IMG/VR virus record: IMGVR_UViG_3300040801_004532
Span: 184,137-248,136 of that record
Reading direction: 5' to 3' (one strand)
Length of the DNA stretch: 64,000 bases
Part shown: positions 1 to 64,000 of the stretch, piece by piece
How the letters are laid out: every line of letters begins with the position of its first letter
How positions within the stretch are numbered: the stretch's first letter is position 1
The notes under the pieces: generated by a model
Seen by the model: the letters and a program-made list of their open reading frames with translations, nothing else
The model's database searches: none
Told to the model about the DNA's origin: nothing
Program-made: the position numbers and the translations under genes

Positions 1-2
1 AA

Positions 3-617
3 TTAAAATACAATTCTGTTGAAGAGTCTGAATTTGATAAAAGCTATCTTGAAAATTATCAAAACAAATTGCATCGTTTAGCCGAAACGGCATCTTCTCT
101 CAACATGGAATTAAAAGAGAGCAACGAACTTGCTGAAATCCTTTTGTTCTGGAAAACCGGATTTTCTCCATCTGGTATCCCATCAATGTTGATTGATGAA
201 GCGATTCCTTTTATGAATGAGAAAATTTCAGAATATTTGGATATGATTACAAACGGAAGATATGTTGTTTCATTTGATACATTAGCTGAAACAAAAGCCG
301 GAGAATTTCGTGATAAGATTTCTGTTCATGTTTTAGATACCTTTACAAGGGCAAATTCAAGAACACAACTTTCAGGCGGTCAAACTAGAATTATTGATAT
401 TGCTACAATTTTGACTCTGGCGGATTTAAATTCAATGATTCAAGATGTCAAAATAAACATCATGCTTTTTGATGAAATCTTTGATAGTTTGGATGATGAA
501 AATGTTGGTTATGTTGCAAAAGTTTTAAATAAGTTAAAAATAGGAAAATCAATTTATATTATTTCACACCAACATCAAGATCATTTGGAGGCTGATGAAA
601 CGCTGAGATTTAACTAA
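3..617 (+). CDS. SbcC/Rad50/T4 gp46-like recombination ATPase, C-terminal part (5' end outside window)
   Basis: ABC signature LSGGQ, Walker B/D-loop LFDEIFDSLD, H-loop IISHQ. The frame is open from position 3, so the track start at 69 is not the real start. Confidence 0.85.
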   Translation, partial: LKYNSVEESEFDKSYLENYQNKLHRLAETASSLNMELKESNELAEILLFWKTGFSPSGIPSMLIDEAIPFMNEKISEYLDMITNGRYVVSFDTLAETKAGEFRDKISVHVLDTFTRANSRTQLSGGQTRIIDIATILTLADLNSMIQDVKINIMLFDEIFDSLDDENVGYVAKVLNKLKIGKSIYIISHQHQDHLEADETLRFN

Positions 618-1000
618 TGAAAATAAAAACAGATTTTGTCACAAATAGTTCATCAACATGCTATATATTTTCATGTAAAAAATATATTCCCAAGGAAGAA
701 TTTGGGTTTAAAAGATTCTTAGCCTTTGATAGCTTTATATGCACAAATAAAAGAGAAGAACTAATTGCATATGCAGATTGTATCCCCGTTAAGAAATGTG
801 ATTGGATAATGTCTGCAATAGGACCATCGAATTTTTATCAACTTTCAGAAAAAGAATTTAGCATGTGTATTGATCTAATAAATGCAGGAAAACACGTAGT
901 TACCGTAAGATTAGATCGTTCACAAGAATATAATATTAACTGTCTTATAGAAAAAATGGAGGAAACAAATTCAGTATTGGTACTCAAGGAGGAACATTGA
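617..1000 (+). CDS. Hypothetical protein of the 'MKIKTDFVTNSSS' N-terminal motif family
   Basis: N-terminus MKIKTDFVTNSSST is the same as that of ORF 39196-39726. Its stop overlaps the radical SAM start. Confidence 0.7.
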   Translation: MKIKTDFVTNSSSTCYIFSCKKYIPKEEFGFKRFLAFDSFICTNKREELIAYADCIPVKKCDWIMSAIGPSNFYQLSEKEFSMCIDLINAGKHVVTVRLDRSQEYNINCLIEKMEETNSVLVLKEEH

Positions 1001-2061
1001 AATCATTAAATACAGCAAAGAGTCCGATAGCAATTGTAAATTGGTTGCTTACAAGAAAATGTAATCTTGAGTGCGACTATTGTGCAATTGTAAAAAATTA
1101 TCCAGACATGCCAAAAAGCTATCCGTTTGTGGGGCATTATTATCAAAATGAAATGTCAACTGAGGTTGTTCTTAAAGCCCTAGAAAAATTTCATAAATAT
1201 AATCCAAATACTTTTCATATCTTTTATGGAGGGGAACCCTTATTAAGAAAAGATTTAGCAACAATAATAAGTTTCTGTAATAACTTGGAGATTCCATATA
1301 CAATAATTAGTAATAACAGCGAAGCTGTGCAGCCTCTAATAGAAAAGCTTTTTGAAGAAGTTGGATTTGTTGAGGGGTTTACAAGCTCTGTTGATCCTAT
1401 TGTCTATACTCAAGAGGATTATGTTGATCCCTCAAGATTACACAAAAGCACTGAAGGATTATCTCGTTTAAAGCATATGAAGAAATGGGCAAATGTTAGG
1501 GACGTGGTTGCTGAAATAACAATTTCACAAGGCATGGAAAATTATTTAATTCCTTTAATTAAAGATTTGAGCGAAAACCAAATTTATAGCGATATTACTT
1601 TCGTTGATATTGCTAAAAATGACTTTTACGATTTTTCAAATGTTAGAGACGAGGAGTTTTTAGTTAAACCAACATTGAAATTAGCAAAGATTTTTCTGGA
1701 GTTACTTGAAAGCGATTATCTAATTCATATGAAAGATCTTCTTCTCCCAGAAATGTTTGATACACTCCCATCAAATTTTGATTGTGATCTTGAAAATCGA
1801 GTCCATAATGTTACAGTTGATGCAGATGGTAGTATGCGCTTATGTCTTAGAATAAAAGGTGAGGTAACTCCAACAATCCATGTTTCAAATTTGTTTGACT
1901 CATCAGGAGCCGTATCAAAAGATTTTTACGATTTAATGTGTGTTGATAAGAGAAGACATTGTGAATTATGCAATCACTCGTGTTTAATGATGAGCAAACA
2001 TATATCCAAAAGACCATCAAAGAAAGATATAATAGATAGTTTATTCCATAGGGAGGACTAA
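997..2061 (+). CDS. Radical SAM protein with C-terminal Cys-containing (SPASM/twitch-like) region
   Basis: CNLECDYC (CxxxCxxC), GGEPLLR motif, C-terminal C261..C and CxxCxxxC. Confidence 0.9.
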   Translation: MKSLNTAKSPIAIVNWLLTRKCNLECDYCAIVKNYPDMPKSYPFVGHYYQNEMSTEVVLKALEKFHKYNPNTFHIFYGGEPLLRKDLATIISFCNNLEIPYTIISNNSEAVQPLIEKLFEEVGFVEGFTSSVDPIVYTQEDYVDPSRLHKSTEGLSRLKHMKKWANVRDVVAEITISQGMENYLIPLIKDLSENQIYSDITFVDIAKNDFYDFSNVRDEEFLVKPTLKLAKIFLELLESDYLIHMKDLLLPEMFDTLPSNFDCDLENRVHNVTVDADGSMRLCLRIKGEVTPTIHVSNLFDSSGAVSKDFYDLMCVDKRRHCELCNHSCLMMSKHISKRPSKKDIIDSLFHRED

Positions 2062-2064
2062 AAG

Positions 2065-2400
2065 ATGCCACAAGCTGACCAAGATGTTATTCGTAGCGCC
2101 ATTGAGTTTTGGGAAAAGGTATATCAGGCGGGAGAAGCAAAGGTAAAATTTACTAAGAAAACAGATGGAACAATCAGAATCATGCGGTTCACTCTTGATT
2201 TTAGCAGGATCCCAAAAAAGCAACATCCAAAAAGTGTAAATATGGCACAGATCCTAAGGTTAATTCAAAAGAGTGGAATTATCCATGTTTATGATTTGGA
2301 CAAAAAAGAGTGGAGATCGGTTCCTTTTAGAAGCGTTGATTGGCTTGAGATCGGAGATGAACGATACAAGATAAGACCATTTAAAAGGGGTGAGAAATGA
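2065..2400 (+). CDS. DUF2693/WYL_2-like SH3-barrel phage protein
   Basis: FTKKTDGTIRIMRFTL and VYDLDKKEWRSV resemble this phage family. Confidence 0.6.
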   Translation: MPQADQDVIRSAIEFWEKVYQAGEAKVKFTKKTDGTIRIMRFTLDFSRIPKKQHPKSVNMAQILRLIQKSGIIHVYDLDKKEWRSVPFRSVDWLEIGDERYKIRPFKRGEK

Positions 2401-2777
2401 CAGTTATAAATGATATTTTGAAAGAAATGAAAACAACAGATCTGACCCAACAGGTCAGACAATTTTGTGATATAATAACAAAAGAAGAAAGAGAAAAATT
2501 TAAAAATCCGGAACTATTACCGAGAGGTGCCAATGTTTTCCTTTCAATTGAAGTACCAGGGAGAAGCGATAAGGAAATCGGTTTTTTAACATTAGAACGT
2601 GAAGGAGAAGAAGACTATTTAATTGTCTATCATACCCTGGAAAAATATAGAGTTTCATCTGATCCAGAGAATATGATACCACCAAGACGAAGAAAAGTAT
2701 GGGCAGTTAATGAAAACAAGGCTGAAAAAATTTTAACCCAGTTTGCTAAAACCGTGAAACTTTTAAGAGGTGAATAA
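2397..2777 (+). CDS. Hypothetical protein
   Basis: ATGA overlap with upstream gene, SD-like GGGTGAG, abuts next gene. Confidence 0.6.
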   Translation: MTVINDILKEMKTTDLTQQVRQFCDIITKEEREKFKNPELLPRGANVFLSIEVPGRSDKEIGFLTLEREGEEDYLIVYHTLEKYRVSSDPENMIPPRRRKVWAVNENKAEKILTQFAKTVKLLRGE

Positions 2778-5351
2778 ATGAAAGATGTTCTGTTAGGTAC
2801 TTCGAATCTAGGAGAAAATCGAGCAGTTGAAGAGATAAGGATTAGCCCAAATTATGCAAATCTGATAATATCAACATTCGAAGGTACAAAGGAGGATGAT
2901 TCTACCCCAGCTATTAAACGAAAAACTATATTCACTAAAGATTATATTTCCAAATTAAATGAGTCAAATAAATTATTTACTGGAAATGTTATGCCTCCGA
3001 ATTGCAGATATATAGAACCAATCAACAGAGGGGTCATTGCAGTTATTGAAGAACCCCCTTCATTTAGGACAATTTTTGTTGATAGAGACCTCCGGGAGGA
3101 ATTTAATGTATTATCAAAACAAGGACGCTTGGATGAATATGAAATACCAAAGAATTTCTTAGAGAAAAACAGACAACCATACTACCTTAATTTAGCAATA
3201 CCTTATACCATCTTTCTTATGTGGATAACGGAATATTTCAGCGTTGGAATAACTGAAGTATATTTTCGTACAAATCAATTGATGGGTCTTTCAGACAACC
3301 TTCTTTTAGCTCCATTTTTAAATATACCAACTGAGCAACGAATTTGCTATCAATCTGGAAATAAATGTATATCCCTAACTGCAGCTATACAACAAGGGAT
3401 TAAGGCCTTTTGGGAATCAACATTTAACTCAGATTATACACACAATTATGAAAGTTATAAAGAAACCCCAGTCGTTGGAAATTATCTTGAATGGCAAGCT
3501 ATGTCTAAAATAAATCCATTGTTTATCTATAACGCAGACTGGCAAGTTAGGCCTTATAATTTAGGTCAAAGAATTAACAATTTAATTGAGCAGGCAGGAG
3601 GAAGGTCAAAAAATAAATTCGGTTATGCAGAACTTGCTGACTTATTTTATTCAAGACTAGATTCAGGCGTTGATATAAAACCTTCTCCAAGATCTAAAAA
3701 TAAATATAGATTGTTTTTTGATATAGCAAATAGTCTATATTTAGATGATATACTTCATATTGAAGTTGGCGATACATTTAAAACACATGATGGAAAGATA
3801 GCATATATTGACTCTCTTGCTGGATTTTCAGATGGGAGCGAAATTAAATATATCCAAATAGATATTAATGGAAAAAAACATCTGATGAAATATACAAAGG
3901 AATGTAAAAAATTCCTTTTTGATAAAGTAAAAGAAGACCGATTTGCCAAAGAATATACGTTATCAAATGGCCAGGTGATTAAGGAAGGTGATATACTTAT
4001 TATAAAACCAACTAAATCTATGGAAATTTTCAGACGAGTTGAATATATAAGAAAAAGCCGTGGCCTTGAAGAAGATGCAGAAATAAGAGTTGGTCGAAAT
4101 TATTACCTTGCATCAAGATTAAAAGCTGAAAAGTTAGATGCTGATGAACCCATATATAAAGGTGTAAAACTAATAAAAGATAAAGAGTATATTATCTCTA
4201 CTGGTGGAGGTGGTATATTTTCTGAGGGTTATAGATGTAAATTTGAAAAACTTGATGCTCACAGAGATTCGTTAGTAGCATCATTTATTCAAAGTGGGGG
4301 ACGAAGACGAACTCTAAACCTGTCGGTTCCAAGACAAACCCAACTAGCTTATCCACTTGATCAAACTAAGCCACTTAAGACAGGAATCTCAAAAATAGGG
4401 AGAAAAGTCTTCACAGTAACTAAAAATGGATCTCATCCAAGCAAAGAAGGAATGTGGCAAGTGGGTCCATCTCTAATATTTGACGGCAGTTATGCAGTAA
4501 ATGCTTTAACTGTTGGGGATTTTATTAAAGAACTATATGATGACGATAAATTTCATATATCCGGGGTAGATTTTGATATTGATTTTGCAATTGGTGAAAA
4601 GGTTGTCGTAGCCAATTGGGAAGACCCCCTTTCTGTTCTATCTGTAAAAACTATTCAGGGGTTTAAGGAAACAGATAATCATTTCGATTTTGTCCTTTCA
4701 GATAAAGCAGGCAATTTAACAACAGAGCAATTTATTGATCCCCAATCAAATATCTATTCTGGCAAAATTAGAAAGGTTACAAATAAATGGGGACGATTAT
4801 CAGTTGGTACAAAAATTATTGCTGATGTACCAGGAATCCCCAACTTTCCGAAGAAGGACGTAAATATTATTGTTGCTTTCATTATTGATATACCAGACGA
4901 ACCGTTAGTATTGTGTTCAAATGGTTGTACGTTATGGTATAACGATGTCGTAGAAAAATTTAAGAAGATAAAGATGGGATCAAAACAATGGGAAAAGCTA
5001 CAACATGTTCCCCTAGATTTATCAAAGATTAAATTTCAGGCAGGGGATGTGGTTAACGGATTCTCTGACTTTAGAGAGTCTGGTGGATACCTTTTATATG
5101 ACCCATCACCAACCAGATCACTGAAAGCAATGCCAATGAATGTTATGCATATTGGAGACGAAGGATATCATTATGTTGCTGATAAATATTTTATGAATGA
5201 TATGATTTTCGATTGTATTCCAGCTCCAAGAGTCGCAACAACTAAAGTTGCCGATTCTGATATAGTTAAGGGATATTTAAATATTAATAGTTACCAGATT
5301 GAAGAAGATGATAGTTCAATATTTTCATTTCTGAAACCAAAGGAGAATTAA
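2778..5351 (+). CDS. Prokaryotic E2 family D (PRTRC protein B-like) domain fused to about 600 aa of beta-rich, possibly SH3/KOW-like, repeats
   Basis: IEEPPSFRTIFV, LAIPYTIF, LLLAPFLNI..ICY and FWESTFNSD resemble Prok-E2_D. Lies directly upstream of JAB and ThiF genes. Confidence 0.65.
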   Translation: MKDVLLGTSNLGENRAVEEIRISPNYANLIISTFEGTKEDDSTPAIKRKTIFTKDYISKLNESNKLFTGNVMPPNCRYIEPINRGVIAVIEEPPSFRTIFVDRDLREEFNVLSKQGRLDEYEIPKNFLEKNRQPYYLNLAIPYTIFLMWITEYFSVGITEVYFRTNQLMGLSDNLLLAPFLNIPTEQRICYQSGNKCISLTAAIQQGIKAFWESTFNSDYTHNYESYKETPVVGNYLEWQAMSKINPLFIYNADWQVRPYNLGQRINNLIEQAGGRSKNKFGYAELADLFYSRLDSGVDIKPSPRSKNKYRLFFDIANSLYLDDILHIEVGDTFKTHDGKIAYIDSLAGFSDGSEIKYIQIDINGKKHLMKYTKECKKFLFDKVKEDRFAKEYTLSNGQVIKEGDILIIKPTKSMEIFRRVEYIRKSRGLEEDAEIRVGRNYYLASRLKAEKLDADEPIYKGVKLIKDKEYIISTGGGGIFSEGYRCKFEKLDAHRDSLVASFIQSGGRRRTLNLSVPRQTQLAYPLDQTKPLKTGISKIGRKVFTVTKNGSHPSKEGMWQVGPSLIFDGSYAVNALTVGDFIKELYDDDKFHISGVDFDIDFAIGEKVVVANWEDPLSVLSVKTIQGFKETDNHFDFVLSDKAGNLTTEQFIDPQSNIYSGKIRKVTNKWGRLSVGTKIIADVPGIPNFPKKDVNIIVAFIIDIPDEPLVLCSNGCTLWYNDVVEKFKKIKMGSKQWEKLQHVPLDLSKIKFQAGDVVNGFSDFRESGGYLLYDPSPTRSLKAMPMNVMHIGDEGYHYVADKYFMNDMIFDCIPAPRVATTKVADSDIVKGYLNINSYQIEEDDSSIFSFLKPKEN

Positions 5352-7057
5352 TGTTTACAGTATTCGTGAATGATGGCACACAGGAAATGCCAGACGATGA
5401 TATTATGTATATTGTTGGGAAAGAGGGTATATTCCTAAAGAAAAAAATGGGAATTATGGAAAGCATTGCTCCCGTTAAAAACATTTCTATTCTAGAGAGT
5501 GTCGGTTCAATGGCGAAAATGCATATTCCGCCCATTCCTGGTCCAACATTTGCAAAGGCGGTTTCCTTTTTCAGAGAAGTTTATAAAGAACATTTTGGAG
5601 AGTCGATTGTTCTTATATTCTTCAATGAAAAAAGTGGAAGATATAAATTATTTCCGCCACATCAAAAGGTTACATCTGCATCATTAGATTACAATAGAGG
5701 CATTACCATCGAAGGATGGACTATGGTTGGAACAATTCATAGTCATGGAGGTATGTCAGCATTCCATTCGGGTGTTGATGATGATGATGAAAAAACATTC
5801 GATGGATTGCATATTACAGTTGGAAATGTAAAAGATGAGGATGTAAGCATCTCTGCATCTATTGTATCCAACGGCTATCGCTTTATGATTGAACCAGAAG
5901 AATATATAAAGCAAGTCAAAAAGACAAAAGAAATTGATGAAGAAAGAACAAGCTATTCAACCAAAGTTTATAAATATGATCCAGTTCAAAAGAAAACTGT
6001 GCTTGATGTAGAGGCAAGCAAAAAAAGAGCCTATAGCTGGAGAAAATATGATAAACGATATAGAGTTATGGTTCCCGAAAGCAAAAGCAAACATCCAGAA
6101 ACATGGATGAACAATGTTGAAAAGGGGACTTATGCCTACAGACGTGGTGGATATTACGGCGGTTATTACGGCAATTATGGGGGATGGGGACATCATTACG
6201 ATAGAAGTGCATGGGGTCAAAGATTCCTGCCTGCCAAAACCCCTACCCAGACAACAAAACCAGGATCACCTCCGTTAAATGTTGGTCCATCGGCCAATGT
6301 AAAACCCGTTGAATTTCCAACTCATGATATACCAGTAGACCCAGATATGCCTTGCCTTACATGCAAGCATAGAGAGTGTAAAATTCTGGGTGAAGCAGAA
6401 GACGAATTTGATGAAGATTTTTATAAATGCGAGAACTGTGGTACCATATACCATGGTGAAATTGATATTTGCGATAAGTGCAATACAGATGATCATTTAA
6501 TTCTTATTGAGGCCAAAGATATGAAAGACCTATATGAGCCTCTTGTTCTTGATGAAATTGACAGAGATGCAGCTATAGCAGCACAACCAGATCAGCTTGG
6601 CTTTACATCATGCCCAGTTTGCAAAAGCGTATTTATGCGATTGGAAACTGATGACGAATGCCCATTTTGTAGTGCAGCGCTTGAAGGAGACAATGAATTA
6701 TTAACAAAACAAGTCGAATGCCCGTGGTGCTATCAAGGGGTATATGAAACAAAATTAGATCATCAACGACGGTGCCCATATTGCCGAAATGAAATCCCTT
6801 TGGATGCCAAACTTTTGACCATAGGATTTGATCCAGATGATGAAATTGAAAATCATATGAGATCTGATTCCGGGCCAGAAGATGAACAATCTGAAGATTT
6901 TCATGAAGAGGTCTTGCGTCAAGCTAAGCAAGCCGACGAATCAATCGAACGAATCCCCGATCCCAGTAAATCTGAAATTCCTATTTCATCCAGATTTACA
7001 GCTAAAAGGATCAAAGATATGATGCGTAAAGCATTTAGGGGGAAAGGTCATGCCTGA
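5351..7057 (+). CDS. JAB/MPN+ metalloprotease (Prok-JAB, PRTRC protein A-like) with Gly/Tyr-rich linker and multiple CxxC zinc ribbons
   Basis: JAMM motif GTIHSHGGMSAFHSGVD (HxH-x7-S-x2-D), DGLHITVG. C-terminal half has CENC/CDKC, CPVC/CPFC and CPWC/CPYC pairs. Confidence 0.85.
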   Translation: MFTVFVNDGTQEMPDDDIMYIVGKEGIFLKKKMGIMESIAPVKNISILESVGSMAKMHIPPIPGPTFAKAVSFFREVYKEHFGESIVLIFFNEKSGRYKLFPPHQKVTSASLDYNRGITIEGWTMVGTIHSHGGMSAFHSGVDDDDEKTFDGLHITVGNVKDEDVSISASIVSNGYRFMIEPEEYIKQVKKTKEIDEERTSYSTKVYKYDPVQKKTVLDVEASKKRAYSWRKYDKRYRVMVPESKSKHPETWMNNVEKGTYAYRRGGYYGGYYGNYGGWGHHYDRSAWGQRFLPAKTPTQTTKPGSPPLNVGPSANVKPVEFPTHDIPVDPDMPCLTCKHRECKILGEAEDEFDEDFYKCENCGTIYHGEIDICDKCNTDDHLILIEAKDMKDLYEPLVLDEIDRDAAIAAQPDQLGFTSCPVCKSVFMRLETDDECPFCSAALEGDNELLTKQVECPWCYQGVYETKLDHQRRCPYCRNEIPLDAKLLTIGFDPDDEIENHMRSDSGPEDEQSEDFHEEVLRQAKQADESIERIPDPSKSEIPISSRFTAKRIKDMMRKAFRGKGHA

Positions 7058-7736
7058 AAACCTAAATATTGTTATAATAGGGCTGGGAGGTATTGGTTCT
7101 GTTTTATCAGAAAGATTAAGTCGATTTCTAAATTATAATAGAGAATTGAAAACAAATATACTATTAGTTGATGGTGATTCATACGAGCCAAAAAATCAAG
7201 ATAGACAAGATTTCCTACAATTCGGAAACAAAGCCGAAATTAAGGCTGATGAATTAGCGATGAAATTTGGCGAGATTGAATTTGATGCCGTTGGTGAATA
7301 TATAAACGACGGCAATATTTCAGAAACAATACGGGATGGAGACATTATCTTCATTTGTGTTGACAATCACAAATCCAGAATGATAATTAACAATTACTGT
7401 AAAACTTTAACCAATGTTATTTTAATTTCTGGTGGGAATGAGCTTACAGATGGAAATGCACAACTTTATGTCAGAGAAGGAGGTGTGGATAAAACTCCCG
7501 ACTTGTGTACATACCATCCAGAGATAGCAAATCCCGACGATAAATTACCCGAAGAAATGTCTTGTGAAGAATTATCCCAGTCAGAGCCACAGTTGTATTT
7601 TACAAATCTAGGAGTGGCTACTCTTATGTGTTGGATGTTTTATAATGCGTTTGTCAATAAAGTATATGATAGATCCGAAGCTTATTTCGATATTCTTACA
7701 ATGTCTGCAGACTCCAAAATCCGAGTTACAAAGTGA
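7050..7736 (+). CDS. ThiF/E1-like adenylating enzyme (PRTRC ThiF-like)
   Basis: IIGLGGIG Rossmann loop, VDGDSYEPKNQDRQ, CVDNHKSR, SGGNE, candidate catalytic Cys in MSCEE, QLYFTN. Confidence 0.9.
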   Translation: MPENLNIVIIGLGGIGSVLSERLSRFLNYNRELKTNILLVDGDSYEPKNQDRQDFLQFGNKAEIKADELAMKFGEIEFDAVGEYINDGNISETIRDGDIIFICVDNHKSRMIINNYCKTLTNVILISGGNELTDGNAQLYVREGGVDKTPDLCTYHPEIANPDDKLPEEMSCEELSQSEPQLYFTNLGVATLMCWMFYNAFVNKVYDRSEAYFDILTMSADSKIRVTK

Positions 7737-7788
7737 ATTGTGAATCTCGGATCAACCAAACTTTTTCTTTCGAAGGGAGAAATGAACA

Positions 7789-8262
7789 ATGGGTGCAACT
7801 TTTACTCGTGATCAACTGGAAGTCAAGACCGCAGTCGAACTGAAACGTATGTGCGTGGACGAGCTGGGAATCCCCGGGATGACCAAAAAGCCGAAGGCCG
7901 TGGTCATCAACGCAATCATGGAAAAATTCGGGACCAGAACCGTGGCCTCCGGCGGCACCATCTCCAAAGATGGTGGCAAAATGACCGGAATGGAATGGCA
8001 GGCCCGAAGTGTCATGACCAAACCGGGTGCTCCTACCGGTGCCAAAACAACCACAACCATCCATGTTTCCTGCGGTGCCTCCGCCGGGAATTTCCCCGTA
8101 GCGGGCCGCAAGGTTTCCGAAGTCGGGGAATTCCTCCGGGAAGTTCTGAACGTGGATCGCCTATCGACCGGCCTGGTCAACGGCCATGAAGTCGACGCCG
8201 GCTATGTCCTGAAACCCGGCGACAATCTCGAGTTCCTCAAACCGGCAGGTAAAAAGGGATAA
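7789..8262 (+). CDS. Ubiquitin-like (beta-grasp) modifier with N-terminal Rho-N/HEH-like helical domain
   Basis: N-terminal LEVKTAVELKRMCVDELGIPGMTKKPKAVVINAI is Rho_N-like. C-terminal IHVSCG..VAGRKVSEV..LNV..LVNG..VLKPGDNLEFLKPAGKKG is beta-grasp-like with a terminal Gly. Confidence 0.8.
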   Translation: MGATFTRDQLEVKTAVELKRMCVDELGIPGMTKKPKAVVINAIMEKFGTRTVASGGTISKDGGKMTGMEWQARSVMTKPGAPTGAKTTTTIHVSCGASAGNFPVAGRKVSEVGEFLREVLNVDRLSTGLVNGHEVDAGYVLKPGDNLEFLKPAGKKG

Positions 8263-8289
8263 ACTGCCATATTAAGCAGTATGTTAGAA

Positions 8290-8309
8290 GGGGGGCCTCC
8301 GGGCCCCCC
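8290..8309 (+). terminator. GC-rich hairpin with UNCG tetraloop after the Ubl gene (attenuator or mRNA stabiliser)
   Basis: GGGGGGCC-TCCG-GGCCCCCC 8-bp stem with only a weak U tract. A second small stem ACTGC..GCAGT lies at 8263-8280. Confidence 0.55.
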
Positions 8310-8337
8310 AATCTTAAAAAAGAGAGGAAATGTATTA

Positions 8338-9234
8338 GTGCTTCGTAAAGTGACAGTAATTGGACTTGGAACTCTTGGTGGGTTCCTTTGCAAGCACATA
8401 TCAGAACTAGAGAATATAAAAGAAATGGTTATCGTTGATAATGATATTGTGGAAAGCAAAAATGTTTTCTCATCTATTTACAAATATTCTCACATTGGCG
8501 AATATAAGGTCGACGCTCTAAAGGAAATAATTGAGGACGATGTTGCTGTCACAATCAGGAAACAAGATTATAGAGAAGGAAGTACAATTTTACCACTCAG
8601 CGATCTAGTAATTGATTGTCGTGATGTGGTTTGTGATAGAAAAGGCGAAATTGATGTAAGATTATTTATATCAGAAAGAATTCTTATTTTCGATTGTAGA
8701 AAATTTGTCAGAAATACTTGTAGTTATGATGGTAGTTATTCTTTAAAATTGAACAAAAGCGAAATAAACAAAGCAGCCTTTTTCGCTGCTCAAATAATAA
8801 ATAGCGAAGAACTCCCCGATATGATAAAAAATAATATGGTTCAAAGAATTGATTTAAATCTATTGCCATCTGTAATGAGCAGAGCAATAAGAAGAACCCT
8901 TGAAAATAAGATAGATATAATTTATGATCTAACAGAGAATGCAAGAAGGTTACATTGCATTGATGAAAATATCCGACCAATCTTAACATTAAATAAACAA
9001 AAAGATACAAAAGTTTTTGTTGGTACAAGGGATGATACCAGAAAATTTCCAGAGGTAATAACGAGCAAGTATCAAATAATACCACAAAATTCATTAAAAG
9101 ATTCTTTCGATGTAATTCAAAAGTTAACTGAAGTTGTTCAAAGACAACCAGGCGTAAGAAATTTCATAGTTACAGTAAGGAGCGAAAATGGGGAAGATTT
9201 TGTCGAGTTACTGGAAGAAACAGGAGCCGCGTGA
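8338..9234 (+). CDS. Second ThiF/E1-like Rossmann protein, truncated fold plus unknown C-terminal domain
   Basis: VIGLGTLGG, VDNDIVESKN, YKVDAL, DLVIDCRD. Likely start is GTG 8338 after SD GAGAGG, because the track start at 8281 runs through the hairpin. Confidence 0.7.
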   Translation: MLRKVTVIGLGTLGGFLCKHISELENIKEMVIVDNDIVESKNVFSSIYKYSHIGEYKVDALKEIIEDDVAVTIRKQDYREGSTILPLSDLVIDCRDVVCDRKGEIDVRLFISERILIFDCRKFVRNTCSYDGSYSLKLNKSEINKAAFFAAQIINSEELPDMIKNNMVQRIDLNLLPSVMSRAIRRTLENKIDIIYDLTENARRLHCIDENIRPILTLNKQKDTKVFVGTRDDTRKFPEVITSKYQIIPQNSLKDSFDVIQKLTEVVQRQPGVRNFIVTVRSENGEDFVELLEETGAA

Positions 9235-9661
9235 ATTTATCGAAGATCGAATAACAATATGGGGGTATAACCCACACCTACCAGTAGTTGAAGAAGCCCA
9301 TGTATACGAAGGCATAATTGTTCCTGATAGGATGATAAAAGACAAAAATGTTTATCAGATTGTACAATTAGACGAGCTTTATTATATAAACGGTTTCGTA
9401 GTAATAACAGAAAATGAGTTAGTTAAAAATGTAATTTTATTTGGTTATCATCCAAATCGAGATCCAGAAACACATCTATATTGTTTACCCGACAGAAAAA
9501 AGAATATTAAATTTACACAAGAATATTTTAGTTTGTTGATGACTAACATCAAGACATATTATCTTGATGATTGCTTTTATATGCCCGGCAAACATCAGGT
9601 CAAATATAAAAAATTAAAGTCGTTGTATGTTCAAATGAACGAAGGAGAAAAACATGGATGA
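9188..9661 (+). CDS. Putative E2/UBC-like conjugating protein
   Basis: FGYHPNRDPETHLYCLP matches the E2 active-site pattern HPN-x(7-8)-hydrophobic-C-L. Lies at the end of the E1/JAB/Ubl operon. Start uncertain. Confidence 0.55.
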   Translation: MGKILSSYWKKQEPREFIEDRITIWGYNPHLPVVEEAHVYEGIIVPDRMIKDKNVYQIVQLDELYYINGFVVITENELVKNVILFGYHPNRDPETHLYCLPDRKKNIKFTQEYFSLLMTNIKTYYLDDCFYMPGKHQVKYKKLKSLYVQMNEGEKHG

Positions 9662-9878
9662 AGAAAAGAATAATATAATGGAAGACTATATAAGGTCCTT
9701 GATTAAAGATGAGTTAAAAAACATAGATGTAATATTAAAAAAGGAAGAAGCCAATGAAATAGTAAAGGCAATTATGCCACAATTAGATAGCTTAATAGCA
9801 GATCGTATAAAGCTGCATTTTTCAGAGCTGGCGAAAATGGTCCAGCAAAAATTTGGTGGAAGTGACAAAGGAGAGTAG
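9654..9878 (+). CDS. Small helical hypothetical protein immediately upstream of beta'
   Basis: SD GAAGGAG, overlaps upstream stop, ends 3 nt before rpoC. Confidence 0.6.
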   Translation: MDEEKNNIMEDYIRSLIKDELKNIDVILKKEEANEIVKAIMPQLDSLIADRIKLHFSELAKMVQQKFGGSDKGE

Positions 9879-9881
9879 ATA

Positions 9882-12548
9882 ATGCCAAAGTTATTGGATT
9901 ATTCTGCATTTTGTGAAAACCTAGAGGAAGTTTCCTCTCTAAAAGTGTTTGGAAAGAAAAAGTTTCATCCACATGGTCTGTTCTCCGAGCAAATTTTCGG
10001 CCCGATAAAAAATTATACTTGCCAATGTGGCATCTATTATGGAATTTCTAAATCGGGCGGTAAATGCGACCTTTGTGGGGTCGATATTGTTAATAGTGAT
10101 GAACGAAGAAAAAGATTTGCAAAAATCAAAATACCAATACCAGTTGTCAATCCAATCTTTTATGATTTGCTTGCAGAGATTGGAGGAAAAACATTAAAGC
10201 ATGCAATTGATGAATTGATGCGTAATGACAAAAGCTTCCTTTATATGGATGGCGGTGAGCATATTATCAGCACAGATGAACCCCCAGATGGAGTACGAAT
10301 ATACGAAAGAACAGATGCAATAATGAAGCTAGTGAGTGATCTAGCAAATCTGTTTGCAAACGATGGGGTAGAAGAATGGAAATTAATTACAAACAATATA
10401 GATAGCCTTTTGATAAACCAAATAATCGTTTTACCTCCGGATCTCAGACCAACATCTGCTTCTGGTGGCGGTAAACATTTGATGGATAAAATCAATAGGT
10501 ATTATGTTCAGATATTAACAAAGAAAGAAATTATGAAAGATACAATGCTTGATATTATACGAGACAAGAAATTATATTATACCTACTTCAAGCAATTGCA
10601 GAAAGATGTAAATGAATTATACCATCGTATATTAGAAAAGATGGCTAAAAAAGAAGGGTTGATCAGAGGAAACATTTTGGGGAAACGAATTGATTTCTCC
10701 GGTAGAGCAGTCATTACTCCTGATCCAACCCTCAACCTTGATGAGTGTGTTTTACCATATACAATGGTTCTGGAGATATTTAAACTTCCGATTGCAAAAC
10801 GAATCATTCAGCTTGGTAAATTTAAACTATTGAATAAAGCTATTGATTTTGTTGATAGATGTATTGAAACAAATTCTCCAGTATTATGCAAAATCTGTGA
10901 AGAGATAACCAAAGATGAGGTATGTATTCTAAACCGTCAACCATCTCTTCATAAACTTGGAATGCTTGGATTTAATATTAAACTAACATTGGATAAGGTT
11001 ATAAAAATACATCCGCTTGTTTGTCCTCCATTCAATGCAGATTTCGATGGAGATCAAATGGCAGTTTATATCCCAATTACAGAAGAAGCAAAACAAGAAG
11101 TTCGTGAAAAAATGTTTGTTACAAAAAATCTAAGTAGTCCGGCAAATGAGGGGTTGACAACAACACCGAGTCAAGATGTAATCCTTGGTATTTATTTTAT
11201 CACATCAGAAGATTATCCAGATCGAGAAGAAGGTTTTAAAATTTTCAATGACTGTCTGCCTTCTGATTATCCAGAAATAAAAGAAATCATAAATAAAAAT
11301 AAATTGATGGTTATTTTAAATGATATTAAAGATAGATATCCAGAAAACACAACAATGAAAGTACTAGATTCAATTAAAAGAGTTGGTTTCAAATATGCAA
11401 CTCTTTTAGGTTCAACAATGTCACTTGATGATTTTGATATTGCTGGCGTCGAAAAAGTGAAGAGTGATATATTTGGAAAAGATGATGTAAGAGAGCAATT
11501 AACCGCTTTTTCTAATCCAGAAGTAACCAGTTTTCTAAAAGATAATTTTCCATATGCTTACATGATCGAATCTGGAGCAAGAGGAAGCTGGGATCAAGCC
11601 AAACAGCTAATATTGGCAAGAGGGTTCATCTCAAATTTTGAAGGCGAAATTCTTCCTGTACCGATTAAACATAGTTTGGTTGAAGGGTTAACTCAAGAGG
11701 AATTCTTTTATTCAACATATGGATGTAGAAAAGGTCTTCTTGATGTTGCGTTGAATACAGGTACAAGCGGATACTTATCTAGAAAATTAATTTTTACATG
11801 TGCGAACCTTCAACTAGATGAAGGACTTGATGATTGCGGAACAACTGACCTATTAGAAGTCGATGTTAAAAACGAAAGAAAAGCAAGAATGTTAGTTAAT
11901 CGCTATTATCTAAATGGCGGAAAACTAGTAAAAATTACACCAGATAACTATAAAGATATAGTTGGAAAAACAATTGAAATAAGAAGTCCGATTTTATGTA
12001 ACTCGCCAAAACTTTGCAAGATTTGTTACGGCGATCTTCATAAAAAATTAAACAGTAGGTTTGTTGGAATCATTGCAGCTCAAACATTGGGCGAGCGAGG
12101 AACTCAGCTTGTATTAAGAACCTTTCATACATCTGGTTCAGCGATTATCAAAGGGGTCGATGATTATAAAGATCAATCAATGAGACAAAGTGATATTATT
12201 GGAGATCTTGCATCGGTCGCAAGGATGCTACATAAATTTACAGGCAAGACATACGTTCAAATAGTAGACGAATTATTTGAGGTTTACAATAAAGATATTT
12301 ACCATGTCCATTTTGAATGTGTAGTTGCACAGCTAATGTGGCACAATAATAAAAAGTGGAGATTATTGAAAAATAGAGATACGGTAAAACCAACGTATTA
12401 TAGTATTCAATCAGTGCCAAATCAAGAGAGTTGGATATTGGCAATGGCATTTTCAAACCCCAAGCGTAGCATTTTACGGGGTATTGTATATGAAGGTAAA
12501 TATTCAGGGATAATGGACAAAATTCTCAAAGGAGAAAAAATTGAATGA
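9882..12548 (+). CDS. rpoC: DNA-directed RNA polymerase beta' subunit (phage-encoded, compact, unsplit)
   Basis: HGLFSEQIFGP, Zn site CQCG..CDLCG, LGKRIDFSGRAVI, LNRQPSLH, catalytic FNADFDGD, SGARG, SGYLSRKL, TQLVLRTFH. Confidence 0.97.
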   Translation: MPKLLDYSAFCENLEEVSSLKVFGKKKFHPHGLFSEQIFGPIKNYTCQCGIYYGISKSGGKCDLCGVDIVNSDERRKRFAKIKIPIPVVNPIFYDLLAEIGGKTLKHAIDELMRNDKSFLYMDGGEHIISTDEPPDGVRIYERTDAIMKLVSDLANLFANDGVEEWKLITNNIDSLLINQIIVLPPDLRPTSASGGGKHLMDKINRYYVQILTKKEIMKDTMLDIIRDKKLYYTYFKQLQKDVNELYHRILEKMAKKEGLIRGNILGKRIDFSGRAVITPDPTLNLDECVLPYTMVLEIFKLPIAKRIIQLGKFKLLNKAIDFVDRCIETNSPVLCKICEEITKDEVCILNRQPSLHKLGMLGFNIKLTLDKVIKIHPLVCPPFNADFDGDQMAVYIPITEEAKQEVREKMFVTKNLSSPANEGLTTTPSQDVILGIYFITSEDYPDREEGFKIFNDCLPSDYPEIKEIINKNKLMVILNDIKDRYPENTTMKVLDSIKRVGFKYATLLGSTMSLDDFDIAGVEKVKSDIFGKDDVREQLTAFSNPEVTSFLKDNFPYAYMIESGARGSWDQAKQLILARGFISNFEGEILPVPIKHSLVEGLTQEEFFYSTYGCRKGLLDVALNTGTSGYLSRKLIFTCANLQLDEGLDDCGTTDLLEVDVKNERKARMLVNRYYLNGGKLVKITPDNYKDIVGKTIEIRSPILCNSPKLCKICYGDLHKKLNSRFVGIIAAQTLGERGTQLVLRTFHTSGSAIIKGVDDYKDQSMRQSDIIGDLASVARMLHKFTGKTYVQIVDELFEVYNKDIYHVHFECVVAQLMWHNNKKWRLLKNRDTVKPTYYSIQSVPNQESWILAMAFSNPKRSILRGIVYEGKYSGIMDKILKGEKIE

Positions 12549-15544
12549 AAATAGTCAATCCTACCTACAAAATTCAGGATGAAGACAATAGCATCTTCAC
12601 TCTGAGAAAACGGGACTACGAAAATATTTTACCCTTAGCGAGACAAATTCTTGAACCAGTAAGAGAAATTGGTTTCGAAATTACAGAACTTGAACTAAGA
12701 GATTCAAGATTTTCTTCCGGTGAACTTTCAAGAACGATAAAGCAAACTCTTGTTATTCGCCTTCAAAAAGGAACCTCAAATATTGATCTTTCAATATTCG
12801 TTCCAAAATTAGTTGACGACAATTATATATTTATCAATGGAAGGAAAAAGATTCCGTTATTTCAATTATTTGATATTCCTGTTGTAACAAGGGGCGAGTC
12901 GATAAAATTAAGAACTAATGTAGCAACATTGATGGTGGTTGTAGAAAAAGAGGAACCAAAAATTAATATAAGTTTTCTCGGAAAGAAAGTGCCTCTATCA
13001 TTATTGATGTTAGCATATTATGGCCCAGAAGTACTAAACAAACGATTTAATTTATCACAGTTCAATATAAAAGATACAAGTAATTTAATGGAGTTGTTAA
13101 TCGAAGATATAAAACTATTTTGGATTGAGTCAAAGGGTTATACCCAAGATGATTTTATAGTTGAATTAGGACGCGATTATTCAAGATATAATGCAAAATC
13201 AAAGGGCGAAGATGTTGTATATGCCCTAGATTTGATTCCAAAAATTGATCCAATCACAGCTCAATTTTTACAAACCGGATCAATTATCGAAGAGTTATTA
13301 TTGGCATTACAAACAGGCGATATAGATGATACGTTATTTACAAATAAGAGAATTAGATGTTTTGAATATATGATCTTTTCTAAACTATCTAAAATTGTTT
13401 TCGATCTTTGTTTTTCAAACAGGACAAGCAGACAACCAAAATTCAACATTAACTCAAATCAAATTATTTCAGAATGTAATGTTTCAGATATTGTTCAGTT
13501 TGATTTTTCAATCAACCCAATTGAAGAATTAACTAAAATGTCAAGAGTTAGTCTTTTGGGTCCAGGCGGATTTAAAAGAGAAAACATTCCAAGGCATTTA
13601 CGAGATATTTGCCCGTCGATGTTTGGACGGATTTGTCCGGTTGATACACCAGATCGTGATAATTGTGGTGTATTGCAAAATTTTGTTTCAAATGTGAAAC
13701 TTGAGGAAAACATGAGGTTCTCAGAGGAAATCTCTGAACAACCAATATCAATTCCTGTTTCGATGGTTCCGTTCTTGAAGAATGATGATCCAACCAGATT
13801 ACAAATGGCATCATCACAAATGAGACAGGCGATTCTTTTAAAAGATTTTGATGAACCCATGATAAAATCTGGATGTGAGGGACTATATACAGACAAAACC
13901 CAATTTGTCAAAAAGGCGAAGAAAAATGGGGAAGTGATCCACGTTGACAACAAGTATTTAATTGTAATCTATGATGATGGTGAAGCAGAAATCTTTGACA
14001 TAATGTATCGAAAAATTTATGTTGAGCACATGGATTTTATGAATATCTATGTCAAAGCGGGTGACAAGTTCAAGGCTGGGGATATACTTGCTGAAAGTAA
14101 TTTTTGTAAAGATGGAAATATATGCTTTGGAAAAAATCTCTTGACAGGAGTTATGGTTTACTACGGTAATAATTATGAAGATGGAATTGTTGTTTCAGAT
14201 AGACTTGTTAATGAAGATGTTTTAACATCAGTACATTTTAAAGATCTATCATTTACACTACCACCAAATAAGGTCTTGTTATCATTACAAGAAGGAAGAT
14301 ACAAGCCGTTGCCGAAAGCTCTGGAACAATTAAGCGCAGGGTCTCCTTATGCAAAGATAAAAACTCTTTCTACCGATGATATGTATTCTGTATTTTCAGA
14401 AGAAATTTCATTGGAAGCTGAAAAATCATTTATTATTCCTGAGGTAAATATCTATGCAAATACATGGAATGATGAAATTCCTGAGTTCAATGACTGGATT
14501 GAAAAGACAGTCAGTGAACAACAAGAGCGAGATGCAGGATTAAGAAAAATTATAAAGGACAAACTTCCATCCGAAATATCTAAGAAATTCATTAAGGAAA
14601 GCGGATTGGAACTGTCTTCATTTGTTGGAAAGTATAAAATGAAGCGAGAAAAAATAAACGGCATCCATATTGAAATGTATGGTATTCACTTTAGAAAAAT
14701 AAAAGTGGGTGATAAAATAGCGAACAGGCATGGAAATAAAGGAGTTATTTCCAGAATTGTTCCTCATGAAAAGATGCCAAAATTAGAAGATGGAAGACAT
14801 CTTGATATCTGCATCAATCCATTGGGTATTATCTCAAGAATGAACATCGGACAGTTGTTCGAATTGCAATTATCAATGTCTTTATATGATTTACAACAGA
14901 CATTGCTAAAAATGATTAACGAAGAAAAACCCCAAGACGAGATTAAAAAATATCTTATGGGGTATATAAATACTGTGGATAAAACAAAAACCGGATGGTA
15001 TTCAGAGCAATTTGAGAATCAATTACCAAAAGAAATCACAAACGAATTTGTTGCAACCTTAGTTTTAATTCAACCACCTTTTGAGTCATGTAAATTAGAT
15101 GATATTAAAAAGGCTCTTGAATATACCGGTACCGAATTTAAACAAAAGGTTTATGATCCGTTATCAAAAACCTATTTTAAAAATCCCATTGCTGCAGGTT
15201 ACATTTATTTCCTAAGGATGGTTCATATTGCAGAAGAAAAATTAGCAGCGAGAGGCATTGGAGCATATGCAAAAAGAACCCTTCAACCATTAGGGGGAAG
15301 GAAAAATAAAGGTGGCCAAAGATGCGGCGAAATGGAAACAGCTTGTATTATTGGTCATGATGCACCAATAAATCTATTTGAATTTCTTACTACAAAATCT
15401 GACTGTATAGATTTGAAAAATTTGTACATCAGGAAGTTTATTGATCCAAATTTAGTTGACGAAAGTAAAGAGGTTGATTCCATTCCGGAATCTGTAAAAT
15501 TGTTAAATGCGTACTTAACAGTTATTGGAGTAAAACAAAAATGA
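12545..15544 (+). CDS. rpoB: DNA-directed RNA polymerase beta subunit (phage-encoded, unsplit)
   Basis: GRICPVDTPDRDNCG, MASSQMRQA, NYEDG, GDKIANRHGNKGVIS, INPLGIISRMNIGQ, GGQRCGEME. ATGA overlap with rpoC. Confidence 0.97.
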   Translation: MKIVNPTYKIQDEDNSIFTLRKRDYENILPLARQILEPVREIGFEITELELRDSRFSSGELSRTIKQTLVIRLQKGTSNIDLSIFVPKLVDDNYIFINGRKKIPLFQLFDIPVVTRGESIKLRTNVATLMVVVEKEEPKINISFLGKKVPLSLLMLAYYGPEVLNKRFNLSQFNIKDTSNLMELLIEDIKLFWIESKGYTQDDFIVELGRDYSRYNAKSKGEDVVYALDLIPKIDPITAQFLQTGSIIEELLLALQTGDIDDTLFTNKRIRCFEYMIFSKLSKIVFDLCFSNRTSRQPKFNINSNQIISECNVSDIVQFDFSINPIEELTKMSRVSLLGPGGFKRENIPRHLRDICPSMFGRICPVDTPDRDNCGVLQNFVSNVKLEENMRFSEEISEQPISIPVSMVPFLKNDDPTRLQMASSQMRQAILLKDFDEPMIKSGCEGLYTDKTQFVKKAKKNGEVIHVDNKYLIVIYDDGEAEIFDIMYRKIYVEHMDFMNIYVKAGDKFKAGDILAESNFCKDGNICFGKNLLTGVMVYYGNNYEDGIVVSDRLVNEDVLTSVHFKDLSFTLPPNKVLLSLQEGRYKPLPKALEQLSAGSPYAKIKTLSTDDMYSVFSEEISLEAEKSFIIPEVNIYANTWNDEIPEFNDWIEKTVSEQQERDAGLRKIIKDKLPSEISKKFIKESGLELSSFVGKYKMKREKINGIHIEMYGIHFRKIKVGDKIANRHGNKGVISRIVPHEKMPKLEDGRHLDICINPLGIISRMNIGQLFELQLSMSLYDLQQTLLKMINEEKPQDEIKKYLMGYINTVDKTKTGWYSEQFENQLPKEITNEFVATLVLIQPPFESCKLDDIKKALEYTGTEFKQKVYDPLSKTYFKNPIAAGYIYFLRMVHIAEEKLAARGIGAYAKRTLQPLGGRKNKGGQRCGEMETACIIGHDAPINLFEFLTTKSDCIDLKNLYIRKFIDPNLVDESKEVDSIPESVKLLNAYLTVIGVKQK

Positions 15545-15717
15545 CCTCATCGACAGCCTTTTCAAATTACAATATGTATTTTACTATCAACAAACTTTAC
15601 AAGTCATCTTCTACTGAGCCAAATAAGGCTGAGAAGCAATGTACCGAGACAGATACGCCCAAAGAAAAAATAAAGGAAACATCTTTTATGTTCGATACCT
15701 CGGAGTTAGACATATGA
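15541..15717 (+). CDS. 58-aa hypothetical protein missing from the ORF track
   Basis: Translated by hand as MTSSTAFSNYNMYF..SELDI. ATGA overlaps at both ends (rpoB stop and next start) suggest translational coupling. Confidence 0.6.
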   Translation: MTSSTAFSNYNMYFTINKLYKSSSTEPNKAEKQCTETDTPKEKIKETSFMFDTSELDI

Positions 15718-16031
15718 AACCAACATGTCCGATTTGTGGTGGAGAAATTTTACTTGAACATATATTAAATTTATCTCATGTATATAAAATAGATAAAGAT
15801 AAATTTATAAGAGAGGACAACAATGATTTAATTAATAGTGGGGGATGGGTTCGTTTAATCTGCGAAAATGACAGAGAGCATCAATTAGAACCCACCCCCA
15901 CATCAGATATACCATATAATGATTTTATAGAATGGAAAGACGCTATCACTGATAAATTTTATGATTCTTGTGATAAAAAAAATATTGAAGGAGAACTAAT
16001 TCATGGAATGTTTGCCAGATATTCAGTGTGA
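15714..16031 (+). CDS. Zinc-ribbon protein
   Basis: Likely start ATG 15714 after GGAG. MKPTCPICG ... LICENDREH. Confidence 0.55.
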   Translation: MKPTCPICGGEILLEHILNLSHVYKIDKDKFIREDNNDLINSGGWVRLICENDREHQLEPTPTSDIPYNDFIEWKDAITDKFYDSCDKKNIEGELIHGMFARYSV

Positions 16032-16866
16032 CTCTCCCAATGTCCCTATTCCAATTCAGCAGGTTGGAGTTGAAAATGTTGAGGTCCCTTTTAGAATCGA
16101 ATCGAAATATGGGGGATATTATCAACTCAACGCAAATGTATCAATGAGGACAAATCTAAATGAAAAGACAAAGGGAATTTCAATGTCCCGCCTGCTCTTA
16201 ACATTGAAACCATATTTGGATTTGCCTCTGAAGCATACTCTTATAAAACAAATTTTAATTGATTTGAAAGACAATGTTGGCAGCGAAGCAAGTTATATGA
16301 AATTTGAATTTCGAATGCCAATTAAAAGAAAATCTATTAAATCAGATAATGAATTTCCAATCTATTACAAATGTAGGTTTGAAGGACAACTTATTCAAAA
16401 TGATAACGGTTCAAATGACAGTTTATTCAGATTTTACCAAGGAGTTGTAATTCAATATGCTTCGTATTGTCCTTGCTCAGCAGAATTATGCAATGATCTA
16501 ACAACAAAAGGAAGTATTGGTTTTCCTCATAACCAAAGATCATTTGCTGATATTCTTGTTGAAGTACAGGAAGATTATTATGTTTGGTTAGAAGATATTA
16601 TTGAAAGCGTTGAGTCAAAAATCAAAACTCTTCCATATCCTGTTATCAAAAGGGTTGATGAGCAAGAGATTGCAAGAGTTGCAGCCGAAAATCCAATGTT
16701 CGTTGAAGATGCGATAAGATTGATTTCACAATCATTAAACCAAAATGAAAAAATCCATGATTGGATTGTAAAATGTAGTCATCAAGAATCAATTCATACA
16801 TCTGAGGCAATTGCAATTAACTGGAAAGGTATTAACGAAGGGTTTAACGGAAGGCGATATTTATGA
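16003..16866 (+). CDS. folE2: GTP cyclohydrolase I type B (FolE2/MptA family)
   Basis: PIQQVGV, KGISMSRL, YCPCS, HNQRS, FVEDAIR and ESIH..A are the family motifs. Confidence 0.93.
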   Translation: MECLPDIQCDSPNVPIPIQQVGVENVEVPFRIESKYGGYYQLNANVSMRTNLNEKTKGISMSRLLLTLKPYLDLPLKHTLIKQILIDLKDNVGSEASYMKFEFRMPIKRKSIKSDNEFPIYYKCRFEGQLIQNDNGSNDSLFRFYQGVVIQYASYCPCSAELCNDLTTKGSIGFPHNQRSFADILVEVQEDYYVWLEDIIESVESKIKTLPYPVIKRVDEQEIARVAAENPMFVEDAIRLISQSLNQNEKIHDWIVKCSHQESIHTSEAIAINWKGINEGFNGRRYL

Positions 16867-17567
16867 TAAATGTTGGGATTTCTTATAGATTTTTTGATAA
16901 TTACCCAGAGTTTCCTATCCCGAAAGATATCCAATTATCATATAAACTATATGAGGATTATATTAAAAATCGAGAAATCATCCTACATTCCATAGAAAAA
17001 AATAATATAAACTTACTAGCATCACACCTGCCCCTTGATACATTAAAAACAGAGTTTGAGAAAATCGGTGAGATGATCCAACAAATTGCCCTTTCGACAG
17101 GATGCTCAAAATTTGTTATTCACCCCAATAGGAATATTGAAAAATTCCTTGACTTTTTTATAAGATGTGTCCCAGCTCCAATCACATTATGCATTGAAAC
17201 ATTCGGATGGAAAAGCAGGAAGGTGTTCAGAACTCCGCTAGATATTATATGGGCTATCGAACAGTTTGGCAACGGAAGAATGTCAATGGTGATTGACACT
17301 TCACATATTGAAAGTCTTTGGTTTGACTACAAAATAATGCCATCGCTTCTTAGATATACCTCATTGATCCATCTATCAAATAGGGCAAAAGGACTGGGAC
17401 AACATCTTCCGTTTAATCATGGGGAAGGGAATTTAAATTTAGTTTCTTTTATAAAGGATCTTAAACATAGATATAATTGGTCAGGTGATATTATTTTGGA
17501 ATATATGCCAGAATATAGACACAAACTATTAAAGAACGAACAGTATATAAAGGAATTATTAAAATAA
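16863..17567 (+). CDS. Xylose isomerase-like/AP endonuclease 2 TIM-barrel metalloenzyme
   Basis: VIHP, CIET, IDTSH, IHLSN, QHLP, ILEY give the family metal-ligand pattern. Confidence 0.75.
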   Translation: MINVGISYRFFDNYPEFPIPKDIQLSYKLYEDYIKNREIILHSIEKNNINLLASHLPLDTLKTEFEKIGEMIQQIALSTGCSKFVIHPNRNIEKFLDFFIRCVPAPITLCIETFGWKSRKVFRTPLDIIWAIEQFGNGRMSMVIDTSHIESLWFDYKIMPSLLRYTSLIHLSNRAKGLGQHLPFNHGEGNLNLVSFIKDLKHRYNWSGDIILEYMPEYRHKLLKNEQYIKELLK

Positions 17568-17585
17568 ATCTTGAAAGGATTGTAA

Positions 17586-17939
17586 ATGAATCAAAAGAAG
17601 CTATTTGATTTATATTTAAAAGAACGAGAGTATCAACGATGTTGTTTTGGGGAATATTATGATGTAAAATCTTTCAATCTTGCAAGTTTTTTAAATTTTA
17701 TTGATACGTATCTAAAGAAATGCCAAACGGCATATTCAGAAAAATGGGATACAGAGACGCCACCATGGTTGATAAATTGCAAAGAGATGCTCCAGGATGG
17801 GTCTGCACCAATTCAAGCATATGAAGACCTAATAAAAGTTTTTGCTCTAGCGGGTGCCGCCCTAGAAACATTTTCAGACATTGATATTGATGAGTGGCGA
17901 CGAAACCCTGAAAATGATATTAGACGATGGCGAGAATAA
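17586..17939 (+). CDS. Hypothetical protein, possibly MazG-like all-alpha NTP pyrophosphatase
   Basis: EDLIKVFALAGAALE resembles the ELxQVAAxAxAxLE helix of phage MazG-like proteins. Confidence 0.4.
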   Translation: MNQKKLFDLYLKEREYQRCCFGEYYDVKSFNLASFLNFIDTYLKKCQTAYSEKWDTETPPWLINCKEMLQDGSAPIQAYEDLIKVFALAGAALETFSDIDIDEWRRNPENDIRRWRE

Positions 17940-17942
17940 AAC

Positions 17943-18692
17943 ATGGAAGGAGAACTTTTTAACATGAACGAAAACCTATCGAAAATGGTCAAAGAAGGTG
18001 GACCACAGGAGGAGGAGCATTTTGACTTTCCTGAAGACATGAACGAGGAAAATCCAACTGAAAATCAAGAACAACAGGCGCCTGATATTACAGCCTCATC
18101 TATTGAGATTACATCATTATCTGACTGGTTTGATGATAATGTAGAAAATTTTCCAAATATCACAAAACCAACAATTACAGTTCGTGGGGTTGATCCAAAC
18201 GAACAACTCATTATTACAATCCCGGATGGGGAAGACCAAGAAAAAAGAAAGTTGCTTGTTTTTGATGACGCAAACATTCTGCCGGTTTTAAATATTCCGG
18301 CGATAGATATGCGTGTTTATAACAATGGATTTAGAATTGTTTACAATCTTGGAAATGGGATTTTCATTAAAAGCTATGGAATAAGAACAGGGTTGATTTC
18401 AGTATTTTGTCATGATGTTGACGACCTTTTGATTCCATATGCTATTGTTAAATCAAAGAAAAAGGATTCTGAAATTCAGATACAAACTCGTGATATTTCT
18501 GAAGTCACACAAAAAATTGCAGAACCACTTGATTATGAAGCATTGCAAATCAGGTACAAACAGAGTTCAAAAGCAGAGGGACTTCAAACAAATTTGGATG
18601 CAATCAAATGGTTGCTTGAACGGCAAGGGTCAATTGAAGACATTAATCATCACCTCCAGATAGATAATGTTATAATTGATACCTTAGCCTAA
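17943..18692 (+). CDS. Hypothetical protein with acidic N-terminus
   Basis: 249-aa ORF in operon context. Confidence 0.6.
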   Translation: MEGELFNMNENLSKMVKEGGPQEEEHFDFPEDMNEENPTENQEQQAPDITASSIEITSLSDWFDDNVENFPNITKPTITVRGVDPNEQLIITIPDGEDQEKRKLLVFDDANILPVLNIPAIDMRVYNNGFRIVYNLGNGIFIKSYGIRTGLISVFCHDVDDLLIPYAIVKSKKKDSEIQIQTRDISEVTQKIAEPLDYEALQIRYKQSSKAEGLQTNLDAIKWLLERQGSIEDINHHLQIDNVIIDTLA

Positions 18693-18772
18693 GGGAGTTT
18701 GGCAGTGGTGAACAGAGGCTTTGGAGCTTGGCGGCTTATGCATCGTAGTAGCCACTGCCAATTTCTTTTATA

Positions 18773-19504
18773 ATGAAACTTAATAATCATTTAAGATTAA
18801 TTCTAAGCGATGTTTATGTATATGATATTGAGGCATGCCATTATACCATCTTAAAAAATATGGGGTTCGATCTTTCTAATATCGATCCATCTGATAAATT
18901 AGGAAGAAATATTGAGATCGGAAAGATGATGCGAGATAATCCGAGAATTACTTCATTGCTAAGGACAACAACAAACTCATTGATAGATGATTATATCAAT
19001 GAAAATAACATAAAAGAAAATGAAATAGTCATAAGACAATACGATGGAATCCTTCTGACAAAAAAATTACATACTACAAATATAGGACATATACCATTAG
19101 ATTTAAGAAAGACATTTGATACTTTTATTTCATCAATAAACCGAGATATGTATATTGCGTTGGATAATAAAAATAATGTAACCGCAAAAGGTATCTCTCA
19201 TTTATATGATGAAATGAAAGAGATATATAAAAAAATATGTAAGGTAGTTGAAATGAACAAAAGTTCAAGATTCAAACATTTACAAAGGATAAAGGATGAC
19301 TTCTTTACTGTAGATAACCCAAATCTTTTTGGGATCCCAATTAAGGATAAAAAATTCAACGTATTCTTAATTGGTTATGGCGAGCTTGAAATCTCCAAGT
19401 CCACTTTAAAAATTATGGACTGTGATGATATTGACAGAAACCAATACTTTAAACATTATATTGAACCTTTTACAAAATCAATCGTCTTTGAAAGTGTGAG
19501 GTGA
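18773..19504 (+). CDS. Divergent family-B-like DNA polymerase palm fragment/subunit
   Basis: YDIEACHYTI is motif A-like and IRQYDGIL is motif C-like. Only 243 aa. Confidence 0.5.
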   Translation: MKLNNHLRLILSDVYVYDIEACHYTILKNMGFDLSNIDPSDKLGRNIEIGKMMRDNPRITSLLRTTTNSLIDDYINENNIKENEIVIRQYDGILLTKKLHTTNIGHIPLDLRKTFDTFISSINRDMYIALDNKNNVTAKGISHLYDEMKEIYKKICKVVEMNKSSRFKHLQRIKDDFFTVDNPNLFGIPIKDKKFNVFLIGYGELEISKSTLKIMDCDDIDRNQYFKHYIEPFTKSIVFESVR

Positions 19505-20121
19505 CAATGCTTGTATTAAATGTAGCCGCTGGAAAATTTGACCCACTTCCCGTAAAGTCAGAAGAAGATTCAATGATGCCCAAGTTTATATTGAATGTTG
19601 ATAAAGCATATTATTCACAAGAACTACCACATGTAATTGAACATAGGGCAAGTTCGTGGGAAAAAGATCCAGATCGGATAACTAGAAGAGAATATCTAAA
19701 TCGAGATGTAAATGACTTCATGGAGAGAACTCAACTCAAATTTGATCGTGTTTGTATCTATAGATACCTTGAGCATGTATCATTCACAGATGTCTTATAT
19801 TTTATTTACCTGGTTTCAACCGTTACAAAAAAGGGGGCGTTGGTTGACGTAATCGTCCCTAACTATACAATTTTGGCAGAAATGTTATTAAACGAAGATT
19901 ATTATAGAGAAAATTCAGATTTTGATTTTGAAGCTCACAATATCCTTTTAACTACCGAGCTTCTCAATGAACCATCTTGCCCCCATGCATCTATTTGGAC
20001 AGAATCAAGAGCTCGTTATTTTTGGACTTTAGAAAAAAGGTTCAAAATTGTTGATATTAATAGAGGCTTTAAATTTGATGGGCGAGATATCTATTTAAGG
20101 TTTGTTGTAGAAAGGATTTAA
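19501..20121 (+). CDS. Class I SAM-dependent methyltransferase-like protein
   Basis: VLNVAAG (motif I variant), FDRV..YRYLEHV, VIVPN, H..IWT. Confidence 0.7.
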   Translation: MTMLVLNVAAGKFDPLPVKSEEDSMMPKFILNVDKAYYSQELPHVIEHRASSWEKDPDRITRREYLNRDVNDFMERTQLKFDRVCIYRYLEHVSFTDVLYFIYLVSTVTKKGALVDVIVPNYTILAEMLLNEDYYRENSDFDFEAHNILLTTELLNEPSCPHASIWTESRARYFWTLEKRFKIVDINRGFKFDGRDIYLRFVVERI

Positions 20122-20124
20122 TAA

Positions 20125-20451
20125 GTGGCACCAAAAAAATTCGATGGTTATGATATACATGTATTACGGAATCCCTGTGTATATTCAGAAAGAAAAAACC
20201 CCACTGAAATCATCAGGTGTAATATAGCATTTGGTATGATGAATGATAATAAACTACGTGTCATAAAAAATAGGTTTTCTGGTATAGTCGGTGCTATAGA
20301 TCTCAATCAAACAATTGAATTATTTGCCGGCCTTATAGCAACAATAAAATTTGATGGTAGGATGGACCTATTTCATGAAGGAATGAGAAAACAACTAATA
20401 GAGAATATAACCTCGATAGTAAACGCGGAAAACTTTGAGAAGGGTGAGTAA
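20125..20451 (+). CDS. Hypothetical protein
   Basis: Fills the operon gap, GTG start. Confidence 0.5.
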   Translation: MAPKKFDGYDIHVLRNPCVYSERKNPTEIIRCNIAFGMMNDNKLRVIKNRFSGIVGAIDLNQTIELFAGLIATIKFDGRMDLFHEGMRKQLIENITSIVNAENFEKGE

Positions 20452-21393
20452 ATGTCAAGAGAAACATTCGATCAACGAGCAGTAGCAATGGGATTAACCC
20501 CAGTTGCTTATAAAGGACTTTATTCATATTCAGATAGATTCGGAGAAATCATCTATAGGAATTTTTCAACAATGGTAAGTGCAGGCGCTGGTCTTTCAGA
20601 CGAGGTTCATCCAACGGATGGTTTTATTTCAAATCTTATGGGTGTATTCACAAAAGGACCAGAGGATGTTGATTATAAATATTGTGGATATGTATCCTCA
20701 ATTTATCAATTCATTGGAAATGAAACCTTAAACGAAAATGTAAGAGAAGCAATCAATTCTGTAGGGGTTCCTGTTCTAGAAGAGAACCCGATCCTATGGC
20801 GAGATTTAACCAACATGAGGAACGAGATTATTATCAGAAGTAATAAATCAATTCCAAATGTTGGGGATGTCCTTCCTGTTATTATCGTTAACAATAGTTA
20901 TGATGGGACAAAGGCAGCAAGCTTATCTTTTGGAATCGCGTTGGACGGTCCCGGAAATAGCAAAACAATTTTCGGATTCAATCTTGGAGAATTAAAGCAG
21001 GTCCATATAGCAGGATCAAATACACGTCTTTCATCAGCGGTCTCCGGTTATATGCAAGTTTTTTCACAGGATATCCATTCGATGATTTCTGACTCCTTTT
21101 CAAGCCAATTATCGGAAGATGATATGTTAGCATCGTTGGACGTTGTTGAAGAAATTGGTGGCAAAAGAAGAAGAGAAAGAATTTCTTCACTCCTTGCTGA
21201 AATAAATACCCCTCAGTATGAAGATCAACCACAGTCGTTACCTTCTGCATGGCAAATCTTTTTGGCAATTGCAAGGTATAGCAGCTTAGAACCAAATTTA
21301 AATGTCAGGCGGATGCTAGAAAATGCTGCAGAAAGTGTTTTAGTTATTCCTGAAAGGATGTACGGAGTTCTATCTCGGCTCCATTCATCATAG
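20452..21393 (+). CDS. DUF932/DUF945-like protein
   Basis: VSSIYQFIGN and IIVNNSYDGT resemble DUF932 motifs. Confidence 0.6.
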   Translation: MSRETFDQRAVAMGLTPVAYKGLYSYSDRFGEIIYRNFSTMVSAGAGLSDEVHPTDGFISNLMGVFTKGPEDVDYKYCGYVSSIYQFIGNETLNENVREAINSVGVPVLEENPILWRDLTNMRNEIIIRSNKSIPNVGDVLPVIIVNNSYDGTKAASLSFGIALDGPGNSKTIFGFNLGELKQVHIAGSNTRLSSAVSGYMQVFSQDIHSMISDSFSSQLSEDDMLASLDVVEEIGGKRRRERISSLLAEINTPQYEDQPQSLPSAWQIFLAIARYSSLEPNLNVRRMLENAAESVLVIPERMYGVLSRLHSS

Positions 21394-21424
21394 CCCACAC
21401 CAAAGCATGGGCTCCTCCACAACA

Positions 21425-21461
21425 GAGAGGGGGGTTTGGAACCCCCCCTCTCATTTTTTTT
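21425..21461 (+). terminator. Rho-independent terminator ending the left operon
   Basis: GAGAGGGGGGTT-TGG-AACCCCCCCTCTC followed by A and T8. Confidence 0.85.
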
Positions 21462-21493
21462 GGAACAAAAAATAAAAGGAGTGGATAAATAGA

Positions 21494-22747
21494 ATGGCTC
21501 AAGATAAAAGCAGATATTGGACTCCATCAAGAACGTACGAATTTGCATTGAAAATTGGTAAGAAAGATATTACTCCTGATTTATATAAATTGACAATATT
21601 AACATCAATAGACGTCCCTTATCAGACGTTTGTACTTGAGTTATTTTTGGACCCGGCTGATTTTTTGTTAGAAGAAATTTATGGGCAAACTCCGCTAAAG
21701 CTATCAAGTAAATTATTTGCAACTTCAGAGCGAACACCTCTTGAGCAAATAGATTTTGACCTGATGTTTTTAACTGAAGATATACCAATTGAAACACAAA
21801 TGCAAAGTTCTCAAGAAGGTATACATGGAGAGCAAAAAGATCGAATACCAATTACAATAACCGCTGTTGCTAGAAAACCATATATAACAATGAATACATT
21901 TGTCAATGGAGTTTTTAATGGAAGCACAATCAATTCAGCGATTTCACAGTTAGTTTCTAATACTAATGCTTCATTAAAATATGATACAAACGGTCGAAAT
22001 TCATTGAAGATTGATCAAATATTAGTTCCGCCTGCAACTCTATATAAAAACCTGATGTATCTTAATAGAACATTTGGAATTTTTGATGGCGTTCCAGCTT
22101 TCTTTTGTCTATATGATGATACAATATATATCAAAAATCTAACAAGAAAAATGAAGGAATCCAACTTATTTACAATTTATCAATTAGCATTGGATGCTAA
22201 TAACGATGAAATTTACAAAAAAGCAAATGATGGGAAAACATTCTACACAGTTGATAAAGTCTTTACTGATTATAAGGGAAATGCTGCATTTGCTTCGATC
22301 GGACCAAGGATGCGTCACAGAGTAAAGCCAAGCGATAGATTATATTACGACATTGATATTTCTTTAGATGGGTTTACAAAAAATTATGGATTAATATCAA
22401 AACAAAATAGAATCTTTTATGATACTGAAGCTATTAATCCCGCAAAAAGAATTGCTTTTCATAAGGACCATACTGGCTATGAAACTAGTGAAACCTTTAT
22501 TCGTGGTAATCTATCTAAGAATATTGCTTCTCTTTCTGAAATGAATATCATATTGAAACAAAGTATAAAAATATTAAACTTGATGAACGTTGGAGAATCT
22601 GTTCAATTCAATAGTAAGAGCGATGAACCCTCTAGTTTAACAGGAAGATATATCCTTAAAGCTAGTGAACTTTCTTTTACAAAGGCAAAAGATTGGGAAT
22701 CATCTGCTGCATTGAAACTAATTAGAACAAACAGAACAGTAACTTAA
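21494..22747 (+). CDS. Probable baseplate hub/tail structural protein
   Basis: Beta-rich 417 aa, first gene of the virion module. No diagnostic motif. Confidence 0.4.
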   Translation: MAQDKSRYWTPSRTYEFALKIGKKDITPDLYKLTILTSIDVPYQTFVLELFLDPADFLLEEIYGQTPLKLSSKLFATSERTPLEQIDFDLMFLTEDIPIETQMQSSQEGIHGEQKDRIPITITAVARKPYITMNTFVNGVFNGSTINSAISQLVSNTNASLKYDTNGRNSLKIDQILVPPATLYKNLMYLNRTFGIFDGVPAFFCLYDDTIYIKNLTRKMKESNLFTIYQLALDANNDEIYKKANDGKTFYTVDKVFTDYKGNAAFASIGPRMRHRVKPSDRLYYDIDISLDGFTKNYGLISKQNRIFYDTEAINPAKRIAFHKDHTGYETSETFIRGNLSKNIASLSEMNIILKQSIKILNLMNVGESVQFNSKSDEPSSLTGRYILKASELSFTKAKDWESSAALKLIRTNRTVT

Positions 22748-22788
22748 ACAAAGATATTTTTTAAGAACAAACAATAAAGGAATCCTTT

Positions 22789-24441
22789 ATGGCGACAAGA
22801 AAACCACAACAACTAAAACAATTAGCAAACAAATATGTTGCGGAGTTCTTGCGTTGCCGAGCCAACTTTGAATATTTTTGTCGAACGTATATTTTCTTAG
22901 AGTTGCCTGGAAAGGATGTTCTTTTCAATCCATATGGAAAACAAATTGAATTAGTTGATTTAATTGAAGAAAAGCGGCATGTATTAGTTCTCAAGAGTAG
23001 GCAGATTGGTATATCAACAGTCATTCAGGCTTATGCAGCTTGGTTAGCAGTGTTTTATAACAACGTTGTAATTGGTATTATTTCAAAGGATGGGGCCGAA
23101 GCAACCGACTTTGCAAGAGTTATTCGTGGAATGGTTGAAAAACTTCCGGAGTGGATGAAACCTCTTGGAGGTCTCCTTGGAAGAGGTTTCGCAAAAAGAA
23201 CTGAACGTTCTTTTATCTTGACAAATGGTAGTAAAGTATATGCTTCACCAGTTAATCCAAACGCACCTGATAAAACACTTCGTGGTAAGGCAATTACCTT
23301 TTTGGTAATCGACGAAGCAGCATTTGTTCATCATATAAGTTCTGCATGGACTTCTATGGTACCAGCCTTATCAACAAACCAAATGCAAGCAAGAAAAGCT
23401 TCAATACCATACGGAACAATTGTTCTTTCAACACCAAACAAAACTGTTGGTGTTGGCCAATGGTATTTTGAACGATATATGAAAGCTATTTCAAGTGACG
23501 ATATTTTTGCACCATTTGTTATTCACTGGAAAATGATTCCAGAATTAGCAGATGATCCAGACTGGTATCAAACACAATGCTCTCTATTTGATAATGATCC
23601 AAAACGAATTGCTCAGGAATTAGAACTTAAATTCCTACCAACTGAGGGATCGTTCTTTGAAGCTGATACTGTTGAGGCAATGCAGTCAGCATGTATAGAC
23701 CCATTTGAAAGAATCAAAATTTACAATGGGGAAATTTGGAAATTTGCAAATCCCATTCATGGAAGGTTTTATATGATAGGGGTTGATACTGCACCTGAGC
23801 ATGGAACAGATAAATCAGCAATTAGTGTATGGGATTATGAAACACTTGAGCAAGTTTGGGAATATCAAGGAAAGTGTAAGGTTCTTGATTTTGTTAAGGT
23901 AGTCAAAGTTGCAGCAACTGAATTTCCAGGTGTAATTGTTGTTGAATCAAACTCATATGGAAATCAGGTTGTTGAGCATCTAAATGCAAGTGAATTTTCC
24001 CATATGTTATATAAAGAAAAACGTGGCAAAAATACTTATGTTCCTGGTCTTTCAACTAACTCAAGAACAAGACCATTAATGATTGATGCTCTTTACTCAT
24101 ATATGACTGAATTTCCAGAGTCCGTTAAATCACAAAGATTAGCCTTAGAATTAACAGGATTGGTTTCAAAAGCTAGTGGGAAGGTTGAAGCTGACTCTGG
24201 TTGCACAGATGATATTGCATTATCTGCTGCGTGCTGTATGTTTGTAAGAAAATATGATCCTCCTCTTATGATTGATACACAGGCCTATACTGCTCTTTCT
24301 GGAGAAATGACTGATATTGTATCAATGAACTCTGATTCCCCAATGGTTGATTTTACAAACCAAGGAATTATGAAACACCTAAGAGATAAATATGATGAAA
24401 ATACTGGCTTTGTAGATACCTTATCATTTTTTAAGGAGTAA
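22789..24441 (+). CDS. terL: Terminase large subunit (T4 gp17-like)
   Basis: Q-motif NPYGKQ, Walker A LKSRQIGIS, Walker B FLVIDEAAF, STPN, nuclease GVDTA, VESN and DDIA. Confidence 0.95.
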   Translation: MATRKPQQLKQLANKYVAEFLRCRANFEYFCRTYIFLELPGKDVLFNPYGKQIELVDLIEEKRHVLVLKSRQIGISTVIQAYAAWLAVFYNNVVIGIISKDGAEATDFARVIRGMVEKLPEWMKPLGGLLGRGFAKRTERSFILTNGSKVYASPVNPNAPDKTLRGKAITFLVIDEAAFVHHISSAWTSMVPALSTNQMQARKASIPYGTIVLSTPNKTVGVGQWYFERYMKAISSDDIFAPFVIHWKMIPELADDPDWYQTQCSLFDNDPKRIAQELELKFLPTEGSFFEADTVEAMQSACIDPFERIKIYNGEIWKFANPIHGRFYMIGVDTAPEHGTDKSAISVWDYETLEQVWEYQGKCKVLDFVKVVKVAATEFPGVIVVESNSYGNQVVEHLNASEFSHMLYKEKRGKNTYVPGLSTNSRTRPLMIDALYSYMTEFPESVKSQRLALELTGLVSKASGKVEADSGCTDDIALSAACCMFVRKYDPPLMIDTQAYTALSGEMTDIVSMNSDSPMVDFTNQGIMKHLRDKYDENTGFVDTLSFFKE

Positions 24442-25334
24442 TGATTTATATGGATATTAACGAATTATTTTCGGTTCCTGTCGGATTAAAACCAGTAATC
24501 AATTTGGACGGAACTAAATTTTACTCATCCCCAAAATTAAAGGCAAGTTTTTCGTTAGCATTTAAAAAATCATCCAAGGGACGTTCGGTATCAAAAGAGG
24601 TTGCTGAGCTTGTTGATCGTGAAATAATTGTACCATGTTATAAAAGTAAAAATATATTTTCATTTATAAAAAAGAAATTAACTAAAGGTGATATAAACGA
24701 CTATATACTTGCTTTTTATAACGTGGACGAAAAACGAGTTGTTGTAATTATTGATAATAATGTATCAATTTTTGGAACTGCAGCAAACAATGAGTTAGTA
24801 TCTACCACAATGCATGAATGTATGCACTTATCAGCAGGAAAAAATCTAAGAGGATTTTTAAGATATTTTGAATCATATCTACAAAGATATTATATTGAGT
24901 TTTTATCTGATTACTTTAAATTAGAAAAGGTATCAAGCAATCAAATTGATGATTTTATCAAATATTTAATAAAATATGAAATGCGCGGACCAAGATATGC
25001 CAATAGAGATTTAGCTAACTATTTCAGATTTATTGAAGAAACATTTAAAGGATCTAGCAAATTAGAATCACAAGACTTCCAACTTAGACTCACAAATTAT
25101 ATAGTTGCTGCCAAGCTTTTTATTGTAAGCCCAAATTCTCTATTTAAAAACCATAGAAAATTTTCTATGGTTTTCACTTCTTTAAATAGAGCTTATTGGG
25201 AGGCATTTGGCGAAAAAAATAAATATACTACCCCTATACAAGAAATTATTACTCTCTCAGAAGTAGCTTGTGTATTATCTGAAATGAAACCAACTGAGCC
25301 TGTAATAAGAAAATTATTTAAAAATGCAAAATAG
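24441..25334 (+). CDS. Zincin-like HExxH metallopeptidase-motif protein
   Basis: STTMHECMHL, with a possible third ligand in the C-terminal QEIITLSE. Confidence 0.55.
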   Translation: MIYMDINELFSVPVGLKPVINLDGTKFYSSPKLKASFSLAFKKSSKGRSVSKEVAELVDREIIVPCYKSKNIFSFIKKKLTKGDINDYILAFYNVDEKRVVVIIDNNVSIFGTAANNELVSTTMHECMHLSAGKNLRGFLRYFESYLQRYYIEFLSDYFKLEKVSSNQIDDFIKYLIKYEMRGPRYANRDLANYFRFIEETFKGSSKLESQDFQLRLTNYIVAAKLFIVSPNSLFKNHRKFSMVFTSLNRAYWEAFGEKNKYTTPIQEIITLSEVACVLSEMKPTEPVIRKLFKNAK

Positions 25335-25343
25335 AGGTAATAA

Positions 25344-28250
25344 ATGCCAGATAAGTATGATCCCAACGAACCCGGCAGTATAACTCAAGAAGCTGATAAT
25401 CAAGATGAAAGAATATCAGGAATTAGCAATGTAAACCGTACGATCTCAAACATGCAAAGAAATGTTGATACACGATTGCAAGAGATCGATGATGAAGTTG
25501 GAGACTCTGAAGCAATTAGTGAAGTTCAAAATTCATTACGAAAAGTTTTAGCTTCTATGAGCGGAACTATTGGGGATATAGGAAGAGGTTTTAGCAATAT
25601 TGCAAAAACCACTGCTGAGACTACAAGTCAATCAATTAAACAATATTCACAAGCTATAAGTCAAGACATTAGTTATAACAAACAGAATATTGTAGCAATG
25701 GCTTTATCAAGATCAACGCCAATCTTTGGTTACTTCGCTGCCAAATTTATGGAAACCGACGTTTTCAAATCAGCAGCAGAAAGAATCAAAGCAAATATTG
25801 GTGATATGCTAAGTGGAATTGGCGGAAGAATTAAAAGTGCTTTTACTGGTAGAGGGAAAGGGGAAAGAGAAGCAACAGAAAGCGGTATCCCGAAAATGCA
25901 GAAGGGTGGGTATGTTGAAAAGGGAGGTATGGCATATCTCCATCCAGCAGAAGTTGTTATGCCAATTGAGAAGGTACTTGAAAAAATTGATGAAAGTATT
26001 TCGGTAGCCCAAGACCTAGCTAAAATTTCAAAACGCGCACAGTTGAATACCATGGCAAAGTTGTCAACTTTTGTTGACGAACAAAAGAAATTTCAAAAAC
26101 AAGGTATTATTAAAGGCTTCATTAATGCTTATGCAACAGTCCAAAGTAGATACATGGAACCTTCAAATATGCGAATGTTGCGAGCTGTGTTGTCAATTCA
26201 AGATACTCTTGGCGCAACAGTAGGAACATGGCCACAAGTATGGCAAAAATTATTAGTTGAACATCCAACATTTAGAAATATAATGTTTACTCTAAGGGGT
26301 CTATATTCTACAATTGCGCTCCCTGCAAGACTAACATATGCTCTTTTTAAAAGACGTGGTGGATACGAAGGACATCTCTCAAGAGATAAAAGTCCAATGG
26401 CTGCAACAGCTTATAATGTTGGATTAGTATATACAGGTGGAATGTGGCGCCTTGATAATATTGCACTCTTTACTCGAGCAACTGCTGAAGCAACAAGAGA
26501 TCTATCATCAGCAATAACAGGGAAACGATATCCACAGCTTCGAGGTGTCGGACAGGGATTTTTCTCTCTAATAGGATTAGGTCGAACTGTTTTAAATTTT
26601 GCCACTAAATTTACACCAGCCTTAACTGGAGCTTTTGTAGATGCGTTAACTGGCGGGACCGGAAAAAAGGGATGGTCAATAGGAATGTCAATTGGTGAAT
26701 CTCTTACTTCTGAAACATTTATAACAAGACTTGGTGAAAAAATTAAAATGTTGATTCCCAGCCTCAGACAAGAAGAGGGAATATACGGCGCTGGAGGAAT
26801 AGTTGAAGCTCTTCCAGGGCTTCATGCTGAAGCAAGAAAACGAGGAGCAATTCCTGTTTACGATGTTACATCTCAGAAATTAATAGAATACCAAGAGGAG
26901 ATCCTTTCTCTAACAGAAGTAGCAAATAAATGGAATAAAAAACAGTTTAAAAGCCAAGCTGAAGAAGTAGACCAAACAAAAGAATTAGTTAAACATGAAA
27001 AACGTAAATTATTTTTTCGCCTTCTTAGTAAAGGAGGAGGATTTATAAAAAGTATTTTGGGATTTATTCCCAGCCTCTTAGGTGGATTGGGCGGTGGTCT
27101 TTTTAGAATGCTTGGACTTGGTGGTCTTGGTGCTGGTCTTGGAGGATTGTTGGGTGGTGCAGGTCGAGGCGCTGGAGGAATAGCAAAAGGTATTGGAGGA
27201 ATGGTTTCCTCTGGATTTAAAACAGCCGCACCAAAGATTAAAACCGTACTTTCAGGTGTTCTGTCAAGTCCAATGGTATGGAAAGGAGGGGCCCTAGCAT
27301 TTGCAGGATTTATTGGATGGGAAATTGGGAAATGGCTTGATAAGCTTCTTGGAATTTCTGAAAAATTTGAAAAAATGCAAAACAAGTGGGACAAGGCATC
27401 TGAAGAACTTGGCAAAACTGTAACCGATGCTACAAGAGCAGCGGCGACAGCTGCCAGAGAAAAAGGCGGAGCTGAAGGGTTTGCAGGAAAACGAACTACT
27501 GCCCTTGTTGCTGGAATGGGAAAAGTTTCTGCTGAAAGACAACAGGATATCGGATCTTTTGGACGAAGACATATAGCAGGAATTGAAGATGCACAACGAA
27601 AGTTTATGATGGAAAACATCAATGAATATCTGAAGTACGGACCAGAACAAGTTGATATGATGAGGCAGAGATGGTTAAGCGAAGGCGGGTGGATAGGAAA
27701 AACTTGGGGCGGTGACCATCTTAAATATGGTCGTATGAGAGAAAAAGCATTTTTATCATATCTTCAAACTCATGGGAAATCGTTATCAGAATCTGAACTT
27801 CAAAAACAATATAGAGCATACGAAATAGGTTTTGCCAAAGAACATCCAATGCTGGCAGCAGGAATAAAAGGTAAAGAATTGGCAGCAATGGCAGGGGAGA
27901 AGGGTAAAGAATATTTAGAAGCTATGAAGAAAGGTGCAGGAGTTGCATCAGAAAAAGTAGTTGGGGTTTATACACAAGCAACAGAATTAGCTGCTGCTGA
28001 AACAAGAAATCTTGCAGCAAATACAAAAGAGTTACGAAACACAATGGAAAAATATGGAGAAAAGGCTGCAGATGCCACACTCCGTGCAGGTAAAAATTTA
28101 GAGACCAATTTAGCTCAAGCAACAAATATAGTATCAAATCAAGTTTCACAGAGCACACAACGAATAACAAATATCGGCGGGGATGCAAGAAAATATTTCA
28201 GTGCATATTCAGAAGCAGTAATTAGAGGTGATACCCTAGAGGAGTATTAA
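25344..28250 (+). CDS. Tape-measure-like protein
   Basis: 968 aa, helical and Ala/Gly-rich. KGGYVEKGGMAYLHPAEVVMP motif typical of tape measures. Gly-Leu hydrophobic tract. Confidence 0.7.
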   Translation: MPDKYDPNEPGSITQEADNQDERISGISNVNRTISNMQRNVDTRLQEIDDEVGDSEAISEVQNSLRKVLASMSGTIGDIGRGFSNIAKTTAETTSQSIKQYSQAISQDISYNKQNIVAMALSRSTPIFGYFAAKFMETDVFKSAAERIKANIGDMLSGIGGRIKSAFTGRGKGEREATESGIPKMQKGGYVEKGGMAYLHPAEVVMPIEKVLEKIDESISVAQDLAKISKRAQLNTMAKLSTFVDEQKKFQKQGIIKGFINAYATVQSRYMEPSNMRMLRAVLSIQDTLGATVGTWPQVWQKLLVEHPTFRNIMFTLRGLYSTIALPARLTYALFKRRGGYEGHLSRDKSPMAATAYNVGLVYTGGMWRLDNIALFTRATAEATRDLSSAITGKRYPQLRGVGQGFFSLIGLGRTVLNFATKFTPALTGAFVDALTGGTGKKGWSIGMSIGESLTSETFITRLGEKIKMLIPSLRQEEGIYGAGGIVEALPGLHAEARKRGAIPVYDVTSQKLIEYQEEILSLTEVANKWNKKQFKSQAEEVDQTKELVKHEKRKLFFRLLSKGGGFIKSILGFIPSLLGGLGGGLFRMLGLGGLGAGLGGLLGGAGRGAGGIAKGIGGMVSSGFKTAAPKIKTVLSGVLSSPMVWKGGALAFAGFIGWEIGKWLDKLLGISEKFEKMQNKWDKASEELGKTVTDATRAAATAAREKGGAEGFAGKRTTALVAGMGKVSAERQQDIGSFGRRHIAGIEDAQRKFMMENINEYLKYGPEQVDMMRQRWLSEGGWIGKTWGGDHLKYGRMREKAFLSYLQTHGKSLSESELQKQYRAYEIGFAKEHPMLAAGIKGKELAAMAGEKGKEYLEAMKKGAGVASEKVVGVYTQATELAAAETRNLAANTKELRNTMEKYGEKAADATLRAGKNLETNLAQATNIVSNQVSQSTQRITNIGGDARKYFSAYSEAVIRGDTLEEY

Positions 28251-28253
28251 AAC

Positions 28254-29492
28254 ATGGCAGAAAAGATTGATTTCGTAATCGGGCTACCACCAGATTTATC
28301 TACTGATGGATCTGTAGCTGGCAGAACAAATGTTGTTATGAGAAATTCGATGCCCATAGCTCGTATATATCCAGGAATTCCATCGTTTACAAAAGGTCTT
28401 TCATTATTCACAAGACAGGGTGCTTTTGGATCTCCTTCGGATACAGGGTTAACATACTCAAAGATCTTATATGACCATGGTTTTACTATCCAACAGGGAA
28501 GCGAAAAAAGCGGGTATATTGAAGTTGCATTTCAGGCTGATAGTTTTCCAACTGACTCATTTACAAATGAATACGGAGAGAATTTCCTGCAAAAATTCAC
28601 CGATGTTGCATCAGAAGGTGCTGCATCCCTTTCACAAATGATGGGTGCAAGATCAGCCGGAGAGGCGCTTAGAAAATTAACCGAGTCATTAAAACAAGGC
28701 GGAACTGCAGGAAAGATGGTTGGCACAGGAATGAGCAAAAGTATTGATGTTGCCAATGATTTGATAAGAGGAATTAGTGGGGCAATACCAGGTATTGGAA
28801 GGGGCGTTGATTTAGTATCGTCACTCGCTGCCGGTTCAAGAATTGATTTTCCGATGGTTTGGAAAACAAGTGGCTTTCAACCTTCATATACAATGACCGT
28901 TAGATTATACAATCCAAATCCAGCAAGCGAAAATGCAACCAACAAATATATAATTGGACCAATTGCAGCATTGATGTTATTGGGGATCCCTCTTTCAAAA
29001 GACGGGGTTACATATAGCTGGCCTTTTATTCATAGGATTAAATCACCCGGAATTTATGATTTAGATCCAGCATTTATCTCTAATATTACAATAATCAAAG
29101 GTGGTGACCAACAGCAAATTTCGTATCAGCAACGACTTTCAATTGTGGATGTTAGAATTGATTTTGGAAGTTTATTTAGTAGTATTTTAGCATCCAAGGG
29201 TCTTAACAAAACAAGACCAACACTTGAAAACTATCTAGCAACATTAAGGGAATCTAAACCAGGTGTTACAAAATTTAGTAGTACAGGTCAAACATCTCAA
29301 GAAATAAGCGAAAGAGAAAGAATACGAATTGCACAACAACAACTTCTACAACAAAGGAATGTAGCTCCTACGTATCAAGAAACCACAGATGCGGAAAAAC
29401 AGGATCCGCCGGATCGAGTCACACAGGCAATAAAAAATATTGCGAATAATTTAATTGATCAAATACCGGATGGGTTTAAGATTAGCTTTTAA
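28254..29492 (+). CDS. Probable baseplate/tail-tube initiator (gp48/gp54-like)
   Basis: WKTSGFQPSYTMTVRL..AFISNITI..VDVRIDF resembles tube-fold initiators. Follows the tape measure. Confidence 0.5.
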   Translation: MAEKIDFVIGLPPDLSTDGSVAGRTNVVMRNSMPIARIYPGIPSFTKGLSLFTRQGAFGSPSDTGLTYSKILYDHGFTIQQGSEKSGYIEVAFQADSFPTDSFTNEYGENFLQKFTDVASEGAASLSQMMGARSAGEALRKLTESLKQGGTAGKMVGTGMSKSIDVANDLIRGISGAIPGIGRGVDLVSSLAAGSRIDFPMVWKTSGFQPSYTMTVRLYNPNPASENATNKYIIGPIAALMLLGIPLSKDGVTYSWPFIHRIKSPGIYDLDPAFISNITIIKGGDQQQISYQQRLSIVDVRIDFGSLFSSILASKGLNKTRPTLENYLATLRESKPGVTKFSSTGQTSQEISERERIRIAQQQLLQQRNVAPTYQETTDAEKQDPPDRVTQAIKNIANNLIDQIPDGFKISF

Positions 29493-30607
29493 CAAAGAGA
29501 ATTTCTGAATATAGAGGTTAGATAAAATGCAAGAAATGAATTGATTGTGAATTTTGTTTGTGACGTATATTTCTCATATGCTTCTTCCATATCAGCATCG
29601 TCCAAAATGTTTTTTATAAGAATTTGTATTTGAGCTTTAAAATATAGTTGGGCTGTAGTTCTTTTTACTGCCATCAATTTTTTAACATATGAAGTATACC
29701 CACTCCCACAAATCATAGAAACAGAAGATAAATCCTTAATAAACAAATTTAACGCAATCTTTATATCATTATTATGCTTACTATTCGTTAATTGGTTTAC
29801 AATGATAGTTGCAATTGAGGTTTTAACTTTACTTATTTTCTTGGCTTCATCAAATGCTTTTCTGTCAACATTTTTATACATAGTTATTTTTTTGACAACA
29901 TCATCAATAACTTTTTGACCCCTTTGAATTGTTTTATATTGATAAGCATTTGACCCAGTTTCAGTTTCGTCCTCTCCACCTTGTGTTGTAATTTTAATTC
30001 CTTCCTTCTTGTATCTATAATAATTCTCAGCAAAGCTCTTCACACTTTGAGAAATCCTATGTCGTGAAATCATAATAAATTGAATGATATTTTCCAGGTC
30101 CCACTTTTCCAAAGTTTTTCTAAATGATCTGTCAACTTCTGTGGCCAAATAATAAAGACTATTCGGGATGGTTTTCTCTCGATAAAATAAATGAGTTCTG
30201 GTCAAATTATCCAATGTATATCTAAAAGTATCTTCGTCACAGTATTTCATTTGGACATGCATCCGTCTTGAGTAGTGCATAACCATATAATAAACCAAGG
30301 TTGAAAAATAGGATTTTCTGTCATTCTCATTTAGAAAATAATGCATAATAACGATTAATAAATTTGTCAATGGATCTTTTACCAAAACCCATTTTTCTGC
30401 TTTAGTCCCTTTATATGTTCTTTTAACATAATCTTTTACATCTTTATCTGTCAATCTCGTTAAATTTAAAAATTCATAATATATCTTTTTCGTTCTTGGA
30501 TAATAGCAAGGTTCGGATAGAGCAGATAATTCTTTCGCCGCACTCTTCATAACAAAATGACTTAAACGGCTTTTGTTAATATTTGCTTTTTGTAAAAGTT
30601 CTTCCAT
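29489..30607 (-). CDS. Hypothetical all-alpha protein
   Basis: 372-aa ORF converging on the + operon, at the end of the baseplate operon. Confidence 0.6.
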   Translation of the reverse strand: MEELLQKANINKSRLSHFVMKSAAKELSALSEPCYYPRTKKIYYEFLNLTRLTDKDVKDYVKRTYKGTKAEKWVLVKDPLTNLLIVIMHYFLNENDRKSYFSTLVYYMVMHYSRRMHVQMKYCDEDTFRYTLDNLTRTHLFYREKTIPNSLYYLATEVDRSFRKTLEKWDLENIIQFIMISRHRISQSVKSFAENYYRYKKEGIKITTQGGEDETETGSNAYQYKTIQRGQKVIDDVVKKITMYKNVDRKAFDEAKKISKVKTSIATIIVNQLTNSKHNNDIKIALNLFIKDLSSVSMICGSGYTSYVKKLMAVKRTTAQLYFKAQIQILIKNILDDADMEEAYEKYTSQTKFTINSFLAFYLTSIFRNSLC

Positions 30608-30609
30608 AA

Positions 30610-33063
30610 TTAGAATATCCTAATTGTGATATTATCTGTAGTGAAATAGACATATTCTGGACCATATTGTAACAATTCCTCTTGGGTGAAATTGTCAATA
30701 TCAAAGTTAAAGAAAATACTTGTCTCAGGTTTCAGAAGACGACAATGATCCACACCATCAACTTCTTGAACAACATCAATAATCTCTGATCTATATATAT
30801 TAGCTTCAAGACCAAATCTAGATGAAAACGCATCAACCAAGGCCTCTCGTATAGCCTGCGTTAGGTCCCCAATTGATCCCGAGTATGTACTTGACCTAAA
30901 AACATCCAAAGAAATCTCAAGTGGAATATTATATGAAGGAATAACCCAACCATTTTCTCCATAAAGATATTTAAAACCTTCGGTTGTAACATATACCATT
31001 TCATCTGTTTTTGGTTGAGTGAACACCCACGATGTACCATCAGTCGACAGTGTTGCAATATTCTCATCATACCCCTGCCATGCACCCGTTCCATTTAGAA
31101 CAATAAACCTATCCCCAACTGATGCTGATATAGGTGGATCGCTCAATCGAGATTCAACTGCAGGAAGGTCAACCTCATTGAATTGCATATTCCGCAATGA
31201 CCCCGTTGTACTTCCAAATTTAAAGCTTACAAAGTCTGTTAGCATTCTATAATCTTTAAATGACAAGGTTGACAATAGAAGTTGTAATACTTGGCTTTCA
31301 AAATCTCTCTGATTAATACTATCATAATAAGATTTCTTGACCGTAGGAATATCATATACAGTAAATGTAGTGGAGTCTGTTCCAACAGCACTAGACATAG
31401 TAAAGTCATCTAATGATTGTCTAAAGGTTACATTGGCTGAATACTGTCCAATAAACCCTTCTGTTGGATGCTGAATTGTAAAGAAATATGTTAACTCCCC
31501 TCTTGTTATAACTGAATGATCTGGGAAGACATAAACAAATGATGTTCCATCATTTATCATATTATATGTTGCACCTGTTTCTGATATTTCCATTTCACAC
31601 GTAGTGAGCGTATAATCAGTCTCAGGTGACTTATAATATAACCTGTATTCCGCCGTTTGACCACTCCTTGAGACGACTAGATTGTCTGCATATAGGTCAT
31701 AGTCCGATCCATAACTTGTCACTAGAGTCGGTATCTGCTCGATTTCAAACATAATATATGTATATGCTGCAGAAGAATTTAATCTGTCAATATCCATATC
31801 ATATAATGTATAGTAATCTGTACCTTCAAAGGAAATTACTGTTTGTCTAGGAACATATGTATCTGTAAATGTCTCATAGAGATTTCTTGTTGGGACTAGA
31901 TCATTCCCAAAATAAATAGTCGAATATAGAGAAATTTCATTTACTTTTAAATCAGATCGTTTTAAGACAGGTAATGAGTTCTGACCAATAGGAGAATTAT
32001 CAATGATAACATTAGCATTTACATAGTCATTTTCTGTAACTGTTCTCTCTAATGCTGTTAAGTTTGTAATTGCATTTTGTCTTATTTGCTCAAGTGATTC
32101 TTCATCTTCTCCATTAAAAGCAGGTGACGGGTTGGTAATATTATATTGAACAATTTCTGTAACTCCAGCATTTGTTGTATTGTAAATTCTTCCGCCAGAT
32201 TTTACTGAACCAGCAATTACATTCCCATCAACTCCATCTGTTAATTGAAGAGAAACAAGAACTTCTGCTCCGGCCTCAGGTTGATACCCAATTAAACCAT
32301 TTCCAAATTGTAATGTAACACCATCGTCTGTTCTTCGTTTAACATACCCCTTTGTACTGGAGTCCATCAAAAATAAACTTGAAATTTCAGTATATGTTTG
32401 GTATGCAGTATTTCCTTGTGGTCTAATCCGAACTGTCAAATCTGATAATTGGCCAGCAAACGGAACATCAATTGTTACAAATTGATATTGTTGAAGATCT
32501 TCGCTAACCTGAAACTCTTGTTCTGAGGTGCTATATTGTGTAAATGGTAAAACAAAAAAGAAAGAATCTGATCCTAATGTAACCGGGAGATTATATGTTC
32601 TATTTTCTTCACGAACTGTAATTGTAACACTTGAGTTATTTGTAACCTCAATTGTAACATCATAATAAGTTGTAAACTTTATTCCACCTTCTGCTGTTAC
32701 TTCAAACCCTTCATCAATTGTAAACGAAGTTAATGCATCCTCAAAACCAAATGGGATTTCAAAAAGGACATTTACTTGAGCTGGAGTTGCTTCTTCCGGA
32801 CTATAACCTAGGAATGATGATAGATTATAAATTGATTCTGGAAGTTGGGCTTTAGTTAAAAAGAATTCTCGATATGTTGAGATTTGATAGAACAGAGTAT
32901 TACTAGTAAGAGTTGAAAGAATTTCAACTAGGAATGAAAGAAATGATGACTTCGTAAGATCCACATTTTCAAGTTCTAAATATTGTCTAAGAAGCGAAAT
33001 TATTTGGTTTCTTATTTCGTCTCTAGATTTATAGATCTGGTACGAAGCTGTTTCATTTGCCAT
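30610..33063 (-). CDS. Baseplate wedge protein (T4 gp6/baseplate J-like)
   Basis: AQLPESIYNLSSFLGYSP, LQFGNGLIGYQP, GEDEESLEQIRQNA..RTVTENDY. Confidence 0.85.
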   Translation of the reverse strand: MANETASYQIYKSRDEIRNQIISLLRQYLELENVDLTKSSFLSFLVEILSTLTSNTLFYQISTYREFFLTKAQLPESIYNLSSFLGYSPEEATPAQVNVLFEIPFGFEDALTSFTIDEGFEVTAEGGIKFTTYYDVTIEVTNNSSVTITVREENRTYNLPVTLGSDSFFFVLPFTQYSTSEQEFQVSEDLQQYQFVTIDVPFAGQLSDLTVRIRPQGNTAYQTYTEISSLFLMDSSTKGYVKRRTDDGVTLQFGNGLIGYQPEAGAEVLVSLQLTDGVDGNVIAGSVKSGGRIYNTTNAGVTEIVQYNITNPSPAFNGEDEESLEQIRQNAITNLTALERTVTENDYVNANVIIDNSPIGQNSLPVLKRSDLKVNEISLYSTIYFGNDLVPTRNLYETFTDTYVPRQTVISFEGTDYYTLYDMDIDRLNSSAAYTYIMFEIEQIPTLVTSYGSDYDLYADNLVVSRSGQTAEYRLYYKSPETDYTLTTCEMEISETGATYNMINDGTSFVYVFPDHSVITRGELTYFFTIQHPTEGFIGQYSANVTFRQSLDDFTMSSAVGTDSTTFTVYDIPTVKKSYYDSINQRDFESQVLQLLLSTLSFKDYRMLTDFVSFKFGSTTGSLRNMQFNEVDLPAVESRLSDPPISASVGDRFIVLNGTGAWQGYDENIATLSTDGTSWVFTQPKTDEMVYVTTEGFKYLYGENGWVIPSYNIPLEISLDVFRSSTYSGSIGDLTQAIREALVDAFSSRFGLEANIYRSEIIDVVQEVDGVDHCRLLKPETSIFFNFDIDNFTQEELLQYGPEYVYFTTDNITIRIF

Positions 33064-33078
33064 CTTTAATCTCCATTA

Positions 33079-33753
33079 TTAGCAAGGCGCAACAACATTG
33101 TTGGCGAAATAATAACCGCTTCTCGAGTCATATAAATTTCCTACGATTATTTTCCTCAACAGTTCATTTTTTGATAATAATCTTGAAAGACATTCTGCAT
33201 TTTCAAGAGTATGTATCTTTTTATCATACTCAAAAAATGCAAATACATCTGTAGTTTGTTGCTCTAGTTGTGTAGATGTCACACTTTGCTCAATATTTAC
33301 CTTTAACTTCCAGAATGTTTTATCTCTATTCGTTGAAGTTTCAACACCGACTACATTGTAAATTGGATATATATCATTCGATGGTCGCAGATATGATTGT
33401 TCAACTTTTATTTTATCATTAACGAGAGGAGTAAATCCGTAGGTACTTGGTATTGCAAATGTTGTTTCCCCTTGTTTGACATAACCAATTTCTTGTCCAT
33501 CATATTGAGTATTTATTTCCTCGATATAATAAACAGGCAATAGAAGTATTTTATTCCATCTTACACCAGAGTATTCTCCAACTCTGTCATATGATCCAGC
33601 AAAAACATTTTCATCTTCCCAAATTGTTTCGTTTGTATCAATGTGATAATAAGTTGTTAAAAAAGCAACAACGTCTTTGCTATAAAAATCATATATCAGA
33701 TTTTGATACTCATGGATATAATCGTATATTCTTTGAAATTTTTGTGTGCTCAT
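33079..33753 (-). CDS. Probable virion (neck/head-completion-like) protein
   Basis: Position between gp25-like and gp6-like genes. Weak resemblance only. Confidence 0.35.
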   Translation of the reverse strand: MSTQKFQRIYDYIHEYQNLIYDFYSKDVVAFLTTYYHIDTNETIWEDENVFAGSYDRVGEYSGVRWNKILLLPVYYIEEINTQYDGQEIGYVKQGETTFAIPSTYGFTPLVNDKIKVEQSYLRPSNDIYPIYNVVGVETSTNRDKTFWKLKVNIEQSVTSTQLEQQTTDVFAFFEYDKKIHTLENAECLSRLLSKNELLRKIIVGNLYDSRSGYYFANNVVAPC

Positions 33754-34187
33754 TATGTTGTTGGTCCTCCGGGGAGAACTGTACTATCATCAAACTTAAC
33801 TGATAAAACACCATCTTCGCCTTGGTACTCAGCAAATACATCTACCGTAAACCCTTTACCTTGTGGAAGTATTCTAACCTGTATATCTGTTATAGTAGCT
33901 CGATCATCATATGTTCTTATTTGTGCTTCAACTTCTGTTTTAATTCTTTCAATTGTTGTATCATCAACTGGATCAAAAATTAGTTCTGGTAAATCACTAC
34001 CATATTCAGGGTCAAATAAAAAGCTTTGTCTTCTCGTTGTTAGAATATTATTCCATGAGCTAATTATAACATCAATATTTTTTACTCTCTTGAAATCTCC
34101 TGAGGCAGTAATTTTCGGAAGAAAGTCATATATTCTATTGTCAGAACCTATAACCTGTTTATCAAATCTCTTTAATAGATTTGCCAT
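33753..34187 (-). CDS. Baseplate wedge gp25-like protein (GPW_gp25)
   Basis: NILTT..FDPEYGSDLPELIFDP..I..QIRTYDDRA. Confidence 0.85.
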   Translation of the reverse strand: MANLLKRFDKQVIGSDNRIYDFLPKITASGDFKRVKNIDVIISSWNNILTTRRQSFLFDPEYGSDLPELIFDPVDDTTIERIKTEVEAQIRTYDDRATITDIQVRILPQGKGFTVDVFAEYQGEDGVLSVKFDDSTVLPGGPTT

Positions 34188-34321
34188 TATTTTTTAGAAA
34201 ATTCCTCCACGAGAGCTTTTTGTTTATCTTCTTCTAGGTCAGATTTCCACTTCAAATAATTTTGAAATCTCTTAACCGGCATTTTAACTGTATCTGAATA
34301 TGATTGCTTTGCCATTTCCAT
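34187..34321 (-). CDS. Small gp51-like baseplate assembly ORF missing from the track; probably the frameshifted extension of the upstream chaperone
   Basis: Translated by hand as MEMAKQSYSDTVKMPVKRFQNYLKWKSDLEEDKQKALVEEFSKK. TAATG overlap with the gp25 start. Frame stays open upstream into the gp26-like gene. Confidence 0.65.
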   Translation of the reverse strand: MEMAKQSYSDTVKMPVKRFQNYLKWKSDLEEDKQKALVEEFSKK

Positions 34322-34370
34322 ACAGGCAAAGATATTCTTTTCTAGTGAGTCACGGTATTTATTTATAATA

Positions 34371-35156
34371 TCAGACTGAGTACACCATGCGAAAAAAGTT
34401 TTCCACTAGATCAATGTTGATTTCTTCTTCATTACCACAATGAGAACAATGGCTTTTCATCTTTAAGATGATACCGTATTGGCCAAATGCCTCTTTATAT
34501 TTTCTATATATCTCACGTTTATCTCTTGCAGCCAAAGTTCTGTATGCATCAATAACGTCTTCTCTATCTGAATAAATAATGCTATCGCCCTCTTCTGGAT
34601 TCTGTTGGAATCTTTTAATGATCAATGTTTCGGTTAGTAGATCAATATTGGTTCCAACAGAAGATCCGTGAGCCTTATAAGCAACCATTTCATCATATAA
34701 AGAAGGTTGTTTAACAACTGCATGAACACCTTTAGTAACTGGAAGTTCCACATCTATTTCTTTTGACAAAATGTCTTTCCCTGGATATTGATTCATATTG
34801 AATGTGGATGATGCTTGAACTGTAACGGGGTAATCTCGTCTACAAGAACCACATGTAACATCATAATTTCTTATTTCTTCATAGGTTATATGATATAGAC
34901 CGTACAATAAAGCATCACGGTCTTTTAATGTAACTCTTTTTAGAAATTCATTATAGTCTGTAATTCCTTCTGGTTTTTGTGTAGTTGCGGAAAATAAACA
35001 TTGATTTAAATGCTCGTTAATTTTGGCGGGTGTTATAAGACTTCCCTTTAGCTTTTCCTCTTCTTGAACAGTTAAAGATCTTACATGAAACGACATCTTT
35101 GTTTGAGGTGTTATGACCTCATATTCCGGATACGATACATCAAATCCTTTAAACAT
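34371..35156 (-). CDS. Baseplate hub assembly chaperone (T4 gp26-like)
   Basis: YEVITP..VRSLTVQEE, DRDALLY, CGSC and CSHC zinc sites, C-terminal ENFF. Confidence 0.75.
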   Translation of the reverse strand: MFKGFDVSYPEYEVITPQTKMSFHVRSLTVQEEEKLKGSLITPAKINEHLNQCLFSATTQKPEGITDYNEFLKRVTLKDRDALLYGLYHITYEEIRNYDVTCGSCRRDYPVTVQASSTFNMNQYPGKDILSKEIDVELPVTKGVHAVVKQPSLYDEMVAYKAHGSSVGTNIDLLTETLIIKRFQQNPEEGDSIIYSDREDVIDAYRTLAARDKREIYRKYKEAFGQYGIILKMKSHCSHCGNEEEINIDLVENFFRMVYSV

Positions 35157-35187
35157 TATGGTCTATCTCCTTTCGTTCGCTTTAAAA

Positions 35188-36351
35188 TTATTTTATTTTG
35201 CTTGCTTTCTTCTGTAGTTTAGCAATCTTTGCATTGACTCCCGCTTTACATTTTGCGGGATTTTTAGTTCTGGCACACATCGCTTCCGCTTTCTTCATGT
35301 TAGCAATTTGTGAACCAATTGCAGCTTTCTTTGCTTGCGCCATACATGCAGCTTTTTCTGCTCCCTTCTTACCAGCACATGCTTTTGCCGCAGCACTCAA
35401 TTTTGACTTATATAATTTATATGCACCATACGCAATTAAAGCCAGCAGCGCCGCAGCACCAATGGCTTGACCACCTGGAGTTTGAGCAAACTCCTTTGAT
35501 TTTTCAACAGCTGCTCTTGCTGCACTAACAGCATCTGGATAGCTAGCTTTAATTTTATTCATCAAACCAGTAAGTGCTTCTTGCCCCTTTCCAGCTAATC
35601 TCTTTCCAGCAGCTGCAACTTTTTCAGCACCACTCTGTGGACCTCTCATCGCTCCTTTAATTGATGCAGCTTGTGAGGCAGATAAACTTCCCTGACCTCC
35701 AGTGCCGACACCACCTTTTTGAGCTATCATTCTTTGAAGTGAGGGGTCTGTTTTCTTTAAGAACTGTCCCCACCCAATTTTACTTTTTTGAGCGGCAGCC
35801 TTAGATGCTGCTGCAATAGCATCTTTGGCATCTGCGCCCTTAGCAGCAGCTCGTCTAAGAGTTGAGGCAACAGCTTCTGGTGTTGCGCCAGCAGCTTTAG
35901 CAATTTTTCTTGCCCAAGTTGTAACATCAGTTGGAGTCAATGGTGCCTCGCTTATAATCATACTACCAGCTGGAATATCATGAGATTCAGTTATGAACTC
36001 AAGTACCGGCTTTGCTGAAGAGTAAAATGGATAAACTGAGTTGACTTCACAAAGAAAATTAGCTATAAATCCTGTATCTAGTTTTTCAATGATTGGACTA
36101 TTAATTACTTGCTCTCTTAGTTCAGAGAATACTTTTAACTCATCAAGAGTATCAAATTTATTTTCTGGTAATTCATTTCTTACAATCATTGAAATAATTT
36201 GATAATCGCTAGCTTCATTAAAAATAAAGTTTTTTGTTAGCTCTTTCTGTTGTTTATCCAAAGATGATGCATCAACTAAAAGCGATAAAACTTCTCGACA
36301 AATCACGAGAAATTGTAGTGACTCGCTAACTTTACCATTCGTGATAAACAT
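35188..36351 (-). CDS. Ala/Lys-rich probable virion-internal protein, paralog 1 of a 4-Cys 'KNPxKC' family
   Basis: Shares N-terminal (NFIFNEASDYQI) and C-terminal (C..C..C-x2-TKNPAKC) motifs with 52200-52766 and 53271-53768. Confidence 0.6.
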   Translation of the reverse strand: MFITNGKVSESLQFLVICREVLSLLVDASSLDKQQKELTKNFIFNEASDYQIISMIVRNELPENKFDTLDELKVFSELREQVINSPIIEKLDTGFIANFLCEVNSVYPFYSSAKPVLEFITESHDIPAGSMIISEAPLTPTDVTTWARKIAKAAGATPEAVASTLRRAAAKGADAKDAIAAASKAAAQKSKIGWGQFLKKTDPSLQRMIAQKGGVGTGGQGSLSASQAASIKGAMRGPQSGAEKVAAAGKRLAGKGQEALTGLMNKIKASYPDAVSAARAAVEKSKEFAQTPGGQAIGAAALLALIAYGAYKLYKSKLSAAAKACAGKKGAEKAACMAQAKKAAIGSQIANMKKAEAMCARTKNPAKCKAGVNAKIAKLQKKASKIK

Positions 36352-36375
36352 TTTTAATCCTCCGTTCTTTAATTA

Positions 36376-37098
36376 TTAAGTAGCTGAATTAACTGCATTG
36401 CCATTTGAATCAACAATGCTATTTTTCATTGCGTAAACATTATCAGCTAGACTTTGGCATTTTGTTTTTACCCAATCTTCATGCCAAATATAGTCTACGT
36501 TAAATTCAATTTCAACATCAAGACGCCCAACAGTTTCAACATCACTTGTAAATAGATCTTGTGGGTCCTTAGTTGGGAATACACCATCATATGCTGCATA
36601 GTATTCAACTGTTTTTGCATCAGGAGCTGTAGTCCAGTAATACATAATACATGCATATGTTCCTTTGGAATACCCTGAAAGTTGTTCCCCGTCTACAAGG
36701 TCAGTTGTACCTGATCTGTAGTCTCTAATCATCTTGATCCAACCATGGAAAATATTTAGCATTGGGGTTCCGTTAAATTCCAAGAATTTAACTGAAACTG
36801 AGTTTCCATAGTCAATGTTACCTGGTACTGCCCACTTGATTCCGCCCAATCCTGTAAACTCAACCTTGTTTAGAGTTCCTCCTGGAGGTGTAACAGAAAG
36901 ACAAGCTCCAGCTAATAGGTTTCCGATGTCTCCCACGCTTGGTAATTTTGTGTAATCCGGTAATGCAGAAGGTAATTTTGCAAAGTATACAAAATGATAC
37001 CCTGTAACATATGGATCAGCAACACCGGCAACTGTTCCACCAAAGTTACGAGTTGCAAGGTTATTTGGTACAGCGGCGAATGAATTTTTTATTGCCAT
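36376..37098 (-). CDS. Tail tube protein (T4 gp19-like)
   Basis: CLSVTPPGGTLNKVEF..VPGNIDY..SVKFLE..WIKMI..FPT..VEF.VD. Confidence 0.8.
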   Translation of the reverse strand: MAIKNSFAAVPNNLATRNFGGTVAGVADPYVTGYHFVYFAKLPSALPDYTKLPSVGDIGNLLAGACLSVTPPGGTLNKVEFTGLGGIKWAVPGNIDYGNSVSVKFLEFNGTPMLNIFHGWIKMIRDYRSGTTDLVDGEQLSGYSKGTYACIMYYWTTAPDAKTVEYYAAYDGVFPTKDPQDLFTSDVETVGRLDVEIEFNVDYIWHEDWVKTKCQSLADNVYAMKNSIVDSNGNAVNSAT

Positions 37099-37119
37099 TA
37101 TACTATTCCTCCGAGTTGA

Positions 37120-37644
37120 TTAACCAAATTTCATTCTCTTTTTAATTGTTTTAAAGACAGCGTCCCAATTGCCATCTTTAATAAATATCGCTTTATCATC
37201 AATGTAAAAATCAGCAGCCAATTTTTCTGCTGTAACTCGATCAAAATAAATACCGTTTAATTTTAACCAATTCTCAACACTTCTAATTTGATCTATGTGA
37301 TCTCCACCCGTCTCTTTTGCATTTTCTTCTGAAGCCCTTGTTGTAAAGATCACAATTTCATATCCATTATTCTTTAGCCAATCAATCACTTTTTTCGCCC
37401 CTTCAAATGGATCATCATAAATTGTACCATCTTCGTAACCTTTTGAGTACTTATGAATCGTTCCATCTAAATCAATCATCGCTCTTCGACTCATTTGTTC
37501 TACCATAATCCAGTTTTCATTTGGGTAAGCTACCGAGATGACTTGTCTTTTCTTTTTCTTTTTCTTTGTTGGAAACGAATCAATAGCAAAACCACCAACG
37601 GCTTCTGTTCCTTGTAACTTTTCTAGGTATTTTTTTATGTTCAT
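37120..37644 (-). CDS. HAD-superfamily phosphatase with N-terminal extension
   Basis: MIDLDGTI (motif I), IFTTR, K..ADFYIDDK. Likely start ATG 37644 after AAGGA; track start is 37671. Confidence 0.8.
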   Translation of the reverse strand: MNIKKYLEKLQGTEAVGGFAIDSFPTKKKKKKRQVISVAYPNENWIMVEQMSRRAMIDLDGTIHKYSKGYEDGTIYDDPFEGAKKVIDWLKNNGYEIVIFTTRASEENAKETGGDHIDQIRSVENWLKLNGIYFDRVTAEKLAADFYIDDKAIFIKDGNWDAVFKTIKKRMKFG

Positions 37645-37676
37645 TTCTATCCTTATCGGTTGGATACTCATTTTTA

Positions 37677-37688
37677 TTTTGTTCTAAA
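37677..37688 (-). promoter_or_regulatory. Motif A (TTTAGAACAAAA), candidate late promoter
   Basis: Intergenic, 33 nt upstream of the HAD/tube operon. Recurs at 44638, 48085 and 56137. Confidence 0.55.
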
Positions 37689-37721
37689 AAATTACTAATG
37701 TCTCAAGTTTAAAATGACTAA

Positions 37722-37743
37722 AACTATATATATAAATTAGTGA
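37722..37743 (+). promoter_or_regulatory. Motif B (AACTATATATATwAATTAGTGA), candidate early/middle promoter
   Basis: 21/22 identity with 45734-45755. Both copies end 40-41 nt before the first ATG of a + strand islet. Confidence 0.6.
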
Positions 37744-37783
37744 TATAGATGTTTTAACTGTTTTTTTTAAGGAGGTGTACACG

Positions 37784-38158
37784 ATGAGTGCGAGGAGTGG
37801 TTTTTCAATTGGTCAAATAGTTCTATTTATTTTAGCTTTATTATGGTTTTTTGATGATGATGATAAAGAAAACAAAGCGGATGTTAATTCAGATGAGCCA
37901 GAAATAACTCAATCTATTAAGGAAACAGCAGACTCATTAGTAGGCACTATAAATGAAACAGCAGACAAGATTAATGTGGCAGCAGATAATTTTTTAAAAT
38001 CAAAAGAACCCGATAGTAAAGAAACCGAAGGCGAAAAGAAAAATGAAACCCCGCCTGATATAATCGACGACAAAAAAGAAGAAGAAAAACAACTCGATCC
38101 CCCCTTAATTGAGGAAATGGAAAAGGAACAAGAATCTCTAACCGGCAGAAAGCTTTAA
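37784..38158 (+). CDS. Membrane-anchored acidic hypothetical protein
   Basis: Hydrophobic N-terminus IGQIVLFILALLWFF, SD AAGGAGG, ATG at 37784. Confidence 0.6.
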   Translation: MSARSGFSIGQIVLFILALLWFFDDDDKENKADVNSDEPEITQSIKETADSLVGTINETADKINVAADNFLKSKEPDSKETEGEKKNETPPDIIDDKKEEEKQLDPPLIEEMEKEQESLTGRKL

Positions 38159-38167
38159 AGGAGCACT

Positions 38168-39193
38168 ATGGAACAAGCAAGAGAATTGGTAATATTCGAT
38201 AAAATATTTAGAAATGAAAATTATGAACTTTTTTTTAATACCATGTCTGGATTCGAAATTCTTCGTGGTGTAAATGGGAAAGAAGATCCGTTTTGGTTAG
38301 AACTTCCATCTCTATTAGACATTGGAATTATGGGAACCTGCTATCACAATTGTCCATTTTGTTATCAAGGACATATTAAAGAACCAAATATGACTTTTGA
38401 AAATTACAAATGGATAATTAACCAGGTGAAACATCATACAAATCAGGTTGCTCTTGGTGGACGAGGGGACCCAAATAAACATAAGGACTTCAGAAAAATA
38501 GTTGAATATTCCAGGAATAGTGGTGTGGTTCCGAACTATACAACAAGCGGAATCGATCTGACGGATGAAGAAGTGGAGACATCAAAACTATGTGGTGCAA
38601 TAGCCGTGAGTGACTACGAAAAACCCTTTACATACCAAGCCTTAAAAATGTTCATGGATGCAGGTATAAAAACAAATATCCATCAAATTTTCTCATCAGG
38701 AACATTTACAAAATCAATGAAAATAATCTATGGTTATAGTCCATGGCAAAGTCAAAAAAGAGAAAAGGTTGACACTGAAAGATTGAATGCTGTAGTGTTT
38801 CTCCTATTCAAACCTCAAGGAGAAGGAAAAAATATACCAGCATTTATTCCAAGCGAATATCAACTAAAGACATTTTCAGAGATGGTATTAAAAGGCAAAG
38901 CAAAATTCAAAATTGGTATGGATAGTTGTTTGGTTAATCATTTAATAAGATATGCAACTCCAACGGATGGACAAATGATGTCACTTGATACCTGTGAGGG
39001 TGCAAGAATGTCAGCATATATTTCACCTGATTTAAAAATGATGCCTTGCAGCTTTTCAAGAAAAAGCAGTGGAGTACAACTATCAAATAAAAAATCAATA
39101 TCTAATGTATGGGAAAATTCAAGGATTTTCAAATCCTTCAGAAGTAAACTGAAAAGAAAACCGGATAAATGTCCAATAAATTTTGAGGTATAA
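38168..39193 (+). CDS. Radical SAM/SPASM-like protein
   Basis: CYHNCPFC, QVALGG, NYTTSG, C-terminal CEGA..MPCSF..CP. Confidence 0.9.
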   Translation: MEQARELVIFDKIFRNENYELFFNTMSGFEILRGVNGKEDPFWLELPSLLDIGIMGTCYHNCPFCYQGHIKEPNMTFENYKWIINQVKHHTNQVALGGRGDPNKHKDFRKIVEYSRNSGVVPNYTTSGIDLTDEEVETSKLCGAIAVSDYEKPFTYQALKMFMDAGIKTNIHQIFSSGTFTKSMKIIYGYSPWQSQKREKVDTERLNAVVFLLFKPQGEGKNIPAFIPSEYQLKTFSEMVLKGKAKFKIGMDSCLVNHLIRYATPTDGQMMSLDTCEGARMSAYISPDLKMMPCSFSRKSSGVQLSNKKSISNVWENSRIFKSFRSKLKRKPDKCPINFEV

Positions 39194-39195
39194 CC

Positions 39196-39726
39196 ATGAA
39201 GATAAAAACAGACTTTGTAACAAACTCATCTAGTTCATCATTTATAGTTGTTTTTCCTGAAAGGGTAAAATCATTAAACCAAGTAGAAAGATTCATTTCC
39301 CAAGGATATTCAAACACGATATTGAGGGACATAAAAAATCAACAGGCATTAAATGTTAAAAGAAACAGGGAAAAGATAAAAAAACTCTTGATAAAAGAAT
39401 TATGTGATGGAAGTTTAATGGGCAATTATATAGTCCCAGAAAAGGTTGAATATTCTGATTTTCAGAATAAGTTTTGCAAAAGAGAAGGAATTAGCACCAA
39501 AGAATTATATGACAACAAACAATGGTATCACTTATTTCGTGATGAATTTAATCGGGAACAAACAAGGTGGGCAACAGATGCAGCAAACAAGTTTCTTGAA
39601 ACACTTGAAGAAAACTGTTATGTCTATTATTTCCACTATGGAGACGAAGGAGGGGGACTCTACGCACAAATGGAACACGGAGATATCTTCAGAAAGCTCC
39701 CCAATATCAGAATCAGTCACCATTGA
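39196..39726 (+). CDS. Second 'MKIKTDFVTNSSS' family protein
   Basis: N-terminal 13 residues identical to ORF 617-1000. Confidence 0.7.
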   Translation: MKIKTDFVTNSSSSSFIVVFPERVKSLNQVERFISQGYSNTILRDIKNQQALNVKRNREKIKKLLIKELCDGSLMGNYIVPEKVEYSDFQNKFCKREGISTKELYDNKQWYHLFRDEFNREQTRWATDAANKFLETLEENCYVYYFHYGDEGGGLYAQMEHGDIFRKLPNIRISHH

Positions 39727-39772
39727 AAATCAAAACAAAAAACACAAGTTAGATTTTACAGACGGGAATGAA

Positions 39773-40279
39773 ATGGTTTATGAGACATATTGTGCAGTTG
39801 AACTCGTTGCTATTCCGCCAAATTTTGACATTAAAAGTCATTTAACTATGCGAGAACAAGCAGGAATATTCGAATATACAAATGTTAGTATTAAACATCT
39901 TGAAGGCATTTCAATGGGCGTACAAAATACACCTGTTTTTACCCTTCTTAATAATCCAAATGTAGCCTTACAATCTATGATATATTTCTTATATATATTA
40001 GATCAATTAGGATTTATTATAAGAGGAATAGGTAGTGGTTTCCATATGGCTATGCATGGTAATTATGAACAATTGTTACGATCATATGAGCGTGCAAGGG
40101 GAACTGTATATATCCAAAATCATAGAGCAGATACTATAAACTTTGCTATAATAAATATGATTCAAATTCTAAATAATGAAACAATTGAAAAAGCTATAAA
40201 AATCGCAGCTTGTGAATATAATGAACAGAAGCTAGCAACCGAAAAAATAGAATCATTACTCCAAACAACAGGAGGATAG
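39773..40279 (+). CDS. Hypothetical protein
   Basis: Likely start ATG 39773, since the track start at 39446 overlaps the upstream gene by 280 nt. Confidence 0.5.
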   Translation: MVYETYCAVELVAIPPNFDIKSHLTMREQAGIFEYTNVSIKHLEGISMGVQNTPVFTLLNNPNVALQSMIYFLYILDQLGFIIRGIGSGFHMAMHGNYEQLLRSYERARGTVYIQNHRADTINFAIINMIQILNNETIEKAIKIAACEYNEQKLATEKIESLLQTTGG

Positions 40280-40281
40280 AA

Positions 40282-40785
40282 ATGATGCGACGAAGAACAT
40301 TTTGGATTTGTATGGCTTTCATTTCCTTGTGTCTTGTTTTACTCTTCGTTCCGCTTTGTTATAGCGAAACGGACGCGACAAGGATTGGTAAGGTCAAATG
40401 TGTGAACCGAGCCATTCAGGGAGATGATTATATTGAAGTATTGAGAATGGTAGACCCAGATAACCCATTTGTATCAATCTTTTTCACTCGGATAGACTCT
40501 GGAAAAGTATTTGCTATGGCAAACCCGAGTAATACATCTATAGCAACTCGCCTTGTTGGAGAAATTCCAATCGACAAAAATGGTAAAAGGATCATTGATA
40601 CATCTCCTGCTGTCCTTGGAAAATTATCACAATCAATTGGAACCAAGGAGATGAATATAGCTCGTTTCTATGACAAAGAAAAGGATGCATTAGTCTATAT
40701 CGTTTATTCAACAAAATGGCTGGAAGGATCCTTGAAACATTCAATCTCCGTTGTACCATTAGGGAATCCACTAACCTCAAAATAA
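40282..40785 (+). CDS. creA: CreA family periplasmic protein
   Basis: Signal peptide, DPDNP.VS.F, PSNTSIA.R..G.I, YDKEKDALVYIVYSTKWLEGSLKHSISVVP closely follow the CreA consensus. Confidence 0.8.
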   Translation: MMRRRTFWICMAFISLCLVLLFVPLCYSETDATRIGKVKCVNRAIQGDDYIEVLRMVDPDNPFVSIFFTRIDSGKVFAMANPSNTSIATRLVGEIPIDKNGKRIIDTSPAVLGKLSQSIGTKEMNIARFYDKEKDALVYIVYSTKWLEGSLKHSISVVPLGNPLTSK

Positions 40786-40797
40786 GGAAACGAAACA

Positions 40798-41364
40798 ATG
40801 AAAAAAGTGTTACTGGTCGGAATAGCGATGATGTTAATTTTCGTTTCTTCGTCTTATGCAGATTGGTTAGATTTTGATCGTCATGGAACAAGAATTTTCT
40901 ATGGTGTCAATGATATGACGACAATTGGGCCGGATCCTTCAGAAACTGACAAATATTCGTGGGGATCGGTCAGTTATCTTTTAGAAAAAGATATATATAA
41001 ATGGTTATCAATTCAAACGACTCTTGGTGTTGGTTATTTAGAATCAGATATCCAATCCACTCCATCCATCGAAGGACGTATCTTATTAAAGGCTCATTAT
41101 AGTATCTTCCATATATCAATTGGGGGTGGGCCTGCTTATTTGTTTGAAACAGATGATATTCCTGATTTGGCAGATTCACCAATATACGGCATTATATCAG
41201 GAGAAGCAGGAATTCATTTTATCGAAGAAGAAAAGTTTGATGTTAGAGCAGGGTATGCTGTTGAACATCTGTCCTCTCCCCTTCACCAAGGAAAAAAAGG
41301 TGATAATCAAGATCCGGGGTGGAATGTTGGAGGAATCGTCATACAAGCAACGTGGAGGTTCTGA
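40798..41364 (+). CDS. Outer-membrane beta-barrel, PagL/acyloxyacyl hydrolase (lipid A deacylase)-like
   Basis: Signal peptide (SYA-D), alternating amphipathic strands, EHLSS His-Ser dyad, PGWN, C-terminal WRF. Confidence 0.65.
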   Translation: MKKVLLVGIAMMLIFVSSSYADWLDFDRHGTRIFYGVNDMTTIGPDPSETDKYSWGSVSYLLEKDIYKWLSIQTTLGVGYLESDIQSTPSIEGRILLKAHYSIFHISIGGGPAYLFETDDIPDLADSPIYGIISGEAGIHFIEEEKFDVRAGYAVEHLSSPLHQGKKGDNQDPGWNVGGIVIQATWRF

Positions 41365-41609
41365 TGAATGTGGCTCAATGGTTGGCCAAAATAGTAGAAG
41401 AAAAACATAAACACTGCTGTTATAACGGAGGAAAAAAGCATAATTATAAATCCATATGGGAACGACACCCAAGTGGGTTTAAGGCTAGGGAGTGGGAAGG
41501 AACAGTAGCTCAATTTGAATCCTTGGCATTTACAGAAGTTTATATGGGCGAAGTTTGTCGGTGGTGCGGTGATATAATTCATCGAGATGAACTAAAAGAA
41601 AAAACTTAG
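41364..41609 (+). CDS. Small Cys/His-containing hypothetical protein
   Basis: TGATG overlap with upstream stop, SD GGAGG, HCC..H and CRWCG. Confidence 0.55.
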   Translation: MNVAQWLAKIVEEKHKHCCYNGGKKHNYKSIWERHPSGFKAREWEGTVAQFESLAFTEVYMGEVCRWCGDIIHRDELKEKT

Positions 41610-41617
41610 TTCTAACG

Positions 41618-41661
41618 AAAAAAAAGAGTCGAAGGGATTTCTCCCCCCGACTCTTTTTTTT
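41618..41661. terminator. Bidirectional Rho-independent terminator between convergent operons
   Basis: A8-GAGTCG..CGACTC-T8. Confidence 0.85.
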
Positions 41662-41689
41662 GCCTGGCAGTATAGGCTACTAGGCTGGT

Positions 41690-43684
41690 TTATTCGATGA
41701 AGAAGTTTAACAAGATCTGTTCTGTTGTTCTTGTTGGTTGTAGGATTATATCAACATGGAATTTCTTTGTTTTACGTTCATAATCTGTAGCTCCTACATC
41801 AACAGAGTAACTATCAAGACCACGTCTGTTTTTAATATCTTCAAGGAAATCAACAATAGCTGCTGAAACCTGTCCCCATGTAATTTGGTCATTTTGCTCA
41901 AAAATAAAGTTTCGGCAGAATTGCTCAATTGCTCTCTTTGCATAAAGAACAAGTCTTACAATATTTAGATCTTGAAGAGCACTTGCTCTAGCTTGTGAGG
42001 TCAATTGTCCCCAAACAACATACCCATTTGAAAACTTAACAATTGGGTTTAGTTGTTTTAGATATAGCTGATCTCTTTGAGATAGTCTTGGATTAAATCT
42101 CAACTCTTTAATTGAATCAATTGCAGCTCTTTGGAAACCAGCCGCTGCAAACCACAGTTCAGAAACTGTATCATTTCTTGGAATAATATATGACATATGG
42201 TAAATAGGTGAAAACCAAATATCATCTCCTGTAAATGGATCAGATACTTTATTAAATGGTTCATATAATGCAACAAAATAGTTATTGAATACATTAGTAT
42301 CTTGACGAGTTGAAATTGCATTATTGACAGTTGAGTTGTCACCATTGTCCATGATACCAACACAATCTCGTCTGGTTTGACATAGTGTGCTGATAGCTGT
42401 TTTTACATCTGCTGGATAACCAGCATCATAAACTAGGGTGAAGTAAATATTTTCAGTATCAAGTATTTGGTCATCAATAAGTCCAGAATAAGCTTGTTCC
42501 AATAGGGTTGGAGCTGAATATGGGTACCAAGTTCCACCTGGATCTGTTGCTGGAGTTTCAATATTTAAAGAACCATTTGGTTTTCTTAGACTTCCTTCTG
42601 ATCCTTTCTTTAAAGGTTTTGGATCTCCAGAAATAAATGGAGTGGCAACACTTGCATATGACTCTTTAATTAGGTAAGTAATATCTGAGTTTACATCAAA
42701 TGATGTAGTATTTCCATTCCATCCTGTTGTTGCTCCAGTTAGATTTCTATCTGAGAAGACATTGATTTCATCACCAACACTTCCCCCTGAAGCTCCCAAC
42801 CAACCCCAAATCTCATTTCCTCTTCCATCCTTTGCAATTACTACATAATTTGCGTTTCCTGTTTCTGGATTTGTTTCCCAGTCAGAGAAATCCTGCTTAT
42901 TATCTGTAATCTTAGCAGAACCAGCTGTTAAAGTAACAGAAACAGTACCAATGTTATTATCGTAATTCTTTGCGATTAAATAATATCCATCAGTATAATC
43001 TTCATTTGATAGAACCATTTCAGCCCGTAATACAGTTGAATAATTTTCAAGAATGTTTGCGATGAAAATTGAATCGCCCGCTGAATCAACTGCTTCTGGA
43101 TCAAATGAAACTTCAAAAGACTCAATGATAACATCTTCGCCATCTGATTGTTTTTCATAAACATCTAGAACATAGACGCCATTTAATGTTGGGTTTGAAT
43201 GCTCCGTAAATCTTACACCAAGAGCGTTATAGTAATCACCTCTACCAATTGGTCTGATGATACAAAGAGGTTTTACATCCCCTGATGTTTCAAGTTGTGT
43301 TTTAATATCGTTTTCATCATTTAGTGTTGCGTCGTAATCAACCCAAACAACTGTTGTAGCATCTGCTGGGGCAAGTCTTGTGTTGATTCTGATAAACGAA
43401 TATGCAGCATCATCTGGAAGCAATCTCATCCAGTATAAACCACCAGACTCACCTAGATGATTATAAACGACATATGGAGCTTGACCATAATTCTTTGTAT
43501 AATCTTTAATATCCGGTTCGCCCCACTCTGCAATAAAGTCAGATCTTGAACCTACAAAGATTAATTCGTTATCTCTTCCTTTTCTTGTAAAACCACTTAT
43601 AAATCCAATGGTTGAAGGAACCACTTGGATATATTGTGATAAATCTATGATTTTGGTAAAAACACCTGGCGAAACATTTGCCAT
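41690..43684 (-). CDS. Contractile tail sheath protein
   Basis: SPGVFTKIID, GDYYNALGV, YDAG, ELWFAAAG..RA, RDQLYLKQLNPI, LNIVRL, FIFEQND. Confidence 0.95.
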   Translation of the reverse strand: MANVSPGVFTKIIDLSQYIQVVPSTIGFISGFTRKGRDNELIFVGSRSDFIAEWGEPDIKDYTKNYGQAPYVVYNHLGESGGLYWMRLLPDDAAYSFIRINTRLAPADATTVVWVDYDATLNDENDIKTQLETSGDVKPLCIIRPIGRGDYYNALGVRFTEHSNPTLNGVYVLDVYEKQSDGEDVIIESFEVSFDPEAVDSAGDSIFIANILENYSTVLRAEMVLSNEDYTDGYYLIAKNYDNNIGTVSVTLTAGSAKITDNKQDFSDWETNPETGNANYVVIAKDGRGNEIWGWLGASGGSVGDEINVFSDRNLTGATTGWNGNTTSFDVNSDITYLIKESYASVATPFISGDPKPLKKGSEGSLRKPNGSLNIETPATDPGGTWYPYSAPTLLEQAYSGLIDDQILDTENIYFTLVYDAGYPADVKTAISTLCQTRRDCVGIMDNGDNSTVNNAISTRQDTNVFNNYFVALYEPFNKVSDPFTGDDIWFSPIYHMSYIIPRNDTVSELWFAAAGFQRAAIDSIKELRFNPRLSQRDQLYLKQLNPIVKFSNGYVVWGQLTSQARASALQDLNIVRLVLYAKRAIEQFCRNFIFEQNDQITWGQVSAAIVDFLEDIKNRRGLDSYSVDVGATDYERKTKKFHVDIILQPTRTTEQILLNFFIE

Positions 43685-43873
43685 TAGCGTATCCTCCTGT
43701 TTATTATCTTTTCTCTAAAATATAAGTGAGTTGCCTTTTCAATAACAACAACGATCTCCTTGAAACTTTTTCTTCTTAAATAATTTCTCTATATTTTAAG
43801 ATACGCTTTCCAAAATGATCTACCTATTGCTAGGTAAATCAATTTCTTCCTTGATTTTCCTTTTACATTAAGT

Positions 43874-44593
43874 TTACAAATACAAATACCATACAAAAAT
43901 TAATCTTCTCTGAGCTGTTTTAATTAATGATGGAAATGTAACACGTGCAAAAATGCTAAATTGACCACTATATGCCGGCGCAGTACTTTCAGCAGAAAAT
44001 AGTCCTGCCTCACTCAATTGTTCTCCATTTGCGTCATTAACCCCAACTGTTATTTGAATTTTTACAACCAAAAGTTTATCATCATTCAATGCATCGGCTT
44101 CAAATGAAGGATTGCCTCCCGGGACTGAGTCAAAGGTCTTTTTATAATAACCTGTTTTTGGATAAACTCCACCAGAAGGAGTTGGATCACCCATAATCTG
44201 CCAATCACCATAACCAGCAGCAGTAGAATCAGTAATCATAACCGGCGAAGCTAAGCCAGTATCTGTAATAATTGGAGGAACAGGATCAAGAGGATCAGCG
44301 GGTCTAACTCCCCCCTCTCCAATTCCAAACCAAGAAACATATTCATCTTTTGTTGGGGTTGCAGATGAATTAACATTTACTAATCTTTGAGCTAACATTT
44401 CTCTACCAAGATATAAAACTAAATTGCTTTTATGGACCAACTTTTTATTTCCAGTCTCATCCGCTTCAAAGATTTGAACTTCACCTTGTGGTCTTCGTTC
44501 AGAGGCCTTGGGCGAATTACCCATACCATCACTCAAACAATTATCGCCATAGATCTCTTTGATAACAACCTCTGTGTCTTTAGTTTTGCTCAT
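43874..44593 (-). CDS. Probable tail/baseplate-associated protein (DUF3751/tail-fibre-proximal-like)
   Basis: WFGIGEG, LSEAGLF..IFARVTFP..K. Confidence 0.5.
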   Translation of the reverse strand: MSKTKDTEVVIKEIYGDNCLSDGMGNSPKASERRPQGEVQIFEADETGNKKLVHKSNLVLYLGREMLAQRLVNVNSSATPTKDEYVSWFGIGEGGVRPADPLDPVPPIITDTGLASPVMITDSTAAGYGDWQIMGDPTPSGGVYPKTGYYKKTFDSVPGGNPSFEADALNDDKLLVVKIQITVGVNDANGEQLSEAGLFSAESTAPAYSGQFSIFARVTFPSLIKTAQRRLIFVWYLYL

Positions 44594-44637
44594 TTTTTAA
44601 GATATCCTTCTCTAATGGAATCGAAATATACTTTATA

Positions 44638-44649
44638 TTTTGTTCTAAA
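44638..44649 (-). promoter_or_regulatory. Motif A copy, candidate late promoter of the sheath operon
   Basis: TTTAGAACAAAA, 45 nt upstream of the ATG at 44593. Confidence 0.55.
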
Positions 44650-44677
44650 TAATACACTCGTTTAGTTCCAACCGACG

Positions 44678-44739
44678 AAAAAAAATGGAGAGAGATGAAA
44701 GATGAAGCTCCATCTGTTCAAAAATCATCTCCCCCCATA
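44678..44739 (-). terminator. Terminator with an extra internal hairpin
   Basis: On the - strand: ATGGGGGGAGATGA..TCATCTCTCCCAT-T tract, enclosing the stem AGATG-GAGCTT-CATCT. Confidence 0.65.
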
Positions 44740-44763
44740 GGAATCCTACACAATACTGTTGTA

Positions 44764-45633
44764 TTACTCCTCTAAGAATGCCCCACAATTAGGGCAATAT
44801 TTAAAAGATGATTTTGATTTTGTTCCACAAACTTTACATTGTAGACGTCTCTTTACAGTCAAAGGTTCTTGAATAGTTGATCCTCCTGACGTATTTCCTT
44901 TTAGTCTGATAATTATAGTTTGTGATTGTTCTAGCTCCCCAATTGTACCATAACGAAATTGCTGATTACACTCACTACCTTTTACTGTAATTCCTTCATC
45001 ATCAAGAGGAACACTATCAACCATTTCAATTCCAATATCTCTCGCGCTTGATTGGTTGAAAAAAGCACTATTAGACATTTTAACTGACTCGTTTGATAGG
45101 TTCTCTACTGGACTAGCAGAACTTTGTGTTTCGCCTCCGGTAAATTTATTATCACAGGTATATTTCACTTCATCGTTCCACCCATAATATGTACTAAATG
45201 GTAACCAATAATAAGAAGGATATCTGTGATGATGATGGTGATGATGCTCCTCATGAATAATTGTTTTCTTAATAAGTTCTGGTTTTTCTTTTTCAAACGC
45301 AAACTCAATTCTTATAAAACCATCATCTATTTTATCACCACGGTAGTCTTGAATTTCTTTTGTCTTTTGAATAAACCTAAATCTATTCCGTGCAACATTT
45401 CCACTTAAGAATCCTTCGAGCTCTGTTGTTTCATTTGGTCCAAGAATCAACGAACTGCCGTCAATTACATCTACACCATCAATGTGGATTTTAACAGATG
45501 CACGTCTTGAATTGAGGTTTTTTAGAAGTAAAGAATATTCACTTCCAAAAGGCAGGTAGACTGCGTCGTCTCTTATTCTAAGAATACGACCATTACATTT
45601 TACTTCGGCAACGAACTGATCTTTATAAGTCAT
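44764..45633 (-). CDS. Hypothetical phage protein with His tract and C-terminal zinc ribbon
   Basis: VYLPFGSEYSLLLKN..IHIDGVDV, HEEHHHHHHHR, CKVCG..CPNCG. Confidence 0.65.
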   Translation of the reverse strand: MTYKDQFVAEVKCNGRILRIRDDAVYLPFGSEYSLLLKNLNSRRASVKIHIDGVDVIDGSSLILGPNETTELEGFLSGNVARNRFRFIQKTKEIQDYRGDKIDDGFIRIEFAFEKEKPELIKKTIIHEEHHHHHHHRYPSYYWLPFSTYYGWNDEVKYTCDNKFTGGETQSSASPVENLSNESVKMSNSAFFNQSSARDIGIEMVDSVPLDDEGITVKGSECNQQFRYGTIGELEQSQTIIIRLKGNTSGGSTIQEPLTVKRRLQCKVCGTKSKSSFKYCPNCGAFLEE

Positions 45634-45733
45634 GACGATTTCCTCCTTGACAGGTCACGGACTAGAACCTCATTTTTTTTTAGTTTAAAGTCCGTTGGTG
45701 AATCGTGTAGGTCTTCCTATATATATATGTTCT

Positions 45734-45755
45734 AACTATATATATTAATTAGTGA
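45734..45755 (+). promoter_or_regulatory. Motif B copy
   Basis: AACTATATATATTAATTAGTGA, 40 nt before ATG 45795. Overlaps a divergent motif-A-like TTAGAACA at 45728-45735. Confidence 0.6.
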
Positions 45756-45794
45756 ATGGATGGAAACTTATTACTATTATTTATGGAGGATAAA

Positions 45795-45959
45795 ATGAAA
45801 GAACTAGTTAGATGTAACAATTTTTCAAAGTGTCCGTCAAGGGATTGCCCCCATTGGGAGCCTCACGAAATAGACCGAACATGTAGCGAGGATACCTGCG
45901 AGGGGTGGAAAGTTGCGTTTGACCAATACAACAAGAAGGTAAAATGCATTAAAATTTAA
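45795..45959 (+). CDS. Small Cys-rich protein
   Basis: SD GGAGG, ATG 45795, 6 Cys in 54 aa. Confidence 0.55.
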   Translation: MKELVRCNNFSKCPSRDCPHWEPHEIDRTCSEDTCEGWKVAFDQYNKKVKCIKI

Positions 45960-45978
45960 TTATTTAAAGGAGGTCTTT

Positions 45979-46239
45979 ATGAAGACAAAATTCATTTGTC
46001 CTCAATGTAGGGATGAGGGACGCCCAACTGTCAACTTGATAGTCACAGGGGCAAATCCAAGACCGGAATGTCCTGTTTGCGGCTTCAAATGTCGTAGGTA
46101 TGGAAATACGATGATTGATCAATCGGAAGATCGTCGGGGGGCATTCAACAGCGTTGGAAACTGGGATGCCCGTTTCACGAAATACGATCGAGGCGGAAAG
46201 GATCGAATCTGGCACTCAAGTTGGGGCGCCGAAAATTAA
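45979..46239 (+). CDS. Small zinc-ribbon protein
   Basis: SD AAGGAGG, CPQC..CPVCG. Confidence 0.6.
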   Translation: MKTKFICPQCRDEGRPTVNLIVTGANPRPECPVCGFKCRRYGNTMIDQSEDRRGAFNSVGNWDARFTKYDRGGKDRIWHSSWGAEN

Positions 46240-46253
46240 AGGAGATTAAATAA

Positions 46254-46598
46254 ATGACAACCCTAGAAGAGATGATTCCAGACTATCCCGTTCATAGAAT
46301 AACCCCCAAATGTTGTCGTTGTGGAGGCGAATTGACGTTGGAAGATAATCTTGGAAACGGCGTAATGTTATATACATGCCCTTTGTGTGATTATCCTCCT
46401 CCCGAGGATGATCACAATCTCTTCTGTGTCTCAAGTCAATTGGAAACTCGGGTGTATAAAAATCATTGTTGGAATTGTGGTGCAGCAATTGATTCTACCT
46501 TTGCAACCCCTTCGAGAACGCCCGGTATGGGCTACTACTGCCCTCGCTGTGGTGAAGATCTTACAAAGTGGAAACTAATGAAAGGAGGTGTTGTTTAA
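46254..46598 (+). CDS. Double zinc-ribbon protein
   Basis: SD AAGGAG, CCRCG..CPLC and CWNCG..CPRCG. Confidence 0.65.
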   Translation: MTTLEEMIPDYPVHRITPKCCRCGGELTLEDNLGNGVMLYTCPLCDYPPPEDDHNLFCVSSQLETRVYKNHCWNCGAAIDSTFATPSRTPGMGYYCPRCGEDLTKWKLMKGGVV

Positions 46599-46723
46599 TG
46601 CCAAAAAAAGACGGAAGCGGTCCAAAAGGGCAAGGTCCAAAAGATGGACGTGGCGGCGGAACTGGCCGTAACACGGGAAAAGGAAGTGGTTCAAAAAGCG
46701 GGGGTCAGAAAGGCAACTGCTAA
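46598..46723 (+). CDS. 41-aa Gly/Lys-rich peptide, DUF5320-like (missing from the track)
   Basis: Translated by hand as MPKKDGSGPKGQGPKDGRGGGTGRNTGKGSGSKSGGQKGNC. SD AAAGGAGG and TAATG overlap. Confidence 0.65.
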   Translation: MPKKDGSGPKGQGPKDGRGGGTGRNTGKGSGSKSGGQKGNC

Positions 46724-46728
46724 TCAGT

Positions 46729-46824
46729 TTGGAGATGGGGAGGTCCGACTGTTGGATACGGGAGCGATCGAATCCTGTTACCGCGCAGTTGGAGATTCGA
46801 TCACTCCCCATCTCCAATTTTTTT
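46729..46824 (+). terminator. Large multi-stem terminator/structured RNA between convergent genes
   Basis: 14-bp basal stem TTGGAGATGGGGAG/CTCCCCATCTCCAA, internal stems, T7 tail. Confidence 0.6.
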
Positions 46825-46832
46825 GCTTTAAA

Positions 46833-48041
46833 TTATTCAAATAATGGTTTGTCAATAACAGGTCTTTCGATTGAGTGTTTATAGTTCTTCCAATCATCTT
46901 CAATTGTTTGTGGCCACATATAAAATTTTGCATCAAAGTTTTTAATCAGCCCAGCTTTTGAAAGTTCTGCTTTAACAATATAACCACCAACTAGAGGATG
47001 TAATCCTTTTCGTTTTAGATAGCTTGTTTGTCCTTCAAAACAACCACATTGCATACCAAAAATTGAACCGAACATTGCTTGCATTTGAATATGTAAATGA
47101 CCTGCCAATAGAAATCTCACACTTGGTTTATCTTTTACATCTCTTGAAATATTTGCAAGTTCAGTATATGCAATTTGTTCAACGCCCTTTTGAATACGAT
47201 ATGAATAAGAATACGGCACACCTCCAGAAGGATGCCAAAGCTTCATATCTACACCAGGAAGGATTGGAATATCTGCATCATCAAATCCAATGTAGTGAAC
47301 ATCTGATCTTTGTGCCTCAATTGCTAATAAAGGATTATGCCCTCCGCCTCTTTTAATAAATGAATAATCGTGGTTACCACCAAGCATGTACCATTCAAAA
47401 CCTCTTGGTAAATTAACAATTACAGAGTCCTCTTGTTCTTCAGCCGATAATGCATAAACCTCAAATTGTTGGCCGGGATAAACATTATAACCAGCGCAAA
47501 CATCGCCAGGTGTAAAAATATATTTTACTCCCTTTTTCCTACATATTTCACAAAATTCATTTAACGCTGTTAGTTGACATTCTTTTGAACCAAAATGTAA
47601 ATCGGATGCAACACCAAAAATAATTTCTTTGTCTTCAAGGGGATCATTAATTGGATCTCCTTCCGATGCAACATCAGAACTTAAAATGATATTTTTATCA
47701 TCACAAATAATTTCATATCCCTGTTTTCTGAAATAATCAATCAATTCAAAAATTTCACCAGGCGAACAGCTTAACTCATCACATAATGTTTCACCTCTGA
47801 CTGTTTTTCTTTTTTCTAGTATTGTAATAAATGCCTGATCAATAGACTCTTTTTCTTCAACGCCTCCATAATCTTCATCAGTTAAATGTTCCCTTTTTAC
47901 CTTTGAAATATATTTATAAAATGTTTTGATATTGCTCCCATAGCCAAACTCTTTTTGTGCTCGATGATAAATATTTTTTGTCTCTGCGCCGTTTAATATT
48001 TCCTGTTTTACAAATTCAATTAAACCAGGATATAAAGTCAT
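46833..48041 (-). CDS. Calcineurin-like metallophosphoesterase with N-terminal HTH-like domains
   Basis: SDLHFGS, GDVCAG, GNHD, HPSGG, GHLH. Likely start ATG 48041 after GGAGG. Confidence 0.85.
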   Translation of the reverse strand: MTLYPGLIEFVKQEILNGAETKNIYHRAQKEFGYGSNIKTFYKYISKVKREHLTDEDYGGVEEKESIDQAFITILEKRKTVRGETLCDELSCSPGEIFELIDYFRKQGYEIICDDKNIILSSDVASEGDPINDPLEDKEIIFGVASDLHFGSKECQLTALNEFCEICRKKGVKYIFTPGDVCAGYNVYPGQQFEVYALSAEEQEDSVIVNLPRGFEWYMLGGNHDYSFIKRGGGHNPLLAIEAQRSDVHYIGFDDADIPILPGVDMKLWHPSGGVPYSYSYRIQKGVEQIAYTELANISRDVKDKPSVRFLLAGHLHIQMQAMFGSIFGMQCGCFEGQTSYLKRKGLHPLVGGYIVKAELSKAGLIKNFDAKFYMWPQTIEDDWKNYKHSIERPVIDKPLFE

Positions 48042-48084
48042 CAAAAATTCCTCCACACATTAGATTATTAAAAACCTATCATTT

Positions 48085-48096
48085 TTTTGTTCTAAA
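48085..48096 (-). promoter_or_regulatory. Motif A copy
   Basis: TTTAGAACAAAA, 44 nt upstream of ATG 48041. Confidence 0.5.
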
Positions 48097-48158
48097 TTGG
48101 CAGATTAATATCTTGATATACTTAGAAAGGAATTATAGGAGGGTTTAAAACTATTGTA

Positions 48159-50948
48159 TTATAGAATTATTCTTTTGCCATTTTCTTGTAATAAATATTT
48201 GCCATTTTCTTGTAGTAAATAACCTGAAATTTCTTCAACTCTTATCGTAAAATAATCAAAATTATATGTACAATCGAATCTTCCTTCTTCATCAAAATCT
48301 CTAAATCCACCTGTTTGATAATAATCAAAACTATAAACAGGAGGAACATCTTCATCAGGAATTAACCATGAAATTTGATAATTATCTGTTGGAACTGAAG
48401 CTGACAATAATACAACAAATCTATCTTCATATCTCTTTTTAACAATTCCTGAAATTATAAACTCGCTGGTTGAATCTGTTGAAAGATTAATTAAAACTGG
48501 ATAATGAGTATGCGTAAGAGGACTATTTAAATAAACAGTTACTTCAGATAATCCTTGTGCAATATCTTCATTGCCATATTGCAAACCTTCACAAATAATC
48601 CATTCTAAATGATAATTTGTTGAATCCATCGGACCAGACAGATCCACTTCAAACTCATTGATACTTTTTCTTGTTACAGAATGTGAATATATAGCAGGAC
48701 TTGTATCTACTGTATTTACAAGTGAAACAAGAACGTTATAATTTGGTCCACATAAATTCGGTACTATAATTGTCTTTGAAGTATCCCCAATATTCAACGG
48801 AACTATCCCGGTTGTTGTAGAAGTGGTATCAACCAAAAACCAATCTAGATAATAATTGGGAGATGAAATCGAACCAGTAAAATCAACTGTAAAACTCGAT
48901 GTTTGTTTGCTAGTGATTATATAATCATAAACATACTGAACTTCATCTGGATTGTTGTTTCGTAAAGATGCAATAACTGTATAATTTAAATCAGGTTGTG
49001 GAGTATCAAATATTACTGTGGTTCCTGATACACCCTCTCTAATCTTATGAGAATATGGACCAAGTCTTACAAGGTTTGATATTTCTGATACAACAAACCC
49101 CGTACCATCAGAAGGGGGACAATGTAAACTATCATAGATAGTTTCCTCATAAGTGATTTCAACATTATCCTCACCGCTAACAACAGCACCATAATCAAAA
49201 GCTGAACCACAATCAAATGTATCCCTTGAATAATATCTAGCTACAGATGTTGAGTCGCTGCAAGTTATTGTACTAATTAAACTCCAAAAAGAACCATATG
49301 ATGCTCCTGATGGAGGTTTAGTTTGATCATTAGATACATGTAATTGAGTACAAATATATTGATTCCCATTTAGATCTGGGACAACATCATTTACGGCATA
49401 TGCGATACCAGCTTGCCATATCCCTCTCCAATTCATAGTTGCAGGAACTGCACCAGTAAAGGTTCTCTTACATTGAGCAACTAACTCATTATTACATAGA
49501 GTAACTGCTGTCGAATCAAGTGAAGGTTCTGGACAGCAAGGACTACTGTTACCTGTTATAAAGTCATGAACTGTTTGCTCAGCATAAAAATCAAATGCAT
49601 CTTCAACAATGATCGTATTTGGAACTCTACTTCTAACTTGAAGCTGTTCCAATAATAGAATTCTTGCTCGATAAGGTTTAAAGAAGTTAATTGCAGGTGC
49701 AAGAGTCTTGAAAAATTCTTGAACTCCAAATAAAATAAAACCGAAGTTTACAAAACCAAAACCAATATTAGCACGAACCCAAAGAGCCATATCCTTCAAA
49801 AGTGAGTATAGAACATCCAAGGGTTCCCCGGCCGAATCAAGCTGTGATTTAATATCAGGGGCTATAACGCCCAGCCAGTATTCTGCACTATTAGAATTTA
49901 CTAGAAAGTTGGTTGGTGTAGGACGAGTAAATTCGTCTAAGTATTGTTGGTATCTTTGTTTTTGATCTAGTCGGCTAGTTGGAACCACATTTATAATCGA
50001 ATCAAACTCAGCTTTGATTATTTCAGGATCTATGCTTGTTCCATCATAACATAGATAATCAGCACCCCATAATGGCAAGTCTTCACGTCCAACAGAAAAT
50101 TGTTTGTTGAACATATAAACAGCTGAGAGGTATAGTTCAAGAAAGCTTCTTAGTTCACCAATGTATGAGATTTCGGCTGAAGCAGTAGGAACAGAACCTG
50201 TTGATTGATAATAATCAAACTCATCTTGGCATCTTCGAACTATAGTCGACATCTCAAAATTATCAACTTCAACAATAGGTTGTACACCAATATAAGGAGT
50301 TTTAGATGGAAGATTTATTTTAGTTGTATTATGTAACTGAATGATTTGTTCAGCCGTATATAACCAATGTGGATCTCCCTGAGTTAAATTTGCATAAGGG
50401 AATGCAATATCAATTGGGTTTGTGGTTGTACCAGCAACAACTTTTCCATCAAAGTAAAGAGTGTTTTGATTTAACTTTTTAAGGAAAAATTCATAAATAT
50501 CAACTTCTGTAACACCATAATATTGAAGGACATCAACTAATGATTGTGGTGTTCCCTTTACCTTATATAGATTAACAAGATCAAGGAAAAACTGAATTTT
50601 CTGTTCTAGAGGGTTTTCATCAAAATCTCTTAGGCTTGTTGAATGTGGATAACCAAAGCTTCTAAACAACTCATCTAAATCGCTATTCGAAATTGAACGA
50701 ACATCGGATGCCCTTAGTGAAGATGTAGCCAAAGACCTATGTGAAGCAAATAGATCAATAATTAATCTTCTTAACCTATTATAATCAGTTGTTAAAAATG
50801 ATGATTGATCAACAACATTTGAGAAATAATCTTCTAATTTGGTCCTATCTGATTTTGCAATGGCATCCAACGCATCAGTTACATTACCTGTTCCACCACT
50901 AACTGACTTGAAAATCTCCCAAAAGAGATCTATTTTATCATATGCCAT
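48159..50948 (-). CDS. Large modular baseplate/tail protein (P2 gpI/gp7-like N-terminus, CBM-like module, three beta repeats)
   Basis: LYKVKGTPQS, WRGIWQAGIAYAVNDVV, three repeats ending YYLDW/YHLEW/YQISW, terminal YLLQENG x2. Confidence 0.6.
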   Translation of the reverse strand: MAYDKIDLFWEIFKSVSGGTGNVTDALDAIAKSDRTKLEDYFSNVVDQSSFLTTDYNRLRRLIIDLFASHRSLATSSLRASDVRSISNSDLDELFRSFGYPHSTSLRDFDENPLEQKIQFFLDLVNLYKVKGTPQSLVDVLQYYGVTEVDIYEFFLKKLNQNTLYFDGKVVAGTTTNPIDIAFPYANLTQGDPHWLYTAEQIIQLHNTTKINLPSKTPYIGVQPIVEVDNFEMSTIVRRCQDEFDYYQSTGSVPTASAEISYIGELRSFLELYLSAVYMFNKQFSVGREDLPLWGADYLCYDGTSIDPEIIKAEFDSIINVVPTSRLDQKQRYQQYLDEFTRPTPTNFLVNSNSAEYWLGVIAPDIKSQLDSAGEPLDVLYSLLKDMALWVRANIGFGFVNFGFILFGVQEFFKTLAPAINFFKPYRARILLLEQLQVRSRVPNTIIVEDAFDFYAEQTVHDFITGNSSPCCPEPSLDSTAVTLCNNELVAQCKRTFTGAVPATMNWRGIWQAGIAYAVNDVVPDLNGNQYICTQLHVSNDQTKPPSGASYGSFWSLISTITCSDSTSVARYYSRDTFDCGSAFDYGAVVSGEDNVEITYEETIYDSLHCPPSDGTGFVVSEISNLVRLGPYSHKIREGVSGTTVIFDTPQPDLNYTVIASLRNNNPDEVQYVYDYIITSKQTSSFTVDFTGSISSPNYYLDWFLVDTTSTTTGIVPLNIGDTSKTIIVPNLCGPNYNVLVSLVNTVDTSPAIYSHSVTRKSINEFEVDLSGPMDSTNYHLEWIICEGLQYGNEDIAQGLSEVTVYLNSPLTHTHYPVLINLSTDSTSEFIISGIVKKRYEDRFVVLLSASVPTDNYQISWLIPDEDVPPVYSFDYYQTGGFRDFDEEGRFDCTYNFDYFTIRVEEISGYLLQENGKYLLQENGKRIIL

Positions 50949-51619
50949 TATGGTTCATCCCCACAGTTAATATCAAACAGAACATTTTGGTTTGTAAGAT
51001 ATAGAAAATACTCATCCATCAATTTAGCCTCAAAACAACTTGCTAACAACGTACCATCTGTTACCAAATCTGAAGCACAGTATATGTCAATATTTTCGTA
51101 TATTTTTAGATCTAGATATAGATAAATTAATTTTGATAACGGAGTGTTTAATGAATCAAATGTAGCATTAACAATTACTATTCCCGCTGTTGCATCCACA
51201 ATTAAGTCAACCGCTGTCGAATCAATTGATGCAGTAGTATCAATAAATACGACAGATGTTGAATCAATTCTATAATTTAAAAGCGCATCCAACATTACAA
51301 AATCATGGTCTTTTAGGTTAAAAATATTATTCCCAGTTTCTCCTGGAACTAAATATTTAGATCCTGGGTAAATCATCAATCTTTGCCGTGTGAGAGTTGG
51401 CCAACATTGATTTCGTGATTCTGCTTTATATAAATAATTATAGTAATCATATGGATAATCATCATCACATAAAAGTTGAACGACAGAGGCTGGAGTCAAG
51501 AAGTTTTCTGGCACGGGAACCGGCGCAGGAATTTCATATCTATTTATAATTGAGGTAGTTACAAATTTGTAGAACCAGGTTTGGAACTCGGGTATAAGCT
51601 CCGAATTAGCTACTGTCAT
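50948..51619 (-). CDS. Hypothetical probable virion protein
   Basis: Coupled by one-base overlaps to both neighbours. Confidence 0.5.
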   Translation of the reverse strand: MTVANSELIPEFQTWFYKFVTTSIINRYEIPAPVPVPENFLTPASVVQLLCDDDYPYDYYNYLYKAESRNQCWPTLTRQRLMIYPGSKYLVPGETGNNIFNLKDHDFVMLDALLNYRIDSTSVVFIDTTASIDSTAVDLIVDATAGIVIVNATFDSLNTPLSKLIYLYLDLKIYENIDIYCASDLVTDGTLLASCFEAKLMDEYFLYLTNQNVLFDINCGDEP

Positions 51620-52182
51620 TATTCCCTCACGTCTGTTTGGATTAGGTCAGCTGTGCTCATCATATCTAAAATATGAACGAAAAGGGTTGTGGGATTGAAA
51701 TCTCTAAAATCAAATTCTTTTCCTCTCACATCTGTACTCCATTGACCAGAGTGAAATCTGACAGCTTCTTCCAAAATAAGGAATTGCCCTTCTGTTAATA
51801 GTTTGGTAAATGTTCCTTTATTTTGGGCGATCATATCCGCAGCTTGTTTATCGTGGGTATAATCGGTATGTTTTCTAGTCCCTAGATTTCCATACTTTAG
51901 AGAATCATGAAGAGCTACAGCAATCAACAGCGTATCTGCATCTGTTGTTTTTGTCTCTATATTAAATAACCTCATGATTTTAGAACAAGCATATAGCATA
52001 TGATAAACATGCTCTGCCTGTGATGGTACTTCACCGTTTTTCTTCTTATGATATTTTCCGGTTGATGAAGTTGGTTTGTCCCAAATATCAGGAAGGATGC
52101 TATCAATCCCCTTCCACAATTTGAATCCTTTTTCTGTTAAATTTGTTTCAAGAAGTTCGAGAATCTTTCCTTTATATGTCAA
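51619..52182 (-). CDS. HD-domain phosphohydrolase
   Basis: SSTGKYH, EHV, ALHDSLK, HSGQW, HILD. Confidence 0.85.
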   Translation of the reverse strand: MTYKGKILELLETNLTEKGFKLWKGIDSILPDIWDKPTSSTGKYHKKKNGEVPSQAEHVYHMLYACSKIMRLFNIETKTTDADTLLIAVALHDSLKYGNLGTRKHTDYTHDKQAADMIAQNKGTFTKLLTEGQFLILEEAVRFHSGQWSTDVRGKEFDFRDFNPTTLFVHILDMMSTADLIQTDVRE

Positions 52183-52199
52183 TTTTATTCCCTTTCTAT

Positions 52200-52766
52200 T
52201 TACTTTTCTGATTGTGTTGTTACAGAAATAGTGGCTCGTTTTTTAAGATCTTCAATTCTACCTTGAAGTTCTCTTAGATCCTCTGTCCATTTTTCAATTT
52301 TGGCCTGTCCCTTTTCTTTACATTTTTCTGGATTTTTTGATTTAGAACAATTTTTCATTTGTCTTTTGATAAGATTTATTAATTTATTATATTTAGTCAT
52401 TTTTGCTCTAATCAAACACATATCTCTAGCTCTTCCTGATGAAAATACCCCACATTTTCTTGATGCCTTTGAGAAAGCACCACGAATAGCTCTATAAGCT
52501 ACCCACCCTGGAGGAGACAGTAAAAACATTCCAAAAACTGTTTTTAAAAGACCTTCATTTAATTTATTTAATTCAAATCTCTCATTTACTATCTCTTCTG
52601 CTTGCTCGTCTAATTTTGTTATTTTTCCATCAAGTAGAAATGCTTTAATTTGTGCTTCAGATGCTTCTTTTTGTAGCCAATTCAGAAGCTGAAGTTTTGC
52701 TGATTTTGATAACTCACTTTCTGTAACTATTATTCCTGACAACAATGTTAGTTCTTTTTTATCCAT
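52200..52766 (-). CDS. 4-Cys 'KNPxKC' family paralog 2
   Basis: KLDEQAEEIVNERF identical to paralog 3, plus CSKSKNPEKC. Confidence 0.65.
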   Translation of the reverse strand: MDKKELTLLSGIIVTESELSKSAKLQLLNWLQKEASEAQIKAFLLDGKITKLDEQAEEIVNERFELNKLNEGLLKTVFGMFLLSPPGWVAYRAIRGAFSKASRKCGVFSSGRARDMCLIRAKMTKYNKLINLIKRQMKNCSKSKNPEKCKEKGQAKIEKWTEDLRELQGRIEDLKKRATISVTTQSEK

Positions 52767-52794
52767 TTTTTTAACCCTCTTATTTTATTATATA

Positions 52795-53259
52795 TTATGG
52801 TGGTGGCAATGCTTTATACTCAGGATGCAACTTTCTAAAATTTTCTTTTTGTTCAGGAGGAAGTTGTATATAGAAATCAAATACTTCTTTTGTGATATAA
52901 ACCTCCTTTTCGGGCGGGGCTTTTATACTATCCATAATCTTTTTAGAATCGCTTCCGGCTTCTTTTAAAGCTTCTTTAACCTTCTTGTCTGTAAGCAAAT
53001 CCCTTATCGCCTCTTGATTTTGTTCAATTGCTTCTTGTTGTTTTGAGTTAAATTGCTTTAATGTTTTTAACTCATCTCTATCTTTTTCGATCATAAGTTG
53101 AAGAGTCTGGTTATCAACTTTCTTATTTAATTCCTCTGCAATTCCTTTATATACAACCCCAACCAACGAAAATATCACAGCAGCAATAATTGGTGTAATA
53201 ATCGAAACATTTTTAAACCAAGGTTTCTTTGGTGGAGGTTCATTTTTCTTCCAGAACAT
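52795..53259 (-). CDS. Single-TM coiled-coil protein (possible lysis accessory)
   Basis: TM segment IITPIIAAVIFSLVGVVY, followed by heptad-rich region, near holin. Confidence 0.45.
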   Translation of the reverse strand: MFWKKNEPPPKKPWFKNVSIITPIIAAVIFSLVGVVYKGIAEELNKKVDNQTLQLMIEKDRDELKTLKQFNSKQQEAIEQNQEAIRDLLTDKKVKEALKEAGSDSKKIMDSIKAPPEKEVYITKEVFDFYIQLPPEQKENFRKLHPEYKALPPP

Positions 53260-53270
53260 CTTGCCCTCAC

Positions 53271-53768
53271 TTAGTCCATTGTTTTTTCCATTCTAGCAAT
53301 TTTCTTAGATAGTTTAGCTTTACACTTTTCAGGATTTTTAGTTTGATCGCATCTTGCCAGTAATTTCTTAAGTGCTTCTAGTTTTGCTTTAGCTTTAAAT
53401 TTGCTAATGCATCGTTGTCTATCTTCACCAGATCTTCCAGCACAGGCACGCCCTGCTTTTGACATATAAGTCTTATAAATATTTTTTGCCATTAAAAGAC
53501 CAGTAGCCCCAAACGCGGCCACGGTCATACCAAGCCATGCTGTCACAGGATCAAACTCAAGAATAGCAAATCGTTCGTTTACAATCTCTTCTGCCTGCTC
53601 ATCCAATTTAACAATCCTGCCATCTAACACCAAAGCTTTCACTTGTGCATCAGTTGCTTCATTCTGAATAAAATTTAAAAGTTGATGTTTTGCTTGTTTG
53701 CTTAACTCAGAAACAATGACAGCTTCTGCAGCAAACAGCCGTAATTCTTTATCCATGTTATCCTCCAT
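53271..53768 (-). CDS. 4-Cys 'KNPxKC' family paralog 3
   Basis: ELSKQAKHQLLNFIQNEATDAQVKA, CDQTKNPEKC. Confidence 0.65.
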   Translation of the reverse strand: MEDNMDKELRLFAAEAVIVSELSKQAKHQLLNFIQNEATDAQVKALVLDGRIVKLDEQAEEIVNERFAILEFDPVTAWLGMTVAAFGATGLLMAKNIYKTYMSKAGRACAGRSGEDRQRCISKFKAKAKLEALKKLLARCDQTKNPEKCKAKLSKKIARMEKTMD

Positions 53769-53770
53769 AC

Positions 53771-54394
53771 TTATTTATCGCCATTTGCGTCTCTGTTTTT
53801 ATTATCTAAACCTGTTAAAAATTTTGCCATTCGTCTATCACCAAACCACCACGTAACACACGAAACGGTTAAATAAATAACAATCGAAGTAACCTGGGTA
53901 TATATCCCCGTTGCTTCTTCAACAGTCATTCCTGGTAGACCATGTTTTTGCATTATATCCCATGCCATATAGGTAAGTACTGAAGTTACTCCAGTCAGGT
54001 ATAATGTCAAACCTGGACGCATGAATCCTCTTAACCAATCAATAAATGCAAATCCCATAGCCAAAATAACAGCACAAGGAATTGCAAAAAATCTACCAAA
54101 TTTTCCTTCAACGCTGAATAGTTTATCAATCCATTTATCACTAAACAATTGTTTTTGTCCAGCTTTCTGCGACTCGACATATGCCTGAGTATCTGCCAAT
54201 TCAACAGCGCCTTCAATTTGAGCTTTAGTTACAGCAATATTCATTTCAGCTTCCATCTTCATAGCTTCAGTTTCTGCTTTAACCATATCTTTTTCATGTT
54301 GAAGCTTTAATTTCATTGTTTTGTAGTTCAAAATACCAGTTGCAACATTACCGATAATACCAGTTAGCCCACCTAATATAGTTTCAAAGATCAT
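53771..54394 (-). CDS. Holin, 3TM GTA-type family-like
   Basis: Hydrophobic N-terminus, coiled coil, LRGFMRPGLT, WWFGDR. Confidence 0.7.
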   Translation of the reverse strand: MIFETILGGLTGIIGNVATGILNYKTMKLKLQHEKDMVKAETEAMKMEAEMNIAVTKAQIEGAVELADTQAYVESQKAGQKQLFSDKWIDKLFSVEGKFGRFFAIPCAVILAMGFAFIDWLRGFMRPGLTLYLTGVTSVLTYMAWDIMQKHGLPGMTVEEATGIYTQVTSIVIYLTVSCVTWWFGDRRMAKFLTGLDNKNRDANGDK

Positions 54395-54397
54395 TTT

Positions 54398-54829
54398 CTA
54401 ATCCCCCCAATTTTCAAAGATTTTCAAAGTGAAGGGTTGGTCAGCCATTTTATTCATGAATCTTCTTAAAGTGATTCTGGAATTTAAAACAGCCCATTGA
54501 TTTAACAGGGTTCCAAATTTATCGCCTAAAATAATGCATCCATTAACATGTGATTTGTAACCCATCTTTGTATCGCCAGCCCAATTACCCGAATGAATAA
54601 GTATAAATGTTCTATCTGGAACTTCTTTTACCCAATACACTTTTCCAAATCTTGGAGAAGAACGAATCACTGCTGGGTATTCCCCAGAAGGGATACAAGA
54701 GATATTCCTTTGATTATCTCTCCACGGAAGCTCAAGAGAATGACACATGAAATTTTCATAGTAGAAAAGCCCGTGTGTTCCCTGATCTCCTCGTTCTATC
54801 CTAAAAAGTTTTACAACTGGTTTATCCAT
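54398..54829 (-). CDS. DUF5675 family protein (candidate endolysin)
   Basis: HSLELPW..CIPSGEY..ILIHSGN..GCIILG. Adjacent to holin. Confidence 0.8.
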   Translation of the reverse strand: MDKPVVKLFRIERGDQGTHGLFYYENFMCHSLELPWRDNQRNISCIPSGEYPAVIRSSPRFGKVYWVKEVPDRTFILIHSGNWAGDTKMGYKSHVNGCIILGDKFGTLLNQWAVLNSRITLRRFMNKMADQPFTLKIFENWGD

Positions 54830-54854
54830 TTTAAGGTTCCATTGTTTTTTGAAA

Positions 54855-54950
54855 TTATTTTTCCTTTCTTCTTGCTTTTGGGAAAATCTTAATTTGTTGT
54901 TTACGTCTTAAACGCCAAATAAGTCTTATACATTCCCTATTATTTTTCAA
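54855..54950 (-). CDS. Possible 31-aa basic peptide (missing from the track)
   Basis: GGAGG then TTG, translated by hand as MKNNRECIRLIWRLRRKQQIKIFPKARRKEK. Confidence 0.3.
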   Translation of the reverse strand: MKNNRECIRLIWRLRRKQQIKIFPKARRKEK

Positions 54951-54974
54951 ATAAATACCTCCGGTTAGAAGAAT

Positions 54975-55901
54975 TTAGGCTTTTTTCTTTTTCATCAAAT
55001 TGATGACTTGTTTCAAAACCTCAACCGGAGTGTCATTTTTTGCAGACATAGCAGCTTGCTCATAGATGATCTCCTGAATCTTTGGATTTTTTGTGCCTGC
55101 TTTTTCAATGTATTTAAAAATATCTTCCTTTGTTAATCTTCTTTTAAACTCTTGAAGAGTTATTTGTTTCTTCTTTGGTTTGCTTCCACGATCCTCAAAA
55201 ATACCAACTTTTCTTAGCGTTTGGGTTAATAACTTCTCCATTGATTCTTTATCTACAATTGACTCCCCTTGTTCTTCAACTTTAGCATTTTCAGATGTTT
55301 TCTTTTTCTTGGGGGAGTGATCTTTTCCACAAGATTCTTCAACCTCTTCTTCATCTTCTGGTTTTACAGGGGGTTCGTTAACCGTCTCCTGTTCATTAAA
55401 CATTGTGGCAAATTTCTTTGATAATTTCTCAACTATTTTATTTGTTAATTCTTCTTCCTCAGTAATTTTTTTGTCCTCTTTTTTGGCTTTTTCTTCTTCC
55501 TCTTTAACAATAACTCCTTGCTTTTGTCCATCTTCTGTTGATGAAACCAATTTTGTTTTTAATGTTGGTTTTGGAATCCACCCACCATCCTTAATTTTAG
55601 CTTCAATTACAAGAGGATTAGAAAATTTAGCATAATCCTTCCAAGGTGTTAAATAATTACCATCAGCAATAACTTCAAGTTTTACTTCTCCTTCATCCCC
55701 TTCTTTTATTCTTTTGCCAATTACAGTATTCAACGGAGGAAGGTCAACAGTAATTGATTCTCTACCAACCTTCGCTGGAAATCCATATTCTACACCTTCA
55801 TATACAATTTTAAAATAGCTATCTAATTGGTCGCTTTGAACTCCGCCAATTTGAATTTCAAAATTTAATTGGCAAGACTCATTTACATTTATCCTTAACA
55901 T
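54975..55901 (-). CDS. Hypothetical protein with Ig-like N-terminus and Glu/Lys-rich linker
   Basis: 308-aa ORF with SD GGAGG. Confidence 0.6.
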   Translation of the reverse strand: MLRINVNESCQLNFEIQIGGVQSDQLDSYFKIVYEGVEYGFPAKVGRESITVDLPPLNTVIGKRIKEGDEGEVKLEVIADGNYLTPWKDYAKFSNPLVIEAKIKDGGWIPKPTLKTKLVSSTEDGQKQGVIVKEEEEKAKKEDKKITEEEELTNKIVEKLSKKFATMFNEQETVNEPPVKPEDEEEVEESCGKDHSPKKKKTSENAKVEEQGESIVDKESMEKLLTQTLRKVGIFEDRGSKPKKKQITLQEFKRRLTKEDIFKYIEKAGTKNPKIQEIIYEQAAMSAKNDTPVEVLKQVINLMKKKKA

Positions 55902-55916
55902 GATAGAGTTCCTCCA

Positions 55917-56117
55917 TTACTCGTCTGTCAATAGTCTTACAGTTATATTTTTATATAATTCCTCTGAAATCTTTTTCCTTACAATTTCTAGATCTTTAAC
56001 AATGATTGTCGGAATAACTTTTTCTTCGTCTTTTCTATAAGGTGGTGCACCGCCCCCACCATATCTAGTACCACAGCATTGATTGAACATGCCCATCGTT
56101 GCGATGCTTACTGACAT
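55917..56117 (-). CDS. Small hypothetical protein
   Basis: SD AAGGA, downstream of a motif A copy. Confidence 0.5.
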   Translation of the reverse strand: MSVSIATMGMFNQCCGTRYGGGGAPPYRKDEEKVIPTIIVKDLEIVRKKISEELYKNITVRLLTDE

Positions 56118-56136
56118 AGTTTACATTCCTTTTTAT

Positions 56137-56147
56137 TTTGTTCTAAA
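56137..56147 (-). promoter_or_regulatory. Motif A copy
   Basis: TTTAGAACAAA, 20 nt upstream of ATG 56117. Confidence 0.5.
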
Positions 56148-56159
56148 TTTATTACTGTC

Positions 56160-56462
56160 TTACATCTTTTGTTTTGGGTCAAAACATAAAAATCGTTTAC
56201 AAACATCTGGTCTAAAACTTTCGTTGTATATTTTACATTTCCCGTTTTCTAGAAATTCACATTGACCATCGACAATTTCTAATATAGGAAGTCTCCCTTT
56301 AACACTTAAATTTTTTGCTCCATATTCTTTTAAAGCATTATATTCCTCTTTTGTCAGTCTTATATGTGGAAACCAATCTTTACAACAATCACAACAATCT
56401 GGAGGGCAAACTCCGGTTATTGGTTTACCTAATAATCTTCTATGTTTATTTTTTTTCATCAT
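56160..56462 (-). CDS. YkgJ/CxxCxxCC cysteine-cluster protein
   Basis: [24 protein letters not shown]. Confidence 0.8.
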
Positions 56463-58351
56463 ACTTGACCGCCATCACCAATGTCCCAATTATGATCATT
56501 TACTAATGCCTGTCTTGCTGTTAATGCTGCACCAGAAGAAAATTTACTATTACCGGCATCAAAGGATACATCATTTTGTACATCCTGTGCTTCCCAACCA
56601 ATTAGAAGAGCATCATAATTTGTTGTTGATAAGCCATGGGTAAAATTAAACATAAGTAGCATAGTTTGAACTGATGTAATATTCCAACCGCTTATATCTT
56701 GATCAAATGCAACTGCGTTATAAAACATTTCTCTCATATTTTGAACTAATGATGTATCCCAACCACCAATATCTTGATTAAATGCAGTTGCACCACTAAA
56801 CATAGTAACCATATCTGTAACAGAAGAAGTATTCCACCCTCCAATATCTTGATTAAATACATCTGCGCCCTGAAACATAGAATTCATATTTGTAACAGAG
56901 GTAGTATCCCATCCGCCAATATCTTGATTAAATGTAGTTGCACCACTAAACATACTCGCCATATTTGTAACAGAAGAAGTATTCCAACCGCTTATATCTT
57001 GATTAAATGCAGTTGCACCATAAAACATACTCGCCATATCTGTAACAGAAGAAGTATTCCAACCGCTTATATCTTGATCAAATGCAGTTACATCACTAAA
57101 CATACTACCCATATCTGTAACAGAAGAAGTATTCCAACCACCAATATCTTGATTAAAGGTATTTGTGTTATAAAACATACCCGCCATATTTGTAACAGAA
57201 GAAGTATTCCAACTTCCAATATCTTGATTAAATGTAGTTAAATTAGAAAACATATAACTCATATCTGTAACAGAGGTAGTATCCCAACCACCAATATCTT
57301 GATTAAATGCAGTTGCACCACCAAACATACTACCCATATCTGTAACAGAAGAAGTATTCCAACCACCAATATCTTGATTAAAGGTATTTGCGTTATTAAA
57401 CATACCCGCCATATCTGTAACTGATGATACATCCCACCCACTAATATCTTGATTAAACGCCTGTGCGTTATTAAACATACCCGCCATATCTGTAACTGAT
57501 GATACATCCCACCCACTAATATCTTGATTAAACGCCTGTGCGTTATAAAACATATAACTCATATCTGTAACTGATGATACATCCCACCCACTAATATCTT
57601 GATTAAACGAAGTCTTACTATAAAACATACCCGCCATATTTGTAACAGATGATACATCCCAATTTACTATATTTTGACTAAAATCAGACGCTCTATAAAA
57701 CATATAACTCATATTTGTAACTGATGATACATCCCATCCACTAATATCTTGGTTAAATTTGTCATTATAACTAAACATATAACTCATATTTTGGACTGAT
57801 GACACATCCCAATTTGAAATATTCCCATTAAATATAGTAGGCCCAACTCCTCCTTTCCCCTCTGAATCAGATCCAAACATATAAGTCATATCTTGAACTG
57901 ATGATACATCCAGTTGGATAATCGAAGTAGCATCAGCCATAGAAACACAATTTGCAAATGCATAACTCATATTAGTTGTTTCAGATAAATCTAAAACATC
58001 AGTAGCAGTTACGGTCATATTAATACAACCATAAAAATAACCACCAGCATTTCCTAATTTTAACGACCCCCATTTTTTTATTTCCCTTACTGCTGGAGCA
58101 TATGAGTTATTATTAAACCTAAATCCTTCAATAGTTCCTGTTATTGTTATTTCATATGGGCCGCTACCTGAATAATTATGATTTTTAGCTGAATCATTCC
58201 AAGAGGTAATTATATCATTACTACCATCACCCCATTCAACCTTAAAATTGTAATTACCATTGGATATTAATGGCAATTCAAATGGACTTGATGGTTCAAC
58301 TGTAAATATAAACTCTTGTGATTTTTTAAGAACAAATGAAATTGAAGTCAT
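56459..58351 (-). CDS. DUF285/BspA-family leucine-rich-repeat surface protein
   Basis: About 16 tandem 25-aa units [20 protein letters not shown], N-terminal VEWGDG cap, C-terminal NYDALLIGW. Confidence 0.92.
56680..57840 (-). repeat. 75-bp tandem coding repeats of the DUF285 protein
   Basis: Period-75 array. Some adjacent units near 57400-57600 are almost identical at DNA level. Boundaries approximate. Confidence 0.9.
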
Positions 58352-58366
58352 TCTAAATGTCTCCTT

Positions 58367-58888
58367 TTATGGACTTACAATCTGTTTCCAATATGTAAAC
58401 TGACCACATTCTGTTGCGTCGACTTCAATACGATATGTTTCAATAACATTAGAAGCAGTTCCAACAGATGCAGCATCAGAATAAATCCTAACTCTTGCAG
58501 CAATCATATTTCCGTTTTCATCATATGTTGGATCATCAATATAGAAGTTGTGATGAACAAGTCCAAGTGTCTTTTGAACATCTGCAGCAATTGCAGAGAA
58601 ATCACTGGTATATACTTGAACATCATCTAGCTTACCCCAAGGGAAATAAGTCGGGTGTGTTAATACAACATACCATGTCCCAACAGTATCAGGAGTAAAA
58701 TGATATTTATAACTTCCGTTGCCAAGTTCAATGATACTTTCACTCACAAAATCAGATACTTCATTATTCGACGGGTTATATACATAAGTGGTAAAAGCTG
58801 TAGCATCAATTCCTGAAATCAGATTACCGCTATTATCAGCTACAGTAAAACACTCTTCAACTTGTTGATTTACAATCCCTTGTATCAT
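58367..58888 (-). CDS. Hypothetical virion protein (Ig-like)
   Basis: ELGNGSYKYHFTP..GTWYV, typical of decoration proteins. Confidence 0.5.
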   Translation of the reverse strand: MIQGIVNQQVEECFTVADNSGNLISGIDATAFTTYVYNPSNNEVSDFVSESIIELGNGSYKYHFTPDTVGTWYVVLTHPTYFPWGKLDDVQVYTSDFSAIAADVQKTLGLVHHNFYIDDPTYDENGNMIAARVRIYSDAASVGTASNVIETYRIEVDATECGQFTYWKQIVSP

Positions 58889-58892
58889 TTAT

Positions 58893-59897
58893 TTACTCCC
58901 TATAAACCCAAATTTTAGTTTGTGTTCCTGAGTTTATATACTCAAATGCATATAGAACACCATCAAAAACAATTGGAATTGTCGCAGTCCCAATCCCTGG
59001 TGCACTTACACTATTATCAGTACCAAGCGTAATATTTGTAAGATCAATTCTTCTTAAATCTCTTGTTACCCAATCTGGGCTATCAAATTCGCTTCCACCA
59101 TAATAAAGATAATTGCCATATGACATCATAGTTTGAGGGTTGCGAGACTCAGCAATTTTATAAAATATATGAGACCCTACTAGATCCCACCCTAAACCTT
59201 CTCCGCGCCATTGATAAATAACTGCAGAAATGGGAGTGTTCTTTTTAGACATACCGTATAATTTTCCATTGGTTGCGCTGTGCAATGCAGTTACTTTATT
59301 TCCAAATGACCCCTCATAGGTCCAAAGGGTTCCATTATCTAATCTCCATGTTCCATTATCAACAGCACACCAAAGTTCACCATTATGAATTTCAAAACCA
59401 TTTGTCAAAACTCCATTCCCTGCATATAGATCCTGCGACCACGATCCATCATAAACATAAACATAGTAGCCACTACAAACATAAAATTTTCCATTAAAAT
59501 ATTTAGCATCATTTGGATCTCCGCTAGGGTTATATTCAGGTGTCCAAGACCCTATGTTTTTATAAATACCATAAGAATCAAATCCAGTATATAATAGTCC
59601 AGCAACTTCTAGAAAATTTGGTGAACTATAAGGAAATTGGAAAGATGGATACACCTCCCAGGTCCAATTATCCCCAAATAAATTACTATAAATCCACATA
59701 TTATTTGAAATCTTAGATCCTGCCCACACATAACCATCACTTGGACCTATATTAACTGCATAAACTATATCATCAACTATTCCGTCACCAGTATACCCAG
59801 GAGTATCACCAAGGGGAGTCCAAGTACTATCTGGTGGATTAATCGGTGGAGTTGGTTGGTAACTTGAATTTTTAAATACTAATGATATATTACCCAT
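58893..59897 (-). CDS. Beta-propeller-like probable receptor-binding/decoration protein
   Basis: Repeated W/Y/G-rich blades (NGKFYV, NGELW, NGKLYG, GNYLY, DGVLY). Start ATG 59897 after GAGGAG. Confidence 0.5.
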   Translation of the reverse strand: MGNISLVFKNSSYQPTPPINPPDSTWTPLGDTPGYTGDGIVDDIVYAVNIGPSDGYVWAGSKISNNMWIYSNLFGDNWTWEVYPSFQFPYSSPNFLEVAGLLYTGFDSYGIYKNIGSWTPEYNPSGDPNDAKYFNGKFYVCSGYYVYVYDGSWSQDLYAGNGVLTNGFEIHNGELWCAVDNGTWRLDNGTLWTYEGSFGNKVTALHSATNGKLYGMSKKNTPISAVIYQWRGEGLGWDLVGSHIFYKIAESRNPQTMMSYGNYLYYGGSEFDSPDWVTRDLRRIDLTNITLGTDNSVSAPGIGTATIPIVFDGVLYAFEYINSGTQTKIWVYRE

Positions 59898-59899
59898 TT

Positions 59900-60802
59900 T
59901 TACTCCTCTTCTTCCCAAGTATATTCACTTAATTTGTCAATAGTCATTCCAGGTAATAATACTGTACATCGTCTATATGACTCAATAGATGCAAACCCTT
60001 TACTTACAACATCATCTGATGGTGTATATATCCTTCCCCTCAGATACCAACCAGGCGGAATTGCATTTACTGCTGCACCTTCAGCATTTAGTTCATCACC
60101 CATAGGACAGTTTCCATACATTCGATGCTTATTAAGATATACCTTATACGAAATAATATCCTCTCCAGAATACGAATACATTTGACTTCCTGACAAACCA
60201 AGAGCAGCAGCAGGAATTGAACCAGCAGGATTTGGATAATAATTACCAGGAGGAACAGCAACATCCATCGTTGCATATTGTCCCCAAGGTGCATCAAAGA
60301 AATATAAAGTTCCATCCTTTATATATATTGGACAATGAAAGGATAGAAGAAATTCTTTAGCTTTATAACCAGAAGGAACATCTGGACCTGTGTATAAATT
60401 ATTATCATTAGAGAAATCCCAAACCATTTCAACTCCACCGCCAATACTAGTTGAGTCATCTCCAACCATTGTAAAATATGTAGATGTTCCCAATGGTCTT
60501 GAATCAGCTCTTACAACGGGTCTTCCGTCTGGCATATGTGGAGGTTCTGTAGTCGGTAGAGGTTCGCCTTGATGAGCTGCAATAACAGCAGGAAGCGTTG
60601 AAGTTGTATCAACTGAACTTAATTCATCTTTAAACCATATATCACATTCAACTTCATTTGCATTTATATAATCCAAAGCAACAGTTATTTCGGATTCTCT
60701 AATTTCATATGAGAGGGAATCTAGCGAAACTTTTTGATTTGGAAAATCATTTACTATACTAAAGATATATTTTGTTGCTGCCATTTTTATAAGGTCCTCC
60801 AA
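59900..60802 (-). CDS. Hypothetical virion protein
   Basis: Beta-rich, in the decoration cluster. Real start probably ATG 60784. Confidence 0.5.
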   Translation of the reverse strand: MEDLIKMAATKYIFSIVNDFPNQKVSLDSLSYEIRESEITVALDYINANEVECDIWFKDELSSVDTTSTLPAVIAAHQGEPLPTTEPPHMPDGRPVVRADSRPLGTSTYFTMVGDDSTSIGGGVEMVWDFSNDNNLYTGPDVPSGYKAKEFLLSFHCPIYIKDGTLYFFDAPWGQYATMDVAVPPGNYYPNPAGSIPAAALGLSGSQMYSYSGEDIISYKVYLNKHRMYGNCPMGDELNAEGAAVNAIPPGWYLRGRIYTPSDDVVSKGFASIESYRRCTVLLPGMTIDKLSEYTWEEEE

Positions 60803-60809
60803 ATATTTC

Positions 60810-61262
60810 CTAATTGTTTTGTTTTAATTCATGACCTTTCTCTTCTCCGAAATAAAACAGAATAATAGAAGTTTTAACTTTTTGCTGACTAGCTATCTGA
60901 AAAAGCATATCAACAAAAGAAAGAAAATCATCGTTATTAAAATCTATTTTTCCTTCTTCGGCTTCCTCCACTCGAAAAAGAATTTTATTATTATATGAAG
61001 TTGTTTTTACAATTATTCCTAAATTATCTGGTCGCCACTTTGATAAAGCTAGTTCTTTTTTAGGAGACTTCAAAATTTGAAGCCACAAACATTCAAAATT
61101 TCTACACGCTTTAGGTCTACTCTTATATTTAACACAACGATTATTTACAAGTTTATCACACCACTCGCCTGCTTCTTTATCTGTATCTCTCCAGGTAAAT
61201 TCGCTTTTATCTATTCTACATACAAGACAGCAGATATTGCATTTCCCACATAAGTTTTTCAC
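60810..61262 (-). CDS. Second YkgJ/CxxCxxCC-like protein
   Basis: CGKCNICC, C..Y..RPKAC..FEC.W. Confidence 0.75.
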   Translation of the reverse strand: MKNLCGKCNICCLVCRIDKSEFTWRDTDKEAGEWCDKLVNNRCVKYKSRPKACRNFECLWLQILKSPKKELALSKWRPDNLGIIVKTTSYNNKILFRVEEAEEGKIDFNNDDFLSFVDMLFQIASQQKVKTSIILFYFGEEKGHELKQNN

Positions 61263-61275
61263 TTACTACTCCTTT

Positions 61276-61971
61276 CTATTCCACTCTCCATATAGATAGC
61301 CTTGCCCTTTGTATACCAGTAGTTCCTCCCCCAGTATCATAATAATCTAAATCTATATTTATATTTCCACTTAAAGCAGCTTCATACATTCCAGAAACCA
61401 TGTGGTAAAGTCCAGCCCCACCTTTCGAATCTTCATCATAGTGATAACCAATTGTTGTTGTGTCATTAATCTGAATCCTAACATTAGACTCACTATTTTT
61501 ATCATCTAATCTAACATATTCAGCACTATATTCAATATGATAAGTTCCGCTTGGCAATGATGTTTTTGATAAACGAACCTTCTGTTGTGGTGTTGCGCTT
61601 GTTGTACTACTGGCTGTTTCAGATGAATTATATCCTCGCTCAGTTCCAAATACAGTTCCGGGAATTTCTATAACAACAACTCCACCACCAGCATTTGTTG
61701 CATCAACCCCATCTCCAATAAAGTCTAAGGTATTATGTGGAGTATCTGTTACAGGACTTCCTTCATCTTGTACAGAAACTCCCTTAACAGAGTCAATAGT
61801 CACTTTCTTTTTTGCATAAGAATCAGCACTATCTTCTAGAAGCAAAAGATCTGAAGAAGCAGGCGTTGTTTTGGATGTTAAAAGATTTACCTCCCCTTCA
61901 CCCTCTGTAAAGACTCGGTCACCATTAACTTGTGCTCTGGTCTCAAAATTTATTTTTCCTTTCCATTTCAT
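61276..61971 (-). CDS. Tail-fibre-associated hypothetical protein
   Basis: DLLLLEDSADSYAKKKVT, VSVQDEG, TLDFIGDGV, Thr/Ser-rich beta C-terminus. Confidence 0.5.
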   Translation of the reverse strand: MKWKGKINFETRAQVNGDRVFTEGEGEVNLLTSKTTPASSDLLLLEDSADSYAKKKVTIDSVKGVSVQDEGSPVTDTPHNTLDFIGDGVDATNAGGGVVVIEIPGTVFGTERGYNSSETASSTTSATPQQKVRLSKTSLPSGTYHIEYSAEYVRLDDKNSESNVRIQINDTTTIGYHYDEDSKGGAGLYHMVSGMYEAALSGNINIDLDYYDTGGGTTGIQRARLSIWRVE

Positions 61972-62012
61972 AGTTTAAAACCCCTATTGTCTTTTGACAT
62001 TGGCTTGCGCCA

Positions 62013-63152
62013 TTAGGTTAAATTTATTTTATTTATATTTAAAAGTGAAACAGTATTAACTTTACCAATAATAGATCTATTTATTGTATTAACTTTTCCT
62101 GACCAGAGAGCTTCTTCGGGTCCTGTTGAATAAAAAGTCCCTGGTGAATTTTGATTATTAAATTCAATTGCAATCCAATCTGCAGATCTTGCAATATTAG
62201 AAACTCTTGCCTCATCCACAATACCATCAAGATATTCATCATCAGCTGGTGAAAAAATTAAATCAAGAGTTGAGCTATCATTGATTGTACCTGTTTCATT
62301 TTGTGAGTAATCTAAAGTATCATTGACATACAAATCAATTGATGCCCCATCATATGTTACAGTTAAATAATACCAATTACCTGGGGAAAGATTAATATCT
62401 GGTCCAGTAAATATATCAACAACACCACTACTTAATACAAAATATGCAGCAATATATGTCTCGCCTGCCGCTGGTCGATAAACATAAAGAGAATAATTAA
62501 ATGGATTCTCTTTACTTAAAATATCGTACCATCCATCATTAGCTGAAGGTATACTTTCAAGATTTAACCAGGTAGATAAAGTTATATATTGGGTGATGTT
62601 TAGACTGCTTCCATTGCCGCAATTAATCTGATCACTATTATCTTTTTCAAAATCTTGTGCTTTAGAAATTTTACCATTTGTCTCTGCTGGTGCATTTGCT
62701 CCAGTTTTTGTTCCATCATTTCCATATTGTGTACTATCAGAAATTGTTGAGGTTGTTTCATCTGACATATGATAAACAGCCATATAATTATCATCCCAAA
62801 CTCCAGTTGGATCCTGCTGGTCTGATGCAGATTCATATCCATAATAGATATATATTTCTGTATCTACACTGGATGAAAGCGTGGGAATTCTAATCCAAAC
62901 AATTAGCTCACCTGTGGTTGAATCATATGAATCTATCTCATGTGAAAGTTGACTGGTTGCATCTGATGATAATGAAGTAAAAAGAATATCTCCACCATCA
63001 ATCTTTCCTACTTTTCCTCCAAAATCAGCATGCCTTAAATCAGAATCAGTGACAGAGTATAAAACTGGAAAATTGGATTGAGTGGATACAACTTTCGTAC
63101 TGTCTATAGTTATCTTTTTTCTATACCCCCAATTTTGATCAAACCATGCCAT
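62013..63152 (-). CDS. DUF2341 plus LamG/concanavalin A-like lectin domain virion protein
   Basis: WGYRKKITI..NFPVL..IWIRIP..IYIYYG, then WYYLTVTYDG..LYVN..DGIVDEARVS..RSADWI. Confidence 0.85.
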   Translation of the reverse strand: MAWFDQNWGYRKKITIDSTKVVSTQSNFPVLYSVTDSDLRHADFGGKVGKIDGGDILFTSLSSDATSQLSHEIDSYDSTTGELIVWIRIPTLSSSVDTEIYIYYGYESASDQQDPTGVWDDNYMAVYHMSDETTSTISDSTQYGNDGTKTGANAPAETNGKISKAQDFEKDNSDQINCGNGSSLNITQYITLSTWLNLESIPSANDGWYDILSKENPFNYSLYVYRPAAGETYIAAYFVLSSGVVDIFTGPDINLSPGNWYYLTVTYDGASIDLYVNDTLDYSQNETGTINDSSTLDLIFSPADDEYLDGIVDEARVSNIARSADWIAIEFNNQNSPGTFYSTGPEEALWSGKVNTINRSIIGKVNTVSLLNINKINLT

Positions 63153-63176
63153 TTTTTCTCCTCAATTCCAAAGACA

Positions 63177-64000
63177 TTACGTAGTTGTTTCTACTATTGT
63201 ATAATCGCCTGGGTTAAAGTAAATAATTGTTGAAGACCATGCATAACCAACTTTTTGAACATACTTGGCTTCCCCAGTTGGAGCTGTATGTGTTAATACA
63301 CCAGTAGTCTGACTTACATATAAATCTTGTCCTGTAGTCCAACTCCAAGAATCATTTCTAATAAACCCATGAAGTAAAATATTTTTGGTTCCAGTTCCTG
63401 TTTCAAGAGCAAGTGCCCTAGCAGGCATTGTAGCTGTTGAGTCGGCATCTGCTTCATCAAAATGGCCATCTGCTGCCATATATAAAACTGCGCCAATTCC
63501 TGTTGAGTTTGTATCTACAGTTGCTTGGACTCTTGTTCCAGTACCTGTAAGATTTGAAGAAGGCAAATTTAATAGACCACCTGCCGAATCACCGCTTGTT
63601 CCTGAGCTACCAGATGTACCAGATGTTCCGCCTCCGGTTCCTATATTGGTTGCAATAATAACAACCCTAACATTTTCAGTATTTGTTGCAGACCAAATCC
63701 GAATTGTATCTATTGAAATTCTTTCTATTTGTTCAACACCAACTGTAAAATCATTATCAGTTGTATATGCTTCAACCACAACATCCTTAGTTCCTAAATT
63801 ATGTGGTATATCATAATAGTATAAACCTGTTGTTGTATCTAAATTCCAGGTTGAAATAGTTGCAACATATTTTGTTATTGCGTCTGAACCACTTGTTCCT
63901 GATGATCCTGATGTACCTGATGAACCAGAAGATCCACTTGTTCCTGATGTACCCGATGAACCAGAACTACCACTTGTTCCTGATGATCCTGATGTACCCG
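63177..64000 (-). CDS. Tail fibre/decoration protein with G-S/T-S repeats (5' end outside window)
   Basis: Frame is open to the window edge: GTSGSSGTSG.., HNLGTKDV, and a C-terminal domain LYMAADG..ADAD..ALALE..VGYA. Confidence 0.7.
   Translation of the reverse strand, partial: GTSGSSGTSGSSGSSGTSGTSGSSGSSGTSGSSGTSGSDAITKYVATISTWNLDTTTGLYYYDIPHNLGTKDVVVEAYTTDNDFTVGVEQIERISIDTIRIWSATNTENVRVVIIATNIGTGGGTSGTSGSSGTSGDSAGGLLNLPSSNLTGTGTRVQATVDTNSTGIGAVLYMAADGHFDEADADSTATMPARALALETGTGTKNILLHGFIRNDSWSWTTGQDLYVSQTTGVLTHTAPTGEAKYVQKVGYAWSSTIIYFNPGDYTIVETTT
63888..64000 (-). repeat. Gly-X-Ser (GTS/GSS) collagen-like low-complexity repeat
   Basis: Repeated 9-bp-period units, a shorter copy at about 63590-63640. 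Confidence 0.8.

What the first reader, a model, noticed from the sequence alone, without database searches (positions are those of the whole stretch)
7789..8309. Single-gene GC spike and UNCG hairpin at the Ubl gene
Seen: three 60-nt samples of the Ubl ORF count 57%, 57% and 63% GC with many C/G-ending codons, while both flanking genes look AT-rich (roughly one-third GC by eye). The switch is sharp at the ORF borders and the gene is followed by an 8-bp GC stem with a UCCG loop. Inference: either the Ubl is codon-adapted to a GC-richer host for very high expression, with the hairpin giving a stoichiometric excess over the enzymes, or the modifier alone was recently exchanged from a host or plasmid cassette.
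Basis: partly seen in the sequence, partly recalled or inferred. Interest (0 to 1): 0.62.

Follow-up and report, generated by a model that had tools for sequence, protein, structure and literature searches.

The report
Codon-tuned phage ubiquitin-like gene with hairpin
A small ubiquitin-like gene in an AT-rich giant phage is written in unusually GC-rich (C-ending) codons and is followed by a very stable RNA hairpin; both features recur across about 60 related phages, so they look like inherited tuning for high output rather than a recently imported gene.

Summary
ORF 7789-8262 has GC 0.56 and GC3 0.63, against flanking genes at 0.33-0.35 and a genome-wide ORF mean GC3 of 0.27 (z about 3.9). 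An 8-bp G/C stem with a C(UCCG)G loop lies at 8290-8309.

It is not a one-off or an import. In 59 related viral loci the gene holds the same place (E2-like, JAB, E1a, Ubl, E1b, RNA polymerase). Its GC exceeds its flanks in every locus. It has the top GC3 within +-10 kb in 35 of 49 loci. A strong hairpin follows it in 46 of 49 distinct loci, against 0-27% after each neighbouring gene.

Ubl distances track RpoC and E1a distances (rho 0.83). No copy was found in 185,579 cellular genomes.

The bias is codon-specific, not a symmetric GC pressure. C-ending codons rise, four-fold A-ending codons fall in 48 of 48 loci, and Lys/Glu/Gln codons barely change.

The phage's 29 tRNAs are mostly U34, which read the A-ending codons. 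The capsid gene prefers C only in two-fold boxes. About a dozen other genes share the Ubl's codon dialect and are enriched for hairpins.

Best reading: selection for high Ubl output from an operon, by host-tRNA-type codons plus a 3' stabilising hairpin that lacks a U-tract. Expression itself could not be tested because no RNA data exist.

The parts
7789..8262 (+). Ubl gene, 157 aa. It has an N-terminal Rho_N-like helix-extension-helix domain (about residues 5-50), a disordered linker (about 50-88) and a C-terminal beta-grasp domain ending ...LKPAGKKG. GC is 0.56 and GC3 is 0.63.
7773..7779 (+). Shine-Dalgarno sequence AAGGGAG, 9 nt before the ATG. Relatives carry AAGGAG in the same place, in an E1a-Ubl gap of median 33 nt.
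7789..7815 (+). The first nine codons, still A/T-ending. This AT3-rich translation-initiation region precedes the GC3 switch.
8263..8280 (+). Small 5-bp stem-loop (ACTGC...GCAGT) directly after the stop codon. It is present in the closest relatives.
8290..8309 (+). 8-bp G/C stem with a C(UCCG)G tetraloop and no U-tract (AAUCUUAAAAAAG follows). It is conserved in position, and its stem covaries across the family.
7050..7736 (+). E1a, a ThiF-family protein of 228 aa. It is AT-rich (GC 0.35) and lies upstream in the same operon.
8338..9234 (+). E1b, a second ThiF-family protein of 298 aa from a GTG start. It is AT-rich (GC 0.33) and begins 28 nt after the hairpin, behind its own SD.
5351..7057 (+). 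JAB/MPN-domain protein of 568 aa with several CxxC pairs. It is the presumed peptidase of the cassette.
2778..5351 (+). 857-aa protein with a weak Prok-E2_D match (22.8 bits, just under the cut-off of 25).

Best explanation
The Ubl gene is an old, vertically inherited core gene of a clade of AT-rich jumbo phages. Its synonymous sites are under gene-specific selection for C-ending codons. Its segment of the operon transcript ends in a very stable stem-loop that lacks a U-tract.

Shown here:
- The composition spike is conserved across the family and is caused mainly by codon choice.
- The hairpin is conserved and acts on the sense RNA.
- The gene sits in a fixed operon with only a ribosome-binding site in front of it.

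Inferred:
- The C-ending codons in four-fold boxes are read by G34 tRNAs. The phage does not encode these (its own four-fold tRNAs are U34), so the Ubl is written for the host tRNA pool.
- Efficient translation, together with a 3' hairpin that blocks 3'-to-5' exonucleases, would raise the amount of modifier above that of the co-transcribed E1, E2 and JAB enzymes. A substrate consumed stoichiometrically would need such an excess.

About a dozen other genes in the genome share this dialect-plus-hairpin layout, so the Ubl is the local member of a small expression class.
For: Spike and codon signature:
- GC3 is 0.63 against an expected 0.25.
- C3 is 0.41 against 0.10 in bulk genes.
- Across 48 distinct loci, four-fold NNA is depleted in 48 of 48, four-fold NNC is raised in 45 of 48 and two-fold NNC in 47 of 48. 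The G-ending fraction of Lys/Glu/Gln codons changes by only +0.07, and four-fold NNT is unchanged.

Family-wide behaviour:
- Ubl GC exceeds flank GC in 59 of 59 loci.
- The Ubl has the top GC3 within +-10 kb in 35 of 49 loci and ranks first or second in 44 of 49.
- High-GC3 states are scattered over the tree, and sister pairs differ mostly by T>C changes.

tRNAs and the two dialects:
- The phage carries 29 tRNAs; among the four-fold boxes it has G34 only for Gly (plus an ACG tRNA for the Arg CGN box) and otherwise U34.
- The capsid and tube genes prefer C only in two-fold boxes (93rd-96th percentile) and are low in four-fold C (4th-31st percentile). The Ubl is at the 99th percentile for four-fold C and lowest in the genome for four-fold A. 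The relative G1 repeats this pattern.

Operon context:
- The E1a-Ubl gap is a median 33 nt holding a consensus SD.
- The first 20 codons are AT3-rich.

Hairpin:
- 46 of 49 distinct loci have a hairpin of -12 kcal/mol or stronger, against 0-27% after each of ten neighbouring genes.
- All nine stem pairs covary.
- The 5' arm is G-rich in 44 of 48 loci, G.U pairs occur in 39 of 48, and the sense fold is the more stable one in 41 loci against 5.
- A U-tract follows in only 9 of 49 loci, and the terminator scan does not call the hairpin.

Expression class:
- GC3-rich genes are enriched for downstream hairpins in G0 (6 of 15 against 18 of 260, p = 7e-4) and in G1 (6 of 13 against 12 of 208, p = 1.5e-4).
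- The same gene families are GC3-rich in G0 and G1.
Against: - There is no expression measurement. Only DNA runs from a freshwater sediment metagenome hold the sequence.
- The host, its GC content and its tRNA pool are unknown, so 'host-adapted' is inferred from what the phage tRNA set lacks.
- The capsid gene, surely abundant, is far less biased. That requires the extra assumption that its abundance is set by transcription or by phage tRNAs.
- The amplitude varies widely between relatives (GC3 0.13 to 0.81) and the cause is unknown.
- A few relatives show almost no excess (L021, L040, L054).
- The hairpin covariation alignment was chosen from predicted hairpins, so its paired fraction is circular.
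Confidence: 0.55

Rival explanations
1. Temporal or regime class. The GC3-rich genes, the Ubl among them, are translated before the phage's own tRNAs accumulate, or otherwise independently of them. Their codon dialect would then mark timing (an early, host-tRNA regime) rather than sheer abundance. This partly overlaps the best explanation.
For: - There are two dialects: structural genes avoid four-fold NNC while the Ubl class prefers it.
- In the window, + strand non-structural genes have four-fold C 0.14 against 0.08 for - strand structural genes (p = 2e-6, Ubl excluded).
- The tRNA array is conserved in G0 and G1.
- Published work reports early/late codon differences and phage tRNAs matching late genes (PMC5683454, PMC12482277; titles and abstracts seen).
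Against: - The Ubl is embedded in an operon whose upstream and downstream genes are written in bulk codons. The gap before it is a median 33 nt with no room for a promoter, so its timing should equal theirs.
- E1a and JAB show only a weak shift in the same direction (four-fold C at the 85th-86th percentile).
Confidence: 0.25
2. Selection acts on the mRNA rather than on decoding. A higher G+C content would give a more structured, longer-lived message, or remove A/U-rich nuclease sites, with the hairpin serving the same end.
For: - The co-occurrence of GC-rich bodies with strong 3' hairpins fits an mRNA-stability theme.
- The linker region is as GC3-rich as the conserved domain, so selection for accuracy at conserved residues is not the driver.
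Against: - The bias is asymmetric. C rises far more than G, four-fold T is unchanged while A drops, and Lys/Glu/Gln stay A-ending.
- A plain G+C or anti-A/U pressure should move all of these.
Confidence: 0.12
3. Recent horizontal replacement of the modifier alone, from a GC-richer host, plasmid or phage.
For: - The gene is a sharp compositional island whose codon usage matches other GC-rich ORFs of the same genome.
- It has a moron-like layout with a hairpin at its end.
Against: - Synteny is identical in 59 loci.
- Ubl distances co-vary with RpoC and E1a (rho 0.83), and the nearest kin are the same by either gene.
- The closest relative is 82% identical in DNA continuously across both junctions and has the same spike.
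- GC-rich alleles share only 53-57% of synonymous codons.
- None of the 59 loci has GC-rich flanks; the highest flank GC is 0.39.
- No relative was found in 185,579 GTDB species genomes.
- Other GC3-rich genes are also conserved phage genes that are GC3-rich in relatives.
Confidence: 0.03
4. A neutral, local mutational process, for example GC-biased gene conversion in a recombination hot spot created by the gene's high conservation.
For: - The gene is conserved well enough (65% identity between G0 and G1, against a 53% mean) to recombine between co-infecting relatives.
- GC3 is evolutionarily labile.
Against: - The codon-specific asymmetry argues against it.
- RpoC and the capsid gene are more conserved (71-88% identity between G0 and G1) but not GC3-rich.
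- The spike stops at the ORF border, and the first codons are spared.
Confidence: 0.05
5. The hairpin is a true transcription terminator or attenuator for the phage's own two-subunit-type RNA polymerase. It would need no U-tract, and would lower read-through into E1b and the polymerase genes rather than stabilise RNA.
For: - The hairpin is sense-strand specific and positionally fixed right after the stop codon, whatever gene follows it.
- The phage encodes beta'- and beta-like subunits just downstream.
Against: - The capsid gene of the same genome ends in a canonical hairpin plus a T7 tract, so U-tract terminators are in use here.
- E1b and the RNA polymerase genes follow without a recognisable promoter.
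- The termination signals of this polymerase are unknown, so this reading cannot be excluded.
Confidence: 0.2

Closest known systems
C(UUCG)G / UNCG tetraloop hairpins in phage T4 intercistronic regions (Tuerk et al. 1988; recalled from my own knowledge)
   Same: It is an extra-stable tetraloop hairpin with a C-G closing pair, lying between cistrons of a large lytic phage and acting on the sense RNA. The window has C(UCCG)G. Among relatives, UUCG occurs in 10 and UCCG in 4 of 49 loci.
   Different: Only about a third of the family uses UNCG loops. What is conserved is a long G-run/C-run stem, not the loop. The function has not been measured here.
Intercistronic stabiliser hairpins that set subunit stoichiometry within operons, such as Rhodobacter puf and E. 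coli malEFG REP (recalled from my own knowledge)
   Same: A hairpin without a U-tract follows the cistron whose product is needed in excess, inside a polycistronic unit. The expected effect is segmental mRNA stability.
   Different: Here the hairpin is combined with a recoded gene body. Neither decay rates nor processing sites are known.
Codon-usage split between phage gene classes, with phage tRNAs matching late genes (PMC5683454, PMC12482277)
   Same: One genome holds two codon dialects. The phage's tRNA array matches the A-ending four-fold codons of the bulk and structural genes.
   Different: The host-type dialect is confined to about a dozen genes. The most extreme one lies in the middle of an operon of bulk-dialect genes. 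The amplitude reaches GC3 0.81 in a 26% GC background (L053).
Morons: compositionally odd, self-contained transcription units in phage genomes (recalled from my own knowledge)
   Same: A composition island with a hairpin at its 3' end.
   Different: It is not sporadic. It has a fixed position in all 59 loci, belongs functionally to the flanking E1/E2/JAB genes, and has no space for a promoter of its own.
Bacterial Ubl-E1-E2-JAB conjugation operons (Bil and related systems; PMC10557695, PMC1779556)
   Same: A beta-grasp protein ending in Gly lies next to ThiF-type E1, E2-like and JAB genes.
   Different: The cassette is encoded by a phage as a core module next to its RNA polymerase genes. It has two separate E1-like proteins. 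The Ubl carries an N-terminal Rho_N-like domain. The E2 match is below the cut-off. No PADLOC search was run, so membership of a defence family was not tested.

Membership tests
Ubiquitin-like beta-grasp modifier (ThiS/MoaD/Ub type) | beta-grasp (beta-beta-alpha-beta-beta) fold | tested here: met
   In the AF2 model, residues 87-157 run E90-95, E98-103, H109-120, E128-130, E147-149 with pLDDT 64-75. All structural matches to this part are TGS, MoaD, ISG15 or ubiquitin at Z 4.5-5.5, which is modest. Pfam gives no hit for our protein. One homologue has a precomputed TGS hit.
Ubiquitin-like beta-grasp modifier (ThiS/MoaD/Ub type) | Exposed C-terminal glycine available for adenylation | tested here: met
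   The invariant tail is LKPAGKKG. It is terminal in the window and is followed by one Cys in 17 of the 27 aligned homologues.
Ubiquitin-like beta-grasp modifier (ThiS/MoaD/Ub type) | Dedicated E1 (ThiF) partner, with E2 and JAB in the same operon | tested here: met
   ThiF matches score 62.9 and 36.9 bits on either side. Prok-JAB scores 25.5 bits. Prok-E2_D scores only 22.8 bits against a cut-off of 25. The gene order is conserved in 59 loci.
Ubiquitin-like beta-grasp modifier (ThiS/MoaD/Ub type) | Covalent conjugation to targets, or a sulfur-carrier thiocarboxylate | not testable with these tools
   This needs biochemistry.
Rho-independent (intrinsic) terminator | G/C-rich hairpin | tested here: met
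   8-bp stem of all G-C pairs at 8290-8309.
Rho-independent (intrinsic) terminator | U-tract directly 3' of the stem | tested here: not met
   AATCTTAAAAAAG follows the stem. The terminator scan does not call it. Only 9 of 49 relatives have at least 5 T in the next 10 nt. The capsid gene does have one.
cUNCGg tetraloop hairpin | UNCG loop closed by a C-G pair | tested here: met
   The window has C(UCCG)G. Across the family 35 of 49 loops are tetraloops, of which 14 are UUCG or UCCG and 3 are GAAA, so the loop type is not a family constant.
Moron or recently acquired island | Sporadic distribution among related phages and incongruent phylogeny | tested here: not met
   The gene is present and syntenic in all 59 loci. 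Its distances are congruent with RpoC and E1a.
Translationally selected (highly expressed) gene | Codon bias towards codons that match abundant tRNAs, beyond what composition explains | tested here: inconclusive
   The direction and asymmetry fit, but the host tRNA pool and the expression level are unknown.

The most novel reading that the evidence does not exclude
This clade of jumbo phages runs two translation regimes in one genome. The bulk and structural genes form a 'phage-tRNA dialect'. A small, conserved set of genes, each capped by a U-tract-less hairpin, forms a 'host-tRNA dialect'. The most extreme member of that set is a ubiquitin-like modifier carrying a nucleic-acid-binding Rho_N-like domain. 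It would be made in stoichiometric excess as the substrate of a phage-encoded E1/E2/JAB conjugation machine placed next to the phage RNA polymerase genes. If so, the composition spike would be a readable genomic marker of which phage proteins must be made independently of the phage's own tRNAs.
Probability: 0.3. Interest if true: 0.75.

Novelty: new member of a known kind. Interest (0 to 1): 0.5.

Why it matters
The spike is a stable, selected property and not a sign of gene import. That changes how such islands should be read in phage genomes, where GC islands are routinely annotated as recent acquisitions.

The contrast between four-fold NNC codons (Ubl class) and NNA/NNT codons (capsid, tube and bulk genes), set against a U34-only phage tRNA array, gives a concrete and testable handle on what phage tRNA arrays are for.

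The result also flags the Ubl as probably the most heavily produced component of an undescribed phage-encoded ubiquitin-like system. That is a useful starting point for anyone who wants to find the system's targets.

Tried and rejected
Searches that returned nothing useful:
- Pfam and PHROGs on the Ubl gave no hit.
- A profile search of PDB sequences gave only a weak FHA-domain match (Dun1, E = 0.022) over the ...NG.EV..DY.LK.GD... motif. I rejected it because the fold model and every structural match are beta-grasp.
- Megablast of 7 kb against 50,697 phage records found no match.
- The genome-contig scan found no relative.
- Rfam on the window found nothing.
- The Atlas search on a 381-aa GC-rich protein gave no usable hit.
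- A search for the GC-rich secreted 374-aa protein in five large relatives gave no match. Its metagenomic homologues turned out to sit in AT-rich phage contigs and to be GC3-elevated as well, which removed my provisional idea that these islands are host-derived.

Ideas tested and dropped:
- Sigma-70-like promoter matches are not above chance: 63 against 56 +- 8.
- An overlapping or antisense gene, or an embedded RNA element. No column shows synonymous constraint, and alternative-frame open stretches simply follow GC3.
- An assembly chimera. This is rejected by conservation in 59 loci and by the 82%-identical relative L090.

No alternative genetic code was used.
Full report
WHAT IS THERE

The window is bases 184137-248136 of a 248,136-bp IMG/VR virus record. 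The record is 35.2% GC, is about 79% complete, and was recovered from a freshwater sediment metagenome.

It is a T4-like jumbo myovirus:
- a Gp23-type capsid gene;
- a tail sheath, tube and baseplate;
- beta'- and beta-like RNA polymerase genes;
- 29 tRNAs plus a tmRNA.

The flagged ORF, 7789-8262 (+), encodes 157 aa. It lies in a co-directional run of genes:

| Coordinates | Product |
|---|---|
| 2778-5351 | 857-aa protein, weak Prok-E2_D match |
| 5351-7057 | JAB protein |
| 7050-7736 | ThiF protein 'E1a' |
| 7789-8262 | Ubl |
| 8338-9234 | ThiF protein 'E1b' |
| 9188-9878 | two small ORFs (9188-9661, 9654-9878) |
| 9882-12548 | RpoC-like |
| 12545-15544 | RpoB-like |

OBSERVATION

The composition spike is real.
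- The Ubl has GC 0.561 and GC3 0.633. E1a and E1b have GC 0.346 and 0.335, and GC3 0.27 and 0.25.
- Across 334 ORFs of the genome, mean GC3 is 0.273 (sd 0.093), which puts the Ubl at z = 3.9.
- Amino-acid composition contributes part of the excess (GC1 0.59, GC2 0.46). Given its amino acids and bulk codon usage, however, the expected GC3 is only 0.25.
- The 3' edge is sharp. At the 5' edge the first nine codons are still A/T-ending.

The hairpin is as described: GGGGGGCC-UCCG-GGCCCCCC at 8290-8309, 27 nt after the stop codon. AAUCUUAAAAAAG follows it, so there is no U-tract. It is one of only ten perfect G/C-rich hairpins in the 248 kb.

One correction is needed. The spike is the only one in its neighbourhood but not in the genome. 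About a dozen real ORFs elsewhere have GC3 of 0.5-0.68 with nearly the same codon usage.

IS IT A Ubl?

About 400 metagenomic homologues share 60-80% identity. The tail LKPAGKKG is invariant; it is terminal in the window, and one extra Cys follows it in 17 of the 27 aligned homologues.

An AlphaFold model built from 27 sequences (mean pLDDT 58) has three parts:
- an N-terminal helical domain that matches the Rho N-terminal domain (1a62; Z 6.2, rmsd 1.6 A over 45 residues);
- a disordered linker;
- a C-terminal beta-beta-alpha-beta-beta domain whose matches are all TGS, MoaD, ISG15 or ubiquitin, at Z around 5.

The scores are modest. Together with the terminal Gly and the flanking E1 genes, the Ubl label is reasonable.

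COMPARATIVE TEST

A scan of viral contigs returned 59 related loci.

Synteny and co-divergence:
- The gene order up354, up126, E2-like, JAB, E1a, Ubl, (sometimes one inserted ORF), E1b, o157, o74, RpoC, RpoB holds wherever the contig reaches.
- Pairwise Ubl distances track RpoC (Spearman 0.83) and E1a (0.83) as closely as those two track each other (0.82).
- The window's nearest kin are the same by Ubl and by RpoC (L002, L003, L004, L009, L013).
- The closest relative found (L090) is 82% identical in DNA over 2.2 kb, continuously across both junctions. It has the same spike (GC3 0.62 against 0.20-0.32) and an identical hairpin.
- No relative was found in one genome from each of 185,579 prokaryotic species.

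Recent exchange of the modifier is therefore not supported.

The spike is a family trait:
- Ubl GC exceeds flank GC in all 59 loci (mean +0.14, range +0.05 to +0.37).
- Its GC3 is the highest of all ORFs within +-10 kb in 35 of 49 loci, and first or second in 44.
- The amplitude varies widely, from GC3 0.13 to 0.81. L053 reaches 0.81 in 26% GC flanks.
- High values are scattered over the Ubl tree next to low-GC3 sisters.
- GC-rich alleles are not copies of one another. The window and L002 share only 57% of codons at identical residues.
- Sister pairs differ mainly by T>C changes.
- No alignment column shows suppressed synonymous variation. Alternative-frame open stretches simply follow GC3, so there is no hidden overlapping gene or RNA element.

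NATURE OF THE BIAS

The bias is codon-specific and not a symmetric G+C pressure. The table compares the Ubl with its own neighbouring genes in 48 distinct loci.

| Codon class | Ubl | Neighbours | Loci where Ubl > neighbours |
|---|---|---|---|
| C fraction, two-fold pyrimidine boxes | 0.41 | 0.20 | 47/48 |
| Four-fold NNC | 0.22 | 0.09 | 45/48 |
| ATC among Ile codons | 0.41 | 0.14 | 43/48 |
| Four-fold NNA | 0.28 | 0.45 | 0/48 |
| Four-fold NNT | 0.36 | 0.37 | 23/48 (unchanged) |
| G-ending Lys/Glu/Gln | 0.28 | 0.21 | 37/48 |

The phage's tRNAs have U34 anticodons for Pro, Thr, Ala, Val, Ser(UCN), Leu(CUN) and Gly. They also have U34 for Arg(AGR), Leu(UUR), Gln, Glu and Lys. Among four-fold boxes G34 occurs only for Gly, and Arg(CGN) is read by an ACG tRNA; the two-fold pyrimidine boxes Asp, Asn, Phe, His, Cys and Ser(AGY), and Ile, also have G34. 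The 223-kb relative G1 carries the same array.

The abundant structural genes speak a different dialect:
- The capsid gene has two-fold C 0.46 (96th percentile) but four-fold C 0.08 (31st) and four-fold A 0.46.
- The tube gene has two-fold C 0.40 (93rd percentile), four-fold C 0.05 (4th) and four-fold A 0.51.
- The Ubl has four-fold C 0.50 (99th percentile) and four-fold A 0.13, the lowest in the genome.

G1 repeats this. Its Ubl is lowest in four-fold A and at the 99th percentile for four-fold C, while its capsid gene shows C preference only in two-fold boxes.

Within the window, non-structural + strand genes have more four-fold C than structural - strand genes (0.14 against 0.08, p = 2e-6 with the Ubl excluded).

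My inference is that the Ubl is written for G34 four-fold tRNAs that only the host can supply. Structural and bulk genes lean on the phage's own tRNAs. That Lys and Glu stay A-ending would fit a host in which those amino acids are read mainly by U34 tRNAs, as in E. coli. This last point rests on general knowledge and was not tested here.

A CLASS, NOT A SINGLETON

- The six G0 genes of highest GC3 that have G1 orthologues are the Ubl, a nicotinamidase-like protein, a vWA protein, a 381-aa protein, a DnaJ-type zinc-finger protein and a secreted 306-aa protein. All six are among the nine highest in G1.
- GC3 of orthologues correlates overall (rho 0.42 over 156 pairs).
- A GC-rich secreted protein that looked host-derived has homologues in other AT-rich phage contigs, and these are again GC3-elevated.
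- GC3-rich genes are enriched for strong downstream hairpins: 6 of 15 against 18 of 260 in G0 (p = 7e-4), and 6 of 13 against 12 of 208 in G1 (p = 1.5e-4).

THE HAIRPIN

- In 46 of 49 distinct loci, a hairpin of -12 kcal/mol or stronger (median -22) lies within 70 nt of the Ubl stop. The rate after each of ten neighbouring genes is 0-27%.
- It stays with the Ubl even where another ORF is inserted before E1b.
- Loops are tetraloops in 35 of 49 loci: UUCG in 10, UCCG in 4 and GAAA in 3.
- On 28 loop-anchored sequences, all nine stem pairs show double-sided changes. This set was chosen as predicted hairpins, so the 97% pairing is partly circular.
- The 5' arm is G-rich in 44 of 48 loci. G.U pairs occur in 39 of 48. 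The sense strand folds better than the antisense in 41 loci against 5 (p = 1e-7). The structure therefore acts in the Ubl transcript.
- A U-tract follows in only 9 of 49 loci, and the intrinsic-terminator scan does not call the hairpin.
- The capsid gene of the same genome ends in a textbook hairpin plus T7 terminator.

The E1a-Ubl gap is a median 33 nt (often 2-35) and holds only an AAGGAG-type SD. The Ubl is therefore co-transcribed with E1a.

MECHANISM

Shown by the analyses above:
- The Ubl is a vertically inherited operon gene.
- Its codon choice is selected in a gene-specific way.
- Its 3' end carries a conserved, sense-specific hairpin without a U-tract.

Inferred:
- A strong SD, an AT3-rich start, host-tRNA-type codons and a 3' stem-loop that blocks exonucleases together raise Ubl output above that of the co-transcribed E1, E2 and JAB enzymes.
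- This suits a modifier that is consumed stoichiometrically.
- The capsid gene can reach abundance through its own transcription unit and terminator, which would explain why it does not need this dialect.

Rivals:
- A timing class (host-tRNA regime before phage tRNAs accumulate). This partly overlaps the main explanation but is weakened by the operon context.
- Selection on mRNA G+C as such, weakened by the asymmetry of the bias.
- Biased gene conversion, weakened by the same asymmetry and by the more conserved but unbiased RpoC and capsid genes.
- Recent transfer, rejected.
- A terminator specific to the phage polymerase, which remains open.

KNOWN RELATIVES AND NOVELTY

The parts are familiar: stable UNCG hairpins between T4 cistrons, intercistronic stabilisers that set operon stoichiometry, and early/late codon dialects with phage tRNAs serving late genes (PMC5683454, PMC12482277).

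Three things appear to be undescribed. Three full-text searches found no report of them:
- this phage-encoded Ubl/E1/E2/JAB cassette;
- the size and conservation of the spike;
- the clean four-fold NNC versus NNA contrast measured against a U34-only tRNA array.

I rate it a new member of known kinds of regulation, of moderate interest.

LIMITS

- There are no RNA data.
- The host is unknown.
- The gene calls used for genome-wide statistics are simple longest-ORF calls. A few 'GC-rich ORFs' overlap tRNA or tmRNA genes and were ignored.
- The fold model has medium confidence.

Noticed in passing
outside the window: G000 66784-66860; also present in relative G1: A tRNA with anticodon CUA (an amber suppressor, which ARAGORN calls 'Pyl') sits in the conserved tRNA array. 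TAG still ends 13% of the called genes of 100 aa or more in G0 (36 of 275) and 8% in G1 (17 of 221), so any TAG recoding would be partial or restricted to late genes.
   Followed up: partly
outside the window: G000 68211-68561; also present in G1: A phage-encoded tmRNA with tag ADDYYTEVALAA (ADDYYTDFAKAA in G1) lies in the middle of the tRNA array.
   Followed up: no
window 7050-7736 and 8338-9234: Two separate ThiF-type proteins (228 and 298 aa) flank the Ubl in all 59 loci. E1a is much more conserved (50-71% identity) than E1b (25-63%). A heterodimeric E1 with one catalytic and one scaffold subunit is a possibility.
   Followed up: no
window 7789-7940 (Ubl residues 1-50): The modifier carries an N-terminal Rho_N-like helix-extension-helix domain (Z 6.2 to PDB 1a62). 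A Ubl fused to a likely nucleic-acid-binding module is unusual.
   Followed up: partly
Ubl C-terminus, alignment A1: 17 of the 27 aligned homologues end ...KKGC and 10, including the window's, end ...KKG. The single extra Cys suggests C-terminal processing, perhaps by the JAB protein, in part of the family.
   Followed up: no
window 45960-46830: A second, weaker GC-rich patch (GC 0.47-0.51) holds small + strand genes. One is a Gly/Lys-rich 41-aa peptide (MPKKDGSGPKGQGPK...) followed by a long hairpin plus a T-run. Others are small Cys-rich, zinc-ribbon-like ORFs. The greedy ORF caller had assigned spurious - strand ORFs here.
   Followed up: partly
outside the window: G000 148211-151301: A cluster of three or four GC-rich genes (GC 0.50-0.57) encodes proteins with clear signal peptides. 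Homologues in other AT-rich phage contigs are also GC3-elevated.
   Followed up: partly
L081 (G002) 27-587: In a 28% GC relative, a ribosomal-protein-S1-like ORF with S1 domain repeats lies at the contig end, with GC 0.60 and GC3 0.83. This matches the extreme Ubl of that phage (GC3 0.81). It could be another 'host-dialect' phage gene or host DNA joined on at assembly.
   Followed up: no
loci L006-L008, L010, L011, L015, L017, L019, L024-L026, L031, L035, L045: In these relatives an extra ORF of about 600 bp is inserted between the Ubl hairpin and E1b. The hairpin stays with the Ubl.
   Followed up: no
window 6001-6450: There is a local GC rise (0.43-0.44) inside the JAB gene. It coincides with a Gly/Tyr-rich low-complexity stretch (RRGGYYGGYYGNYGGWGHHY), so it is driven by amino-acid composition and not by codon choice.
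   Followed up: no

Follow-up and report, generated by a model that had tools for sequence, protein, structure and literature searches.

The stretch analysed here (the window) covers 64,000 nucleotides, positions 184,137 to 248,136 of the 248,136-bp IMG/VR contig IMGVR_UViG_3300040801_004532. It is low in GC (about 35%) and densely coded. It carries a large terminase, a tail sheath, unsplit multisubunit RNA polymerase beta' and beta genes, and FolE2 and radical SAM genes. Scans with Rfam and for tRNAs returned no match in the window, and no DNA match was found in the INPHARED set of phage GenBank records. We concluded that the contig belongs to an uncultured jumbo myovirus-like phage. The gene under study encodes a small protein combining a Rho_N-type domain with a ubiquitin-like (Ubl) beta-grasp, and lies in a cassette with the following features, all on the plus strand:

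2778..5351 (+), 857-aa protein (E2L) with an N-terminal E2-like domain (Prok-E2_D, residues ~170-243), N182 and Cys190 being invariant
5351..7057 (+), 568-aa JAB/JAMM peptidase (E25, H130-x-H132-x7-S140-x2-D143) with a G/Y-rich stretch and 2-3 zinc ribbons, as read from its cysteine pairs
7050..7736 (+), 228-aa ThiF-type E1 (E1a) with complete ATP motifs (GxGGxG, D41, R52-Q53, D105-N106, R110) and an invariant Cys172
7773..7779 (+), strong Shine-Dalgarno sequence AAGGGAG, 9 nt before the ATG at 7789
7789..8262 (+), Ubl gene, 157 aa plus stop, a GC3 island
7801..7932 (+), Rho_N-type helix-extension-helix (HeH) domain of the Ubl protein (residues 5-48), with conserved basic positions K19, K33 and K36
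7933..8052 (+), linker (residues 49-88)
8053..8259 (+), ThiS/MoaD/SUMO-like beta-grasp (residues 89-157) ending K151-P-A-G154-K-K156-G157
8281..9234 (+), 317-aa second ThiF-like protein (E1b) that keeps the Gly-rich loop but has lost the R-Q and D-N motifs, probably an inactive partner of the E1

First, the existence and domain composition of the Ubl protein were examined. A sequence-only reading had proposed an N-terminal helix-extension-helix pattern, a Thr/Gly/Pro linker and a beta-grasp ending in PAGKKG, and this observation is confirmed. The protein belongs to a large family, with 398 homologues at the 90% clustering level and 769 clusters at the 50% level, and where taxa are recorded its nearest atlas clusters are almost entirely viral. 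Pfam and PHROGs searches with the single sequence gave nothing at default thresholds, and only family-level scans and profiles were informative. The window sequence alone matches Pfam Rho_N (PF07498) weakly (E 0.017-0.21, 15.4 bits against a cut-off of 24.9). In contrast, among 94 diverse N-domains of the family, 92 hit Rho_N (best 1.3e-12), 33 hit SAP and 7 hit HeH. A profile built from these N-domains detected the N-termini of Rho in the PDB, with Thermotoga 3l0o at 1.4e-8, 8hsj at 1e-5, Mycobacterium 7oqh at 7e-4 and E. coli Rho at 0.01-0.2. The motif L..xT..EL[RK]..C..xGI.G.[ST]K..K...I.AI is shared with Rho.

The AF2 model of residues 1-52 (pLDDT 80) has helices at 7-12, 15-26 and 36-47, with an extended segment between the last two. 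Its best Foldseek match is Rho 9ff7 (TM 0.70, rmsd 1.2 A). In a fold search that does not rely on Foldseek, Rho 1a62 ranked first among 48,161 chains (Z 6.8), with SAP domains of FAN1, Hcc-1, SLX4, Ku70 and PIAS and LEM domains high among the later matches. AFDB cluster hits are likewise named Rho_N or SAP. The full-length model is only moderate (pLDDT 64), and residues 50-92 have pLDDT below 50. Residues 49-63 vary in length and sequence while residues 64-88 are semi-conserved, S74, P79 and G84 being invariant among close homologues. The term linker is thus only partly apt.

Residues ~88-157 were matched by Foldseek to SUMO, TGS, MoaD, TtuB and RnfH beta-grasps with a probability of about 1.0 (TM by target 0.5-0.64 for SUMO, TGS, MoaD and TtuB). 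Of 120 family members, 113 hit Pfam TGS, 83 Ub-Mut7C and 79 ThiS. Searching PDB sequences with the full-length and beta-grasp profiles gave only noise or weak hits, namely a Dun1 FHA look-alike of the NG..V...Y.L..GD motif and SAMP2/PF1061 at E about 0.06-0.08. BFVD matches split the model into small phage beta-grasp proteins and stand-alone phage "Rho_N" proteins. No second copy of either domain exists in the window. The fusion is the normal state of the family: with a broad HMM, most relatives first scored as containing only the beta-grasp turned out to carry a divergent HeH domain, and 14 of 150 representatives carry two copies of it.

Next, we analyzed the C-terminal tail. K151, G154, K156 and G157 are invariant in 67/67 clade orthologues, and the tail is K-G in all of them rather than the usual G-G. 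Among 301 relatives with this tail, 143 end exactly at the Gly, 120 add one Cys and 38 have other extensions, including two to four beta-grasp units joined head-to-tail directly after the Gly. This is the precursor logic of ubiquitin, and also of the Type II Bil Ubls, in which the JAB enzyme BilC cleaves after the conserved Gly (PMC10557695). We looked for covariation of the additional Cys with the conserved Cys22 and Cys95. Both are more often present in the forms with the terminal Cys (89% against 57%), but this cannot be separated from shared ancestry.

The order E2L-JAB-E1a-Ubl-E1b is collinear in 69 IMG/VR loci, down to 38% Ubl identity, E1b being present in 69/69, and the core recurs in more distant contigs. 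The predicted catalytic residues are conserved. E2L has N182 and Cys190, in an HPN-like "N-I-x-x-x-x-x-I-C" context, in 58/58 orthologues. The JAB protein has E25 and an exact HxHx7SxxD motif in 41/41, and E1a has its ATP motifs and Cys172 in 64/64. The E2 assignment is borderline, since E2L matches Prok-E2_D at 25.0 bits against a cut-off of 25, although its atlas neighbours carry Prok-E2_D. The JAB protein scores 27 bits against Pfam Prok-JAB and matches NCBIfam PRTRC_A at 3.7e-10, and E1a matches PRTRC_ThiF over nearly its full length at 1.2e-10. Both PRTRC scores are far below the curated cut-offs (39.7 against 101.8 and 41.1 against 144.75, respectively). The best solved relatives of E1a are UBA5, the E1 part of Citrobacter BubCD (E 1.2e-4), Uba4 and MoeB. 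The PADLOC defence-system models gave no Bil or Bub membership: the Ubl, E2L and JAB proteins have no Bil hit and E1a hits BilD only at E 0.0015.

The INPHARED set contains no protein match to the Ubl. The ThiF genes of Bacillus jumbo phages found with E1a sit in an unrelated neighbourhood with no annotated Ubl, and a scan of GTDB species genomes found no relative. Literature searches found no description of a Rho_N-Ubl fusion or of this phage cassette.

The Ubl gene is also a sharp compositional island. Its GC is 0.56 and its GC3 is 0.64, against a GC3 of 0.14-0.36 (median 0.25) for the other 58 long ORFs (>=150 aa) of the window. Third positions are 41% C and CTG is the preferred Leu codon. 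In 68 orthologous loci, the GC3 of the Ubl exceeds that of its neighbours by 0.15 on average. The excess is above 0.1 in 48 of them, extreme in one locus, L070 (0.81 against 0.17), and varies widely among close relatives. We set aside recent horizontal transfer as unlikely because the amino-acid divergence of the Ubl tracks that of the RNAP and E1a genes across 67 loci (Spearman 0.75). The Ubl is about as conserved as E1a and somewhat less than the RNAP subunits (42-74% identity). A general expression effect is not supported by the tail sheath gene, whose GC3 is 0.20. Selection for host-preferred codons in a modifier consumed in quantity and made early is one possible cause and recurrent gene conversion is another, and we could not decide between them.

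Taken together, these data led us to propose, with a probability of about 0.6, that the gene encodes the modifier of a phage-encoded ubiquitin-like conjugation cassette. The modifier reading is well supported by conserved context and residues. The sequences and models establish the fusion of a Rho_N-type HeH domain, through a flexible linker, to a ThiS/MoaD-like beta-grasp whose invariant tail ends in Gly157. The enzymatic steps, covalent attachment to proteins and any binding of nucleic acid are inferred, the enzymatic steps from the conserved neighbours and their catalytic residues, without biochemical evidence of any kind. In this view, E1a, perhaps paired with the degenerate E1b as an active/inactive heterodimer, would adenylate Gly157. 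In such a pairing, which is our inference, E1b would be an inactive partner like the inactive adenylation domain of BilD and of eukaryotic E1s. The Ubl would pass as a thioester to E1a Cys172 and/or to Cys190 of the E2-like domain, and would then be joined to amino groups of host or phage targets. The JAB peptidase would reverse conjugates and trim precursor forms, which are a single extra Cys in about 40% of relatives and head-to-tail poly-Ubl in a few. The window's copy already ends at Gly and would need no trimming. Because the reactive end is C-terminal, the HeH domain would travel with any conjugate.

The role of the HeH domain is the most speculative step. In our model it most likely docks the free or conjugated Ubl onto nucleic acid, or onto nucleic-acid-bound machinery of the phage's transcription and DNA-metabolism module. 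The sequence-only reading had inferred that conjugation would graft a DNA/RNA anchor onto target proteins rather than a degradation tag. This interpretation is only partly supported: the two-domain fusion with a free C-terminal Gly among E1-, E2- and JAB-like genes holds, but nucleic-acid binding is not shown, and we regard docking onto nucleic acid as tentative, rather less likely than not. In its favour, the domain is homologous to the helix bundle of Rho, described as positively charged and as assisting the primary RNA-binding site (PMC11347177), and is structurally similar to DNA-binding SAP domains. Positions 19, 33 and 36 are K/R in more than 90% of 128 family domains. The cassette neighbours are rich in zinc ribbons and include a WYL_2 domain, and the gene lies in the transcription and DNA-metabolism block of the genome. 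However, the N-domain is not markedly basic. Its net charge is +2 in the window copy and +0.8 on average, and 30 of 128 domains (23%) are net acidic, down to -9. In Rho, the OB-fold next to the bundle holds the primary RNA-binding site (PMC11347177), whereas here the bundle is followed by a linker and a beta-grasp. Synteny with the RNAP genes reflects one collinear phage lineage and is thus not independent evidence of a functional link.

The main alternative, which we consider less likely, is that the protein is the same modifier but that its HeH domain is a protein-protein handle. It could dock the Ubl onto its own E1, E2L or JAB, onto a target, or onto the phage or host RNA polymerase, or drive self-association. 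The acidic N-domains are consistent with this, and LEM and MANF/CDNF SAP-like domains of this fold bind proteins (PDB 7ndy, 6h9u and 9i5y). HeH-like modules also appear in phage baseplate structures, and the N-terminal accessory domains of bacterial Ubls, such as coiled coils and DUF1508 domains, are proposed to mediate self-association (PMC11601603). On the other hand, the three most conserved surface positions are basic, the closest homologue, Rho_N, sits next to an RNA-binding site, and most of the structural matches ranked next are DNA-binding SAP domains (FAN1, Ku70, SLX4 and PIAS).

A ThiS/MoaD-type sulfur carrier is unlikely. In that case the E1 would make a C-terminal thiocarboxylate donating sulfur to a nucleic-acid or cofactor modification, the HeH domain would guide it to DNA or RNA, and the JAB would only mature the precursor, as for QbsE/QbsD and CysO/Mec. 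Sequence hits to ThiS, SAMP2 and PF1061-like proteins, the resemblance of the E1 to ThiF, MoeB and Uba4, and the nearby radical SAM gene and 7-deazaguanine pathway gene (FolE2) speak for it, and JAB + E1 + ThiS sulfur-transfer operons have been described (PMC1779556). However, characterised carriers end in G-G and not K-G. No rhodanese domain, cysteine desulfurase or ThiG/MoaE/TtuA-like sulfur-insertion gene appeared among the proteins scanned in the window, which represents only 64 kb of the 248-kb genome. Moreover, an E2-like protein with an invariant Cys is conserved in the cassette, and head-to-tail poly-Ubl is a form of ubiquitin precursors that is not known among sulfur carriers. Finally, a non-conjugated HeH + TGS-like protein that binds RNA or regulates the neighbouring ThiF-like enzymes is very unlikely: TGS is the Pfam family hit by the most members, and TGS domains are ligand- or RNA-binding rather than conjugated, but the invariant Gly lies exactly at, or one residue from, the end, poly-Ubl precursor forms exist, and the protein is strictly linked to an E1 with intact adenylation motifs, an E2-like Cys and an intact JAMM peptidase.

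We compared the cassette with characterised systems. Bil (BilABCD) systems, especially Type II, share the four parts (Ubl, E2, JAB deubiquitinase and E1), a Ubl with a conserved Gly followed by 0 to several residues that the JAB removes (PMC10557695), and an E1 combining active and inactive adenylation units, which may here be two separate proteins. Here, however, the cassette is encoded by a phage and not by a bacterial defence island, and the E2-like domain is part of an 857-aa protein. The best family-level matches point to the Prok-E2_D operon type, possibly row 6d of the table of Iyer et al. 2006, and to the TIGRFAM PRTRC cassette (TIGR03735, TIGR03736 and related models). Row 6d lists a Ubl, a JAB, an E1-like and an E2-like protein as separate genes on mobile elements (PMC1779556). 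No Prok_Ub or alpha-hel2 match was seen, the Ubl carries an HeH domain, and no match to ParB, a relative of which belongs to the PRTRC cassette, appeared among the window proteins scanned, a scan that was not exhaustive. Bub systems work through oxyester intermediates with an E1 lacking a catalytic Cys (PMC11601596), whereas Cys172 of E1a and Cys190 of E2L are invariant. The cassette is therefore a phage-borne, divergent relative of the Bil / Prok-E2_D / PRTRC group and not a member of a curated family.

The sequence-only reading had also called this an unusual logic for a Ubl, which is overstated. Bacterial Ubls of Bil and Bub operons with N-terminal coiled coils, tandem DUF1508 domains or N/G-rich tails are already described, although a Rho_N domain is not among them (PMC11601603). 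In type II CBASS, the E1-E2 enzyme Cap2 attaches a cGAS-like protein to targets through a ubiquitination-like mechanism, accompanied by a JAB-family protein (PMC10557695), a precedent for grafting a functional module rather than a bare tag. There, the conjugated protein is an enzyme with no beta-grasp, E1 and E2 are fused, and only weak E1-level similarity to our cassette is seen. SUMO and ISG15 are not degradation tags either. What is new is the Rho_N-Ubl fusion itself, its residence as a conserved core gene of a phage lineage, and the split E1a/E1b arrangement.

A more far-reaching possibility, doubtful on present evidence but not excluded by it, is that a lineage of roughly 220-280 kb phages runs its own complete ubiquitin-like cascade during infection. 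It would weld a Rho-N-type nucleic-acid (or polymerase) docking module covalently onto chosen host or phage proteins, relocating them to DNA, RNA or the phage transcription machinery. This would be protein targeting by conjugation on the virus side of the conflict, and the atypical codon usage of this one gene would then reflect a need for large or very early supplies of a modifier consumed one molecule per conjugate.

Prokaryotic ubiquitin-like conjugation has so far been characterised in bacterial antiphage defence (CBASS Cap2/Cap3 and Bil), and Bub is predicted to act there too. Here, a complete-looking cassette is a conserved core feature of a phage lineage, and its modifier is fused to an independent globular domain. 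The family is large and almost wholly annotated as hypothetical, and its proteins are small and suited to in vitro reconstitution. If the cassette is active, viruses of bacteria would also use Ubl conjugation, offensively or for their own assembly and gene expression, and a Ubl could act as a covalent delivery vehicle for a docking domain.

We noted that the Ubl gene is a compositional island. Its GC3 is 0.64 against a median of 0.25 for every other long ORF, with a strong preference for C-ending codons and for CTG. The excess recurs, with varying size, in 48 of 68 orthologous loci, and is extreme in one of them, L070 (0.81 against 0.17). The gene and the other features of the window considered here are located as follows:
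997-2777: a radical SAM protein, a WYL_2 protein and a 126-aa protein
2778-5351: 857-aa protein with an E2-like N-terminus (E2L)
5351-7057: JAB protein
7789-8262: Ubl gene
8281-9234: second ThiF-like protein
9882-15544: RNA polymerase beta' and beta genes
16003-17567 and 38168-39193: FolE2, an endonuclease IV-like protein and a second radical SAM gene
56459-58351 (-): DUF285 repeat protein

Among the cassette members, the JAB protein exhibits, beyond its JAMM core, a G/Y-rich low-complexity stretch (res ~254-283) in some orthologues. It also contains two zinc ribbons conserved in 40-41 of 41 orthologues, and a third one in 18 of 41. These additions could form a substrate- or nucleic-acid-binding or E3-like part. 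The second ThiF-like protein, whose ATP motifs are degenerate, was detected in 69/69 loci, and its C-terminal part weakly resembles PDB 1yqh, a DUF77 protein. It may be the inactive half of a heterodimeric E1. Beyond the E2-like N-terminus, the remaining ~600 aa of the 857-aa protein show only low-TM resemblance to KOW/SH3-like repeat proteins. E2L is the fastest-evolving member of the cassette (22-57% identity, against 42-74% for the Ubl), and may be the target-recognition part. In a distant relative, protein P0151 (L002, positions 2690-3523) carries four head-to-tail beta-grasp units with no HeH domain, and is located near a ThiF gene and a reverse transcriptase gene.

We also considered the genes flanking the cassette. 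Just upstream of the E2-like gene are located a viperin- or SPASM-like radical SAM protein, a WYL_2 protein and a 126-aa protein of unknown function, which may or may not belong to the cassette. The first two are present in 57 of the 69 related loci and the third in 53, most of the loci lacking them beginning downstream of this position. Directly downstream of the cassette lie unsplit multisubunit RNA polymerase beta' (888 aa) and beta (999 aa) genes, both shorter than the bacterial subunits. In phiKZ- and PBS1-type jumbo phages these subunits are split. The gene order is collinear in all 69 related contigs.

A 630-aa protein made of six DUF285 repeats, with a score of 615 bits, may be a host-interaction protein and provide a hint to the host group. 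Finally, FolE2 (GTP cyclohydrolase I type 2), an endonuclease IV-like TIM-barrel protein and a second radical SAM gene together suggest a 7-deazaguanine-type DNA modification pathway.

What the first reader, a model, noticed from the sequence alone, without database searches (positions are those of the whole stretch)
9188..9661. Cryptic E2: HPN-x8-YCL active-site motif in a 157-aa orphan
Seen: FGYHPNRDPETHLYCLP preceded by beta strands and followed by a helix. Known: UBC enzymes have HPN about 8 residues before the catalytic Cys. Inference: this supplies the thioester-accepting E2, so the operon would hold two different E2-fold proteins.
Basis: partly seen in the sequence, partly recalled or inferred. 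Interest (0 to 1): 0.68.

Follow-up and report, generated by a model that had tools for sequence, protein, structure and literature searches.

The report
Phage E2-like enzyme with HPN-Cys site
A small gene in an uncultured giant phage probably encodes a stripped-down ubiquitin-conjugating (E2-type) enzyme, sitting in a phage-borne ubiquitin-like tagging module that has two E1-like and two E2-like proteins; no Pfam, PHROG, NCBIfam or PADLOC model reaches threshold on it.

Summary
ORF 9188-9661 (+) encodes 157 aa with FGYHPNRDPETHLYCLP. It is the only HPN-x7/8-C match in the window's six frames.

It is not an orphan. A profile search found 181 protein clusters, most about 110 aa. H88 is kept in 100%, P89 in 97%, N90 in 99% and C99 in 99% of 151 aligned members.

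The model has no helix alpha1 and no C-terminal helices. No curated family model reaches its threshold.

In 39 of the 40 non-chance family loci fetched and mapped here the gene follows directly after a second ThiF/E1-like gene. The conserved block is: E2_D-like giant protein, JAMM peptidase, ThiF, Gly-ended Ubl, ThiF2, this gene, RNA polymerase beta'.

My reading is a divergent minimal E2, confidence about 0.55. The thioester chemistry, the cognate E1 and Ubl, and the targets are inferred. I class it as a new variant of a known kind.

The parts
9188..9661 (+). HPN-Cys protein (P0001, 157 aa): candidate minimal UBC-fold E2. Residues about 1-35 are lineage-specific and low-confidence. The family core is about residues 38-142.
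9449..9484 (+). Active-site signature H88-P89-N90-x8-C99 (HPNRDPETHLYC)
   Evidence: It aligns with HPNVNFKTGEIC of the E2 Pex4p and with UQ_con profile positions 70-129 in member P0087.
9177..9182 (+). AAGGAG ribosome-binding site, 5 nt before the ATG. It lies inside the 3' end of the ThiF2 gene, and the two ORFs overlap by 47 nt.
8281..9234 (+). ThiF2: second E1-like protein (317 aa). The N-terminal ~110 aa form an adenylation-type Rossmann domain with GxGxxGG, D53, D55, N61, K76 and D112, but S/N/K replaces the Arg of the NxxRQ motif. The C-terminal ~100 aa have an unknown fold and end in a near-invariant ETGAA.
7789..8262 (+). Ubl (157 aa): Rho_N/SAP-like N-terminus plus a ThiS/MoaD-like C-terminus ending ...LEFLKPAG[KR]KG. 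Some lineages carry one extra Cys. The gene is anomalously GC-rich.
7050..7736 (+). ThiF1: E1-like adenylyltransferase (228 aa) with the full ATP-site motif set (GxGGxG, D41, D43, N49, R52, Q53, D105) and conserved C172 and C194
5351..7057 (+). JAMM/JAB peptidase (568 aa; H130-S-H132...S140..D143) with a Cys-rich C-terminal half holding seven CxxC pairs
2778..5351 (+). 857-aa protein with an N-terminal Prok-E2_D/PRTRC_B-like domain (aa 171-243, nt 3288-3506). N182-x7-C190 is invariant and there is no His ('FLN' in place of HPN).
9654..9878 (+). Conserved 74-aa protein between the HPN-Cys gene and RNAP beta'. It is present in most but not all lineages.
9882..15544 (+). Phage RNA polymerase beta' (9882-12548) and beta (12545-15544). 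They always lie immediately downstream of the module.

Best explanation
ORF 9188-9661 encodes a divergent, minimal member of the UBC (E2) structural superfamily. It keeps the classical E2 catalytic signature, an HPN loop followed by the nucleophilic Cys99. It belongs to a ubiquitin-like conjugation module that is a conserved core block of an uncultured jumbo-phage clade.

Proposed mechanism (inferred):
1. The JAMM peptidase trims the Ubl where needed. Some lineages end ...KG-C.
2. A ThiF-type E1 adenylates the Ubl C-terminal Gly. ThiF1 has the complete ATP site. ThiF2 is the translationally coupled neighbour of this gene and may act as partner subunit or as a second E1.
3. The E1 passes the Ubl as a thioester to Cys99.
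4. Asn90 of the HPN loop helps aminolysis onto a target lysine.

The module would then hold two E2-type acceptors, this protein and the E2_D-like domain of the 857-aa protein.

What is shown: the motif, its near-invariance, the predicted fold and its E2-dominated structural neighbours, and the invariant synteny. What is inferred: thioester formation, which E1 and which Ubl, and the targets.
For: (1) Motif. HPN-x8-C is present. H88, P89, N90 and C99 are kept in 97-100% of a family of 181 clusters that are otherwise only 20-30% identical.

(3) Calibration. The experimentally proven E2 BubB matches UBE2D2 at 3.8 A over 104 Calpha and also lacks the two C-terminal helices.

(4) Sequence. The family profile aligns HPNcdpktnefClp with HPNVNFKTGEICLD of the E2 Pex4p at the same spacing. 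Member P0087 matches Pfam UQ_con positions 70-129 of 140, from HPN through helix alpha2, at E 0.0033. UQ_con is the only family hit by more than one member.

(5) Context. 40 non-chance family loci were fetched and mapped here: L001-L020, L022-L040 and L042 (IMG/VR and assembly loci). 39 of them show ThiF2 directly upstream of this gene, abutting or overlapping it, with no insert between. In the fortieth, L039, the locus starts inside the gene. Where the locus reaches far enough, the block is E2_D-like, JAB, ThiF1, Ubl, ThiF2, this gene. The later look-ups L044, L045, L047 and L057 show the same order; L046, L048 and L049 do not (see the Against line), and L051 ends inside the gene.

(6) In the divergent lineage L049, a second domain of this family (E 3.4e-7) sits in a 416-aa protein next to ThiF plus a JAB-like protein. 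That is the slot the E2_D-like protein holds in the window.

(7) Tandem-duplicated members keep the Cys in one copy and lose it in the other. This is the enzyme/pseudoenzyme pattern seen with E2/UEV pairs.

Against: No curated model reaches its cut-off. UQ_con scores 17.5 bits against 27, and Prok-E2_A to E give no hit. The profile-profile comparison with the operon's own E2_D-like domain aligns the N/C motif but is not significant (E 0.32).

The model has no N-terminal helix alpha1, which is the usual E1/E3-binding surface. It has 5-6 strands instead of 4, and only one helix after the Cys.

The operon already has a plausible E2, so this protein is not needed to complete a cascade.

All homologues come from one phage clade with the whole region syntenic, RNAP genes included. 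Adjacency to ThiF2 is therefore not independent evidence of a functional link. In L049 the gene abuts RNAP beta' but is separated from ThiF2 by three ORFs, and in L046 and L048 no ThiF2 is seen in the roughly 0.7-1.2 kb of contig upstream of the gene.

I could not inspect residue-level superposition of H88, N90 and C99 on an E2 active site, because no coordinates are available.
Confidence: 0.55

Rival explanations
1. The protein is a thiol enzyme or sulfur/acyl relay that works with ThiF2 but is not an E2 for protein tagging. For example, Cys99 could carry a persulfide or thioester in a ThiF/MoeB- or MccB/PaaA-style reaction on a C-terminal carboxylate. The substrate could be the Ubl, or ThiF2's own conserved ...ETGAA tail. 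The product would be a thiocarboxylate or a modified peptide or nucleotide rather than a protein conjugate.
For: ThiF2's best solved relatives include MoeB, ThiF and the peptide-modifying MccB and PaaA. ThiF2 has a near-invariant C-terminal ETGAA of unknown role. A radical SAM enzyme lies upstream, and GCHY-1/FolE2-like or QueC genes lie nearby in related loci. The HPN-Cys gene is tied to ThiF2 more tightly than to the Ubl. Variable inserts occur between the Ubl and ThiF2 but never between ThiF2 and this gene in the loci.
Against: The fold neighbours are E2, UEV and RWD proteins. They are not rhodanese, IscS or other sulfur carriers. The HPN + Cys signature is specifically the E2 one. A JAMM peptidase, an E2_D-like domain and a Gly-ended Ubl in the same block are the hallmark of conjugation operons.
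Confidence: 0.17
2. The protein has a UBC/RWD fold but is not catalytic. It would be a UEV- or RWD-like adaptor that binds the Ubl, the E1 pair or the phage RNA polymerase. The conserved His, Asn and Cys would then be structural, for example a partial metal site with C91 and C129.
For: RWD and UEV scaffolds are among the structural neighbours. The gene always lies just upstream of RNAP beta', and in L049, L011 and L035 it abuts that gene. C129 is present in 77% and C91 in 40% of members. Cys-less copies exist in the tandem proteins.
Against: C99 is kept in 99% of members at 20-30% overall identity, which is unusual for a purely structural Cys. C91 and C129 are each dispensable: the contingency table is 40 both, 75 C129 only, 19 C91 only, 17 neither. 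A four-ligand metal site is therefore not a family feature. Every tandem protein still keeps one Cys-bearing copy.
Confidence: 0.13
3. The fold is unrelated, the HPN...C motif is convergent, and the function has nothing to do with the Ubl genes. The gene would simply be a conserved neighbour in a rigidly syntenic phage core region.
For: All sequence and structure scores against E2s are individually below significance. Synteny in this clade extends over more than 15 kb whatever the function. The ESM Atlas and BFVD searches gave no E2.
Against: A geometry-only search and a sequence motif independently point to the same superfamily, and the motif sits at the topologically right place, after the last meander strand and before the crossover helix. 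A family domain also occurs beside ThiF+JAB in L049.
Confidence: 0.12

Closest known systems
Canonical eukaryotic E2 / UBC enzymes (Pfam UQ_con; e.g. UbcH7/UBE2L3, UBE2S, Pex4p)
   Same: The HPN tripeptide is followed by the Cys at E2-like spacing, identical to Pex4p's HPN-x8-C. The order is beta-meander, HPN loop, Cys, crossover helix. These are the best structural neighbours. From my own knowledge, the 'CLP' after the Cys also occurs in UbcH7.
   Different: It has no helix alpha1 and no alpha3/alpha4, and it has extra N-terminal strands. It scores 17.5 bits against the 27-bit UQ_con cut-off in the best member. It is encoded by a bacteriophage-like virus next to ThiF-type E1s rather than a multidomain E1.
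Non-canonical bacterial E2s of defence operons: BilB (Bil), BubB (Bub/6E), Cap2 E2 domain (CBASS)
   Same: All have a minimal UBC core lacking the C-terminal helix pair. All sit in operons with a ThiF-family E1, a JAB/other peptidase and a Gly-ended Ubl. Structural similarity to human E2s is at the same level, about 3.8 A over about 104 residues. BubB and Cap2 appear among the model's neighbours.
   Different: Those E2s lack the HPN motif: BilB has a CEHH motif and BubB uses Ser. There is no PADLOC hit to any of them. This system is virus-encoded and syntenic with RNA polymerase genes, not a host defence island. It has two separate E1-like genes rather than an IAD-AAD fusion or an E2-E1 fusion.
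PRTRC / Iyer-Burroughs-Aravind type '6d' operon (Ubl + JAB + E1-like + E2-like lacking the His; Pfam Prok-E2_D, Prok-JAB)
   Same: The upstream half of the module gives weak hits to PRTRC_B/Prok-E2_D, PRTRC_A/Prok-JAB and PRTRC_ThiF. That half is the 857-aa E2_D-like protein, JAB, ThiF1 and the Ubl. Its E2-like domain lacks the His, as described for type 6d.
   Different: All scores are far below the NCBIfam cut-offs (14.7 vs 131, 39.7 vs 102, 41 vs 145). The E2-like domain is embedded in an 857-aa protein. The ThiF2 + HPN-Cys pair has no counterpart in the NCBIfam PRTRC models that matched (PRTRC_A, PRTRC_B, PRTRC_ThiF) or in the type 6d gene list.
Heterodimeric eukaryotic E1s (NAE1-UBA3, SAE1-UBA2) and E2/UEV pairs (Ubc13-Mms2)
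   Same: One ThiF has a complete ATP site and the other lacks the Arg of NxxRQ, which resembles an active/inactive adenylation pair. Tandem HPN-Cys proteins with one Cys-less copy resemble E2/UEV pairs.
   Different: This is analogy only. No heterodimer or complex was shown, and the single complex prediction gave no verdict.

Membership tests
UBC/E2 structural superfamily | UBC-like alpha/beta core: antiparallel beta-meander, active-site loop, crossover helix | tested here: inconclusive
UBC/E2 structural superfamily | HPN motif about 7-8 residues before a conserved catalytic Cys | tested here: met
   H88 is 100%, P89 97%, N90 99% and C99 99% in 151 sequences. The spacing is x8, as in Pex4p.
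UBC/E2 structural superfamily | N-terminal helix alpha1 (E1/E3-binding surface) | tested here: not met
   The model has no helix before the sheet. Most family members (~110 aa) begin at the strand equivalent to residues 35-44.
UBC/E2 structural superfamily | C-terminal helices alpha3/alpha4 | tested here: not met
   Only one helix (111-121) follows the Cys. BilB, BubB and Cap2, which are functional E2s, also lack these helices.
UBC/E2 structural superfamily | Forms an E1-dependent Ubl~Cys thioester | not testable with these tools
   This needs biochemistry. The one complex prediction (ThiF2 + this protein) returned no verdict.
Pfam UQ_con (PF00179) | Score at or above the gathering cut-off (27 bits) | tested here: not met
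   The window protein has no hit. Two of 129 family members hit, the best at 17.5 bits and E 0.0033, covering profile positions 70-129.
Pfam Prok-E2_A to E / PADLOC E2 models (Cap2, BilB) | A match to any of these profiles | tested here: not met
   No hit for the window protein or for any of 129 members.
PRTRC system (NCBIfam TIGR03735-03738) | PRTRC_A, PRTRC_B and PRTRC_ThiF above their cut-offs in one cassette | tested here: not met
   Neighbours score 39.7 against 101.8 (A), 14.7 against 131.5 (B) and 41.1 against 144.8 (ThiF). This is resemblance, not membership.
Prokaryotic Ubl-conjugation operon (generic: E1 + E2 + JAB + Gly-ended Ubl) | Co-located ThiF-type E1, JAMM peptidase, an E2-like domain with a conserved Cys, and a beta-grasp-type protein ending in Gly | tested here: met
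   ThiF1 has the full ATP motif set. JAB has HSH...S..D. The E2_D-like domain has N182-x7-C190. The Ubl ends ...AG[KR]KG in 23 lineages. The Ubl's beta-grasp fold itself was not modelled.

The most novel reading that the evidence does not exclude
A whole clade of ~250-300 kb uncultured phages carries, as a core block next to its RNA polymerase genes, a two-tier and unusually eukaryote-like ubiquitination machine. It would consist of a split E1 and two E2s. ThiF1 would be the active E1 subunit and ThiF2 the partner, with a C-terminal UFD- or Ubl-like domain ending in a processable ...ETG|AA. One E2 would be an HPN-type enzyme closer in motif to eukaryotic E2s than any bacterial defence E2. The other would be a giant E2_D-domain protein. 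The virus would use them to tag viral or host proteins, rather than the host using them for defence. In the stronger version, ThiF2's tail domain is itself a second modifier whose dedicated E2 is this protein.
Probability: 0.15. Interest if true: 0.85.

Novelty: new variant of a known kind. Interest (0 to 1): 0.62.

Why it matters
The prokaryotic E1/E2/Ubl systems characterised in the papers read here (CBASS Cap2, Bil, Bub) are host anti-phage defences, and their E2s have lost the classical HPN motif. Here the same chemistry appears to be encoded by the virus. It is conserved across a deep phage clade, has two E1-like and two E2-like components, and one E2 keeps the eukaryote-type HPN-Cys site in a roughly 110-residue minimal core.

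If this is confirmed, it would give three things:
- a minimal E2 for mechanistic work;
- a case of phage-side ubiquitin-like tagging, which could serve counter-defence, virion or polymerase regulation;
- another data point on where the HPN-type E2 active site existed outside eukaryotes.

It would also define a new family, since no Pfam, PHROG, NCBIfam or PADLOC model covers it.

Tried and rejected
- **Complex prediction.** ThiF2 (alignment A4) with the HPN-Cys protein (A2) gave ipSAE 0.00, 'no answer'. This is not evidence either way.
- **Direct sequence searches of the single protein.** PDB gave only chance hits. Phage GenBank tblastn gave none. ESM Atlas features gave no usable hit.
- **Other structure libraries.** The Atlas shape search returned only a viral hypothetical cluster, probably the same family. 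BFVD returned nothing significant, with a giant-virus E2 at rank 3, E 0.49.
- **hhalign of the family against the operon's E2_D-like domain.** It aligned HPN/FLN and C99/C190, but at E 0.32.
- **ThiF2 C-terminal domain.** hhalign against the Ubl was not significant, and there was no Pfam or PDB sequence hit.
- **The search for related loci with the 129-sequence alignment.** I replaced it with a degenerate DNA pattern for the motif.
- **The same pattern in 596 Gb of prokaryote genomes.** It gave 25 hits, about the number my own rough estimate gives for chance (not a tool result). Only two are real. Both are phage contigs binned into MAGs, one a Thermoplasmatales MAG and one an 'uncultured bacterium'. 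There is therefore no cellular homologue and no host assignment.
- **Zn-site idea (H88, C91, C99, C129).** Rejected as a family feature because C91 and C129 are each dispensable.
- **UBC profile for a proper profile-profile test.** I did not build one, because no tool gave me bona fide E2 sequences and I did not type any from memory.
- **Not used or not met.** Read laying was not used. No alternative genetic code was needed.

Full report
**1. Observation**

The ORF list gives 9188..9661 (+) as a 157-aa ATG ORF. Its translation contains FGYHPNRDPETHLYCLP. His88-Pro89-Asn90 are nt 9449-9457 and Cys99 is nt 9482-9484. An AAGGAG site lies 5 nt before the ATG, and the ORF overlaps the 3' end of the upstream gene by 47 nt. 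HPN-x(7-8)-C occurs only once in the six-frame translation of the window. The opposite strand is full of stops.

**2. Not an orphan**

A word-based search found 21 close relatives (49-78% identity), all unnamed metagenomic proteins. H88, P89, N90, C99 and C129 are invariant in them. A profile search of 1.8 billion cluster representatives found 181 clusters at E<=1e-3. Most are about 110 aa and match residues about 40-140 of the query. In 151 aligned sequences only six positions are kept in more than 80% of members: P46 (100%), I58 (95%), H88 (100%), P89 (97%), N90 (99%), C99 (99%). C129 is kept in 77% and P133 in 83%. The family signature is HPN-[CA]-[DN]-P-x-T-x-x-[FY]-C-[LI]-P. No Pfam, PHROG, NCBIfam or PADLOC model reaches threshold on the window protein.

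**3. Fold**

With 22 sequences AlphaFold2 gave pLDDT 76. With the 129-sequence alignment A2 it gave pLDDT 87.5, with blocks 40-140 at 91-98.

- Topology: strands 21-25, 35-44, 48-51, 54-61, 67-75 and 78-84, then the HPN loop, Cys99, helix 111-121, and short strands 123-125 and 138-142.
- By my own reading of the entry titles, these make up roughly two thirds of the top 50.
Structure-based identities to UbcH7 and Ubc12 are 13-18%.

Caveats:

- The Bub paper reports that BubB, a biochemically proven E2, matches UBE2D2 at 3.8 A over 104 Calpha and lacks the two C-terminal helices. The Bil paper's figure legend likewise marks UBE2D2's C-terminal helices as not shared by BilB. The present match is therefore at the level seen between real but divergent E2s.
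- There are real differences from canonical E2s. There is no helix alpha1, there are extra N-terminal strands, and there is only one helix after the Cys.

**4. Sequence-level links to E2s (weak but consistent)**

- The family profile aligns HPNcdpktnefClp to HPNVNFKTGEICLD of the peroxisomal E2 Pex4p at identical spacing (E 0.54).
- Among 129 members scanned against Pfam, UQ_con is the only family hit more than once.
- In member P0087 the match covers UQ_con positions 70-129 of 140, from HPN through the crossover helix (E 0.0033, 17.5 bits against a 27-bit cut-off).
- hhalign against the operon's own E2_D-like domain puts HPN on 'FLN' and C99 on C190 but is not significant.

**5. Context**

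The window is the last 64 kb of a 248,136-bp IMG/VR virus record, linear and 79% complete by CheckV. It is AT-rich and has bacterial-type RNAP beta' and beta genes about 29% identical to cellular rpoC. GenBank phages hold no close relative: the beta' protein matches phage and bacterial rpoC records only at under 35% identity, ThiF2 gives one weak partial hit, and the HPN-Cys protein gives none. The closest sequencing run is a freshwater sediment metagenome.

Gene order upstream of this gene:

| Coordinates | Product | Evidence |
|---|---|---|
| 2778-5351 | 857-aa protein; Prok-E2_D/PRTRC_B-like domain at aa 171-243; invariant N182-x7-C190, no His | |
| 5351-7057 | JAMM peptidase (Prok-JAB/PRTRC_A-like; HSH...S..D) | |
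| 7050-7736 | ThiF1; complete ATP-site motifs; conserved C172 | |
| 7789-8262 | 157-aa protein; Rho_N-like N-terminus; ThiS/MoaD-like end ...LEFLKPAG[KR]KG, +/- one Cys | |
| 8281-9234 | ThiF2; N-terminal adenylation-type domain (E 8.5e-13 to MoeB); S/N/K in place of the Arg of NxxRQ; unknown C-terminal domain ending in a near-invariant ETGAA | |

**6. Synteny across relatives**

A degenerate DNA pattern for the motif recovered 36 IMG/VR loci, of which 34 are real. With the six loci from four protein look-ups, that makes 40 family loci mapped with profile HMMs in one pass (L001-L020, L022-L040, L042). They cover 20-78% identity in this protein.

- In 39 of the 40, ThiF2 lies directly upstream, its stop abutting or overlapping this gene's start. 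In L039 the locus starts inside the gene.
- Where the locus reaches far enough, the order is ...E2_D-like, JAB, ThiF1, Ubl, (0-1 kb variable insert), ThiF2, HPN-Cys, (74-aa), RNAP beta', RNAP beta.
- No insert ever separates ThiF2 from this gene in those loci.
- The later look-ups L044, L045, L047 and L057 show the same order. L051 ends inside the gene.

Because the whole region is syntenic in one clade, this is suggestive coupling, not independent proof. Two kinds of locus depart from the pattern. In L046 and L048 no ThiF2 is seen in the roughly 0.7-1.2 kb of contig upstream of the gene. The most divergent lineage, L049 (an 87-kb contig), is informative in both directions. There the gene has an N-terminal extension, abuts RNAP beta', and is separated from a 195-aa ThiF by three small ORFs. 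However, a second domain of the same family (E 3.4e-7, HPN-x14-C) sits in a 416-aa protein directly upstream of another ThiF and a JAB-like protein. That is the slot held by the E2_D-like protein in the window.

Several members are tandem duplications in which one copy keeps the Cys and the other has lost it, often while keeping HPN. This is the pattern of an enzyme with a pseudoenzyme partner.

**7. Interpretation**

The most economical reading is a minimal UBC-fold E2 with a classical HPN/Cys site. It would be charged by a ThiF-type E1 of the same module.

- I put the UBC-like fold at about 0.8.
- I put the catalytic E2 role at about 0.55.
- Which E1 charges it (ThiF1, ThiF2 or a heterodimer), which modifier it carries (the Gly-ended Ubl, or conceivably ThiF2's own ETGAA-ended tail domain) and which targets it has are all open.

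The rivals are listed with the results that would refute them:

- a ThiF2-linked sulfur or acyl relay;
- a non-catalytic UEV/RWD-like adaptor, possibly for the polymerase;
- an unrelated fold with a convergent motif.

The single complex prediction gave no verdict.

**8. Comparison with known systems**

The upstream half of the module resembles the PRTRC / type '6d' operons of Iyer, Burroughs and Aravind, whose E2-like protein lacks the His. It is far below the NCBIfam cut-offs, so it is not a member. The ThiF2 + HPN-Cys pair has no counterpart in the Bil, Bub or CBASS systems as described in the papers read, nor in the PRTRC models that matched. The E2s of Bil and Bub lack HPN, and those systems are host defence systems. 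Literature searches found no description of this phage module. I class it as a new variant of a known kind: an unannotated, virus-encoded E2-like family in a dual-E1, dual-E2 Ubl module.

**9. Limits**

- No coordinates were available for residue-level superposition.
- No bona fide E2 alignment was available for a proper profile-profile test.

Noticed in passing
window 7789-8262: The Ubl gene is a sharp compositional island. It has GC 56% and GC3 63%, against about 33% and 25% for every neighbouring gene. That is why several spurious ORFs overlap it on both strands. The excess GC is present in all 29 related loci examined, by +5 to +23 points over the locus average. It may reflect very high expression or some constraint on the RNA.
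   Followed up: partly
window 8932-9234 (ThiF2 C-terminal ~100 aa); L049:8807-9151: ThiF2 ends in a near-invariant ...VELL[PE]ETGAA across 26 lineages. In the divergent locus L049 the ThiF is only 195 aa, and a separate 114-aa ORF ending ...NVIPESA follows it, so the tail is a separable domain. By eye it reads beta-beta-alpha-beta-beta with a Gly-Ala-Ala tail. BilA is processed at Gly|Ala, so it could be a UFD or a second Ubl. There was no Pfam, PDB or hhalign support, and it was not folded.
   Followed up: partly
proteins P0086, P0139, P0166, P0084, P0065, P0171 (loci L044, L047): Some lineages have tandem-duplicated HPN-Cys proteins in the same genomic slot. One copy keeps HPN...C. The other has lost the Cys, often while keeping HPN.
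   Followed up: partly
L049:3277-4527 and neighbours: In a distant relative a 416-aa protein carries an HPN-Cys family domain (SHPN-x14-C, E 3.4e-7) directly upstream of ThiF (261 aa) and a JAB-like protein. QueC/GATase and dCMP-deaminase genes are inserted in the module. No homologue of the 157-aa Ubl was detected there.
   Followed up: partly
window 6350-6860 (JAB protein aa ~335-500): The C-terminal half of the JAMM peptidase has seven CxxC pairs: CLTC, CENC, CDKC, CPVC, CPFC, CPWC and CPYC. These look like zinc ribbons or a RING-like cross-brace and might be an E3-like or substrate-binding part. Only C335 and C338 are conserved across lineages, and the length of this half varies from about 290 to 627 aa.
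   Followed up: no
window 997-2777 and 16003-17567: Conserved flanking genes. Upstream lie a radical SAM enzyme, a WYL_2 (Sm-like SH3) protein and a 126-aa protein. Downstream of the RNAP genes lie a GCHY-1/FolE2-like protein and an AP_endonuc_2-like protein. Relatives carry QueC or GTP cyclohydrolase I in the region, which hints at 7-deazaguanine-type nucleotide modification.
   Followed up: no
L051 (DAOVGR010000079.1) and L057 (CBDUWI010000019.1): Two contigs with the full phage synteny (RNAP beta/beta', 74-aa gene and HPN-Cys gene; L057 also ThiF2, Ubl, ThiF1, JAB and E2_D-like) are filed inside prokaryote MAGs. One is labelled Thermoplasmatales archaeon and the other uncultured bacterium. 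This is probably a binning artefact and gives no reliable host.
   Followed up: partly
L035:7194-7634: One related phage has an extra ORF with weak similarity to the Ubl (E 1e-4), between the 126-aa gene and the E2_D-like gene.
   Followed up: no
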